Shown here: in pieces, positions 1-64,000 of the stretch
Layout of the letters: every line of letters begins with the position of its first letter
Position numbering within the stretch: the first letter of the stretch is position 1
Source: Convolutriloba macropyga
Taxonomy: Eukaryota
Length of the DNA: 64,000 nucleotides
Reading direction: 5' to 3'
Assembly: GCF_964194025.1 (NCBI RefSeq)
Contig: NC_134476.1
Coordinates: 56,110,001 to 56,174,000 of the forward strand
The notes under the pieces: generated by a model
The model's database searches: none
What the model saw: the letters and a program-made list of their open reading frames with translations, nothing else
Told to the model about the DNA's origin: nothing
Made by a program: the position numbers and the translations under genes

Positions 1-270
1 GACACGCATACGCCTCAGCTGCTGGTACTATTGGAGGTTCGTTTACACTTTAAACCGCACCGCTTTAAAAATTTCGGCTAATTCTTAGTGAGAGGATTTT
101 CCCCTGTTTGAGTGTTAAGATCTTGATAAAAAAGAGGTGTGTCTCTTAGATTAAGTTTATTTCAGAATTCTACTTTACATTGTTCAATGAAAAATCAAAT
201 TTTTGTAGTTTTGAGGGACAAAACTAGTGACTCGTACGTAAATGATAAAAAAAATTATACATTTCGTCAG

Positions 271-601
271 TGGAGAAGGTCCCATGATACGTTGCAATAT
301 TCAGGATTGATTTCAGGTCATGGTCATTATAACCTAATGGATGTGTCCCTGCAATCTCCAGTGATGGACCCCTCAACTATGAAACTACTGTACCCACATC
401 AACAGCACCACCCCTCCAACCCACTCAGCCTGGGGCTCACTGGCTTCACTCCAATGGGAATGGGACAGGGAATGCAAGCATTCGTGGACCCCACTTACTA
501 CGATGACATTGATAAGTTATTCATGGAGTTCACAAGAGAAGTTCATCCACAACAGCTAGAAAATCTCGATTCCGGCAACTTCTCTCCCCATCAATATTCT
601 G
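271..601 (+). CDS. Eph: Eph exon A: juxtamembrane region
   Basis: tcag acceptor ending at 270 (alternative tttcag ending at 316); donor G|gtgagt at 602, phase 1; encodes [24 protein letters not shown]. Confidence 0.8.
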
Positions 602-3600
602 GTGAGTCATAACCATCCGAAAAGTTTAATGAATAGCATCAGAATGTGACCAGCTTTAATATTTAGTTTCACTTGAAATTGTTGTAACTACAGTGAGCCA
701 TCTAATTTTCATGTTATCCTGCTTTAAAATAAATACTCTTTTATAATTATCACATCCCATTTTACAGTTCTGCCTGCATTTTATATTTAATTTCAAATCT
801 TAATTTTGTTTGCAATGATATTGTCTTGAACGGAACAAATTGGTCTCATGTGAATATTTTGATAGCCTGAAGAGTTTTGGTGCCTTGACATTAGTTCAGT
901 GTGCGTATGTGGCTAACGATGTCATATTTCATTTAGAGCAGCCACATAAACTAGCCCTGTTGCACCCCATTCCCAACTTGCAAGTGTGATCTCAGATGTT
1001 GGCTAAATTAGAATTTACTTTGAAAAAGAGGCAAAGGGGGAACGGAGCATTACAAGGGGGGAGGCGGCAAAATAAACGAAGACAACAATAAATATGGGCT
1101 GATAAACAAGGGCCCAAATTAAATTTGTTCATCAAAATGCGACTCACTTTTTTAACATTCCACATTGGGCTAATTTGAATTTTCGTCGCTCTTTTCCGGG
1201 TTTATGGCCCAGTAGTAATTACAAACACCTCATACACGTTGTTTGCGTTGTCATGTACCTATTGAACACGTGAAATGCAATACATGCGCTTGTAGAACAT
1301 GAAGGGCGGGGTTGAATGCAGTTTTGTTCCATTTATTTTAAAAATAGGAAAATTATCCCTTTGTTCCTCCTTTTTCCTTAATTAAATTCATTGGGAAACT
1401 AATTTAAATAGTTAACAATACAAAGCCTGTATGTAATCTTCTTTTTTCATCAACAAAATTTCAAATTGCAATTTTTCAATTTCTTGTTTGGGTTTGTTTT
1501 GATAGGCGGAAGGGGAAATGAAATTGGAGCAGACCTTGGCCCATTAATGTAATCTCTATTCACTCTCTGACAAATATAATCAGTTTCGCTTTAAAAGCAA
1601 AGATATTCTGAAATGCTAACATTTCAAATCACTGTCACACGCAAATGACTTACAAGGCACTATTTAGTCAACAGAAATACAGTTTGTTTAGTCTATTCAG
1701 CAGTGAGCGAGAGTGAGTGAGAGGGAGGAGGGGGCTCTCGCTACTTTTCGGGTCTCTAGACTGCTAGACCTCCCAAGAGTACCACTACTACTACTATATA
1801 TAATATTACTAGTGGGCCAGCGATATTACTACTAATATTATTACTAGGTTAAGAGTGTTATGAGTTATAGCCAGGCCAATAACTAACTACTTAGAGGTTT
1901 AATCTCTCCGCCCTAGCTGAAGGTCTGTTTTTAATCAGAGGAATCGAGACCTCCTCGCTTATCCCTCTCCCTTTTCTCTCTCCTTCCTTAACTCTTCTTC
2001 TAGATGGGAGGGGGAGTTTGCAAATTAATCTTAAATTGGGAATAAAGCTATAAAAGCAATTGATCCAATTCATTTCCCCGGTTGTCTCTGAGCTTGCATG
2101 CTTTTAACGTGTCTTAAATTGTCCGACCAGGGACTTACAGCTGAAGGAAGCCATCTCAGTTTAAGCCTATAAGAAATATTTGCCGCTAATATCTACTGGT
2201 TGTGAAATTACTACTGCTGTCGAGTGGCAATGATGAACCGTTTTGAAGATCAAAGTCACTTAGTAACTTCATGGCTTCTAAAAATGTTTCAATTGAGTTG
2301 ATACTTTATAGTGCAAAGATGTACCATTGTATGCTTTCTTTGTGTACAATTTTGTCCTGACCGGGTTAAGACCAGATTAGCCATGTTTCTGTTAACTATG
2401 TCTTTTTCCAACTGTATTCACTGCTTTTGTGTCAGGAAGAACTAAATCATTTGTTTTGTTTCCTTGAGTATTCTATTAATATGATTAATATTATTAGTAT
2501 TCTATGATCTCCTCCATTTCCGAAGCATAAGTTCCTGTAGCTTTGAAAACCTTTCCCACTAATTCCCTATTTAATCCTATATTCACGCGCTACCTCCATG
2601 TAAAAATAGGAGTCTCAATGAGAATTAATACGCCTAATTAATGCACATTTAAGCTCATATTTATGCTGAAATTAAAATTTATAGAAGCTTTTCCCAAAAG
2701 TGCTAGAATTTTAAGTTCAAATTGTAGGAACAATAGCTTGAATCCTTTTGATTGATATCTAAGGATGTAAACATTGTTTTTAGTTGACAGTTTTTTCTAA
2801 AGTGTGCATCATTTCAGCTCTGGCTAAGGGTGTGAAAGTGGACAGTGTGTCAGATGAGAAGGAGGATAGATGGAATGGACACCTGGATGGCTACAGTAGT
2901 GACACAACCAGGGCACTCCTCCACCACGCAGACCACTCCGGAGCCAGTTAGTTCTCATCATTGCCCCATCATTACCCATCTACCTCAACAAAAGCTTTTT
3001 AAAACGTTAAGACTTTTGGAAAAGTTAAGTTCCTTTCCACGTGGAAAACATCGGGACTTGTCGATTTCCAGCCAGATTCAAATATGATCAAAGTGATTGC
3101 TACGGTTGCCAGTCCAAAAAACAAAATCTTAATCACAGCATACGATAGAAATTTAGAAATAAAAAAATTAATTTAAATTAGGTGAAAAAAGGACAAAAGG
3201 ATTAAATAAAGGCAAGATTCAAAAAGTTGAATTGAAATATTCAAAGATTTGGATTGTAAGAGACAAGAGAAGGTCAGTGATAACTCGCTATCGCAGTTGT
3301 TAATAGGTGGAAATCACCATTACGTGGCAAATGTCCGAATTGGTGTTTTTGAGATAACTTGGAGACGATTTGTGAACAACAGTGACAGTATCTCGCAGGT
3401 GTAAATGACAGGAAAAGCATGAATTTGCATGTCACTTGAATACTCGGATTTCGTAATCCATGTACATGCGTGATTTTGAAGAATGCTTGGCTTTCAATGC
3501 AATATGGAAACAATGCATATTTTGGATATTAGTCAGAAGGTATTTGACCTATTAGCTCAATTGTTTTATTCCAATGAGTTATGATTGATGGCTAACTTGT

Positions 3601-6600
3601 GCTTGTGGAGGAGTAGGAAAGGTCTCCCTTCACTTGGAATAGACTATACATGAATACTGTGAGTTTGAATGTTGAATGAAGGTGGTCAGCAGAAGAGTGT
3701 GGTGGTGTTGAGAGGGTGTGACGAGTCTTCTCCCCAAGAGTTGCGACTGATGGCTATCGAGTGTGCTACCATGTCCCAGTTCTACCACCCCAATGTCCAC
3801 ATGTTACACGGGGTACTCTTCCAGGGACCCACAGTCTACATGTGTCTAGAGGACGCACCTCTCGGAACCCTAGACTCCTATCTCAGGTGAGAGATGAGCA
3901 AACAGAATTTTGTAAACTGCAATCAACAACACTTAACAGCTTCAGTGTGAAATCCTCTTGTGCAGCTTTGCAGCATCCTCAGATGGTGTCTTTAGGGCAA
4001 ATATTTGGCGCAAATTTTTGAATTTTGAGTAAATGGATTTAAAAATTATTTTGGATCCGAGGTAAGATTGCAAACAATCTTTTTTGGAGTTAATTTTTTT
4101 GAGAATTTAATTTGTATATGAGAGCATTTATTATTATTTATTGTATACGAGATGTTTCCATTATCATTTGATGTTTTAGAGCTTGTCTTCATTCTTCAAT
4201 TGAGTTGAATGGAGTGAGCGGAGTTGGAGATGCAGATGGAAAGGACCCTTCTTGTTTCCCAAGTGACCATGGTCTGTCTCAGCTGCAGCTGGTCCACCTA
4301 TTAAGAGGGGTGGCATGTGGAATGCAGTACTTGGCAGAACTAGGATACATTCACAAGGTCGGCTATGATTCAAGTGCATTTTTATATCCATTTTTGTAAC
4401 TGTGCTATGCAGTAGATTTCATTTTTTGGTCAAATCAACTTTTTTAAGGTCAGCCCTATTGCTGTTATTCATATTTTGAATGCTGCTTTTAATTTTGCAG
4501 CGTTCTTTGTTGCTATCAAATGTGAAGATTTGTATCTAAATCTTTGAGTATTTTAGCCTATAGAATTATTTAGTATTTTTTTGAGTGAGATGACAAGTCA
4601 GCTCTTTTTTCAATAATTTTATTCATAAATCAACCTATTTATAAATCCATCTTCCACGAGATTGGTTTTGTGAGACTTGAACAATTAGGATGCGTCACTT
4701 TTTAATTTATCTGCCAATTGTGATGAAATCTTTTGTGATGAGAGTTTATTCCATTTAATTTATCCTCAATTATGGCAGGAGGGAGAATTTAATATGACTG
4801 AAATGACAATTCAGTGATTAGACAAATACATATCTTTTAACAGCAACTGTCAACAGATAACACAATAGTCATTCAAACTTCTATTCAATACAATCTCAGA
4901 TTTTATTTTTGAACAAAATTTCAACGAGTCCTTTTTTATCTAAGAAACGAATAAGCAATTAGGCAGAAGCAATGTTGAAAACTCGTCTATGATAAAAACG
5001 TGTTTTCTTTTTTTTTCGTAATAAATTTGGGCCGCAACTTGCCATGAGTTTTATTCTAAGCCTGGTAAAAGCTGTAGTGACTTTTTGAATGAATTTGGTG
5101 GAATTGAGCGGTGTGACAGACGGCGTGAAATTTAGCTGATGGCTTGTCATTTAACTGAATGATCGGTAAGCGCTAATTCACCCCCAATTTGACAAGAGTC
5201 CATTTTGTCCATTCATTAATTGACCATTCACACTGAGTTTTGAGTCTTTTTGTTCTATATATAGGGGGGCAGTGAGGCGTACAGTTAATGGATTGCATTT
5301 GTGTTTGAGTTTGAAAATATAGTCTTTATATCTGGTGGTATTTGACTGACTGACAATGCTTTTAGCTCCCTCTCTCTCTCTCTCTCTCTCGCTCTACCTC
5401 TCGCCCCTTTTAGTCTATTCAACTGCAATTAACTATATGGCAACCTGCATTCAACCACAACAATCTCTGCACGTACAAACAACAAACAATGCGTCAGTGC
5501 GTCACATAAATACACACCTTAACATACTGTTCAACTTGATTGAAATTGAATGCAATCTAGCCAGTTTGTATTTATTTTTAATGCAAATGTTATCAGACTA
5601 AAAAAACGCAAAAGGGCAATTCTGCTAGCGATCAAAACTTCAACACTGATATGGTATTTAGACGAGAAAACGATACCAATGCTCATTCGTCACCCATCAG
5701 AAAATTCACCTCATTTTTATCCGGTGCAACGAATTCTCGAGAAATCGTTCAGTAACCTAACATGATAGAAAATTTTGCTCTAAATGCGAACTTGGTGTTT
5801 TAAACTTCATTTTCTTCTCTCTTATGGGAGAGAGAGGGGGTATTCCAGTAAAAAAAAAACATTCCATAGCAGTATAAGTAGTTTGTACACACCACCGAAT
5901 TGCGTTGTTTGTATTTGTTTGCTTTTGTTGTTTTGGTGACGTTTACACGAGTGTGTAAAGCAGTTAATAATTAATAGTTATTGACTAGAAGTGGAATTGG
6001 GAAGCAAGTGTGAAGCAGTGGAGGAAGGAATGGACTTAGAGAGGAAGGAAAGAGAGGAGTAAATAAATTGTTTACTCTCTTGTCTTGTTACAACCATCTT
6101 TATTTATGCCTCTTTTGCCACATTTACGATGTTCAACATACAATTTTAATGACTGCTAATCAAAATGTGGGGAGTGGAAATTGTGGAGGCGAAAAGGGGG
6201 ACAGCTTTATTGATGAAAGATTAATCAAAATAAGTGAAATAATTTCTCCTCGCTAAAACAAGTTTCTGAACGCTATGGCTGAGGAGTTGAGTGAAACTAC
6301 TTTAAAAGCGCTTTATTCACATTTAACAGTTGATGATTTATGATTGGAAGGCGTCGAAACAGGAAGCAATATACTTTCTCTTCTTAAAAAGATGGCTAAT
6401 AACAAAAGGAAACAGTTGACTATAGCGAAAGAAGACCAACAGTTAAGGACGGCAATTGATTGACTGATCGACCATAAAAGTGACACTCACGCGAACACAC
6501 TAAGCACATCTTTATTCCAGTACTTATTAATAATTTAGAATGTTGATGAAACTTGTTACCTTCGAGCCATACGTAAGCTTAGACAAGGAGCCTTTTGCAC

Positions 6601-9600
6601 AAGTGAGAAGAATCTAGATTTTTGTTGAAATGCTGGTTGATATGTTGGGTTAAAATGTTGGGTCTCTGACTTAGTGAAAATTTGTTTGTATGTTTCAGGT
6701 GTTGTGTGCCAATAATGTGTTAGTAAGTGGCAGTGGTCTGTGCAAAGTGGGTGGGTTCGAGATGCGGACTCTGTTGGAAGAAGAGGAATTGCAGGGACAC
6801 AGCTACTCAAAGGTACTATTCTCAACATGAACAAGTTAAGTAGACCAGATCCAAATCAAGCACCACTAGCCAAAACTGTGTTCAAATGGAACAATTCCGA
6901 CTGTGATGAAACATTCCAAATTAAATTTTGATTCCAATATATAGCTGCGATGAAGACTAGTATTCAAAGTTTCAATAAATGGCACAAGCTTTTAAATTTA
7001 AATTTTTCTTATTTTCATTTGGTTCAAACATAGTGTTCTAATATTTTTCAGTCGTTTGTTCCAACTTGAAATACGCCTGGACTATTTTCATTTGGAAGTA
7101 ATCAATGTTTCATCGCTACACGAAATAATTCCTCGCAATGTTTCTGCTGTGATGTAAATTGACGTGTAGAATTTATCCACATTGATTTCCCATCACTTTT
7201 TGTAATGCAGCCCTAAATCCAACACTAATCCCAACTAATCCCCACAACACCCATTTTTATGTCTCAAAGGCCCTTTTAAATGAGTTGTTCTGAAGGGGGG
7301 CCTTAATAGCTAATCACCCTACTAATGCCCTCTCCCTCACTCAATTTACTTGTCATCGAACGGCAAGTCAATTTTATCTTCACTTAAAAATAGAAGCTAC
7401 AACTGTGGATCATTCATTTCCTGTTATTTCATTTCACTTGGGATTCGTAAACCAAATTTTTGTTCTCTTATGTCAAAAGGGTTCTTCTCTGTCAAATCTA
7501 GAAACTTTAATCAAGAATTTTGTTTTAACTTTTGCTGGAACAGTCTTGATATTAAAATGTCAGAATCAATCGTGGTCACCTTTAAATGGGGCTTCATTTC
7601 CTTCGCAACCAATTTATGTATTGTTTGCAGGTAGTGGACGTGTTGAGTGGCTGGCTGGCTCCAGAAGTGATCAATTGTCGAAAGTGGAGCAGTAGCAGCG
7701 ATGTGTGGGCATTCGGGGTGCTCGCTTGGGAGACACTTTCCCACTGCCAGAGACCACCTAGTCCAAACCCAGCATTCAATCAACAACAAAACAAGTCCCA
7801 ACTGGTAAAGAGATATCCCTTACTGTGATTAATAGCCTTGTGGAGCCTGTGTTTAAAAATGTTTTTTTTTTCACAAAAAAACTTAGCTGGCAGGTTACCA
7901 TTGGTTGGCAAAATACCAATGAAATTAAGTAGGACAGAAAAAAAAGGGTTTGTTGATGTGAGTTTTTTGTGACAACATAATTGTTTGCTTCTATTAGTTA
8001 CCCTCAAATGACTGTAAATTAGAGTGACAAATACTCAGCTGACTTTATCTCCTTCAATTAAAGTTAGCAAAAATCAATTTGAGGGACGACAGGAAAGGTC
8101 ATTTCTGAGAGTGAGATAAGACACGTGTGATCATAAACTTAATCGATCGCTTGAATGGAAAAAGATCTCCGCTAGTGTGAAAAATGACGTCTTGCGCAAT
8201 TACATGAGGAATGATTAAAAAGCAGATTTGAACTGATGGTCTACGTCATATGGCCGTAGTAAAAACTTCGATGACGAAATAAAAAAACGAACGTACAAGC
8301 CTTGATTCACAATTCGAATTGAACGAACTACTTATAGATAGCACCATCGGCTTTTCACAGTAGGTAAATTGTACATAAAACTTCTCGGAGCACTGAGGAA
8401 AAGCTCTCATCTGCTTTTAGAAAAATAGTGTTGTCAAAACTATCAGGTCCACTAAGAAAAACTGAACATTGAACAACAAAGACTATTTTTTAGAAACAAG
8501 TCACACACAAAATAACAGGCAAAAGCAAAATTACAAAAAATCACTGAAACGTGCAACTGAAACAAAGTTTTTAACACTTTACACTACCATCACTTTTACA
8601 CACAAATCAATTTCATGATTATAATTATGCGACGTCGGAACAAAAACAAAAAGTGAAGGTGCCAATCAAAAATTCTCTAACAGGATTGAAAAACAAATTT
8701 TCAAAGCCAATAATTTTATTATCATTAGACTCGAACTGTTAATTGGATTCATTAGCTCCATTACGCTTTGGAGAATAAATGATAACAGTTGATAATGAAA
8801 TTAAGAAACAGAGTAAGGGCAAAACGATTTCAAAATCAAGCAAAACTTGAAATACTTAACAATTTTTCAAAAAGTCCTGCCCAACAATTTACAACCTTTA
8901 AATAAGATTAAAAGAGATCAAATTGTAAAAAATTGGAGAGCCAGTGAGAAATGTTGTTAGCGGGACTATGTGAGACAACAACGAAGAAAACAGCAACAAC
9001 AAGTTGCTTAAAAAAGCGCGACCGGGTTAATATAATTGCTACAAGTGAGGCAAGTCACGTGTGACCGAAAACTTGCTCACGTGAATGAATAATAAAACTC
9101 GCTCCACTAAGAGTGAAAAATGACGTCACACACGTAATTTTAATGAATTTGCATGAACTAATGAACAAAAAGCAGATTTGAAGTTATTGTGACGTCGTAT
9201 GGTCATATAACAGGACAAGTCCTGACCTAAAATTCAACAAATTCTCATTGACTAAGCACAAAACTAGACTTAGAACGCACACTATAAGCGAATTGGGAAA
9301 ACCATTTAAAAAAATCAGATCAAAGAAAATCAATGTCAATTGCCGCATGTGAACAAAACACCACTAGCGGGGAATTGAAATTTGGTTCAAATAAAGATCT
9401 AGGCCTAGAATGAACTATGAATGGATTGGGAAAACATTTTAGAAAAAAATACGATCCAGAAAATTTAAAAAAACCAGTAAAAATCAAAGTGAGATTGCCG
9501 CATGTGAACAAAAATCACTAAGAAGAAAGCAAATTTTTGTTCAAACACCATTTTCTCACACCACTTTAAAATTTGACCGAAACAATTTCAGGCCGCAAAA

Positions 9601-12600
9601 CTACTCGCTTTTTCGCTCCGCTTCCTATTTCGATGTGAACAAAATCAGTACTCCAATTTGACTTTAGAAATCTTGATAGTGTGTGAACAGATCTTAAAAA
9701 AGACAGCGCCCCATTGAATTTGTAAAAATTCAATGGGCAGCCTTTGAATTGTGAAAAACCAAGAGACGGCCAATAATAGCCTCAGATATCGCTTCGCGGC
9801 TATTAATAAAGCAACTGGAAGATTGCCACAAAATGGCCGCAATAGTTTCGTAGATATGCGGTCTCAAAAAGATTGTAAGACAGACAAAAAATAAACTTTT
9901 TTTTAAATGCTGAGCTGTTGTATTTTAAGCATTTTGCTGATTCTATTAGCTTCCTCTTAAAACTCTCCACTAAGAGTGAAAAATGACGTCACACACGCAA
10001 TTCAATTGAAGTTGCCCGTTTGTTTTTATAAAAAAGTTGCAATTGCTGCATTTTCGGGTTTCAGGTAGCAGATATTGCTGAATATCATTTTGTTTAGAAA
10101 CAGTTGAATTCAAAAGATCATTTGAACTAAATAGTTTGGTCAAATAAAAGAATGAACTGAAAGTGTACCCAAAACTGTTTCCAGAATTATTGAATCTATG
10201 TTTAATTTTAGAAAGGGAAAAGAATTATTTCGAAATTTATCCTACACGTTAACTCTAAATTTGTTATGTCGTTGCCTCCAAAATTATGTCCTTTTCTTTT
10301 GATTCACTTGATAATCATTTAACTTCCATTAGCAATTTCACGTGATCCTTGATTTCCATTTATTCTTAATTTATTCCATAACAAATTGACAATCAAAAGT
10401 TAGAAAAATATATAAAGTCTTGCGGCATTTTATTACTGCTTCGTAAGTTCGAGAACAACGATTGCAGCTTACTGGAGCGTTTTTTAGTACGATGCAAGTT
10501 ATCTTAGATTTTCATTAAACATCATTCTTGAGTTTTTTTGTTTGATTTTATTTGGAGCGTAGCTGGGAACGCGACAGTGATTTTGGTTGATAATCCACAG
10601 TTTACTAGCACAGTTGCTTCAACTCTTTAAGATCAAATATGCTTTCTGCGATAAACAAGACATATGGCCGACAATTGTTTAGCATTTCTGTCTTCTGACA
10701 CAAATCCACAAAATATTTTGACAACACTTTTTACAATAGCAATAAAAACGAGAAACGCTTCCAGGCTATAAACGTGTTAAATTATAGTGTAAACGACAAG
10801 AGCCGTTTTTTTCGGGATAGTTAATATAATCTCTACGGATGGAAAATGTTGTTGGGTGAGAAATTTGTGCATGCATGTTTATTGACATCCGGACTTTGTT
10901 GCATTGTAGTGGTGACATATTAACAAGGTGTGGCTTAGCCTGCAGCCTTTGCTATTTCATGTGAAATGAGAGGAGCAAAGTTGAGATACAGGGATAAGTG
11001 ACAAGTATGAGGTTGGTTTGGCAGAGACTAGTTGATACCGAGTGCATATATTGCTACTTTGTGGGCTGAGTGGTAGAAGAGTGTGGTGGTTGAGCGGTTA
11101 TTTATGGCTTTGAGGGCACACACAGCCCAAAGACATCTCGCTTGACTGCTGTTAGCTATGATCACAAGTTTAGTTTCATGTGTCAGTGGGAGATATAGGC
11201 TGCAAGATGAGCGGAAGAGCGATATAGAGGACTAAAATAACTATGGCATTTGTTTATTGACACTAATTCCAAATCCCCAGCTATTCTTACCCCAAGGGTC
11301 AACTATCAGCTGTTATCTTTGCCAAATTATCTGGTCATACCTTAGCTATATTTGGTGTTTTATCTGTGTAATAAATGTGTGATAACTGCTGTAATAACAT
11401 GTGTGTAATAACTCGTGATTGAACCCGGGTGGGTTAACCTCAATCAAAGGGGCGAATTAGTTGTTGGCTGGGACGGGGCAATTGGCCTTGAGTAGGATAA
11501 TAAACATTGTGGGGGTGTCGAATCATGAATGCAAATTAACCTCAACACTCCAGGGCATGTGTTTCATGTCAGCTTTACTAGAGAATACCTCTGGCACACA
11601 AAGCATTCAAACATACATTCAATGTTGTCTAGTTCAAAAGTCACATTCGAATCAAGAACCAGTTGATAAGGACAAACACCCCGAATACAACGCCTTTAAG
11701 CTTAACTCTGCAGATATCCTGCAGTTCTTCTCCATTACCTGAAGTTGACACCACAGTAATAAATTGGATTCGAACTAAATTGGAAAACAAATAGAAACTC
11801 TATTAAATGCCCAATTTTGCTGGCTATTTGTTGTTGCAAAATTTCTGCAAAACCGGAAATTGCAAAATTTCTGTTGCGAGATTCAGATCAAAATTGTTAA
11901 ACTTAAGAAAACAAAAGAAAAATTATAAATTTGTGTATGAAGAAATACCCATTCCAATACAATTTTGTTCACTTGATGTAGAAGTTGACCAATCGACCTG
12001 TCATTTCTGACCTGTTATTTTAGCAGTGGACCAAGAATAGCGATCCAAATGCACTGCAAGCACCTGCACACCTGTGCATGATTGAGGGTATGTCACCTGT
12101 GCTGTACGAAGCTCTCATGGTGAGAGGGTGCTGGCGATCAGATCGAGCACAGCGCATGAACTTCGCCCAAATTAGAGACCTCCTTGAGAGAGCAATCCGC
12201 AATCCATCTCACCTCCATCAATCTGCAAACAGCAAAAATTCTGCGTCAGCCGTGACAATGGGAACCAGCAGCCCAGTTACCAGTCGAGAACCCATCATCA
12301 ATCCCCCGCAGAAACCACAAACCCAACTTAACAGTCCTGTGACCACCGCAAAGTAAGAAACTTTGAATTTCAAATTTTACTTGTCGATTTGTTTAATAAC
12401 CACCGTCAGCCTCTCGAAGTGTGTTATCCAGGCGCTCTCCTTTTTTTTACCATTCAAAGAATTTGAATTATATTGGGGCGCTATTTTTACGGCTCGAAGA
12501 GGAGTATTTGTGGAGCGTCTTTTTTGATCGATATTTTTTGGAGTGTTTAAAGCAGGTAAAGACAGCGAGAAAAGTATATGTGGAAAAGTTTTGCGCTAAG

Positions 12601-15600
12601 CGGGTGATCATTTTTGCGGCTTCTTCAAAGTAGTTTTTAAGTTCTAACTCTAAATATTTCAGTTAAAGGTGTTCGTCTCAATTATCTAATTATCAATAGT
12701 ACTTCTGGAATCATTTTAGACCACTAGAACCCTATTATATTTTAGACCACTTTTTAGACCAATTGAATCATTTCAGACCAATTGAACCAATGAGACTCGT
12801 ATTATATTTTAGATGCAGTTTTGAGCTATTTTGCCATTTTGTCCTGTTGGACGCTTTCTCAAAAGTTTTTGTAACCTTGTGTTGTTGTGTAAGTGGTTTG
12901 GCGATGTGTCGACATGATTCATATGATTTTTCAGGCATCTTTGTTAAAGAAAGTGGAGTATTTTTTTAATCAAATATTGACCCATTTTTATTTGTTTTAA
13001 ACTTTTTTGTCTTTATCTTTCGATTTTGCAGTGGTACATTTTGCAATAGTTTCTCATTAATTTTTTTTAATTATTGTTGCAACGTGATTAATGTAATCAA
13101 GTAGGAGGCAAATTTTTATTAGCGAGTAGACAATGCTTACCAAAGCGAGTATCTACTTCAAGTTCGTTTCTTCATGTCTACGTCATCCGCCTAAGTTTTT
13201 TAATTCAATTTCTTTTCAGTGAATTTTAAAGCAGGAAGTGAATCGCAAGATAAAACAGTGATTTGATTGTTCAACAAAATGTGAGCATGGATTAAAAATA
13301 TGGTACTTATGTTTATTCTAAAGTTTCGCAGAGGATGGCAAATTGAGGTTTGAAAAAGGTTTCTCTAAACGAACTGAGTTTCTTATTCACTTGCGGCTTT
13401 TACCAAAGTTTATCTATCTTAACTGTTTTCGTCGAGAATTTTTAATTGGCTATTTTGAAATCTGTAGTTTTGGTTTGATTTTTTTGAAGTGAAAATTTTT
13501 TTTGAGAGTATATTTTTTCATATGACTATCTTTGCTGATTTGAATTTTCTATTTGTTTTGCGAGTTTTTCTCAAGTTTTTTTTTGTTTTAGCCTATTGTT
13601 TTTTTTATTACCTTCATTGGGATTCGAAATACGGCTCTTGCTCAATGCAGATCTGAGATACCAATTGAATGCAATTTCTGGGTTTGAAATTTGTTTCCAA
13701 GAAACCTGACAAAAACTTGAAGTAATTAGCAACCATGTTAACCAATTTCCTGCATTTTTGTTTAATTCTCAGTTTTGTCATAAGATGAGTCGTATGTGAG
13801 CCTGTGTGAGCTTGTCTATTGTAGTTTGGGCATTGCAATGTTTTGGTTGCGCAGATAAAATTTTTATTTGCACTTGTACTATATCAAGAATTTGATTTTT
13901 GTTTTTATAATGCTTTTGAGTTTTATGGTTATCTTTCTTTTAATTGAATTAATTTCGTGGGAGGTTTTTGTTATGTGTGTAGTATTTCGTTAAAAGGATA
14001 ATTATCTTTGCAGAAATGACTATGCAAGTTGTTTCCGGAACGTTTTGGGGGTCACTTTTTTAAAAAAAAAAATCTGTTTACTCATTTTCGCGATATTTGT
14101 TGTCAAATTAGATTAGTGAATTGGTCAAGCAGAAATAGGAAAAGGAAAAAGCCTAGTAGATTTGCGGCGTAAATTTTTCCTGGACATTAGAGTGAGACAA
14201 CGGCGTGCGAACAAAAATTTGCTTGCAAAATCTTATTTTTTTGTTCACCTGCGGCAATTTCAGTTATTTTCAAGAGCTTTTGATCCTGCTTTTTTTCTAA
14301 ATGCTTCTCCAAAGCAATTGCTAACCTTTTGTGATCTATTTTTCCGTTAAGTCAATGAAAAATCTTTGAATTGTTCTTCAGAACTTGTCTTGCTGTGTTA
14401 TGTATTTTGTTTTAATTTATATTCACGTTTTTTGTTTTATATGAGCTACGAATATCAACTTTGATATGTGAGTTACATCACAACTGTTTCTACAGAATGG
14501 ATATTAAATTTTTTCACTAATTATTTTACGCAACATAGTGAATATGACAAAAAGTAAATATCAAAACAAAAAGAGCGGTTTCTTTATGCCATCAGTTTTA
14601 ACCTTAATAGCGTTCAGTTTAGAAGCTAAATTTAGTTTAGTTGTGTAACCTAACCTAAAGCAGCACAAAATTGTAACACATCCTGCATTTAGAAATCAAA
14701 ACTGTCATTTTATTTTTTTTTCTGTTTCAATGCAGTTGTTCCAAACTGAATCAACGGCGGCTCTTTGTCGCAATCTGCCGGCTATGTTTGTATATATGTT
14801 TTTTTTCTCGTAATTTTCATATATTTCTTTTCAGTTTATCTTTATTGGTTTCAAACTAATTAAATGAAGATATCTGTAAACTTTAGCAGCTTCAATTTAA
14901 GATCTGTAGGTCACAAGTACTTTAACACCAAACTGTTATAAAATGCAGATCTTTTAAATTTACTTTTTCTATCTGTTGTTAGGAAATCCGACAAACACTC
15001 ATTCTAGAATGGCTGGTACTCACTATGCGTTTTTTATCTGGCTTTAATCAATGCCTTCAATCTCACTGTTTGTCCTCACTGCTTATCTTGCGGCCAAGTA
15101 AAAATACTGAAGTCTTTAATGCAGCATTTTATGCTTGCCATCACAGCAATCGGTGTTTAAAATATATTGAAGCTTTCAATAATTATCATTTTGATTATTT
15201 TGTTGTTCCGTTTATATTAACGCTACAACACTTACAATTCAATAAAAAAACACTCAGTAGTTTTCACTCATTAACAAGGTTACTGTTTTTTGTCTTTGTT
15301 AAATAAAGTTTTCATTTTCAACGCGTAGCTCTTCTTTTCAGAATTTGAGTTAATGACCATGCGATAGATCTGAAAAACGAAGATTATTTATTGCACCAAA
15401 TGTAAATATCGTTTCAGTGGCTATAGTTTGCAATCATACAAAGCACAGAGAGCCTTTGGCTGAAAAGAATGAACCTATTGCATCCCAACTTCTTGTCTCT
15501 CATCCTAATCAAGGGTTTTCTGTTTTCAGTCAGACAAAAACTTCTTTAAACGAAATTTAATGTTGGCCAGTTAAGATGTCTTTGAACTTTTTCTAACTTT

Positions 15601-18600
15601 TACGGGGATTTAGAAGGTAAAAAGCAACGTTTGATTATTCTTCTGTTTTAAAATGAGCTTTAAGTTAGCGGCTCAAAGTGTGAATGAAAGAGAGATTTAG
15701 ATCACGCAATAAAAAAAAGATATCAAGCGTGAAATATTCGTTCGAAAAATCAAATCATGCAAGAGACAAAATGTTCCAAAAGCAAAACTTTCAGGTAAAA
15801 TTTTTTTCCTAAAAGACACACACACTAGCTGCATCGTTCGAGAGCATTTAAAAACAATAAAATTACCGCAGTTTATATGGAAAGGAAGATTCCAAGATTA
15901 AGAATTTTTCCCAGGTTTTGTTTTCTTTATGAAACAGTCTTTAATTGTCAAAAGTGAAACTTCGAGTAAAAGCATACTTTGGGGAAACTTGGGTTGCATG
16001 GGGTAAACAAATACAATCCATAATTAGACACAAAGAATTTTGGATGACAATTTGCTTTGGGTAAAGCAAATTCTCGAGTTTTGAAGCTTTTTTTGAATTT
16101 CGTAAAGAATGATTTCAATTCAAGAATAAAACTTGGAATTTGACACATCAAAAGTCCACTAAATGCATTTTTTATAATTTATGTTTATGCTCTGATCAAT
16201 TCTTGCCTTCTTGTTGTTCAAAAAATTTTAACTACTTGCTTACTTCAAACCATCTAAAGTTCATGTCATTTTATAGGCAAGTTTATCTCATACACTCTGT
16301 TAATGTGAGTCAGTAAACTTGGCTGCAATTTGTAGAGACTCCGACGAGTTTCAAAGTTTCAATTTGGCTTAGGCCATACGACTTGGGTACTGAACAATTT
16401 TTACTTCTCGTAACGCAAAAGAATTTGCTTCTGGTGCAATTGATTTTTATTTTTCTGGGTTCCAAAATTTTTAATTGTTTTGTAGAGTCTTCCTTGTCTG
16501 TGAGTAGATTTGGTTTTTAATATAAAATCAATTTTCGGTGCTCTTTATTTATGGATACGCTTGCTTATTTTGAAAAACGGAATTGGATTTCAGCTCTAAA
16601 TTTCAGCTTTGCACTGAGAATCTTCATATACAATGATGCCTAGAAAACGTTTCGAAGCAAATCTAGGCCATGAAAATGAAAGGCCACTGATTTAAATATA
16701 TTGTTTTCATTTCTCGTTTTGATTTGATATGTCGTTTTGATAAGTTGTTTTGATTTGATATGTCCGTTTCTTAAATTTTCAATAAAAATGCAATATTAAG
16801 AGTTTTGACTCAACAAAAGATGGAAAAAACTTATGCCCAAAATATTGTCTTTAATCGAACGTTAGGCAGGAGAATTAACTAAAACTGCTTAAGTACCGCA
16901 AATTTTTTAAGTTCGCAAAAAAGTTCTTAAAAACTGGAAATTAGATTTTGCGTTTTTGCAAATGACTGTTAAAAGTTGACTGCTAATTTAAGCTTGCCAA
17001 AAATTTTATAGAGATTAGAACATGAAAATACTACAACCGTTGTTTGAGAGAAATTAATACGTACTTCAATGTTAAATATAAAAACGCACATGTTATTTTA
17101 ATTGGCAAAATGTCTGTTTTTGAAGAGAATTTTGGGTAGCAACAATGTTTCCTGTTGATTTGGTTTTTCATGAGCTTTTAATGGAATAATTTTTATTTCT
17201 TCGAACTTGTAAAAAGATGAAAAGATGCCAGACCTTTCGACGGAGGAATTTCAGATGGACCCTCGCCACATTTTTGTACGGAGCCGCATGTTAAATCCAA
17301 TGTAAAATCTGCCAATTTTGAACGCAAGGCTTGCGTAAGTTTTTGGTGGTGTGATCAGGTTGAGCAGATTTCACGTGAGACTGAACTTACTGCTGCTAAC
17401 GCAAAACTTGTCAACGTCTAGCTTAATGATGTCTGTAAGCTTGCCAGTTTTCGAACCGAGAACTGGTAAAATTCTGACGATTTTGTGGGTTGATACAAAT
17501 ATCAAAAATAGGCCAACGTATGTTGATCAACATTGTCACCAAAACAGACAGTTTATGTACAGTTACAATTTTTTGATTACTTTGTGAATGAGTGTAATAT
17601 GATTTTAAAGGCTGATGTAACTCTTGTGAATGAGTGTAAATTGATTTAAAAGGCTGATGTAACTGATGTAACTCTAACACGGCTGAAACACATATAACTG
17701 CTTAGAAGTTAAAGGGAGAATTGAGAATATACATGGCTTTTCTTAATAAGTTTCTTTTCAAAATGTGATTTTTTGAACTTTACAATTTTTGGGACCTTCT
17801 CTCTACAACACTGTAGATTGTAAGGTTATTCTCGAAAGCGGTTTAGTTTGATTAGTGGTTTTATGGAGTTTTGAAGTATGTTTTAGTCAACATAAATTTT
17901 GCCGTTTCGTGTGATTTTTATATCAATCGAATCATTATCAGAGGTTTAGTAGATCTATTTTTGGATAAACTAGCAAGCTTACTTACAGAAAAATACAGAT
18001 AGAAGTTGACCGCTTTTCTATAAGCAGCTGTATTTCAAGTCCCACGTGAAATGTATTAACTTGCTCATGCCTCCCTAATTGTTAGCAAATTTTTGCATTG
18101 CGAATTCAACAAACTTATTAGAAAGTTGAATAGAAAATGTCGCTGCATATGGAAAACTGGCTAACTTTTATCTGGATTTTTTCTGTAAATATGCTTGTTA
18201 GTTTGTCCAAAAATAGATCTATTAAAAGATAATGAGTCGATTGATATAAAAATTAAAAGAAACGGCGGAATTTATGTTGACTAAAATTGACTCCGGAAAC
18301 AAGCAATTTACCATGAAAACTGCGTAATTTGTCAATGAGTGTATTTAAAAAATTAAAAGTGAACTTCTGATCTTTCTTTGAATTGCGCAAAGGTTTATCT
18401 GATTATAGCAGCAATATTTTTTAACAAATAGTTTCATGGCTTTGATACTACAAGTTTTCAAACTCATTTCATCATATATCGGTATTTGCCTACATTTGTT
18501 TTTGTTTGATCTCAATTCATTTGGCATTGAACAAATTGAGTATGTGTAATTTTTTTGGTAAATAGATCACGGTTTAAATAGTTGCGACATGATTCTAGCA

Positions 18601-20611
18601 ATTTTTTATTGTGTTTTCTATATTTGTCTGTTTTAATGTTCGTCTTGTAGTCTTATGACATATGAATAATGGTTTTGAAGTTTTAAATTTTTTTGTTCAA
18701 AAATGTCATTGTATTTTTGAATTTTTTGTTCTTTTACAGGCTTGTTACCTAGTTTCATTAAGGACAGGTACCATCTGCATTATAGGGGACCAAAAATCGA
18801 TTTGTTTAATTGAAGTTTTATTTGATACTATTTTGAATTTGTTACTAAGTAAATTTCTAAACTTTAAAAAATATGTATTTCAAGTTTTGCCCATAACTCT
18901 TGTTCTTTGTCTATTCTCGGAGTCTCATTAATTTCAGCTCTCATTCGTCTTTTAATGCGACATTAATTACTTTAGTTTAGTGGTTTGGGTTTATAACATC
19001 TTTTTAATTATACACCAATTGTTTTCGAACAGTATGTTAATTTTTGAAAGTTTCGTACCGTTTCCTCTTTTGTTAAACAGTTAAGTAAGATATGGAAGAG
19101 GGGCGTTGAAACATTGTGTGCAAAAGCACATTACCAAGCCTTCTTGTTCATTTTAACCTGGTCGAACTGTTGGCAATATTTCAGAAACGTGCTCTGAAGT
19201 ATAATTGCCTTTTAAATTCCTTAATTGCTACCTAATTATGCAAGAATGATCCCTGGAACACAGAAATGAGAGCAGAGCTAATAATTTCAGTAAATTATCT
19301 GATAGTTTCTAAAACAAAGAAATGTAACAGATTATATAAAAAGAAAGATTAAACAACTTACTTCGGTGAAAATGCGAGCTCATTACATTAAAACTTCTGT
19401 CTTCTGTTTTAAAGTTTTCATAATTTCTTCAATCCGTTTTGCTTAAAGTCAAATTATTTCATTCCTCCTTCATTCCTCCCATTTATGTATCATTTCCTGT
19501 TTTACATTGCATTCACGAGTTTCATCATTGTTTTTGTATTTGTTAGATTTCTTTAAACAATTAATTCACACCTTTGATCGTATTTATTCTTGTGATCAAT
19601 CTACGCGTTTGATCAGTCAATAGCTCCGTGACTATGAAGAACAGCTACACAATTGATTGTTGAAACCGATTTAATTAATTCCTCAGATAACAATATGCCA
19701 CAGGCCTAAAAGTGTCTTCAATTGCGCCTTATCGTTGAAATGGACTGAAAACAAGGCCGTGAAAATGTCATCTACGCAATAGAACGAGTGTGAATGAAAA
19801 ATTGTGCTGTAAAGTTGAAGATAGTGCATCAATTTTCATATATCAAACTGCATATAGGAATTTATAAATTTTCTGAAAAAGTGGATTTTGGTATTAGAGT
19901 TCAACAATAAGACACAATTTTCTAGCATTGTTACAAAGGATCATCGCCTCCGGTATGGCTTGCGTAACTGATGATTTGAAGAACAGTTTTTGACTATTCA
20001 CTATCGTACATAAATGACATTGAAATTGATTGACATTTTCCCTTGAATAAAATCCTATTCAGTAACCTCACCTAATATTTACACGCGTGATAATTCAAAA
20101 GTGATTAGATAGTTCACAGTTGAGATTTGTTTGCTTTTTGTTATGAAAAATTATACCCTACAGTGGAGAGGCAGGAAAGCCATTGTTCTTAGGTAATAGG
20201 CGATTAGTTAAGAACAGGGAAATAGTTAGATAATGATACTGCTTCGGGTTAGCCGAACAGAGAAAATGGTTGCGTGTTCTTTTTCCATAGGAAGATGGGT
20301 TGAATGGGCTCTCTTTGCTACATTTGATTTTTGGTCCGGAAATTTGGCTCATTTCCTAAATGTTGGGAAAAGACCTCCTCGAAGAGAGTTATACTTCCTG
20401 AAAGTGAGCTGTCTTCTATCGTTCTATCACGTGATGCTGAAGTGATGTTTTAATAGAGCAATCGACTATTTATGAAAACATGTTAGATTCTGGGTATCTA
20501 CAATACTGGATTAGTGATTGTTTGTTATGATTATGAGTGTTGTTTAGGATCAGTAGAAGCTACTCCCCCGTTGGAAGTAATGCGGGTGTCACTTCTGTTA
20601 CACATACTATC

Positions 20612-20643
<32 letters not shown>

Positions 20644-21261
20644 AACATACCCAAACAGACTTCACATCAACAGCAACAACAGATGGACACCGCTGATCAG
20701 TCCCCAGTGAGTGATTGCCCAGACACCCCCGACCTCTTTTCTTACCCAGTACAACAATGGCTCGTGTCTCTCAACTTGCAACAGTACACACCCCTCTTCA
20801 CACAAGCCGACTTTCTCACTATCGGAGACTTGTTTGATTCGACGGCGCTGAGACCGTACTTGACGACGTTACTGATGGTCGTCAATAGCCAAGACCAACA
20901 GCACCAAGGCAATCCCTCTAGTCAACAATCTCCAGAGCTAACTGCAGCCGCTTCGAACGCCCTCGAGTGCTTAAGCCAAGCGTTTAATCACATCGGCGTG
21001 TCTTCAGGCAAACATCGCAGACACCTCTTGACCAGTTTGCAGTCGATAGTTGATGCAATAAGTGCAGAAAACACTGCCAAAGCCCAGCCTGCAATCTCTC
21101 CCAGCAACGACTACAGTAACATGTACCCACAACAACCCCAAAACAACCAACAAAATTTTGACCAGTCACAAAAAGCAGAAAGTTACCCACACTCAAACAA
21201 TACACAGCAAGTGAAGCAAATGAATTTGACAAAAGAAAGCGCTGTTCATGTTATTATGTAA
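271..21261 (+). CDS. Eph: Eph-family receptor (intracellular half: juxtamembrane, pseudokinase, SAM, PDZ-type tail); multi-exon, 5' part lies outside the window
   Basis: Colinear exons give Eph-like motifs: [15 protein letters not shown] (cf. YIDPFTYEDP..EFAKEI), [79 protein letters not shown], then a SAM domain. Splice phases match at most junctions. Confidence 0.9.
2818..2946 (+). CDS. Eph: Eph exon B (probable): low-complexity insert before the kinase N-lobe
   Basis: atttcag acceptor ending at 2817; open in phase 1 ([43 protein letters not shown]); donor A|gttagt at 2947; higher GC than its flanks. No homology motif. Confidence 0.55.
3617..3886 (+). CDS. Eph: Eph exon C: kinase N-lobe (beta3, alphaC, hinge); 5' boundary uncertain
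   Basis: [65 protein letters not shown] aligns to Eph VAIKTLK..FLSEASIMGQFDHPNV..GSLDSFLR; donor AG|gtgaga at 3887, phase 2. Confidence 0.8.
4180..4357 (+). CDS. Eph: Eph exon D: kinase insert, alphaE, start of catalytic loop
   Basis: ttttag acceptor ending at 4179, phase 2 matches exon C; ...[28 protein letters not shown]; donor AAG|gtcggc at 4358. Confidence 0.88.
6699..6812 (+). CDS. Eph: Eph exon E: catalytic loop and activation segment (absent from the ORF track)
   Basis: tgtttcag acceptor ending at 6698; 114 nt, phase 0-0; [38 protein letters not shown] aligns to [24 protein letters not shown]..Y; donor AAG|gtacta. Confidence 0.88.
7631..7804 (+). CDS. Eph: Eph exon F: APE motif and alphaF
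   Basis: tttgcag acceptor ending at 7630; [42 protein letters not shown]; donor CTG|gtaaag; 174 nt, phase 0-0. Confidence 0.9.
8160..10000. repeat. Intronic repeat-derived segment with internal dispersed direct repeats
   Basis: CTCC(A/G)CTA..GTGAAAAATGACGTC at ~8167, ~9103 and ~9965; AAAAAGCAGATTTGAA at ~8217 and ~9166; TTGCCGCATGTGAACAAAA at ~9340 and ~9495. Confidence 0.6.
12024..12352 (+). CDS. Eph: Eph exon G: end of kinase C-lobe and linker
   Basis: ttttag|cag NAGNAG acceptor; [38 protein letters not shown]; donor AA|gtaaga at 12353, phase 2. Confidence 0.88.
14140..14330 (-). repeat. Inverted, diverged copy of the 9425-9615 repeat
   Basis: Reverse complement reads ...CATTTAGAAAAAAAG..ATTGCCGCAGGTGAACAAAA..AAGCAAATTTTTGTTC..GCCGCAAATCTACT, colinear with 9425-9615. 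Confidence 0.7.
17583..17675. repeat. ~42-bp tandem duplication
   Basis: TGTGAATGAGTGTAA..TGATTT.AAAGGCTGATGTAACT occurs twice in tandem. Confidence 0.75.
17881..18286. mobile_element. Foldback/MITE-like element with ~145-bp imperfect inverted arms
   Basis: 17881-18028 (TTTTAGTCAACATAAATT...AAGCAGC) is reverse-complementary to 18142-18286 (GCTGCAT...AATTTATGTTGACTAAAA). No clear TSD. Confidence 0.7.
20548..21261 (+). CDS. Eph: Eph terminal exon region: polyQ, SAM domain, hydrophobic C-terminus; 5' boundary and frame uncertain
   Basis: ORF 20683-21261 has [26 protein letters not shown] and [23 protein letters not shown] (SAM signature), ending VHVIM*; tgtttag acceptor ends at 20547. Confidence 0.8.
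20611..20643 (+). repeat. (CAA)11 microsatellite
   Basis: 11 consecutive CAA units just upstream of the SAM-coding ORF. Confidence 0.95.
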
Positions 21262-22038
21262 CTTTGTCAGTTCGATGATGCAAGGCAAAACTTATATTTT
21301 GTGAAGTTGGCATCTGTTCAGAAACTTACTTTTTTGCTATAATTTAAAACTCTAGTTCTTTAACTGAAGGTTTAGTCTGCGATGCGGAAACGAGCGCTCA
21401 TTGGTCGCTCAAACACAAGTGCTTATTTTTGTTTCAATTCACATTTATCTTATTCAAACCTACTTTATTTTATTAATTTATTTCTCGAGCATTTGTAAAC
21501 TCTTAATTTCTTTAAATGAAAGCTGCTTTATCTTAAATTTAAGTTGCATTTAAGCTTTTGTACAACTCGAGACGTTTTTGAAATCAAAGCTCCAATAACG
21601 ATCACAGAGCACCCTTCCTGGGAACCATATCGAACACATATATGAAAGTATGGTGGCAAAGATGCTATTTCAAGGCCATAACGATATCTTGCATGTCACA
21701 GCTTTCACTCAAGAAGGAAAGAATAAGAAATCAGAGTCAGTCCTATCGGAGTTGAATGGTACATTCTGAAATCAGATCCATGGAGTGTTTATTGTTCCTC
21801 GGATAACTTTGGAAAACAGACACAAAGACCTGAAAGTTGAATGATAAAAAACCCTCAGCAAAATAGAATAAACTTAAAGCAGTTTGTTACAAGAAATCTT
21901 GTTCTGGAAAAGTGCGCTCTTTTTCGGATTGGGCTTGAAATCTTGCGTTTGGAATTCAGACATTTTAACTGTTCTAATACTATACTCATTTATCACCATG
22001 AATGAAAACCCGTATCTAACTCAAAAGCAAATTCAGTA

Positions 22039-22272
22039 CTGAATCAGAGTGAAATTCAGAATTTATCAGTACTGATTCAGACTCTGATTCAGGTCAGATT
22101 TCGCTCTGGATTCCTCTGATTCAGAGTCTGATACAGACTCTGAATCAGACTCTGATTCAGACTCTGATTTTTGTCTGAATCAGACTCTGATTCAGACTCT
22201 GATTTTTCTCTGATTCAGACTCTGATTCAGACTCTGATTTTTCTCTGATTCAGACTCTGATCTTCTCTGAAT
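22039..22272. repeat. Minisatellite of near-palindromic 12-bp units (TCTGATTCAGAC / TCTGAATCAGAC)
   Basis: Repeated TCTGA(T/A)TCAGA cores, with ~31-bp higher-order repeats at about 22150-22260. Confidence 0.85.
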
Positions 22273-23099
22273 TAGGAAAAATTCATAACTAAGTTCATGA
22301 GCCAAGCCAGGTTTTACCATTGCTTTCGCTCTCAGGTCCTTAAAATATACAAATTCATACAATACCTGTAGAAATTGAAGAAATTTATAAAATAGGTTGT
22401 CGGAAATCTCAAGTCAAGTTAAAGACTGACTTTTTGAGATTTTCCAGTATGTTCTGTGTGGTTTAAACCCTCCTCCTTTTTCATTCCGGGCTGGGGACCG
22501 GCAGTGGCGGAGTTAAGGGCTCATTGGTTGTCAGGTAAGAGCCCGACTCTTCTCTTATAGACTAAGAATATTCATTATGAAAGAGTACATCCCTATCTAG
22601 ATTTTTATGACGAAAATGAATGTTTAATGGTTCAAATCCATTCAAAAAACAGCTCTTGCCTTTCTGTACAAATTCCTTAATTTCAGATTGGTATAATAAA
22701 AGCGTTCGTTAATATACGAGAACTAACAGAAATGAGTTGGCACCAATATCTGGTCGAGATCACGGCAACTTCATCTTGTAACTTTAAGGCAAAAGCAAGA
22801 AACGTCATCAAAGCAGAAAATAGCAAAGCGAGCAAACTTTGTTGGCAGGTCTTATTTTAAGACTGGCCACCAATCAAAATCACTAAAAACAAAAAAAATA
22901 TTAGTCTTAGTGCCAAACTTTGAGCCATGTGTGAAGTTATATTTAATAGGAAATCGGCTCAACAATATTTGAGATTCAATAATTTTGATACATTTAAACA
23001 GAAAATCTGAGGAACAGTTTTGAATTATATAATGAATTAAGTTTGCCATTTAAATTACATATACTCTGTATCAACTTCTGGCCTGGAAAATGTTGGGAA

Positions 23100-26000
23100 A
23101 CCGGGACAAGATTAACTTGCAGACGGACGAGCAACCCGAACAGCGTCCGTACGACGGCGGAGAGTACAATCAATCTGTACCGCAGATCTTCAAAGAAAAA
23201 CCGAGCAGTTTAATAGTAACCCATAGGATTGGTTTCGCGGACTGCACAAACGTTACCGGTCTTGAGGTGCTGACAGGGTGGCGTCTGCAACTACAATAAC
23301 GGTTCAGAGCAGACACATACTTCTTGAGCCAGTGCATTGGCATGGAGATGCTGGCTAGCGTACCCGTTGCGATTATTGAATTTGTCGACTGCTTACGATG
23401 AGTGAACACCAAAGATTGACGGAAATCTGGTTGTTCGATTACCAAGTAGATAACGCTCGCATGTTACTGCGCCGCGACTCAGTTGAACATATTTGGCTTT
23501 AGCAGGCGTTTCCGGACCCGTGTTTCTTGCGTAATGCACTACATAAAATCTGGTGTTCAAAATTTCATACGTGAGGCAAGGCTTATTGAGAATACGATAG
23601 AGCTACAAACTTGTATAAAGCTCTTAAAGATACAAAGAAAACTTTCCTCAGATGCATGCTTGGTGGGACAAACCTGGCGGAATAAACATCCACTTGCTAC
23701 GTTTATGCTCAAATTTGGAGACAATTATTACGATAGCCCATTTTCAATGCGCTCACAGAGCTCATTTTTGGCTGCAATGAAGTGGACCACTATTTGACTT
23801 AATCTTACCTGGCATACACCGTTGGAGGGCAGTACTCTTTAGGACAATTCTCTTTAGAACCCGCTATTTGTGAAAAATGGAGACTGATTCGCGAGTTACT
23901 AATTTGGGTGGTTTGCAAGGATTGGTTGAAAAATTTTTGCTAGAGAAGAAATGGAACTTTCTGCAATAGTTGCAGTTTGACTTGTTGGAACGCAATGAGG
24001 AATGTAGTTTAATGGGAATAACAATATTGTAGTTTTTACTGCCAGTAAACAATTCAACTTCGTGCAATTTTACACGCATATGCCACATGAAACAGTTTAA
24101 CGCATATGAAACGTGTATTTTTTGCCATTGGGAGTTTCATTTCAAATTCAACCTCAACAAGTGGTTTGATGGAGCGATTGAGCATATGAGATCCTTAAAA
24201 CTGAAAAACTATGGAACGGAGCGATGCTGCTACTCCAGTTCACGAGTTTTTGTTTGGCGTTGAATCCAAAACAAAATATTGGAGATGGCGTTTGCAATTA
24301 TCAAACTCGTTGTCATCTTTTAAGCTACCGTCAACGTTGTTGTAATTTTGTGAGAAGTTACGGGACGGAGTGGTCACACAATTTTATCAGACAAAAATAA
24401 TCTAACACTTTGTTCCAGGAACTTTGGGGATAAGGCCAACGATGTGGTGGAGTGAACACATGAAACAGTTTAACGCATATGAAACGTGTATTTTTTGCCA
24501 TTGGGACTTTCATTTCAAATTCAACCTCAACAAGTGGTTTGATGGAGCGATTGAGCATATGAGATCCTTAAAACTGAAAAACTATGGAACGGAGCGATGC
24601 TGCTACTCCAGCTCACGAGTTTTTGTTTGGCGTTGAATCCAAAACAAAATATTGGAGATGGCGTTTGCAATTATCAAACTCGTTGTCATCTTTTAAGCTA
24701 CCGTCAACGTTGTTGTAATTTTGTGAGAAGTTACGGGACGGAGTGGTCACACAATTTTATCAGACAAAAATAATCTAACACTTTGTTCCAGGAACTTTGG
24801 GGATAAGGCCAACGAAGTGGTGGAGTGAACACATGAAACAGTTTAACGCATATGAAACGTGTATTTTTTGCCATTGGGAGTTTCATTTCAAATTCAACCT
24901 CAACAAGTGGTTTGATGGAGCGATTCAGCATATGAGATCCTTAAAACTGAAAAACTATGGAACGGAGCGATGCTGCTACTCCAGTTCACGAGTTTTTGTT
25001 TGGCGTTGAATCCAAAACAAAATATTGGAGATGGCGTTTGCAATTATCAAACTCGTTGTCATCTTTTAAGCTACCGTCAACGTTGTTGTAATTTTGTGAG
25101 AAGTTACGGGACGGAGTGGTCACACAATTTTATCAGACAAAAATAATCTAACACTTTGTTCCAGGAACTTTGGGGATAAGGCCAACGATGTGGTGGAGTG
25201 AACATAACACCATTTGGTTACAACGCAAAAGTTAATTTCATCAACGATGGCAATGTTTGATACGGAAGAGAATTGTTTAGTTCTCAAGAACTCAGGACCT
25301 CTCAGCTAACTACTAGACCGTAAAAATTCCAAACGGGCCAGGATCGGCGTTAATTATCAAAATCGTTTCCTTTGGTCAAGACTGCTGTTCTTCAGATTTT
25401 CAATTTCAAAAAAATGTGATGCTTGTTAATTGAATTAGACTTTTACAGAACAAGGATACTGTTTGTCAAAGTGCCCTACTAAAAATGACGGCACTAAATT
25501 TGTCCCGAGGGAAATTAACAAACATGTTGCGTAAGATGTGATTGTGGTCCTGAAAAGCAAATTCTAGGTTCCGTGATCTTCCCGACTTTGAGGGCGCAGG
25601 TCAGAATCAATGAAAAGAATCTGTCAATCTTGTTCTTAGCTACATCATCAACCTAATTTTGTCCATTGACAGACCCAAATTGTTTCAAAACCAAAATAAT
25701 CACGTAGAGTCAACTGTGCAACAATAGCAGTTGATTGTAGACGACTTTTGACCCGAGAGGAAGGAGAAAGCGGTGTATTACACTCTTTGTAATGTAATTT
25801 ATTTACTTGTCCATTGATGTAAGTCTGGATTAAAATGAGCCGTTCACCCAATGCTTTTAATTGATTGAATGCGGAAAAGTGTTTATTGTGTGATTCAATG
25901 ATCTCATTAGCCCGCAAAGTTTTGACATCATACGTTTTTCCAATCGGCACTGTACTGTTTTTTGGCAGACTGACAAATTCACTTGATCACTTTCGATACA

Positions 26001-28280
26001 AAATTTGCGTTGAATTACACTGAAGCCAAGACCGACGCCGATCGTTCAAAAACGTTTGAAAGCCAAACTATTGGCAAAATAACGGCAAATTGAGAGAACT
26101 TCGCGTTGTTGCTGATGTACTCTTAAGGTGAATAGCGCGACCCACGCCATGTTCAAGTATCATTTTGACGTTCCCAAAGCAATTTGTTACGGGTTCTCAA
26201 AGAGGTTACTTTTCTCGCAATGGTTTAATGTCCATGATGTGGGAGCATACATGTAAGTTATCAGTCACTTGAAGACTTACTTCGAACAACTCAATTGCTG
26301 TGCTGACGCTTGGTATTATAGTCAGTTGAATCACATTGGCGTCAATGGCTTCCTCGATATTAAAACAACTGTTAGTTTCAATGTTCTACTGTGCGAATCA
26401 AGTCTACTGACTATGCAAAGGAATTCCAAGAAGTACATTAACCCGCAAAGCACAAAGATAAAGCCGTGGTATCTGTGCTAAAAGTACTGTGTTAAAAGTT
26501 ATTGCCTACAACATTTCAGTTGCATGAAGAAGATCGAAAACACTGCCGATAGATTAAATTGTAATGCTTTTGAAGGTTTGCTTTGACTTTTTCAGCTTTA
26601 GTGTTGAAATTGTTCATATTTTTTTAAAGGCATAGATGGATAAACTCTCCTAGCTCCACGAAAAAATTTGTTTGGAAAGTTGTTGTAACCGACTTCATTT
26701 CATGTTATTCGCACACTGCCGAAACATATGTTCTTCCCTACGGCAGGAGAAACGTAGTTGTGCTTCCACGACTCCTTTTGCTTGATGGTTGGGAGTGTTT
26801 TTTCTCCTATAGATACAACACGACTAAACGCTATAGTTGCTTTTGCGAATGGAGGGAGAGTTGTTGCAACTGGCATTTATGACTGCACTTTTCGTGTTTT
26901 CGTGTGAGTTGACAGCAATTGTCTCTAATGCAACTTGGTTTTTGGCTTTAAATTGGCGTTGTCTTTAGGTATTAAAATGCTTACGTTTGTTTCTTCGCAT
27001 CATGTTCCTTGATCAGCTGCATGATGTCACGTAGTGTCCAATTAACACAATTTTTCTTAATCATTAAAGGTATTAGAGGATCCGATCTTTTATATTACGA
27101 GGCAACTTCTTCGCAGCCTTAATTGTCTTGCATTTTTTCAGTCAAATCTGTGAAGGTGACTGGAAAATTTTAAAAGGGTAAATCCGTAGGATTTGGCGTG
27201 AAGTTTTATACATTAGGGTTTACTTGGGGCTGGTACTTCTCCTGTGGAAGCGAAGGTTGATAACGTTGATTAAATTGCGTTTTAATGATGCTTGCAGAAG
27301 GTGAAATGTTCGGTTTAGGCAGAAAAGGCAGTAGTTGATTTGATCGGAGATAAAAAAGGTTTGCTGGAAATGCTGGTAGCGGCGAATGAATAAAACCAAA
27401 ATGTGCTCAGAATTTGTAGGGTTTGCGGGGTTATCCTAAGTAGTTACTTTTATGGGGACGGTTGAAGACTGCATCTGTTTGTCATGGAGTTGGTGAGTTA
27501 GACATTAGGGGGGCATTAGCATCAAATTGATGCGAGTGAGGAAAAGTGAGTAGATTTAAGTGTCCTGGCACGCAAGGTTTTTCAAAAACTGTTCGTCAAC
27601 GCACAAAAGCGAGAAGAAGCTTGACGGCATGATAAATTTGGAGTGTTTACTTGTAATAGCGAACCAAATTGATTTGGCGGTGATAGTGATTTGTTTCATT
27701 TAAACTGTGCCGACTGCTGATGAATTTGGAAAAGCGCAACATTGTTTAGGTTTCTCATTTTCAAATCCAGCAAACAGTTTGTTTTTTCAATGTTGGTGTT
27801 GGCCTCACATTGAACTATGCACTGATTTTGTAGAGACTTGAGTTTGGGCTTTCAACTAATGGAGCGCCAGATGCAATGGTTTGATTCGGTTGTCCGATGG
27901 AACCAGAAAAATGCTAATTGATTCAGCTGCAACATCTGCAAGGTTTCCTTGCAGTAATGAATTTACCCGAATCTAAGCAAAAATGTTGGATTGAGCAAAC
28001 TTTTTTGAGTAAAACTTCATTGCAGCTGGCCAAAATGTTGACTGCATACTATTGAACTATTTCCTATCTCAAATTTGCCAAGCGCCGCTGCGGCAACGCC
28101 TTTGAAATGTTCCGCTTTATCCTGCTGGTTTTCTTTATCTAGCAACTGGAGTTGTATTTTTGCAATATGACGCTGCTTGATTTTGGAAGCTCTGCCTTCC
28201 CATCTGTTTTGTTTTTCGCCAATTTCAATTTTACTGTTATTAAGATCCGTTAATTATTTCTAATTTTTTCGAACAATATA
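23100..28280 (-). mobile_element. Highly decayed Ty3/Gypsy-like LTR retrotransposon remnant
   Basis: Eroded minus-strand motifs in Gypsy order: PR-like VNVLLGIP (~26430), RT N-terminus VPIGK..LRANEIIES (25650-25950), RNase H-like IINADPGPFGI (~25340), integrase-like NELCERI (~23750). Many stops; no LTRs found. Confidence 0.45.
24085..25204. repeat. 373-bp tandem triplication, near-identical copies
   Basis: Units start CACATGAAACAGTTTAACG at ~24085, ~24457 and ~24830; duplicated ORFs in the track are offset by 373. Confidence 0.95.
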
Positions 28281-31200
28281 TGTGAGAACTTGTCTTTGAG
28301 TGGTAAATTTGTTTTTCTCTGTTGTCTTTTTCTTCTGCAAAGAATCTTTTCTTCTGGCAGTGACAATAAGCTCATCCATTTTCAATTTTCAGTTTTTCAC
28401 CATTCTTTAATTGACTCACATGAGGCAACTGAGTTTCACCAGTTCCTTTTTTTAACTGAATTTTTATCATCATGCCTGCGTGGGAGGGGGGCAGTTATAG
28501 TACTTGTACTTTTTTTGAAAAATTGGAAATCATTTTAATCTGATCCCTAGAATATCAAAAATTAAGAGTCTTTTATGCTCATAGACGACTTACAACTAAA
28601 TGTAGTCCTCATCTCTTGAGGAACGCCTTAACTACAAATGTATAATTTCTGAGCATTTTCAGCTAATGTCCGTCAATCAGCAATTTTGTGGAGTCAAATA
28701 TTTTCACTCTACAGGATTGGTAGATTGAAAGCATTTTTCAAAGAAAATTTAAAAGCATGAAATTTTTTTCAGGCTAAAATTACCATAGGACAAAAAATTT
28801 TATGATATCATTTGTTTTGAGAGGTTCATCAAAAGAATCCAAAACGTAGTTTCAACAAGAGATTTGAGACTGCGAGAAATTGTGAATAATCAACTTTAAA
28901 GACGACAAAAAAATTCGCATTTTTTAAAAAAATTACCTAAACTCTTTGCCAATGAAAATTGAAATGGAGCAGACAAGATATAATGAGATGCATTTCAAGA
29001 CACTCAATTTTCATTCCGATAGCATTTGGAGTCTTCGCATGCCGCTGAAAAAAAGTGCTGTTAAAACAGCGGTTGATTTTTTGCTTTTGGAGGGAGTGAG
29101 GGCATGAGAGTCCCATAAGATTCATCAGTTTGCCACACATCCTTTAAACAAATTTGTTGAGTTTTTTTACAAGGTTCAGATAAAAGAATAAAAAATCAAA
29201 TTTCATACTGGTGACGTTTTCAACAGATAAGATGGCAAAAGCCGACAACAGTTAAAACTGCTGATTTTGAACAGATAGCGTTTTGCTTGTTTCAGATGTT
29301 CAAAGTTTAGTTAAAACTATTTTTTTGCTGAATTAAGGTTGCTTCATGGGCTCAATTTTTGATTATGTACACTTTATTTATACTTCCTGACTTTGCTACT
29401 GGTTTTACAAAGAAATTGTTTTCTAGTTTTTAGAAGATGGCTTATTGGTAGTGCTGCTTTACTTAGGATCCACGAAACCTTCCAGCTAAAATTTGAGACA
29501 TTTTCTTGCTGCTGGAAAACTAATTGAGATAGAAAACGCTTCCGCCTAATTAAATTTTTTAGGTTTGGTTTTTTATTTGAAGAAGCTGCGATTGCTGCTC
29601 TTCATGAATTATGTGCTCCAATTGATGACCAGGAACTAATTTATTTAAAAGAATTTACCTAGAGAAAAGAAATTGTTTGTCAAATTCACTGCTGTTTGAT
29701 AGCAATTTTTCTTCTTTCTCTATCCTCATTTTTTAAACAAGGTTGCAGTAACTAACAAATCATGGTCTTTTAAATAATCAAAATACCATCGGGGGTGTTA
29801 AATTTGTTTTTCTCTGTTGTCTTTTTCTTCTGCAAAGAATCTTTTTTTCTGCCAAGTGACAGTAAGCTCATCGATTTTTGTTTTTTAATTTTTCACTATT
29901 CTTTAAGAGGTGGTGAAAAATTCACTTGAGGCAATTGAGTTTCACCAGTTTCTTCTTTTAAGTGAATTTTTATCATCTTGTCTGCGTGGGAGGGGGTGGG
30001 CAGTTATAACAATTTTACTTTTTTGAAAAATTGGAAATCACTTTCATCTGATCCTAAGAATATGAAAAATTAATGGTCTTTTATGCTCATAGACGACTAA
30101 CAACTAGAGGTAGTCCTGATCTCTTGCGGAACGCCTTAACTACAAATGTATAATTTCTGAGCATTTTCAGCTAATGTCCGTCAATCAGCAATTTTGTGGA
30201 GTCAAATATTTTCACTCTACAGGATTGGTAGATTGAAAGCATTTTTCAAAGAAAATTTAAAAGCATGCAATTTTTTTCAGGCTAAAATTACCATAGGACA
30301 AAAAATTTTATGATATCATTTGTTTTGAGAGGTTCATCAAAAGAATCCAAAACGTAGTTTCAACAAGAGATTTGAGACTGCGAGAAATTGTGAATAATCA
30401 ACTTTAAAGACGACAAAAAAATTTGCATTTTTTTTAAAAATTACCTAAACTCTTTGCCAATGAAAATTGAAATGGAGCAGACAAGATATAATGAGATGCA
30501 TTTCAAGACACTCAATTTTCATTCCGATAGCATTTGGAGTCTTCGCATGCCGCTGAAAAAAAGTGCTGTTAAAACAGCGGTTGATTTTTTGCTTTTGGAG
30601 GGAGTGAGGGCATGAGAGTCCCATAAGATTCATCAGTTTGCCACACATCCTTTAAACAAATTTGTTGAGTTTTTTTACAAGGTTCAGATAAAAGAATAAA
30701 AAATCAAATTTCATACTGGTGACGTTTTCAACAGATAAGATGGCAAAAGCCGACAACAGTTAAAACTGCTGATTTTGAACAGATAGCGTTTTGCTTGTTT
30801 CAGATGTTCAAAGTTTAGTTAAAACTATTTTTTTGCTGAATTCAGGTTGCTTCATGGGCTCAATTTTTGATTATGTACACTTTATTTATACTTCCTGACT
30901 TTGCTACTGGTTTTACAAAGAAATTGTTTTCTAGTTTTTAGAAGATGGCTTATTGGTAGTGCTGCTTTACTTAGGATCCACGAAACCTTCCAGCTAAAAT
31001 TTGAGACATTTTCTTGCTGCTGGAAAACTAATTGAGATAGAAAACGCTTCCGCTTAATTAATTTTTTTAGGTTTGGTTTTTTGTTTGAAGAAGCTGCGAC
31101 TGCTGCTCTTCATGAATTATGTGCTCCAATTGATGATCAGGAACTAATTTATTTAAAAGAATTTACCTAGAGAAAAGAAATTGTTTGTCAAATTCACTGC

Positions 31201-34200
31201 TGTTTGATAGCAATTTTTCTTCTTTCTCTATCCTCATTTTTTAAACAAGGTTGCAGTAACTAACAAATCATGGTCTTTTAAATAATCAAAATACCATCGG
31301 GGGTGTTAAATTTGTTTTTCTCTGATGTCTTTTTCTTCTGCAAAGAATCTTTTTTTCTGCCAAGTGACAGTAAGCTCATCGATTTTTGTTTTTCAGTTTT
31401 TCACTATTCTTTAAGAGGTGGTGAAAAATTCACTAGAGGCAATTGAGTTTCACCAGTTTCTTCTTTTAAGTGAAGTTTTATCATCTTGTCTGCGTGGGAG
31501 GGGGTGGGCAGTTATAACAATTTTACTTTTTTGAAAAATTGGAAATCACTTTCATCTGATCCTAAGAATATGAAAAATTAATGGTCTTTTATGCTCATAG
31601 ACGACTAACAACTAGAGTTAGTCCTGATCTCTTGCGGAACGCCTTAACTACAAATGTATAATTTCTGAGCATTTTACTGCTGATATCTGCAAATCAGCAT
31701 TTTTGTGGAGTCAAATAGTCTTCACTCTGTAGGATTAGTAGATTGAAAGCATTTTTCTAAGAGAAATTGAACGCATCCAATTTTTTTTCAGGTAAAAAAT
31801 TACCACAGGACAAAAGATTTTATGATACCATTTGTTTTGAGAGGTTTATCAAAAGAATCCGAAAACGTTGCTTCAACAATAAATCTTAGGATGCAAGAAA
31901 TTGTGAGTAAACAACTTTGAAGACAGCAAAATTTTTGCACTTTGCCAATGAAAATTGAAATTGTGCAGACAATATATAATGAGAAGCAATTCAAGACACT
32001 CAATTTTCATTTCGGAAGCAGTTGGACTCTTTCCATGTCGTTGAAAAAAATTGCTGTTAAAACAGCGGTTGTTTTTTTTGCATTTGGAGGGAGTGAGGGC
32101 ATGAGAGTCCCATAAGATTCATCGGTTTGCAACACATCCAACAAATTTGTTGAGTTTTTTTGCAAGGTTCAGATAAAATAAAAAAAATTCCTACTGGTGA
32201 CGTTTTCAACAGATACGATGGCAAAAACCGACAACAGTTAAAGCTGCCGATTTTGAACAGATAGCGTTTTACTAGTTTCAGATGTTCAAAGTTGAGAAAA
32301 AACGAATTTTTCGCTGAATTAAGGTTGCTTCATGGGCTCAATTTTTGATTAGGTACACTTTATGTATACTTGCTGAATTTGCTACTGGTTTTGCAAAGAC
32401 ATAGTTTTCCAGTTTTTAGAAGATGGTTTTTTGGTAGTGCTGCTTTACTTAGGATCCACGAAACCTTCCAGCTAAAATTTGAGACATTTTCTTGCTGCTG
32501 GAAAACTAATTGAGATAGAAAACGCTTCCGCTTAATTAATTTTTTTAGGTTTGGTTTTTTGTTTGAAGAAGCTGCGACTGCTGCTCTTCATGAATTATGT
32601 GCTCCAATTGATGATCAGGAACTAATTTATTTAAAAGAATTTACCTAGAGAAAAGAAATTGTTTGTCAAATTCACTGCTGTTTGATAGCAATTTTTCTTC
32701 TTTCTCTATCCTCATTTTTTAAACAAGGTTGCAGTAACTAACAAATCATGGTCTTTTAAATAATCAAAATACCATCGGGGGTGTTAAATTTGTTTTTCTC
32801 TGATGTCTTTTTCTTCTGCAAAGAATCTTTTTTTCTGCCAAGTGACAGTAAGCTCATCGATTTTTGTTTTTCAGTTTTTCACTATTCTTTAAGAGGTGGT
32901 GAAAAATTCACTAGAGGCAATTGAGTTTCACCAGTTTCTTCTTTTAAGTGAAGTTTTATCATCTTGTCTGCGTGGGAGGGGGTGGGCAGTTATAACAATT
33001 TTACTTTTTTGAAAAATTGGAAATCACTTTCATCTGATCCTAAGAATATGAAAAATTAATGGTCTTTTATGCTCATAGACGACTAACAACTAGAGGTAGT
33101 CCTGATCTCTTGCGGAACGCCTTAACTACAAATGTATAATTTCTGAGCATTTTACTGCTGATATCTGCAAATCAGCATTTTTTTGGAGTCAAATAGTCTT
33201 CACTCTGTAGGATTAGTAGATTGAAAGCATTTTTCTAAGAGAAATTGAACGCATCCAATTTTTTTTCAGGTAAAAAATTACCACAGGACAAAAGATTTTA
33301 TGATACCATTTGTTTTGAGAGGTTTATCAAAAGAATCCGAAAACGTTGCTTCAACAATAAATCTTAGGATGCAAGAAATTGTGAGTAAACAACTTTGAAG
33401 ACAGCAAAATTTTCGCACTTTGCCAATGAAAATTGAAATTGTGCAGACAATATATAATGAGAAGCAATTCAAGACACTCAATTTTCATTTCGGAAGCAGT
33501 TGGACTCTTTCCATGTCGTTGAAAAAAATTGCTGTTAAAACAGCGGTTGTTTTTTTTGCATTTGGAGGGAGTGAGGGCATGAGAGTCCCATAAGATTCAT
33601 CGGTTTGCAACACATCCAACAAATTTGTTGAGTTTTTTTGCAAGGTTCAGATAAAATAAAAAAAATTCCTACTGGTGACGTTTTCAACAGATACGATGGC
33701 AAAAACCGACAACAGTTAAAGCTGCCGATTTTGAACAGATAGCGTTTTACTAGTTTCAGATGTTCAAAGTTGAGAAAAAACGAATTTTTTGCTGAATTAA
33801 GGTTGCTTCATGGGCTCAATTTTTGATTAGGTACACTTTATGTATACTTGCTGAATTTGCTACTGGTTTTGCAAAGACATAGTTTTCTAGTTTTTAGAAG
33901 ATGGTTTTTTGGTAGTGCTGCTTTACTTAGTATTCACTAAACCTTCCAGCTAATATTTGAGACATTTTCTTGATGTTTGAAAACTAATTGGGCTAGAAAA
34001 CCCTTCCGCTTCATCAAATTTTTTAGGTTTGGTTTTTTGTTTGAAGAAGATACAATTGCTGCTCGTCATCGTTTATGTGTTCCAATTGATGATCAGGAAC
34101 TAATTTATTTAAAAAATTTACATAGAGATTAGAAAATGTTTGTAAATCCACTGCTGTTTGATAACACTTTTTCATCCTTCGCTACCCTCATTTTTTAAAC

Positions 34201-35193
34201 AGGGTTGCAGTAAATAACAATTTTGATTATAGTCTTTTATATAATCAAAATACCATCGGGAATGGTAAATTTTTTCTCTGTTGTCCTTTTCTTCTGCAAT
34301 GAATCTTTTCTTCCGGCAGTGTCAATAAGCTCATCGATTTTCCTTTTTCAGTTTTTTAACAATCTTTAATTGCCTCACTTGAGGCAATTGAGTTTCACCA
34401 GTTTTGATTTTTAACTGAGTTTTTATCACCATGCCTGCGTCGGGGGAGGGGGGCAGTTGTAACACTTTTGCTTTTTTGAAAGATTGGAATTCACTTTTAT
34501 CTGATTCTTAGAATATCAAAAATTAATAGTCTTTTATGCTCATATACGACTTACAACTAGATGTGGTCCTCATCTCTTGCGGAACGCTTTACCTGCAAAT
34601 TTATAATTTCTTACCATTTTTCAGTTAATATCTGCCAATCAGCAGTTTTGTGGAGTCAGAAAACTTTCACTCTACAGGTTTGGTAGATTGGAAGCATTTT
34701 TCAAAGAGAAATTAAAAGCATCCAATTTAATTCAAATATACAATTTGCATAGGACAAAAATTTTATATCATTTGTTTTTTGAGGTTCATGAAAAAAATCC
34801 AAAGACGTAGCTTCAACAAGAAATTTAAGACTGCGAGAAATTGTGAATAATCAACTATGAAGACGACAAAACGACTAGCTTTTTTATAACAATTACCTGA
34901 ATTCTTTGCCAATGAAAATTGAAATGGAGCAGACAAGATATAATAGGATGCATTTCAAGGCACTCAATTTTCATTCCGTATGGAGTTGGAGTCTTCGCAT
35001 GTCGATAAAAAAAATGCTGCTAAAACGGCGGTTGAATTTTCGCATTTGGAGGGAATGAGGGCATGAGATTCATCCGTTTGCCACACATTTCTAAACAATT
35101 TCGTTAAGTTTTTTACAAGATTCAGATAAAATGATAAATTTAAATTTCTCAATGGTAACGTTTTCAACAGATAATATGGCGAAAACCGATAAC

Positions 35194-35237
<44 letters not shown>

Positions 35238-35276
35238 GTTTCAACACCTTTTACAAACTCAAAAGTGCACAGCGAA

Positions 35277-38066
35277 TTAAAACAGATAGGTTTTAAGAGC
35301 TTTACGGAAGCAAAGTTCAGTGGGGATTGACTTCAAAGAGGCTGGTAGTTTATTCCATTCCGTTGGTCCTATGTATCTGAAACTACGTCTATCACAAGCA
35401 CTGCGGGTCTTCGGAACTTCCAAGTTGTACACATAGTTCATTCTCGTAACGCGAGTAGTTCGTTTCAATAGCTCCTGTAGATATAATGGACTGTCCGATG
35501 GCTTGTGGATAGCTCTGTGAACAAAAAGCAACAGCTTGAAAAGACATCTTTGCTTGATTGGAAGCCAGTGCAATTGTCGAATATATGCTGACGTTGGTGT
35601 TCCGGCGTGTAAACAGAAAATACAGCTGGCCGCTACATTCATTACACGCTGGAGTTTTGAAATGAGCTTAGTCGGAAGAGATACATAAAGGATATTGCAA
35701 TAATCAAGGCGTGAGATCACCTGCAGTCTAATCAGCTCAATTAAAATGGTCCTTTCAAGGTGGTGTTTGACAGAGAAAATCTTGCGAAGGTTAAAAAAGC
35801 AGGAAGACACAACACGATTGATCTGCTTCTCCATCAAGAGATTCTGATCGAATTGAACATCCAGGAGTTTAACAGACAAAGATAATCCAGTTTCACAAGG
35901 TATAGAAAGCGGTGGTACAGTCACGGTTCCTTTGTCAGGTTTTTTAAGCCATAAAAACTCACTCTTGTCTTTATTTAACTTCAGACGGAAACTTGAAAAG
36001 AAAGTAGTAATTTGGTTCATGGTATCGTCAAAATTTTGTTGACTAGTGAACAGAAAATATAGAACTGTGTCATCGGCATAGATGTGGAAACCGATGTTCC
36101 TTTGTAACAATAGATCTTCAAGTGGCAGCAGATAGCAACAAAACGAAACGGGTCCTAGGATGGAACCTTGGGGAACACCATACAAAACATCGGATTCGTC
36201 AGAAAAGACACCATCAAGGTAAACACACTGAGTACGTCCTATCAGCTAACTCTCTAGCATCTTCAAGGCGTCAGATCGGACACCGAGACGCATCTCCAAA
36301 ACACGAAGTAACAAATGATGTTCAATCGAATCAAAAGCTGCAGAAAGATCTAGACCCACGTAAAGAAGAGAAAATCCCGAGTCCAAGTAGCCCAATAAAT
36401 CATTAGAGATTCTGGTCAGGGCTGTCTCAGTAGAGTGTCTTCGGCGATAAGCGCTCTGAAACTTGCCATACAAAGAATTAACCTCCAAGTATGTTTTCAA
36501 CTGCTCGAATAAAACTAATTCTAACACTTTGGACAGAAATAGGAGATTAGTAACTGGTCGATAATTGTTCAAGTTCTCCGGATCCAGCGAACGCTTTTTT
36601 ATCAAAGGGACAACGAAGCCTTTTTTCAGGTTCTCGGGGAAACGCGCTGATCTAACCGTCATATTAATAAGAGATAACAAAGAGTCGCAAAAATGCAAAG
36701 AAGCTGTCTTGAATAGCGATGGTGGCATCGGCTCTTTTGGACAACTAGAATTCGATACTTGGTTGACATAATGAAGTAGAGTTTCGCTGCTTATTGTCAT
36801 AAAAGAATCAAGTTGAGAAGTAGGCGACAGAAAATAAGTGGGAAAGTCTGACGTAGGAATTGATTCAACCAACTTCTTAACCTTGGCTAGAAAGAAACTA
36901 TTGAAACAATTCGCCAATTCCTTCGCTGATCCATGAGTTTTTGGTAAACAACGGTGATTTTCTCCAAGCAAAGAAGCGAGCGCTTTAAACTTGAGCTTCT
37001 TGCACGTGCTGGAAATGGTTGAGCTAATGTACTCGCCTTTTTTGACTAATAACAGGCGATAGTACTCATCAGTTGCAAGCGTAAATGACAAAAGTGAGTC
37101 ACTACTTTTAGACTTCCTAAATGCGCGCTCACATTTCCTCTTCTATCTCTTCTGAAATTTCAACTCGTCGTCAAAATAGGGACAATTGTGTGACGTGAAC
37201 CACTTGGTGCGTTTCGGAATTACTCGATCTAAAGCTTTTTCGATAGCAAATAGAAACGCACTCCAAGCAGAATCTACAGCCTGGAACGTGTCTTCAAAAT
37301 GCAGAAATTGAATAAATGAATCAATGCAAAACAATTTCCAACGCCGAAACGCAATAAGTTGCCTCCTCTTCTCCGCAACCCAGGGCACAGAGACACAGAA
37401 CGATATGACATAATGGTCTGATGTTAGCAAGTTATCAGCAACAAGATTGCTTACTGTAAGTGATGATGTCGCTGCTACATGATCGAGGATATTTCCTGCA
37501 GTGTGTGTGGGAACGTTCACAAACTGTTCAAGACAGTGTTCTTCTAGCCATGACAACCAGAGTCTTTCTGATGGAGCGCCAGTGCCGAGATGAATGTTGA
37601 TATCTCCCAAGACAATGATTTTCTCGTACAACACAATAATGTCTTCCATGAAGACAGAAATGGTGTCCAAAAACACAGTGATGTTAGACCCAGGCACTCT
37701 GTAAACACTAACAGCAGCAATACTTGTGTTGTTAAGGCCTAGTTCAAGAAGAACAAGTTCACATGCATCGTTGAATACATCTTTCTTCAGAGTACATACA
37801 ATGTCTTCATGATAAAATAAGCAAATGCCGCCACCTGGTCTAGCCAGACGGGGACAACTACAGTACAGGTACTTTGGAGGACAGCATTGTTGTAATAGAA
37901 AGCAATCAGAACTGTTATCAATAATCCAAGTTTCAGTGACTAACATTGCCTGACAGTCCTTCGCAAGAATGGAAGAATGTAATTGACTTGTTTTGTTATG
38001 GATTGATCGCGAATTAACTAGAGAGAGAGTGAGAAAGCTTTTAACAGAGACATGGGCAGCTTTCAC
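35277..38066 (-). pseudogene. LINE ORF2 (AP endonuclease plus reverse transcriptase) with two in-frame TAG stops
   Basis: NSRSI, VTETW, GDINIH, SDH (endonuclease); NYRPV, DLSAAFD, GVPQGSILGP, YADDT, LHWLP (L2-type RT). The three track ORFs share one frame, broken by TAG at 37143-37145 and 36246-36248. Confidence 0.9.
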
Positions 38067-38081
38067 GATGGTCGTAGATAG

Positions 38082-38903
38082 TCAATGTATTCTTAAGGAT
38101 CGCAGCCAGGATCTAGCTTCTCCATTTAGACGGTACCGATCAAATATCACATTTTCTGGCCAGAAATCAGGAGAGTCGACGGCTGAGTATTGGAAATCAA
38201 AAACGCAGTGATACGATCTAGTTCTGGCTTCGTGACCACTTAGCTCTCGAATATGCAGTAGTGGAGTATTATTTTCATTGCAGAATGCTCTAATCCGTTC
38301 AGCATCAACTTCTTTGTTGAGTCGACCAATGTATACATGTCGCCGCGGAGGAGGCTTCGGGGGTGCAAAAGCAGTTCCGCCAGACCTGTTAGTGCCAAAA
38401 ACAGGTTTCTTCTTTCTCGGAATAACAACTTGAAACTCGGATAGTTCAGGCTGAGTGCCTGGGTCCACATGAGCAGCATTGCTAGCTTGCAAATCTTCAG
38501 AATCAGTACGCGATCGCTTGACTCGACTCGACGATTCAGATGAGGTACTTTCCGATCGTTTGTCATCAACCAACTGGGGAGGCCAGCCTCCAGTTCTCGT
38601 TTTTTTAGAAACGTTTGCAAAATTTCGCGGTTTAATGGTTTTCTTGACAACCGACTTCAAATCTGCCACATCCGCGCATAGTGTGTCCAGTCTCTTCAGC
38701 CTTTCCAAGACATTGGCAAGCATATCAGTAACAGACAGAGAAGCACACGATTTGAATTTCCAATGGATGCCGCACGAAATGGGGTCGCCATCAATCTTTA
38801 CGTTGAGACAGTCATAGTGAACAGATTTGACGCCACAAATGTCACAGTCAAAGTATTTACTATCGTCTATCACAGTAGTGCATAAGTCACAAGATTTGGA
38901 CAT
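38082..38903 (-). CDS. LINE ORF1: PHD-like finger, coiled coil, RRM-like domain
   Basis: CDLC..CDICG..HYDC..W.FKSC zinc ligands; LERLKRLDTLCADVADLK; HVYIGRLNKEVDAERIRAF. Confidence 0.8.
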   Translation of the reverse strand: MSKSCDLCTTVIDDSKYFDCDICGVKSVHYDCLNVKIDGDPISCGIHWKFKSCASLSVTDMLANVLERLKRLDTLCADVADLKSVVKKTIKPRNFANVSKKTRTGGWPPQLVDDKRSESTSSESSSRVKRSRTDSEDLQASNAAHVDPGTQPELSEFQVVIPRKKKPVFGTNRSGGTAFAPPKPPPRRHVYIGRLNKEVDAERIRAFCNENNTPLLHIRELSGHEARTRSYHCVFDFQYSAVDSPDFWPENVIFDRYRLNGEARSWLRSLRIH

Positions 38904-41900
38904 CGCAATCCCAAATAAAACTGCTCAATATGAATTGGGTGGAGGGGAATTGGAAAATAATTGCCTCAATCTAATCGTACACCTATGAATCCGTTTACCA
39001 CTGTAAACGGTAGCTTAGTAACTCTGACAATAACAAATGAGAACTGTAGACGATAGTCCAAGTTTGTTCGTCTTAGATACCAATTTATTATCATAAACCA
39101 GATCACTAAAATCCCTTCGTAGACAAGGGCTACCCAAGAATAAAATCTGGTTCGTCGACCAAATTAACTGAAACACTACTTATTAAATAGCAGAGAATGC
39201 TATTTAATAAGTTTATCACAACAATTAGGATAACAGTTAAAGCTGCTGATTTTGAACAGAGAGCGTTTTTCTTGTTTCAGATGTTGAAATTTGAGAAAAA
39301 ACGATTTTTTTTGCTGAATTAAGGTTGCTTCATGGGCTCAATTTTTGATTATGTACACTTTATATATACTTGCTGACTTTGCTACTGGTTTTGCAAAGAC
39401 AAAGTTTTCTAGTTTTTAGAAGATGGCTTTTTGGTAGTGCTGCTTTACTTAGGATCCACGAAACCTTCCAGCTAATATTTGAGACATTTTCTTGCTGCTG
39501 GAAAACTAATTGAGCTAGAAAACGCTTCCGCTTAATTAAATTTTTTAGGTTTGATTTATTTTGAAGAAGCTACGATTGCTGTTCTTCATCGTTTATGTGT
39601 TCCAATTGAAGATCAGGAAATAATTACATTAAAAAATTTACTTAGAGAAAAGAAATTGTTTGTCTAATCCACTGCTGTTTGATAAAAATTTGTTATCTTT
39701 CTCTATCTTCATTTTTTAAACAGGGTTGCAGGAATTAACAAATTTGGTCTTTTAAATAATCAAAATACCATCGGGAGTGGTACATTTGTTTTTCTCTGTT
39801 ATCCTTTTCTTCTGCAAATAATCTTTTCTTCTGGCAGTGACAGTAAGCTCTTCGATTTTCATTTTTCAGTTTTTCACCAATCTTTAATTGCCTCACTTTA
39901 GGCAATTGAGTTTCACCAGTTCTGATTTTTAAATGAGTTTTTATCACCATGTCTTCGTTGGAGGGGGGGGGGGTTATAACACTTTTACAATTTTGATAAT
40001 TTACAAATCATTTTCATTTGATCCTTAGAATATCAAAAATTAATAGTCTTTTATTCTCATAGACGACTTACAACTAGATGTAGTCCTCATCTCTTGCGGA
40101 ACGCTTTACCTACAAATGTATAATTTGTTACCATTTTTCAGTTAATATCTGCCAATCAGCAGTTTTGTGGAGTAAGCAAACTTTCAATCTACAGGATTGG
40201 TTGATTGGAAGCATTTTTCAAAGAGAAATTAACAGCATCCAATTTAATTCAAATAAAGCTTCCATAGGACAAAAAATTTTATAACATTTGTTTTGTGAGG
40301 TTCATGAAAAGCATCCAAAGACGTAGCTTCAACAAGAAATTTGAGAGTGCGAGAAATTGTTAAAAATCAACTTTGAAGACGACAAAACGAGTCGCATTTT
40401 TATGAAAATTACCTGAACTCTTTGAAAATGAAAATTGAAATGGAGCAGACAAGATATAAGGGGATGCTTTTCAAGACAATAAATTTTCATTCCGTATGGA
40501 GTTGGAGTCTTCGCAAGTCGTTGAAAAAATTTGCTGTTTAAACAGCGCTTGATTTTTCGCATTTGGAGGGAATGAGGAAATGAGATTCATCCTATTGCCA
40601 CATATCCCTTAAACAAGTTCGTTAAGTTTTTACAAGGATCAGAGAAAAGAATAAAAAATTAAATTTCTTACTAATGACGTTTTCAACAGATAGGATGGCA
40701 AAAAACCGGCAACAGTTAAAACTGCCAATTTTGAACAGATAGCGTTTTGCTTGTTTCAGATGTTCAAATTTGAGAAAAAACGATTTTTTTTCTGAATTAA
40801 GGTTCTTTCATGGGCCCAATTTTTGATTAAGTACACTTAATGTATACTTGCTGACTTTGATACTGGTTTTACAAAGAAATTGTTTTCCAGTTTTTAGAAG
40901 ATGGCCTATTGGTAGTGCTGCTTTACTTATCATCCACGAAACCTTCCAGCTAATATTTAAGACATTTTCTTGCTGCTGGAAAACTAATTGAGCTAGAAAA
41001 CGCTTCCGCTTAATTAAATTTTTTTAGGTTTGGATTTTTTGTTTGAAGAAGCTACGGTTGCTGTTCTTCATCGTTTATGTGTTCCAATTGAAGATCATGA
41101 ACTAATTTATTGAAAAAATTTACTTAGACAGTAGAAATTCTTTGTCAAATCCACTGCCGTTTGATAACAATTTTTCATCTTTCTCTACCCTCATTTTTTA
41201 AACACAGCTGCAGTAATAAACAAAGCTTGGTCTTTTATATAATCAAAATACAATCGGGAGTGGTACATTTGTTTTTCTCTGTTGTCCCTATCTTCTGCAA
41301 ATAATCTTTTCTTATGGCAGTGACAGTGATTTCATCGATTTTCAATTTTCAGTTTTTCAGCAATCTTTAATTGCCTCACTCCAGGCAATTGAGTTTCACC
41401 AGTTCTGATTTTTAACCGAGTTTTTATCACCATGCCTGCGTCGGAAGGAGAGGGGGCAGTTATAACACTTTTACGTTTTTGAAAATATGGAAATCACTTT
41501 CATCTGATTCTTAGAATATCAAAAATTAATGATCTCTTATGCTCATTGACGACTTACAACTAGATGTAGTCTTCATCTCTTGCGGAACGCCTTACCTACA
41601 AATGTATAAATTCCTAGCATTTCTCTGTTAATTTCTGCCAATCAGCAATTTTGTGGAGTCAGGAAATTTTCACCCTACGGGATTGGTAGATTGGAAGCGT
41701 TTTTCAAGGAGAAATTAAAAGCATCCATTATAATTCGAATAAAAAATTTCCATAGGACAAAAAATTTTATATCATTTGTTTTGTGAGGTTCATGAAAAGA
41801 ATCCAAAGACGTAGCTTCAACAAGAAAATTGAGGCTGCGAGAAATTGTGAATAATCAAATTTGAAGACGACAAAAACATTTGCATTTTTTTTTTAAAAAT

Positions 41901-42899
41901 TACCTAAACTCTTTGCCAATGAAAATTGAAATGGAGCAGACAAGATATAATGAGATGCATTTCAAGACACTCAATTTTCATTCCGATAGCATTTGGAGTC
42001 TTCGCATGCCGCTGAAAAAAAGTGCTGTTAAAACAGCGGTTGATTTTTTGCTTTTGGAGGGAGTGAGGGCTTGAGAGTCCCATGAGATTCATCAGTTTGC
42101 CACACATCCTTTAAACAAATTTGTTGAGTTTTTTTACAAGGTTCAGATAAAAGAATAAAAAATCAAATTTCTTACAGGTGACGTTTTCAACAGACAAGAT
42201 GGCAAAAAACTGACAACAGTTAAAGCTGCCGATTTTGAACAGATAGCGTTTTGCTTGTTTCAGATGTTCAAATTTGAGAAAAAACGATTTTTTTTCTCAA
42301 TTAGGGTTCTTTCATGGGCTCAATTTTTGATTACGTACACTTAATGTATACTTGCTGACTTTGATACTCGTTTTAAAAGAAATTGTTTTCCAGTTTTTAG
42401 AAGATGGCCTATTGGTAGTGCTGCTTTACTTAGGATCCACGAAACCTTCCAGCTAATATTTAAGACATTTTCTTGCTGCTGGAAAACTAATTGAGGTAGA
42501 AAACGCTTCCGCTTAATTGATTGTTTGAAGTTTTTTTTTGTTTAAAGAAGCTACAATTGCTACTCTTCATCGGTTATAAGTTCCAATTGATGATCAGGAA
42601 CTAATTTTTTTAAAAAAATTACCTAGAGAATAGAAATTATATTTCTCTACCTTCATTTTTTAAACAGGGTTGCAGAAATTAACAAAGCATGGTCCTTTGA
42701 ACAATCAATATACCTTCGGGACTCGTATTTCTAATATGAGATCTAAAATTGCTCTGAAACCCAATCGATTTTTCCATATGAAAAAGAGGGTCTTCTTTTG
42801 CTGTGTTTTCTTTAATCCAATTTTTTTGTTTCTGATATGATAACAGTTACAGTGATATAAGTATTGCAGCAATTTTTTTTTATTGCTTCAAGAAAATTT

Positions 42900-44940
42900 T
42901 TTAATTTTCGTTATTGCGTGTCGCAATTATATTGTTCTCATTGTAATAGAAAACATTTGACTTTACGAACTTTGTTTGCAGAAAAGTTTCATGGTATTTT
43001 TCCATGCGACATTAATTACGTTGAATTGTATCAACCTATGCAAGCGATAAGCATGCCACCGAAGCGCGGAAAAAAATTAAAGCCTTGTCTTTTGCCCTTT
43101 CGTTTTTTAACGGATTTTTTTATCGAATACAGTTTGTTTTCTTTGTCACTCAGTGGCCATCCACTGATTGCAGTTTTCCATTTGTCAAAGCTCGCAACGC
43201 AATCGGTCATTCTCTACATCGAACACCTCTGCTGCTTTGCCATTTTTAGCTGCTTTGAGTGTGAAACAGACAATTCCTGTTTCACTGAGGTTATCACTTT
43301 CTCCTGTTTGGCTGTTCTGAGTCCCGTTTAAATTAATTTGCCTCTTAGCGCCTCACAATCAACGCTCAAACTACTCTTTGCGTTTTTGCCTCTTTAACCT
43401 TGTTGCAATGATTATCAAGTTTTTGTCAAAGCTCGATTCAGTGAAGTGAAGAGTATACAGCTTTTAGTGGTTGGACACTCATTTTTGTTACTGTTCCGCT
43501 ACAGCTCGTAAAAAACGGGCCCAAAATCTGAAAATTCCTAAAGTTCTGGAGTAGAAACCGCCACACTGTAAAAGCCCGAGGAAATCCAGGATAGAAGTTT
43601 GAAGAACTCTGGCAAATAAAATATATAATTACCAAATACATAAGTGTGGCATCAATGACTGCTTTGTTGAATAAAAATTACTTTTTTATCCAACATTTGC
43701 ATAATTCTTAGTCTTCAACTCAAAAGTTTTTTCTCTTTTATCTGATCATGAACTCTACGATTTTTTGGCTTTGAACTGCAAGACATTTTTTATTGTTTTC
43801 CTTTTTTGAAATTGGCTTGCTACGTGTAAAATATTCTAATCGTGATTTCAAGATAATTTTCTTCTTTTAAACCGAGGCGTTGCCATTTTTGTTTGGTAAC
43901 TAACCGAAGACAGTTTCCTTTGCTGATTTCGTTCTATACTTGATGTTTTTAATTAAGCGAACGAATTGTTCAAAGACTTTTTGTCGTTAGCGGATTTTTT
44001 CAACATCGGTGCTTGGTAATTGATTGGATTAACTGCATAAACTGTTCAAAGAGACCCTGCAATATCTTTGCTTGTTAAAAAATACACAAATTTTTAGTTT
44101 TTACGAAAAACCGTTTTTTCCTTTAACAGCGAAATTGTTGTATCTGAGCTGGCTGTTCCGATATTCTAGTATTTCGGACATCCAAATCTCACTATCCAAT
44201 AATCAACCACGCCCTGCCACGAACTTTGTCTCATGTTTGGTTAAAACTATGGCTCATTTTCACTAACTCAAATGACCTCCGATAAGCATTATGTAATTGT
44301 TTCTTGATAATCGAGAAGGGGACCTTGGACTTTGGAATCATTTTTTGGAATTTTAATGCCAGTACTTTGGAATCAAGTTTTGGAATGCTTCTCAACTGGT
44401 AGTTCCATTACAGTCGTGGTGAGTTGTTCGAGCAAGTAAAATCCTTTTTTATGTCTGGCAATGAGAAAAGACTACATTTTAGTTCCTGGCACAAATTTTT
44501 AGGCCATATTTATCAGCAACTGGTGAAACTCATGAAACAACTCGCAACTTTTTGGGATAATCCTATCAATCTTTGAATTTTCAACCGTTGAATCCAAATA
44601 AAGTTGTGCATCGTTATGACAACTTTGCTTGCGTTGATTCTCGAAAAAACTCATCAGCTTGTCTTCAAACTGTATTGTTCGATAAAAGCTGTTCTGGAAA
44701 GAACTTTGGGGTCTTTATAAACTTATAGATTTTCTTGTAGCAGTTTATCGAAATATTCTCTGAGACTCACCTTTTTTTGAAACACTTGGCTTTTTTAAGG
44801 TCATACGTGGTGTATACCACTTCACACATGAAAGTTTTTAGGTTCAACTGTGTCTAAAGTTCAGCATAGACTAGACGACCGTCTTCCATATTTTCCTTAT
44901 TTTTGAAATCTGTTATCACGCTTTGTACTGTGATACGATG
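42900..44940 (-). mobile_element. Decayed Gypsy-like integrase 3' fragment and flanking sequence
   Basis: Minus-strand GPF-module-like GGTCCCCTTCTCGATTATC..CATAATGCTTAT at ~44285-44325; 44175-44324 is homologous to 46725-46876. Confidence 0.45.
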
Positions 44941-44946
44941 ATTAAA

Positions 44947-46200
44947 TAGTAGTAGTAGTAGTAAAAGACTTGAATTACCTTTAAGAGGATGTACAGTAAA
45001 ACAAATAATACTATAATAAGGTGCAGTACATAAATTTTATTTAAAAAGGTCCAGCAGCAGGTTGTTTATTTTATAAAAGTCCAGCAGCAGGTTGTGAATT
45101 GTGGTTTGTCGGGAAAATTTCGACTTGAAAAAATTAATACTGATATTCAGGAGATCGGCAGCGTCGTTTACCAGTCTCTCAACACGGAAGAAAAAATATT
45201 TTTCGGTGAGTCGTTTTCTCGATCTCGTAAGGACCAGGCGTTCCAGATTCTGCGCTCGTAAGTTAACGGATTTTTTTTTCAATTTTGAAGTAATCATCGA
45301 AACTAATGCAGTTCTTTTCATTCACTATTGCCAGAAGAAATCGAAGATCACGTTCAATGAGTTGATAACTGATCGGCAACGAATGAGACTTCTGTAATAA
45401 CTTTTCATAGTTATCACAACCGAAACACCAACGAAGTCCATGATAATACAAATTTTCAAGCTTCCGAAGTTCACAAATATCAGGGTACCAAGCAGGGTAA
45501 CCGTACAATAACACAGAGATAACACATGCTTTGTATAGATTGAATTTAACTCCAGAGGAAAGATTTGAAGGAACACTATGCTTCAAATAATTTAGAGCTC
45601 TACAAGCTTTGACCAATTTGATCTTTAAATGAGCTCCCCACTTGAGTGAACTAGATACTTCAACACCCAGGTCGCTGACTTGTTCGAGCCAAGATAGTTC
45701 GTCGTTTCCGATAAACAAGGCGTCGGTGGATGTCCTGTTGAAATATAGGTAGCCACTCTTCTGAGTTTTGAAAGAAAGTGAATTACAATAAGACCGTAAT
45801 CTAAGAGCACAAAGATCGTGTTGAACAGATTGTACGCAAGAATTGTTTTGGCATACAAGTTTGGCATCATCGTCAAAGCAGAACAAATTTGAAAAATCAG
45901 GAACTTCATGCATGTCATCAATGGAAATCAAAAATAGAATAGGTCTCAACACACTGCCTTGCGGCACACCACTAGAGATAGGTAACCAATGCGACAAAAT
46001 GTTACTAATTTTAACTCTTTGTTTCCTATCTTCAAGATAAGAGGCAATAAGGACCACGAAATTTTCGTCAAAACCAAAGTTAGTCGGCTTCACGAGCAGA
46101 TAGGGGTGATCAACTGAATCGATTAAATTTTTTTCTTGAAACAATATTGTCCAAATTGTGTTCCCGGAAATTTATGAAAAATGACGGCTAAACCAATAAA
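44947..46200 (-). mobile_element. 5'-truncated CR1-like LINE, defective RT fragment
   Basis: ORF 45263-46144: SYLEDRKQRV, GVPQGSVLRPILF, FDDDAKL (degenerate FADD), DLGV; short (TAC)n tail at ~44948-44963. Confidence 0.8.
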
Positions 46201-46222
46201 GTTAGAACTGCCAGACACAAAC

Positions 46223-46224
<2 letters not shown>

Positions 46225-46284
<60 letters not shown>
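46225..46284. repeat. (TA)n microsatellite, ~30 units
   Basis: Seen directly. Confidence 0.97.
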
Positions 46285-46286
<2 letters not shown>

Positions 46287-46699
46287 GTTCTCTCTGAGTT
46301 TCTCCCTCTTAATTCTTTCTAAGCTTTCCTAACGCAAAATTAATGTCAGTTCTCTTTTTCCTAAAATGTTCTTTATCTTGCTCTGTAAACAATTCAGCTA
46401 TTTTTGGTGCTCTTTACGCATTTTGATTTTTTTCCCAAAAGTTTTCACTCAAACTCAATTAGTGCAAGATTTTTTTCTGGTTTGGCATTTTGTAATTGTG
46501 CGGCTCTCATCTCATTAACGTCCAGTGAGGTCTCATAGGTTATTTTCTTCTTTGATTCATCGATCTTTTTTTCCATTACCTTACCCTTTAGCGGTTTTTT
46601 GTTTGATCAGTCATCTCGTTCCCTTGTTGTTTTTAAGATTTTTTGGAAGTCTCTCGTAGTCGCCGTTGACTGCAACGACCAATAAGACTTTTTGAAACA

Positions 46700-49600
46700 A
46701 CGTTTGGCCATTGGTCGCTGTGAACGGACATCCAAATCTCACTATCCAATAATCAACAAGGCCCCTGCCACGATTTTTGTCTTATGTTAGGTTAAAACTA
46801 TGGTTTATTTTCATTTATTCAAATGACATCAAATATGCATTATGTAATTGTTTTTTGATAATCGGGAAGGGGAACCATAATATCTAAAAACTTTGCCTAA
46901 ATGGAGGACCAAGTGGTCATTTAGTGAGTGAACGTCAATGTTCCGGTTTAATGTTTTGCATTTTGTACACTTCAAAAGCTGTATCTAATTTTTACTTTAT
47001 TTCTCGTGCCTGGACAAAAAAATCTTTCATAAGTTTTTCTGACGTTTTTTTTCTTTTTCCTTTTTCCCATTTTTTCCGCCAGGAAAGTCTTGAAAAAGTT
47101 CAAGCACAGTGCATCTTCTCTCTCTTTCTCATGGTTTTACCACTTGATAAACAGTTTCAAAAGTCGATTCCTTTTCGTGTTTTTGATAGAAAGTCTCTTC
47201 AGAGAGGCAAAGACGTGCATCCTAATCCCAGTATTACTCTGCTGCGTTGTTAGATGCATTTTTCGATTGTCTAGGGTCAGATTTTTTTAATGACCTTCAA
47301 CGGAAGCTGTTTGCTCCTGAGCTTCCACTTTTATACCTCAAAAACCGTCGGCGAGTTGAATTTTTGATCATTTTCTTCTTTGATGTCAAAATAAAATTGT
47401 TCACTCTTGCGATCTCTGCTTTCAATCTTGCGAGCCTGCCTTTTCTTTCTGTGAAATCAATTGTTCAGGCAGTAACCCTGTGATCAATTACGGCTGAAAA
47501 TTGCTGGCCAAATAAATAATTTTTAAAATGGTGCGTAAGACAAACGTTTTTATTAAATAAAACTTTCTACATTCTGAGTAGTAACAAAGACGTTTCTTCA
47601 AAGATCTGCTAGCATAAGAAAAACAGTGTCCTCTATAAGACATCACGGTATGACCTAGGAGCATCCCTTAAAAAAGTATGAAAATTAATATCATTTAGTA
47701 ATTCTAACTGGCTAGGTTTTCTGAAAGTTTTTTCTAAATTGGTTACAGCACCCTTGTACTATGTGCTGCACCCGAATTCATTTGAGTAGTTTACTTAATT
47801 GTTAAAAAACTCTGCAGTTTTCCTAAAACCCAGAATTAACTTTCAATAATACTCAACGAGGCCTAGAAAGGCCCTGACTGTTTTTCAGAGAAAAAATCTT
47901 TTTTCGTTTTACAGAACTTAATTGCTCTGGGTCGACCTCAACTCTCTGATATAATTTCATTATTATTGAAGAAGTTGCATTTTCATCCTTCAATTTTTAG
48001 TTCAATCTCCGTTGGAACACCATTTTCAACCATTTGAGATCTTGAGTTTATCTCCCAAAAACGATGCCTTAGTCTAGATAAACTTGAGTTTTTTCTTAAG
48101 AAAGGCCAGAAGAAATAATTTTATTACTTTCTGAAAAACTGCTGGCCACAATGCTAGTCCCAGTGGAAACGTCTTCCACATTACAAGCCTAGGGTTGACA
48201 TAGACACCACACCGTGAAATTTTGGCTCTCTTCGTGCGAAATTTGAAAGTGACTCATCAAAGGACCTATGTTTGGGAAGTACTTGCAGGTTTCCCTCCAC
48301 CGTATCATTGACATACTTTATTGGTGGAAACGGCCCGCATGTTGGTTTGTTCAGACTCCCAGAATTCTGAAACTAAACGACAGGTAGCGTCGTTTTTGTA
48401 CCAGTAATGATGGTGCTGCCCAGTTGGAGTATGCTGAATTGCCTGAGTCATCTTGTTCCAAATCTTCAGGAAAAAATTTATGGCTCTTCGTTTTTTGAAA
48501 CTTTCGTTGGTACACCTGAGTGGAGCAGTTTTTTTCTATTTTTAGTCTAATATAAATTTGGTAACAAAGCTCCTTTAATAGCTCAATTTCGCAAAACCTC
48601 ATTTGAGTCTCGTTCATAAGCTTCCAGTATTTCCAATTTCCTCCCAAGACAAATTCCATGAACTAGAGTTCACTTGCGTCTCAAGTCAAATAAAAGGGTT
48701 TTCTACTGGACTCTTGGTTGTTCTGCCTCCTGAAATGTTTTGTCTGATTTGTTTTGAGAACTTTTTGAAAGTCTCTTTGCATGGGGTCCTCACAATTTTT
48801 TACCCTCTGAAGAGGGTTTGAAAACTCAAACCCCAACGACATCATCAACAATTTTTTGATGATCTTGCTATTAACAAATGCAATTTCTTTGAACTCAAAT
48901 GGTGGCGGTGTCTGCTAAAGTTTTTGTTTGTTGTGTTTTGTTACCCTTCTCCCAAAATTACTTTTTAATTATTACTTTGCAATGGAAAAGTATTTTGTGG
49001 TCCTCTGCTGAGATTTATGAAATATCTTATATTTCGGTTTGTAAGAATAGTTGCAAATTATCCGGATTTAACAGAATTATCCAGTAAATTTTGTTTTTGG
49101 GTAGAATGCAAATGTATAAAAGTTCTTTGCCGATTAAAAAAGCGTTATCTCAATTTTGTTCTTTAGATATTCAATAGTTGTTGTACAATTCAAAAGGCGT
49201 TATTTTGTTGTTGTTAGCTTTTTTATTGCAACTTCGGATCTGTTCGGGCTCTCCCTGTTGCTTGTGGAGCGATTCGCATACGAAATTCACACCACTCCCA
49301 CTGTCAATTAAAATAAATATCATTCTGTGTTTTTTGCCATTTTTCGACATAAAACGCTTCCACTGGGCTCTCTCCGGCACTCAAGGTTTTTAAGTCTTTT
49401 TTTCAAAAAAAAACGCTCTGCCATCCTCAGCTTTTTTTTTAATTTAGGGAGAACTCCTTTGCAATAAGTTGGGCTTCTAAATTTAAAACGTTTTTGGCAT
49501 ATGTGCTTATGGTTAATCTGCAAATCTCTAATGCAAAAAACATATGCTTCTGTTTTCACGTTCGTGTGTTTGCAATTGCGCTATTCTGTCATAATTGTTT

Positions 49601-50120
49601 TCTTTATGATCAGCTTTGCTTCTCCTCTACTTTCAACGATTTTCATTTTTTCACCATTTTATCTTGGCTCTTGTTCCCTACCGCGCAAATCTTTTGGCTT
49701 TAATCTCTGCGATGAGAATCTTTGTTTATCTTGTCCGCTACGTTGATTAGACCGCAAGGTTTTCAAAAGCTCATCAATCAAAGCAACTAAATGATAACTT
49801 TCGTTGGACTCGATGGCCGAAACCCACGGTTCCTTGCCCTCTTCTTCAACCCACATGAATGGTACTAATTGTAGTTCTCTTTCTAATGATTGCTCTGAAG
49901 TTATATTTGCGTCACCTAACTTCTATCTCAGGTCTACCCGCACTTCATTACTTTTGTATATCTTAGAAGGGTCCCTTCAAAATATGTTTTCTCCTTATCA
50001 CAGTGGTTATTATCAAAATTTAATTTTTTTTTTCAAAAATCGGGACTCACTTGACTATTATCCCCAGGACAACTTTCGATTGCCTGTTATAATTGATTTC
50101 TGAACACTTTCAGGGTCTCA
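46700..50120 (-). mobile_element. Decayed Ty3/Gypsy LTR retrotransposon internal region
   Basis: Aspartyl protease ILIDSGSGVNFV (49171-49380); RT start YSNWAAPSLLVQK (~48400); GPF-like module ~46850; order gag-PR-RT-INT on the minus strand; many stops and frameshifts. Confidence 0.75.
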
Positions 50121-50859
50121 TCACGGCTCTGCCTGGTATCCTCAGAAAGTTTACTATAAAATCAAAGGCCCACTTTTGTAACTGACAAGAAAAAATTTGC
50201 AGCCGTTCGTAAATTGCGTTCTCAGTGCCCCTCCATGTTTCTTGGCTACTATCAAAATCGTGACAAGAGCTAAGAAACTGTAAACAAAACTTTCAAATTC
50301 ATTTGATTGCAAAAAAGATACCGGTAACAGCATTTTTGAGTAGTGCAGCGCCATCCAGCGTTCTTTAAAAGCTGTTCTTTTTCATGTCATTTCATTAATT
50401 TTGTTAAATAGTCCGAATATTTTTTGAAACCCAGTTCAACAGCTTTAAAACTCTTAGAACATTGTTTTTTTCTAGTAGAGATACAATAAAAATCTGATGT
50501 TCAACAATGATTTATCAGTCAATTTATCTCCAAATACAGTAGAAATTGATTTATCAACGAAACTTTGTTTTACAAAACAAACTTGTACGACCCAATTTTT
50601 GCTCTTCTAATTTTTGAGTACCCATAAAAAATTTTGAGTTTGCACTCCTTCCGGTCGAACCCAAAAAGTTTACTGTTTCTTTTTTTGCCTTTGAAATCCG
50701 TACAACACTCATTTTTAAGGTGTAACCGTTCTCTATTTTTTTTAGTCATTTTCGCCACAGTAGCAGCCTCCCTGTGCATTATACTAAACCTTTAATTTAA
50801 GAGTGGTCATTTTGAAAATACAAAAAATGAGGTTGAATTATTCAGGTGTTCAAACAGAC

Positions 50860-53800
50860 AAAGAAATGGTTAACTTAAATATGATATGATTGCGTTGTTA
50901 TCTCAGATGGGAGGATTTGTCTTCAAAGAAGGAACAGCTTAATTTCGATCCGTACCAAAATCGGTTCTGCCATCGTGATAAAACCTCTAAGTCAGTACAT
51001 AGAGGTAAGTTTTTCAAAAAAAAATGTTCGACGCTCAAGCTTTGTTTTACCAGATGTCTCATTTTTTCTTCAATACCTATCAAACATCACGCCATTAAGT
51101 AGGCGACGAATTCAAAATTGAAACATGTCATTCACCTTGAAAACAATGCTTTTCAATATTTTTTGTATGCGCGTGACACTCAAGCTAAATCACCGAAATA
51201 CGTTGAGTGACACCAATCTTTTCAAGAGGTGAGTAATTTCAACCCACTTGCCAATGCTAACAATGAAAAAATTCGAAGGTCACAATCGAAGCCTTGGAAA
51301 GACATTGAAATCAACAATAGGCAAAAACTGTTTTCTTTGTAGCTTAGATTTTTTGTCAATAAGTTTCAAAGGAGTAGAAAAATGAGTTTAAAATCATATC
51401 ATGTACAATTATCACTTTTTGTTTACGCATCATAGTAAAAAAAAACACAATTTTGTAGCCTTCAGGAATTACTTTCCTTTTTCTGAATTTTTAAAAAGAG
51501 GGAAATTTGAATATTCTATTGAAAGAACCAAGAGGCAAATGAACGATCACTCGGGGGAGGGTGTGTGGCTGTAACAATTGGCATTGAAATTATTTAAAAA
51601 ATCGAACTCTTTTGAAATACATTTAGTTAGCACAGGTGGACACTTTCAAAGACCGTTTCATTGTTTCAAAATTTTTAATAAATAAATGAAAATATACGAC
51701 ATAAAAATTAACAGAAAGGAAGAGTTTCGTTTTTCTCAAAATTCATTATAAAGAACAATTACATCTGCTTTTTATTCGTACAAAACATTTTTTTCTGTAT
51801 CAAAAAGATTTTTGGGAAATTAAAGACTTCAGGCAATTTAGAGCTCTCACAAACTAAAAAAAAAAATCAAATTTGAACATGAGTCACTACAAACCGTTTT
51901 TTAAATTTCTACTGTTGTTTTGGAAGTTAATGCTTCTTTTTAATCAGAACTAACCTGAAAATTTAAAAAAAAATATCAAGAAACGATCATCAAATAAAAA
52001 AAGTTCAAAACTTAAATGAGGAAGGAAATCTTTTCTTAATTTTTTATGTATTTTTTCTGCTGTCAGAGCAAATGAATAAATCTATCATCTCTAATAATGA
52101 AAAAACGTTTGTAAAAATAGAATAATTGTGGAGTGTCAGAATTAAAAACTTCAAAACAAGTTCACAACTTTTTGAGTTTGAGAAAAAATATTTAACTTCT
52201 CTATATCTTGAAATTGCTCTTCGACAGGATCATTTCCAGTCTTTCGGGGTTTCTGTTAATTGAAACGTTCATTTCGTTATTGATTTCAAAACTCCTACCA
52301 AAAACAAAAAAAATTTCGAGCAAAAATGCAGTATTCATTTTTCTTCATCATAAAAATTATTTAACTTTTCTATTTCTTTAAAAAAAATCAAAAATAATTA
52401 GAAGAGGAAAAACATTAAAATTACTGATAACCAATATTCATTAAAATTATTATGTAAGAGAATTTACAAACAGTTTTCAACGTTCTTTTGCATGTTAATA
52501 ACAACTAGTGAGACAGCAAAATCTGTCAAAATAATTAAAGAGTTAGAAAAATAGTTAGGCTATTAAGTTTTGCAAAACATTGCGGTTTTTTAGGAAAAAC
52601 AGAATCAAAAGTGTGTTTATTAAGTCTAGCTGTTAACATGTTTGGTTAATTTTAAAAAAAAAACGAATGCGGGGTTTATGCTCATCCAACATTGAAATCA
52701 ACGAAAACTTTCAAAATAATTCACAAAACTTATTTCCACTTTTAGTGACAATTTTACCACTAAAGATGCAATCGTCTGAAAATGTCCGAACCCTAAATTT
52801 AAGCGAAAACAGTCGGGCCAAATATAAAAAATCACGACTTTTGAGTAAATTTTAGATGACAAACAAATTTAAAAGTTTTTTATCGGAACTGGTTTTGCAT
52901 TTGTTTGTTCTTGTTTGTGTGCAATTTTGTGAGAGTATTTATGAGTTCGCCTGTTTTTTATGCATGTGGTATATGCGTCTGATTAATGAGGGGAGTTAAA
53001 CACCAATAGACGCAGAGTCCGAAAGAAGTCGGAATAAGAAAAAGTGTGTTTCATAACAAAAACTCGCTGCTAAATTTTGCACTTCAGCGGAATTTTTAAA
53101 AGACTTCAGCGGAATTTTGAAAACCTAATTGTCTTGTTGTGCTCATGAGCAATCAAATTCAAAAAAATGCTAAAATTTTTTAAGAAAAAGATTAAATTAT
53201 TCGTAGGCTCAAAGAAACACAATAATGGTTGTTTGAAGATGATGTTATTGCGTGGTAAGCGCAAATGGAAGAAATTAAGTTCATTGGCTGCAATCTTTAC
53301 TTTTGATTTGTCCCAAAATATTTCCTGTCATCGTGGTAAAATTTTCAAGTCAGTACCGATAGTTAGCTTTTTTTTTAAATATTTCGAAGCCCAAGCTTTC
53401 TTACACTAAATGTTTATTTTCTTCTTTTGCACCCATCAAATTGTGTCAGGCGTTAATCAGTTAGCAAAATATTTTCGTAACATGACTCTGAGGCCCAAGG
53501 ATTTTTAGTACCCTTTTAATATGCATTCGACACTCGAGATTAAATTAGCTGATTTACGTTGAATTATAGAAGTCTGTACAAGAGATGTGTAGTTTTACCC
53601 CAGTTGTTAATGTTACCCATTATATAGTTAAAAAGTCAAGATGAAAACCGTTGAAAGACTTGAGAATGAAAACCACTTTCTGTCTGTCATATATTTTTAA
53701 AAATCATATATAATGAATAAGTAGACGTTTTAGTTTAACATCAGATTTTCTGCCAAATTGGAATTTTAGAAGTTTTTGCAGATTTTATTTTCGATAATGG

Positions 53801-55150
53801 AAATTACATATGCGAGGCTGAATTTTTTTTCAGTCAAATTTTCACTTTTTGTTTACGCATCGTAAAGAAGGAGAGACACGATGCGGTAGCCCTATGGATA
53901 TACTCTCCAATTTTATTCAATTACATCAGAAATCTTAAAAGGGGAGCCCTGAAGTTTTCTAATGCAAAATGCAGAGCGGAAAAAAACAATCATTCGGATT
54001 GTGGGCTTGTGGGGTATAACATTTGGCAATAAAAATTTAGATGCTAAAAAACAAATTCTTTTGTAATGCATTTAGATTGATAATTTATAATAAATCTTTA
54101 CCGTTTAACGCCTAAAGAAATAAATTAAAGTAAGAAACAAAAATTTTCCAAAACAGATTAATAGTTTCGTTTTTTCTCAAAATTTTGCTGACAAAAAAAA
54201 TTATGTCAGTGTTTCTGCTTGTACGAATCAGTTTTTGCTCTGTATCAAAGAGATTTTCGGGAAAAAAGACTTCGGGAATAACGGCAATTTAGAGCCCTCA
54301 AAAAAAGTAATAAACTTTGAAAATGTGAAACTAAAACAAGAAAATTGTATTTGTTTCTGATTTCAAGAGTTATTTTTGCAAACAATTCTACTCCTTTAAT
54401 CAGAACTAACCAGAAACGTAAAAAAACAGTATATAGATATGTACATCAATTCAACATATTTTTTACAGAAAAAAGAAAGAAATTTTTTCTTTTGTTTTTA
54501 TTCTCTTTAAAGTCACAGCTGAAGATTCGATTTTTTTTCTAGTTTGATAACAAAAATGACTAATTTGAAATTTAATTGTCAGGATGAAAAAATTAATAAA
54601 TGTTTCTAGTTTTTTGAAATTCAGAAAAATCTAAACCACTTCTCTTAATTATGAACAAGCTGTTGGACCTGGTCTTTCCCAGACGCCGGGAGTTTTTTTT
54701 TAATTGAAGTACTAAATTCTTTATTGATTCCTCCACAAATTAGAAACAAATTTTTTTGAACAATATTGAAGTAATTTTCATCTAGTTTTCAGTTCCCATA
54801 AAACTTGTTTAATTTTCTTAATTATTTAAAATTTTAAATACATCTAAAATGGACTGAGACCAATATATTCAATTTACTGATGACAATGTTCATCAAGGTA
54901 TTAAATAGAAGGCTTTAAGAGTATTTTTAAACGTTCCAGTACATTTTGAAAACAACAAGAGGCTGAGAGCAAAGCTGTCAAAAGTGGTCAAAATTTAGTA
55001 AATTACTTAGTTCATAGAATTTGGCAACAAATAGTTTTTTTTAAAAATAGAACCAAAATTGTACCTATTATGTCTAGCTGTTGACATGTCTGTGTAGTTT
55101 TCAAAAAAAACGAAAGGTTGGTTAATGCTCATTGAAAATAAAATTCAGCA
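50860..55150. repeat. Old tandem duplication, period ~2.35-2.45 kb, diverged
   Basis: Colinear shared blocks: CATCGTG.TAAAA..AAGTCAGTAC (~50970/53330), TCACTTTTTGTTTACGCATC (~51412/53842), TTTAATCAGAACTAACC (~51940/54395), GTCTAGCTGTT.ACATGT (~52624/55072). Confidence 0.75.
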
Positions 55151-55332
55151 AAGATTTTCAAAATATTTTAAAAAATATATTTCAAACAATCAGGCCAATT
55201 ATACATTGTGACAATTTTTGCGTGTTTATTTGATTCCATAAAATAGTTTTAATGGCGGGGTTTTTAAGTTTGTTTTAGATTTTTTTTTAAATTTATTTTT
55301 TAATGTTTAAAATAGTTTAAATAATTTTAATT

Positions 55333-57800
55333 GTCAGCGGCGCGAAACAAGATCTGTTTGAACAGAAAAAGCGCTCAAAAAACCTGGTGACCCCTGGGAC
55401 AGAGCCAGACAGCGAAAACACTGAAGCATCTGACAATCGTCCTGCTTCCGAAATTTCAGAACCTCTGAAATTGAATATGAAATTTGAATGTCCAAGAATT
55501 GGCAAACAAATACAGAAGGCAAAAAGCTGCTTCGAATAAAGTGCAAGAGATAAAATGAGATGCTAATTTATGGAGAAAGCGAAGGGGTTAAAAGAAAATG
55601 AACGATATCAGTACGTTTCTATACAATGCGGTCTAACAAAAACCGAGCACAAAATTAGAAAGAAAATGGTGCCAGAATTAAAAGAGAAAAGACTGCTGAA
55701 CCCTTCCACCAAGTACAAATTTTAAAAATCAAATAGTTGAAGGAGGATCATGACTAACCATTTAGTTATTAATCGTGTAAGGTGCTAAGCAAACAATCTT
55801 TACATGAACAAGTGACGCGTGACGCAATCGCATACGATAACTTACTTTAATAGAAACATTCAGTGTAATTTCAGTTAAAATACCTGGTTTGAAACAACTC
55901 TGCACGAGTGCAAAAAAACCTGGAAGGGCGGCCTTAATTCATTATCAGTTGCACTGAGCAAAAAATCGAGATTTACATGCAACGTTTTTCATCAGAACGA
56001 TAAATTATTAGCACTATAGATAAAAGAACTCTGCCTAATTATAATTGTCGCTTGTTTCCCACAAAAAACCAATTTAGAGACAATATATCAAGCACTTCAA
56101 TGTCTTCAAGGCAAAGCACGTGTCATCATTGGCGGCGATTTTAATTGCTGACTCGCCTCAACGTAAAACACAACTCACTCTGCAAACTTTTAACTATCTG
56201 GAATTTTCATTGTAATGAGGTAGGAATTTCAGCACCGTTAAAGCGTCATGGGTTTCGTTTTTGTAAGTGTGGAAATCTTAGAAAATTTGAACGAGAAAAG
56301 GAACTTCAATTCAATCTTAACAAATTACAAAAATTTTTCTTGCTGCTTCGACCTAAAAGGCATACAAGGTATAGCTGAAGGCAGAAAGAAGCAAGTTGGT
56401 AAATTCAATGTTTTTCAAAATTCTCACGGTAGCAGCACAAAAGACAAGTTGTGTGTCAGTTTCGCCAAGGTTATTCGTGAATCGGCAATCATTCTGCGGG
56501 AAAAATATCAACAAAAGGGTTCAAAAGTGAACTGTACTTATTGCATAATCAGTTGAAAGCTGGCTACAAAGAGAGACAAAGAGCAAACTCTAAGTTTTTT
56601 AACTTGAAAAATACTCTGCAAAACTTTGCCGAAAACCATATATGATGCGTTAATTAGATCTGGAAAATTTCCTCAGAAAAACAGAGTCGGAAAGGAGAGA
56701 TTTTTGGAAAATTCTGAAATAAAAAAAAAGTTTAACCAAAGTATGCAGAATTACAATTCCAACTTGGGAATCATATTTCCAAGGTTTTGAAAATTGAGTG
56801 CGAAATATCGGATATAAATTTAGACGATCAGAGCTAAAAAAACCACAATTATTTTTTTCAAACTCGTAACGTATCGAACATTTGAATGCTCCAATAACAC
56901 TGGAAGATACTACAGAGGAAATTCTAAAATGAACAGCGGGACCTGATGCAATAACAAAAAATTGTACTAAATTAGGTTTTCAGCAAATGGAAAGATACTT
57001 AATACATTTATTTTGACCTCTAATTTGCGGAGCATAATGTACCTCGAGTTTAGAAGTAATCTTATATTGGATCTTTTCCGTTTGTGCCCCCCCCCCCCAG
57101 CTTAGTGGGTGCATATTATTTGCGCCCCCAGAAGCAAGTGTTATATTTTTACATAAAGATCTATCATGTAATGACTCGTGCTCGGCAATTGGGGGCGCAA
57201 ACATAGCGTACTGGGGGCACAAACGGAAACGATCCCTTATATTAAACCCCTTAATAAGAGTAAATGGAGCAAAACAGAGCCAAACTCCTACAGAGGCATT
57301 ACGTTGCATGTGCAAAATTGTACAAGGGTGCCATTTACCAGCGCTTGCTAACATGGATCGAGGGAAGTCTAATTTTTTTCACCGAGCCAAGTTGTTTCCC
57401 GACGTAAACTGTCAACAGTCGACGCAGTTAAAATCTATAAAAAATGCAGTCAAGCACTACATCAGCTGAAATGATTAATACTATGCCGGCTTCATTGACA
57501 ACGAAAAAGCAATAGACTTCGTACTTAGGAACCTGTTGCTTACAAAACTGATAAAACTGGGGCTCCGCGGGAACTTGCTAAGCAAAATACAAGCAGTGCT
57601 AAAAGTTAATTTCAAGCAGATCCTTGATGGAGAATTCCTGTCAAATGATATTGAACAGAAAACTGGATTAGCCCAAGTAGTAAACTCACCTTTTGTTTAG
57701 TTTGTTTATAGCTGATTTATATTTGGAGTTGAAATGCAGGGGGCTAGATGTCATATTTTACGCTGATGACCTGGTACTTTGAAAACATAGCAAATGCCAA
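55333..57800 (+). mobile_element. Decayed RTE/RTEX-like LINE, copy a (plus strand)
   Basis: Inverse homolog of 59600-61000 (ORF1 end, endonuclease with IIGGDFN, RT ..FYADDL at ~57755); many frameshifts. Confidence 0.8.
57069..57235. mobile_element. MITE 1 (167 bp) with GG...CC TIRs and 8-bp TSD
   Basis: TIRs GGATCTTTTCCGTTTGTGCCCCC / GGGGGCACAAACGGAAACGATCC; TSD CTTATATT at 57061-57068 and 57236-57243; inner inverted repeat TTTGCGCCCCCA / TGGGGGCGCAAA. Confidence 0.9.
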
Positions 57801-57805
57801 CTACG

Positions 57806-58740
57806 AAGAAGATTGAATTAACCATCAATTCATATTGACAAATTGTCGAAAATTAATTACAGTCATCAAAAACAAACATTAAATTAATCATTCAAGTTTT
57901 TTGAATTTTTGGATCTATTCTGATCCGCCCCCCCCCCCCCAGCTTAGTGAACATAAATTTTCTATGACCCCCCGGCGCACGTGCTATTTTCTTACATAGT
58001 AACGTGCTATATAACAACATATAATTTGTAACTGGGGTCATAGAAAACACTGGAGGCCAAAACAGAATAAAACCGAATTTTTGTAAAGGTGACAGAGGTA
58101 AAAACTGTCTACAATAAAGACAATTTGATTGGCTGATAGAAGAGTTCTTTCGCGAAAACTACACATCAATTTTCCTCCCATCAGTAACAACCTTCTGTAC
58201 GACAAAAAGTATTGTGCAGTCCATCGAACTTTGCAATTATTCTGTGTTTTGGCGGGCAGTCTTTTACTCCGTGTATATCTGGAAACATCTATTTATTTAA
58301 TAACGTTGTGCTTGAGGTGTACTTGCTCACTTCGCACCAATTTATCAAAACAATTTCTATTTTTCGATAATAGTTTTATATCGGTTTTAAAAAGTTCATT
58401 GACGTACGTGTCTAGTCCGTAGGTTGAGGCTGAAGAAATGATTCAATTGAAAAGTTGTTGAGCTGAAGTTGACTTTTCGCAGAATAAGTTTTTGGTTGAT
58501 TGAAGCTGCTGACTGATAAGCCTAATCTATTAGGTGCTTCAAATGATGACTGGGGGATAGCGTGCTTGAGAATTTTACACAAAGATATCAGAAGGAGTTA
58601 GTAAACATCTCTATTCCTTATATTGAAACCTTCATCGAATGTTAAACTCTTCTGAATTTTATGCAACTTGTCTTGTTTATATTGTTTTTCAAATAGTTCC
58701 TGCTAAAATACGTGTTCAGATTCTTCAAACTTTGTTTGTA
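57806..58740 (-). mobile_element. 3' fragment of the same LINE family, copy b
   Basis: Shares the 3' end GAAGAAGATTGAATTAA..CA..TGACAAATTGTC and colinear body with 58845-59650 and 61322-62130. Confidence 0.75.
57911..58074. mobile_element. MITE 2 (164 bp), related to MITE 1, 8-bp TSD
   Basis: Ends GGATCTATTCTG.. / ..CAGAATAAAACC; TSD GAATTTTT at 57903-57910 and 58075-58082; inner inverted repeat TTTTCTATGACCCC / GGGGTCATAGAAAA. Confidence 0.88.
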
Positions 58741-58844
58741 GATTTCGCGAAAGAGTTCATTAGCAAAATGTATACACACATTTTCCTCCCAAAATTTTCT
58801 CTGTTTGGGTTGAACGTCGTCCAAATCTTTTAAATTTAAAAAGA

Positions 58845-61300
58845 TGAAGATTGAATTAAGCATCAGATCACACTGACAAGTTTTCCAAATTATTTACAGA
58901 TTCAAAAAATAAACATTAAATTTAATTTTGTAACAGTTTATAGAATTTTTGTAAAGATGTCAAGTTTAGAAAGTGACTACAATAAAGAATATGGTCGATT
59001 GATGAAAGAGTTCTTTCGCAAAGTCTGCACACACGCATAGGTTTTCACATAGGTTTCACACATTGGTAACAACCTTCCATACAGCAAAAATTATTGTGCA
59101 GTCCATTGGCATAGATTTTGGCAATTATTCTCCGGTGTTTTGGCGGGCAGTCTTTTAATCCATGTATATCATGAATCATCAATTTGTTTAAAAAGCATTG
59201 TTGTTGATTTGTATTTGCTTACTCCGCACCAACTTTTCCAAAAACGGCTTCTATTTTGCTGTAATGTTGTTTTATTTCGATTTCAAAAAGTTCATCGAAG
59301 TACGTCTCTAATCCGTAAATTGAGACTGGAAAACCAATTGAATTGAAGAGTTGTTGTGCTGAGTTGAAGTTGACCTTCTGTAGATTTAGTTTTTGGTTTA
59401 TTGAAGCTGCTGACTGATAAGCTTTGTTCATTAAATGCTTTAGATGATGACTGGGAGATAACCTGCTTGAAAATATGACACCTAGATAACAAAAGGTGTT
59501 AGTAAATTCGACTTCTTATTTCGATATATAGAATTTTTCATCAATAGCTAGACGGCCACTTCTTCTAAATTTTATGCATTTTGTTTTGTTTACATTAATT
59601 TTCAAATAGTTCCTGTTACAATACGTGTTCAGATTATTCAAACTTTGTTGTAGTTGGCATTGGCTATGGCTCCCAAGTACTAAGTAATCAGCGTAAAATA
59701 TAACATCTAGAGCCTTGCATTTCAACTTAAAATATAAGTCAGCTATGAATAAACTAAATAAGAGTGGTGAGAGTTTGTCTCCTTGTGCTACTCCTGATTT
59801 CTGTTCAATCTCATTTGACAAGAATTCTCCATCAAGGATCTGCTGGAAGTTGCATTTTAGCACTGATTGTATTGTGTGTAGCATCTTCCCATGGAGCCCA
59901 TTTTTTATCAGTTTTGTAAGCTGCAGGTTCCTATTAACGAAATCGAAAGCTTTTTCGTAGTCAATGAAGCAGGCATAGTATTTGCCATTGCAGCTCAAGT
60001 TATGCTTGATTGAAAGTTTTTTTTTCAAGTGCGAAAATGCCTCGATTGTGGACAGTTTGCGTCTGAAACCATATTGACTTGATGGTAAAATTCGATTTCG
60101 CTCGACCCATATTTGCAAACGCTGGTAAATGATACCCGTAGACAAATTGTACATGCAATAAAACAGACTAATGCCTCTGTAGGATTTTGGTTCTGTTTTG
60201 CTCCCTTTGCCTTTGTAGTGGTTTAATATATGATAACTTCCAAATTCGGTAAGTGCTTGATATATTGTCTCTAAAGCGGTTTTTGGTGTAAAATATGCTA
60301 CAATTTTAATTAGACTGAATTCTTTGATCTCCACTGCTAATAACTTATTGTTCTGATGAAGAACAATGCATGTAATTCTTAATTGTTTACTCAGTGCAAT
60401 TGCTAAGCCGCTTTGCGCCTGCCGCTTCCCGTTTTTTTGCCTTTGTGCAGAAGCATGTGAAACCAGGGATTTCAACTGAATTTAAACTGAATGTTTCTGT
60501 TAAAAGTAAGATATCGTATGCAATTGCTTCACTGGTGCACGTTGAGAATGTCCCCTTAGCACCTTCCACGTTTCATAAACAAATTGTTAGTCAAGATCCT
60601 GTTTTCAACAATTTGATTCCCTTTAATTTTGTACTTGGTGGAAGGATTCAGCAGTCTTTTCTCTTTCAATTCTGCTACCATTTTCGTTCTATTTTCTCGT
60701 TTGGTTTTTGTTAGATGGGGTTGTATAAAACCGTACTTGAATCGTTCGTTTTCTTTTAAGTTCTTTGCTTTCTTTAGAAGGTCCCATTTCATTTTTTCTA
60801 TCTCGCACTTTATTCGAAGCAGCTGTCTGCCTTCTGTGTTTTGTTTGCAATTCTTTGACATTCAAATTTTTTCTTTACTTTCAGGGACGATTGTCAGATG
60901 CTTCAGTGTTCTCGCTGTCAAGCTTTGTCCCGAGAAGAACCAGGTTCTTTGAGCACTTTTTCTGTTCAAACTGTTCTTGTTTTACGCCACTGACTTCTTC
61001 GGCTAAGCTCAGCTTCGATGGGACTGCATTAGATATGGACTGGTTTGTCTCTTTCATCTTATCTAGGGACTGGGTTACTTCTAGTTTTTCTGAGGACTTC
61101 TCGTAGCTTTCTATTTGCTTCTTCGGCTTCTTAATTTCTTTGGCTGCACAGAAACCGCAAGTGAAATCTAACAATTCCGTTTGTGCTTTCATTTCTAGAG
61201 TGTACACGCGGATATCGGTCCACATTCCGCAGTCATTTTGACATTCTACTGTTACGTGATAGCCTTTATTCGCCGGCATTTGCGCCTATGGAACTGATAA
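58845..61300 (-). mobile_element. RTE/RTEX-like LINE, copy c: PHD-type ORF1, endonuclease and RT with an internal deletion
   Basis: ORF1 CQNDCGMW..FTCGFC (60881-61279); endonuclease LTETF; RT SYRGISL, QYGFR, FIDYEKAFD, GVAQGDKLSPLLF, YADY (59516-60475); endonuclease fused directly to RT near 60240. Confidence 0.85.
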
Positions 61301-61321
61301 TTTCGATTTATTTATGATGTA

Positions 61322-62417
61322 GAAGAAGAAGATTGAATTAAACATCAGATCACACTGACAAATTGTCCAAATTATTTACAGATTCAGAAATGAGCATTAA
61401 ATTTAACTGTTTAAGAGTTTAAAGAACTTCTGTCGAGGTGTCAAATTTAAAAAGTGACTACAATAAAGATTATGGTCTGTTGATAAGAGTTCTTTCGCAA
61501 AATCTGCACACACATAAGTTTTCCTCCCAATGATAACAACCTTCCATACAACAATTATTGTTCAGTCCATTGGCATAGAACTTTGCAATTATTCTCCTGT
61601 GTTTTGGCGGGCAGTCCTTCAGTCCGTGTATATCATGAAACATCAATTTGTTTAAAAGAGTTGTGGTTGAGGTGTACTTGCTTACTCCGCACCAACTTTT
61701 CCAAAAAACGGCTTCTGATTTCCGGTAATGTTGTTTTATATCTATTTTGAAAATATTCTATATACTTCGATTTCAAAAAGTTCATCGAAGTACGTCTCTA
61801 ATCCGTAAATTGAGACTGGAAAACCAATTGAATTGAAGAGTTGTTGTGCTGAGTTGAAGTTGACCTTCTGTAGATTTAGTTTTTGGTTTATTGAAGCTGC
61901 TGACTGATAAGCTTTGTTCATTAAATGCTTTAGATGATGACTGGGAGATAACCTGCTTGAAAATATGACACCTAGATAACAAAAGGTGTTAGTAAATTCG
62001 ACTTCTTATTTCGATACATAGAATTTGTCATCGACAGCTAAACGGCCACCTCTTCTAAATTTCATGCATTTTGTCTTGTTCACATTAATTTTCAAATAAT
62101 TCCTGCTACAATACGTGTTCAGATTATTCAAACTTTTTTGTAGTTGGCCTTGGCTATGGCTCCCAAGTACTAAGTCATCAGCGTAACATATAACATCTAG
62201 ACCCTTGCATTTCAACTCAAAATATAAATCAGCTATGAATAAACTAAACAAGAGTGGTGAGAGTTTGTCTCCTTGTGCTACTCCTGTTTTCTGTTCAATC
62301 TCGTTTGACAGGAATTCTCCATCAAGGATCTGCAGAAAGTTGCATTTTAGCACTGATTGTATTGTGTGTAGAATGTTCCCATGGAGCCCCATTTTGATCA
62401 GTTTTGTAAGCAGCAGG
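61322..62417 (-). mobile_element. 5'-truncated copy d of the same LINE family
   Basis: GVAQGDKLSPLLF..YADDL (62006-62455); near-identical to copy c at offset 2490; (CTT)n-like 3' end at ~61322. Confidence 0.85.
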
Positions 62418-62420
62418 CTT

Positions 62421-62526
62421 ATGATATTACTGTACCCAAGTTCAGTTTCGCCCAAGTTCAGTTTCGCCCAAGTTCGCCCATTTTTGATGTTACTTTACCC
62501 AAGTTCAGTTTCGCCCAAGTTCAGTT
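62421..62526. repeat. 17-bp tandem repeat (CCCAAGTTCAGTTTCGC-type) in two blocks
   Basis: CCCAAGTTC occurs 5 times; both blocks are preceded by TGAT(A/G)TTACT(G/T)TA. Confidence 0.85.
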
Positions 62527-62718
62527 AAAATTGTGTTTGTCTATACGAAAATTCGAAAGCGATTTTTGGGCAATGGTTGTCATGATTGTTGTTATAAATT
62601 TTTTCCAACTCTATTTTACACACTTGTATTTCTTATTCTCCTGATTCTTCAATTGTAGATTCTAATGTTTTATCGGTGAAGTTGATCACGTCGCTTCATT
62701 AATAAATTTGCGCTTATA

Positions 62719-63424
62719 ATGGGCCAAGCACTTGCTAGGGCTGCAGAATGGACATCAGCTGCTTCAGGAGGTAGAGGAAAACTCGCCTTGACTCCTATAA
62801 ATGAGAAGCTCATCCGAGAAATCGTCGAATTCACGGAGGCAATTCCATCTCGACACTCAGAATGTGGGAGCATAGAGTTTCAAAAACCAATTGTGTATAG
62901 CTCTTATCTGGATGCTAGTGTTTTCGGTGGTTCAGGGTATTTTTCTTTTTGTTTGTTTGTTTTGTTCTCGTATATTTTCATTAAAAGAGTCATGTTTCAG
63001 TGGTTCATTCGAATCATCTGAGAAGTCGAAAGATGGCAGTGCTTCACTTCTATCAGTTATGGGAGGAAAAATCAGCATTGGCTCGCTGCCTATGCTGTTG
63101 AAAGTGCTGCAGTCTTCCGGCGACAGTAAGATGAAAGAGGCTCGGCTAATTTTGGAAGGTTGTTGTTGCTTCAAAAGTGTACTGTGATATGGTACTTGCA
63201 TTCATTAAGCTCAAATTTGTTTGTGCAGAAAATTCAGATCCGGCGGCCAATATTTTGGGAGCCACATACGCAACTACTGGAGGGGATGATAATACCCTTG
63301 CCAGGTTAATTGAGCAATCTAAAACTGACGAAGATGAAAGTCAAAGGGCAATTCTCAGACTTTACATTGCATTCAACAACTTAGACATGGAGCTGATGAA
63401 AGTATCATTGCAAGAATTTTCACA
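62719..63424 (+). CDS. Protein-coding gene of unrecognised family, exons 1-3 (62719-62936, 63001-63158, 63229-63424); 3' end not found
   Basis: ATG at 62719; introns of 64 nt (GG|gtattt..tttcag|T, phase 2) and 70 nt (G|gttgtt..tgtgcag|AA, phase 1) join three open frames in phase; third donor CA|gtaagt; exons are more GC-rich than introns. Confidence 0.8.
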
Positions 63425-63613
63425 GTAAGTCAGTTCACCAATTTTTCACTGATAGCCTTATTCTTTCATTTACTGGGCACCCAACCCAAATTCAAATCAA
63501 TTTCCTCTTAGCAATTGTTACTACTGTTCTTAGATGTAAAATAAGCAGGGAAAATTTTCTGTGCTCCAAATTTCTTCTCTGGTTTTCATCATATTTCGCA
63601 GCTTTGAATCTTC

Positions 63614-63706
63614 GGGTCTTTCCCATTATAGCCCCCCCCCCCCCCCCCCCCCCGCCCCCAAGCATGGTAATTATACCATAATGGGGGGCTATAATGGGAA
63701 AGACCC
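63614..63706. mobile_element. MITE 3 (93 bp), perfect TIRs, 8-bp TSD
   Basis: TIRs GGGTCTTTCCCATTATAGCCCCCC / GGGGGGCTATAATGGGAAAGACCC; TSD GAATCTTC at 63606-63613 and 63707-63714. Confidence 0.92.
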
Positions 63707-64000
63707 GAATCTTCTTTCGTGATAAAAAGAGATTCCAAATGAGAAAAAAATAAGTTGTTCAAAATATTGGATATATTCTTCAAGAACAAATTTTGGAATT
63801 GAAAAAAAAAACAGTTTTGTTCCGCACAAACGGAAAAGATCCGATAATACTTATAAGGATGTTGTGCGCGAAGGGAGGCTAGACACCTAATCGGTAGAGT
63901 GATATTTCAAACTTTTGACGCGGCTCCTAGAGTCTAGCATAGTGCTATAAGTTTAAAATACAATGCGGTAAATTTAAATACGGTGCTGTGATGTTTCATA

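Follow-up and report, generated by a model that had tools for sequence, protein, structure and literature searches.

An Eph-type receptor pseudokinase gene, probably functional, in the acoel Convolutriloba macropyga

According to published surveys, Eph kinases retain the VAIK, HRD, and DFG motifs from sponges to humans, and kinase-dead Ephs are traced back only to jawed vertebrates (PMC6993872, which does not mention Xenacoelomorpha). The locus described here raises the question of whether an Eph receptor without catalytic residues exists outside vertebrates, and if so whether it is a working gene and whether it stands alone. The window, the whole stretch of DNA that was analysed, comprises 64,000 nucleotides. 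A preliminary description of it had proposed a kinase-dead Eph outside vertebrates, and the host is indeed an acoel, Convolutriloba macropyga. In our reading, to which we give a probability of about 0.7, the intracellular half of a functioning Eph-type receptor pseudokinase gene lies in the window. The gene is best read as one member of an old, expanded Eph receptor pseudokinase family that is independent of EphA10 and EphB6. The assembly derives from an amplified ultra-low-input HiFi library, and the mitochondrial COX1 of this genome follows the invertebrate code.

Gene structure and Eph family membership

In the predicted gene model, canonically spliced exons on the + strand, between positions 305 and 21261, encode an Eph-type juxtamembrane segment, a kinase-like domain, an IRNP linker, and a SAM domain. 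From the juxtamembrane exon through kinase exon K5, seven exons with canonical splice sites throughout give 474 residues and zero stops, and the peptides quoted in the preliminary description are all present, in one consistent frame series. The juxtamembrane exon (305..601, phase-1 donor G/gtgagt) is 44-56% identical to that of the relative L015 in tblastn. It is followed by a previously missed exon at 2818..2946 (phase-1 acceptor and donor, ag/CT...A/gttagt), the equivalent of beta1, the Gly-rich loop, and beta2, which aligns with the starts of the K1 exons of relatives and with canonical GGEFG. Exon K1 encodes beta3 (VVVLR), alphaC (AIECATM), QFYHPNV, and the hinge. It most likely runs from a phase-1 acceptor at 3682 to 3886 rather than over 3690-3887 as first proposed; the peptide that passes through QFYHPNV to YLR occupies 3690-3886, and K1 is 62-68% identical to P0001-P0003. 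Exon K2 (4180..4357) contains a 26-residue insert after alphaD, followed by alphaE, and its conserved part is 71-90% identical to relatives. Its peptide stops at 4357, with a phase-0 gt donor next, and its last residues are HK where EphA7 has GYVHR.

The K3 peptide, with the catalytic loop VLCANN, the KVGGFE segment, and the start of the activation segment, occupies 6699..6812 (bounds ag/GTG...AAG/gt) and is 85% identical to L015 (dN 0.116). This exon is missing from the ORF track, as had been pointed out, but only from lists with the default 60-aa minimum, because it lies within a 46-aa ORF. Exon K4 (7631..7804), which matches tyrosine kinases in the PDB and is 74% identical to L015, encodes GWLAPEV, alphaF, SDVWAFGV, and the first part of an insert that precedes alphaG. 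Exon K5 (12024..12352) encodes alphaH-alphaI and the Eph-type SAM linker AIRNPSHL, and ends in a phase-2 donor (AA/gtaaga) that is also found in L015. Along Pfam PK_Tyr_Ser-Thr, the kinase-like exons align one after another, at 24-93 (K1, E 3.6e-7), 97-126, 128-156, and 169-206 (K4, E 1.1e-11). The last exon (20578..21261, acceptor uncertain) encodes a poly-N/Q tract, a SAM domain that contains an insert of 36 residues, and the C-terminal ...KESAVHVIM with its stop codon. The introns of the gene contain no alternative exon encoding HRD or DFG.

The last junction requires closer attention. In the reference sequence, no phase-2 acceptor that would keep the SAM exon in frame follows the phase-2 donor of K5, and the frame is lost. 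The last exon includes a (CAA)n microsatellite at 20602..20653, to which contigs of public DNA runs give another length than the assembly does. For the acceptor at 20578 to agree with the donor phase, this tract would have to exceed its assembly length by 4 nt. Over 20400-20671, contigs of runs X1 and X3 carry a net +4 letters, allowing for a 1-nt deletion in X3 at 20492; the frame-restoring tract is seen in contigs of one DNA sample. A frameshifted allele without the SAM domain may also exist at this gene.

Assignment to the Eph family, as made in the preliminary description, is supported by sequence comparison. The sole PDB matches of K1 at E<=0.001 are EphA7 chains, and all 38 PDB matches of K5 at E<=0.01 are Eph receptors, with AIRNPSHL aligned to LIRNPNSL of EphA4. 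For P0001, an N-lobe fragment of the L015 relative, the 43 best PDB matches are all Eph (E 8e-16 to 2e-10) and other kinases begin at 8e-9. The SAM domain scores above the cut-off with both SAM_2 (28.9 bits) and SAM_1 (25.5 bits). The juxtamembrane motif YxDPxTYEDP is recognisable as FVDPTYYDD; the first Eph juxtamembrane tyrosine is Phe in 9/9 family members, and the second varies (Tyr, Phe, or Cys). The C-terminal tail ...HVIM, identical in L015, is hydrophobic and of putative PDZ type.

The ectodomain lies outside the window and was partly reconstructed. A transmembrane exon sits just upstream (-174..-25), with a helix 76% identical to L015, and EphA2_TM gives weak matches below the cut-off (18.3 bits for exon 305..601, and 21.8 bits). 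Ephrin_rec_like is found 11.3 kb upstream of the window at 27.7 bits (cut-off 23.1), and at 31.4 bits in the L015 relative. FN3 exons upstream of the window were recovered by tblastn, with fn3 in L015 at 20.5 bits, below the cut-off. An exon 15.7 kb upstream matches Ephrin_lbd at 19.6 bits (E 0.0011), below the 27-bit cut-off; it matches paralogue ligand-binding exons weakly, in the same order, and Ephrin_lbd scores 29-39 bits in four paralogues. The layout is that of an Eph: upstream of the window come a divergent region resembling a ligand-binding domain, a Cys-rich/Ephrin_rec_like region, FN3, and the transmembrane helix, and everything from the juxtamembrane segment to the C terminus lies inside it.

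Catalytic motifs in this gene and across the genome

Sequence definitions of a pseudokinase call for loss of at least one of the beta3 Lys, HRD Asp, and DFG Asp, and here all three are replaced. Alignment with canonical Ephs places Arg at the VAIK Lys (VVVLR), Val at the catalytic Asp (HRD to HKV), and Gly at the Mg-binding Asp with Glu at the following Gly (DFG to GFE). The Val, Gly, and Glu replacements are also apparent when K3 is aligned with LAARNILV..CKVGDFG of PTK6. The beta3 position had been described simply as having no VAIK lysine; the lysine is absent, but the position is substituted by Arg and not deleted. The Gly-rich loop, LDGYSSD, is degenerate, with 1/3 of the GxGxxG glycines left. 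The alphaC Glu, the catalytic-loop His and Asn, the DFG Phe, APE, the alphaF helix, and CW..R..F are all retained, and the earlier proposal of a preserved fold with replaced catalytic residues is in this respect confirmed. From these motifs alone, we infer that the kinase-like domain is without phosphotransfer.

The preliminary description dealt with one kinase-dead Eph and suggested a scaffold or co-receptor; searched genome-wide, this gene does not stand alone beside active Ephs. Roughly 15 Eph-like genes were found in C. macropyga, all sharing the catalytic loss, and 17/17 catalytic-loop exons of this type read VLxxxN...K[IV]xGF[D/E/S], none with HRD or DFG. At two loci, C8 and C6:24.61 Mb, the codons for HK and V adjoin one another in the DNA. 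Every member read has Val at the catalytic-base position while adjoining catalytic-loop positions vary freely. Nearly all members have Asp or Glu at the second position beyond the lost DFG Asp. The family also retains the Asn and His of the catalytic loop and the K of CK[IV], and the beta3 Lys and alphaC Glu survive in most paralogues. All Eph-like matches to a K1-K2 probe are of the HKV/GF[D/E/S] type, and all matches to the juxtamembrane motif fall at family loci except one at noise level (C3:13.4 Mb, E 6.7). Exon-by-exon searches of limited sensitivity detected no canonical (HRD/DFG) Eph in the genome, nor any strong Ephrin_lbd match (best 39 bits). An exon-wise six-frame search with Pfam Ephrin (PF00812), which has low sensitivity for divergent ligands, gave no match at E<=0.01. 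A MuSK/ROR-like receptor kinase of this genome served as an internal control and retains GSGAFG, VAVK, HRD, and DFG.

Relatives belonging to two branches of the family, in four other assemblies, have the same HKV-type catalytic state. Because this state and GF(D/E) are common to all the Eph-like genes found and to these relatives, the loss is old and predates expansion of the family. The loss at this gene is therefore not a new event, and only the Lys-to-Arg change and the decay of the Gly-rich loop are more recent. Relatives from species 2 and 3 show less decay of both features; among relatives, the Gly-rich loop is intact in P0002 (LGAGSMG) and L016 (GSGNMG) and not in L015 (DGPDYG).

Descent, selection, and rival explanations

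In a tree that included the vertebrate EphB5 pair and left out EphA10 and EphB6, the 12 acoel sequences form one clade (support 100/99) within Eph, apart from the EphB5 pair and from arthropod and nematode Ephs. Eph and the acoel clade together split from FAK, ACK, and TNK1 at 100/99. The branch to the acoel clade is long (0.71). Within it, L015, L016, and L039 cluster with this gene (100/98), and L040, L041, and L042 with the C4 paralogue (94/92). Together, the acoel host and a monophyletic acoel clade that excludes the vertebrate Ephs of the tree argue for an origin independent of EphA10 and EphB6, as had been suggested. That this gene might instead be an orthologue of EphA10 or EphB6, with a shared loss, is scarcely credible: the same three positions are changed and EphA10 shares the DFG Asp-to-Gly replacement (GFG), but the host is an acoel, the acoel sequences group together away from the EphB5 pair of vertebrates, and the origins of EphA10 and EphB6 lie within gnathostome radiations (PMC6993872).

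Each kinase exon shows 59-85% amino-acid identity with saturated synonymous sites, and the ratio of amino-acid to synonymous change is about 0.03-0.15. Between this gene and L015, dN is 0.27 with dS saturated (ratio ~0.08); between L016 and L039, dN is 0.08, again with dS saturated. Low amino-acid change against saturated synonymous change indicates purifying selection, which argues for a working gene and agrees with the earlier expectation that the fold is preserved under selection. In addition, a marine metatranscriptome fragment (P0015) has the K1 and K2 exons joined and carries HKV and GFD, and is evidence for transcription at the family level. It is unlikely that the locus is a decaying pseudogene, a dead Eph-like copy that looks intact by chance. 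The broken phase at the K5-SAM junction in the reference and the decay of the Gly-rich loop and beta3 Lys beyond that in species 2 and 3 could be taken as signs of such decay. However, the +4-nt repeat variant in DNA contigs removes the frame problem, the seven exons remain stop-free over 474 codons with canonical sites, and the SAM ORF is open over 192 codons with its final 8 residues identical to those of L015. The terminal branch of this gene is also no longer than those of its relatives.

A working gene could nevertheless encode an atypical active kinase, in which other residues, such as the conserved Asp/Glu that follows GF, take over catalysis. The near-invariance of that Asp/Glu, the conserved catalytic-loop Asn and His and K of CK[IV], and the beta3 Lys and alphaC Glu retained by most paralogues leave nucleotide binding or unusual chemistry possible for the family, and human EphA10 (GFG) and EphB6 still bind ATP (PMC8454701). 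We regard active catalysis as quite unlikely, however, with no acidic residue taking the place of the catalytic base, which is Val in every member read among variable neighbours. In this gene, moreover, Arg stands at the beta3 Lys and a single Gly-rich-loop glycine survives, and across the family the positions of the juxtamembrane autophosphorylation tyrosines hold Phe or vary among Tyr, Phe, and Cys. Slightly less plausible again is a non-catalytic co-receptor, the role suggested for EphB6 and EphA10, that would modulate a catalytically active Eph present in the same cells. Analogy with the vertebrate pseudokinases (PMC8454701, PMC13519141) and the clustering surfaces offered by the SAM domain and ectodomain speak for this role, but the active partner is what the exon-by-exon genome searches, of limited sensitivity, failed to find: all 17 catalytic-loop exons and all Eph-like matches to the K1-K2 probe are of the altered type, juxtamembrane-motif matches lie at family loci save the noise-level one on C3, and no Ephrin_lbd match exceeds 39 bits.

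Proposed mechanism and comparison with known receptors

Under the preferred reading, that of a working Eph-type pseudokinase, the kinase-like domain would transfer no phosphate and would act as a folded scaffold. Clustering driven by the ectodomain and SAM domain would lead this scaffold to gather partners. PDZ proteins are likely ones for the ...HVIM tail; SH2 adaptors could join them, provided that the tyrosines left in the juxtamembrane or activation segment are phosphorylated by cytoplasmic tyrosine kinases. With no active Eph visible for pairing, signalling by the family would be kinase-independent or dependent on non-Eph kinases, and Eph signalling in C. macropyga is probably without kinase activity. 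The broader proposition has about an even chance of being correct: that acoels possess an Eph-type system of ~15 genes with no catalytic member and no recognisable ephrin or active Eph, signalling in a wholly kinase-independent or outsourced way, after a single loss before the radiation and with the fold kept by purifying selection.

If true, acoels would show in nature how Eph-type signalling at cell contacts runs with no kinase activity at all, or with that of non-Eph kinases only. The long-debated share of Eph function that is kinase-independent (adhesion, clustering, scaffolding, reverse signalling) would become directly testable with no active Eph as a confounder, and gene knock-down is feasible in the related acoel Hofstenia. 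Members that keep the Gly-rich loop and beta3 Lys and members that have lost them provide natural variants for pseudokinase research, and could be used to ask what a dead kinase fold cannot do without. The literature searched contained no description of a kinase-dead acoel Eph family.

Among known systems, the closest sequence family is that of the canonical invertebrate Ephs, such as the arthropod and nematode receptors P0021 and P0030, to which the full-length paralogue P0016 is 34-35% identical over the kinase region (E 1e-43 to 1e-50). Their domain order is the same, and for one of them, C. elegans VAB-1, kinase-independent functions have been defined genetically. These receptors keep GxGxxG, VAIK, HRD, and DFG (PMC6993872) and are usually single-copy, whereas the acoel genes lack these motifs, have multiplied, and sit on a long branch. 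Vertebrate EphA10 and EphB6, presumed to act as scaffolds or signalling hubs (PMC8454701), resemble the acoel genes in their Eph architecture, in substitution of the beta3 Lys, HRD Asp, and DFG Asp, and in the fold motifs, SAM domain, and juxtamembrane segment that they keep; in EphA10 the DFG Asp is likewise replaced by Gly (GFG). However, they are two members among twelve active ones, while the acoel loss is family-wide across ~15 genes in a genome without a detected active Eph partner or ephrin, and the acoel proteins differ in HKV at HRD, an acidic residue after GF, and Phe at the first juxtamembrane tyrosine throughout. HER3, PTK7/CCK4, RYK, ROR1/2, and STYK1 are likewise single-pass receptors whose kinase-like domains lack catalytic residues and work by allostery or scaffolding (PMC13519141), but they belong to other families with other ectodomains and each acts beside active kinases of related families. 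The acoel genes would represent an independent and far more radical case, in which the whole expanded Eph repertoire of a bilaterian lineage is without catalytic residues, yet conserved across species.

Exon structure and Eph-type architecture

The gene in the window is built from short exons in series on the + strand, with canonical ag/gt borders. Our model places a juxtamembrane exon at 305-601, a Gly-loop exon at 2818-2946 that the preliminary description had overlooked, kinase-domain exons K1 (3682-3886), K2 (4180-4357), K3 (6699-6812), K4 (7631-7804) and K5 (12024-12352), and a last exon with its stop codon at 21259-21261, all on the + strand. Exon translations cover consecutive Pfam PK_Tyr_Ser-Thr positions 24-93, 97-126, 128-156, and 169-206. 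Intron phases are consistent from the juxtamembrane exon to K5, and these seven exons splice to 474 residues with no stop. All peptides originally quoted, among them VVVLR, IHKVLCANN, and CKVGGFE, are present in the window sequence. Alignment also reveals that alphaD and alphaE are separated by a 26-residue insert (4180-4270), and shows a lengthened alphaF-alphaG segment (7757-7804/12024-12080), neither with a counterpart in canonical Ephs or in the chromosome-8 paralogue; Eph kinases are otherwise known for a short D-E connection (PMC8662651).

Several parts of the protein identify the gene, from its sequence, as an Eph-type receptor. Among solved structures, EphA7 chains are the only matches of K1 at E≤0.001. 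A relative's N-lobe fragment, which is longer (P0001, from locus L015), has Eph receptors as its 43 best structure matches, with E from 8e-16 to 2e-10, and other kinases begin at 8e-9. All 38 structure matches of K5 are Ephs, with an alignment that spans the Eph-specific linker (AIRNPSHL compared with LIRNPNSL). Matches of K3 to 'Tako8' WD-repeat PDB entries were rejected as noise summed over repeats. The last exon encodes a SAM domain above the Pfam cut-off, and the C terminus, ...KESAVHVIM, is the same in the L015 relative. The same strand continues the gene upstream of the window, where a transmembrane exon lies at -174 to -25 relative to the window and further exons encode FN3 domains, an Ephrin_rec_like domain (27.7 bits, above cut-off) and, weakly, an Ephrin_lbd domain (19.6 bits). 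Because this last match is below cut-off, a ligand-binding domain is assigned only tentatively. Mapping of the ectodomain with the full-length paralogue P0016, which is too divergent, recovered the Cys-rich exon alone.

At 24087-25146, a unit of ~373 bp occurs three times in tandem, each copy with the same overlapping pair of ORFs on both strands, e.g. MKQFNAYETCIFCHWEFHFKFNLNKWFDGAIEHMRSLKLKNYGTERCCYSSSRVFVWR. Downstream of the Eph gene, minus-strand ORFs at 35277-38903, 45263-46144, 59516-60475, and 62006-62455 look by eye like non-LTR retrotransposon reverse-transcriptase/endonuclease genes. With ORFs judged by eye, no further host genes were seen in window 21.3-64 kb.

Catalytic motifs in the window gene and across the genome

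The kinase-like domain was aligned with canonical Ephs (horseshoe crab, nematode, fish, and a metagenome protein) and with FAK, ACK, and TNK1. In the window gene, the canonical Gly-rich loop GGEFG is replaced by DGYSSD, VAIK by VVLR (Lys to Arg), HRD by HKV, LAARN by LCANN with the Asn retained, and DFG by GFE. The alphaC Glu is retained, as are WLAPE, SDVWAFG, and CW..R..F. HMMER aligned K3 to PTK6 LAARNILV..CKVGDFG and gave identical motif states. Comparison with canonical Ephs thus bears out the earlier claim that three catalytic motifs are replaced while the WLAPE, DVWAFG, and CW..R..F scaffold motifs are kept. The predicted protein, in which all three residues and also the Gly-rich loop are altered, fits the usual definition of a pseudokinase. 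The preliminary description had named an alternative exon supplying HRD and DFG as one of the findings that would overturn this reading; a three-frame scan of the introns found none, its patterns matching twice by chance, once as a DFG and both times beside stop codons.

We searched the genome (4,694 scaffolds with a total of 1,175,981,408 bases, an N50 of 68.62 Mb and a GC content of 35.5%) with a K1-K2 probe and a profile of the K3 exon. These identified 17 catalytic-loop exons, located on chromosomes 3, 4 (three), 6 (three), 7, 8 (a scaffold of 68,616,625 bases), 9 (two), 11 (two), 12, and 16, and on two unplaced scaffolds. On individual inspection, every one reads V-L/I-x-x-x-N (T in one) and K/R-[IV]-x-G-F-[D/E/S], and none of the 17 has HRD or DFG. 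The splice acceptor lies immediately 5' of the Val codon in 13 of the 15 loci where it was examined; in the other two, on C8 and at C6:24.61 Mb, the exons are fused and the HKV codons are contiguous in the DNA. A juxtamembrane-motif profile matched family loci only, save for one noise-level match (C3:13.4 Mb, E 6.7), and the top Ephrin_lbd match in the genome scored 39 bits. Therefore, no canonical Eph was seen with Pfam Ephrin_lbd, EphA2_TM, the K1-K2 probe, the catalytic-loop profile, or the juxtamembrane profile. An exon-wise search of limited sensitivity gave zero matches to Pfam Ephrin (PF00812). The juxtamembrane tyrosine that is autophosphorylated first in Ephs is Phe in all nine aligned members, and the second varies between Tyr, Phe, and Cys. 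In contrast to the family, a MuSK/ROR-like receptor from the same genome and the same chromosome, used as a control, has GSGAFG, VAVK, HRDLATRN, and DFG. This receptor is encoded by one unbroken ORF of 937 codons (G000:C9:16203322-16206135; L050:322-3135), which is unusual for an intron-rich genome.

The source animal, Convolutriloba macropyga, is an acoel, within Xenacoelomorpha, and COX1 on a mitochondrion-like scaffold reads with the invertebrate mitochondrial code (AGA=Ser, ATA=Met, AAA=Lys, TGA=Trp), so the initial placement of the gene outside vertebrates was right. A search for a mollusc haemocyanin was negative. That scaffold (G000:C315, L053-L056) is unplaced and 33.5 kb long, compared with 15.47 kb for the published mitochondrial genome. 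It has 11 in-frame TGA codons in COX1, internal repeats of ~1.2-1.5 kb, and only 3-4 tRNAs (ARAGORN, mitochondrial mode). Concatemer formation, misassembly, or recent copying into the nucleus could each account for it.

Relatives, phylogeny, and earlier knowledge

The same features occur in gene fragments of three ENA holobiont assemblies and one NCBI draft genome. K1 retrieved eight short fragments and three spurious repeat proteins from 1.84 billion representatives, and P0001 retrieved three fragments from a 5.8-billion set, in neither case with a full-length annotated relative; exact look-up of six window ORFs gave no match. In a phylogenetic tree, the window gene groups with relatives at L015, L016, and L039 (100/98), and L040, L041, and L042 cluster with the chromosome-4 paralogue (94/92). 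Because both branches group with relatives from other assemblies, the HKV/GFD state is older than the duplication that separated these branches and older than the split of the sampled species. Within the window gene's branch, two species have an intact Gly loop (GAGSMG and GSGNMG), which is decayed in L015 and the window gene, and at beta3 one species has Lys and three have Arg, a pattern that looks like a nucleotide pocket still eroding after the loss of catalysis. On the strand of the related gene at L016, and 6 kb ahead of its K1 exon, there is a second Eph-type SAM exon (L016:3839-3925), suggesting tandem Eph-like genes in that species.

A wider tree included 12 acoel sequences, canonical Ephs, in which an EphB5 pair represented the vertebrates, and outgroups. 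The acoel sequences form a single clade (100/99) on a long branch (0.71), within an Eph group that is also supported at 100/99, and the EphB5 pair is separate from the acoel clade. With the vertebrates sampled through that pair, the tree supports the proposal that this kinase-dead Eph arose independently. On these sequence comparisons, we rate the acoel case as an independent and family-wide origin of Eph receptor pseudokinases. One frog sequence (P0027, Dendropsophus ebraccatus 'ephrin type-B receptor 5-like') has VCIR where VAIK is expected, HRN at the HRD position, and a gap at DFG; besides EphA10 and EphB6 it may be a further vertebrate kinase-dead Eph, although a faulty gene model is the alternative.

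The Eph-like genes of this acoel are already catalogued, since RefSeq automatically annotates at least one paralogue: the 90%-identity cluster of the chromosome-8 paralogue fragment includes XP_075252525.1, 'ephrin type-B receptor 4-like [Convolutriloba macropyga]'. In the literature searched, we found no account of these genes as kinase-dead, and a full-text search for Eph/ephrin in acoels or Xenacoelomorpha gave nothing relevant. Invertebrate Eph isoforms with altered kinase activity are mentioned in passing in an article that does not mention Xenacoelomorpha, acoel, Xenoturbella, Hofstenia, or Symsagittifera (PMC6993872), and catalytically null Eph-like factors have been the subject of speculation in non-bilaterians (PMC6485061).

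Constraint, expression, and proposed function

A dead gene would be expected to show a dN/dS near 1, as the preliminary description noted. Over 409 codons, the window gene and the L015 relative differ with dN 0.27 and a saturated dS (ML 3.3), a ratio of ~0.08, and K3 is the exon of lowest dN (0.116). L016 and L039 give dN 0.08 with saturated dS over 138 codons. The terminal branch of the window gene (0.16-0.17) is not longer than that of L015. What speaks for a dead gene is the last junction: the conserved K5 donor is phase 2, and every acceptor leading into the SAM frame of the reference sequence is phase 0. However, in contigs from two public DNA runs of one sample the (CAA)n tract (20602-20653) is longer by four letters, and with these a phase-2 acceptor at 20578 opens directly into the SAM frame. 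Because these contigs restore the frame and the library behind the assembly was amplified from ultra-low input, the mismatch is more likely explained by a length difference of assembly or allelic origin than by a dead gene. The public-run contigs also show 17 single-position differences from the assembly over 900 bp (20430-21120), some in the SAM exon, which fits high heterozygosity.

The Eph-like family is transcribed, as seen for the chromosome-8 and chromosome-4 types, because matching fragments come from metatranscriptomes. The marine fragment P0015 (accession ERR1712226_635308; source 'merc', a metatranscriptome catalogue of Tara Oceans) shares 80% identity with the chromosome-8 paralogue, spans joined K1 and K2 exons of that type, and has HKV and GFD. 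A second fragment, P0006, is of the chromosome-4 type.

Family members could use an atypical catalytic mechanism, a possibility kept alive by the acidic residue after GF, which is nearly invariant in the acoel family. For the window gene this is unlikely, as it also lacks the beta3 Lys and the Gly loop. We favor a non-catalytic receptor. The data establish its architecture, which motif states it has and how old they are, and that its sequence is constrained. In such a receptor, the kinase-like domain would be a catalytically inert, folded scaffold, clustering could occur through the ectodomain and SAM domain, and the C-terminal tail and remaining tyrosines could recruit partners, with any phosphorylation performed by other kinases. 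Human EphB6 and EphA10, in which DFG is changed to RLG and GFG, respectively, nevertheless retain ATP binding and function as hubs of signalling (PMC8454701). The acoel receptors differ from these proteins in that no active Eph was seen that could serve as their partner, but resemble them in carrying substitutions at the same three catalytic positions.
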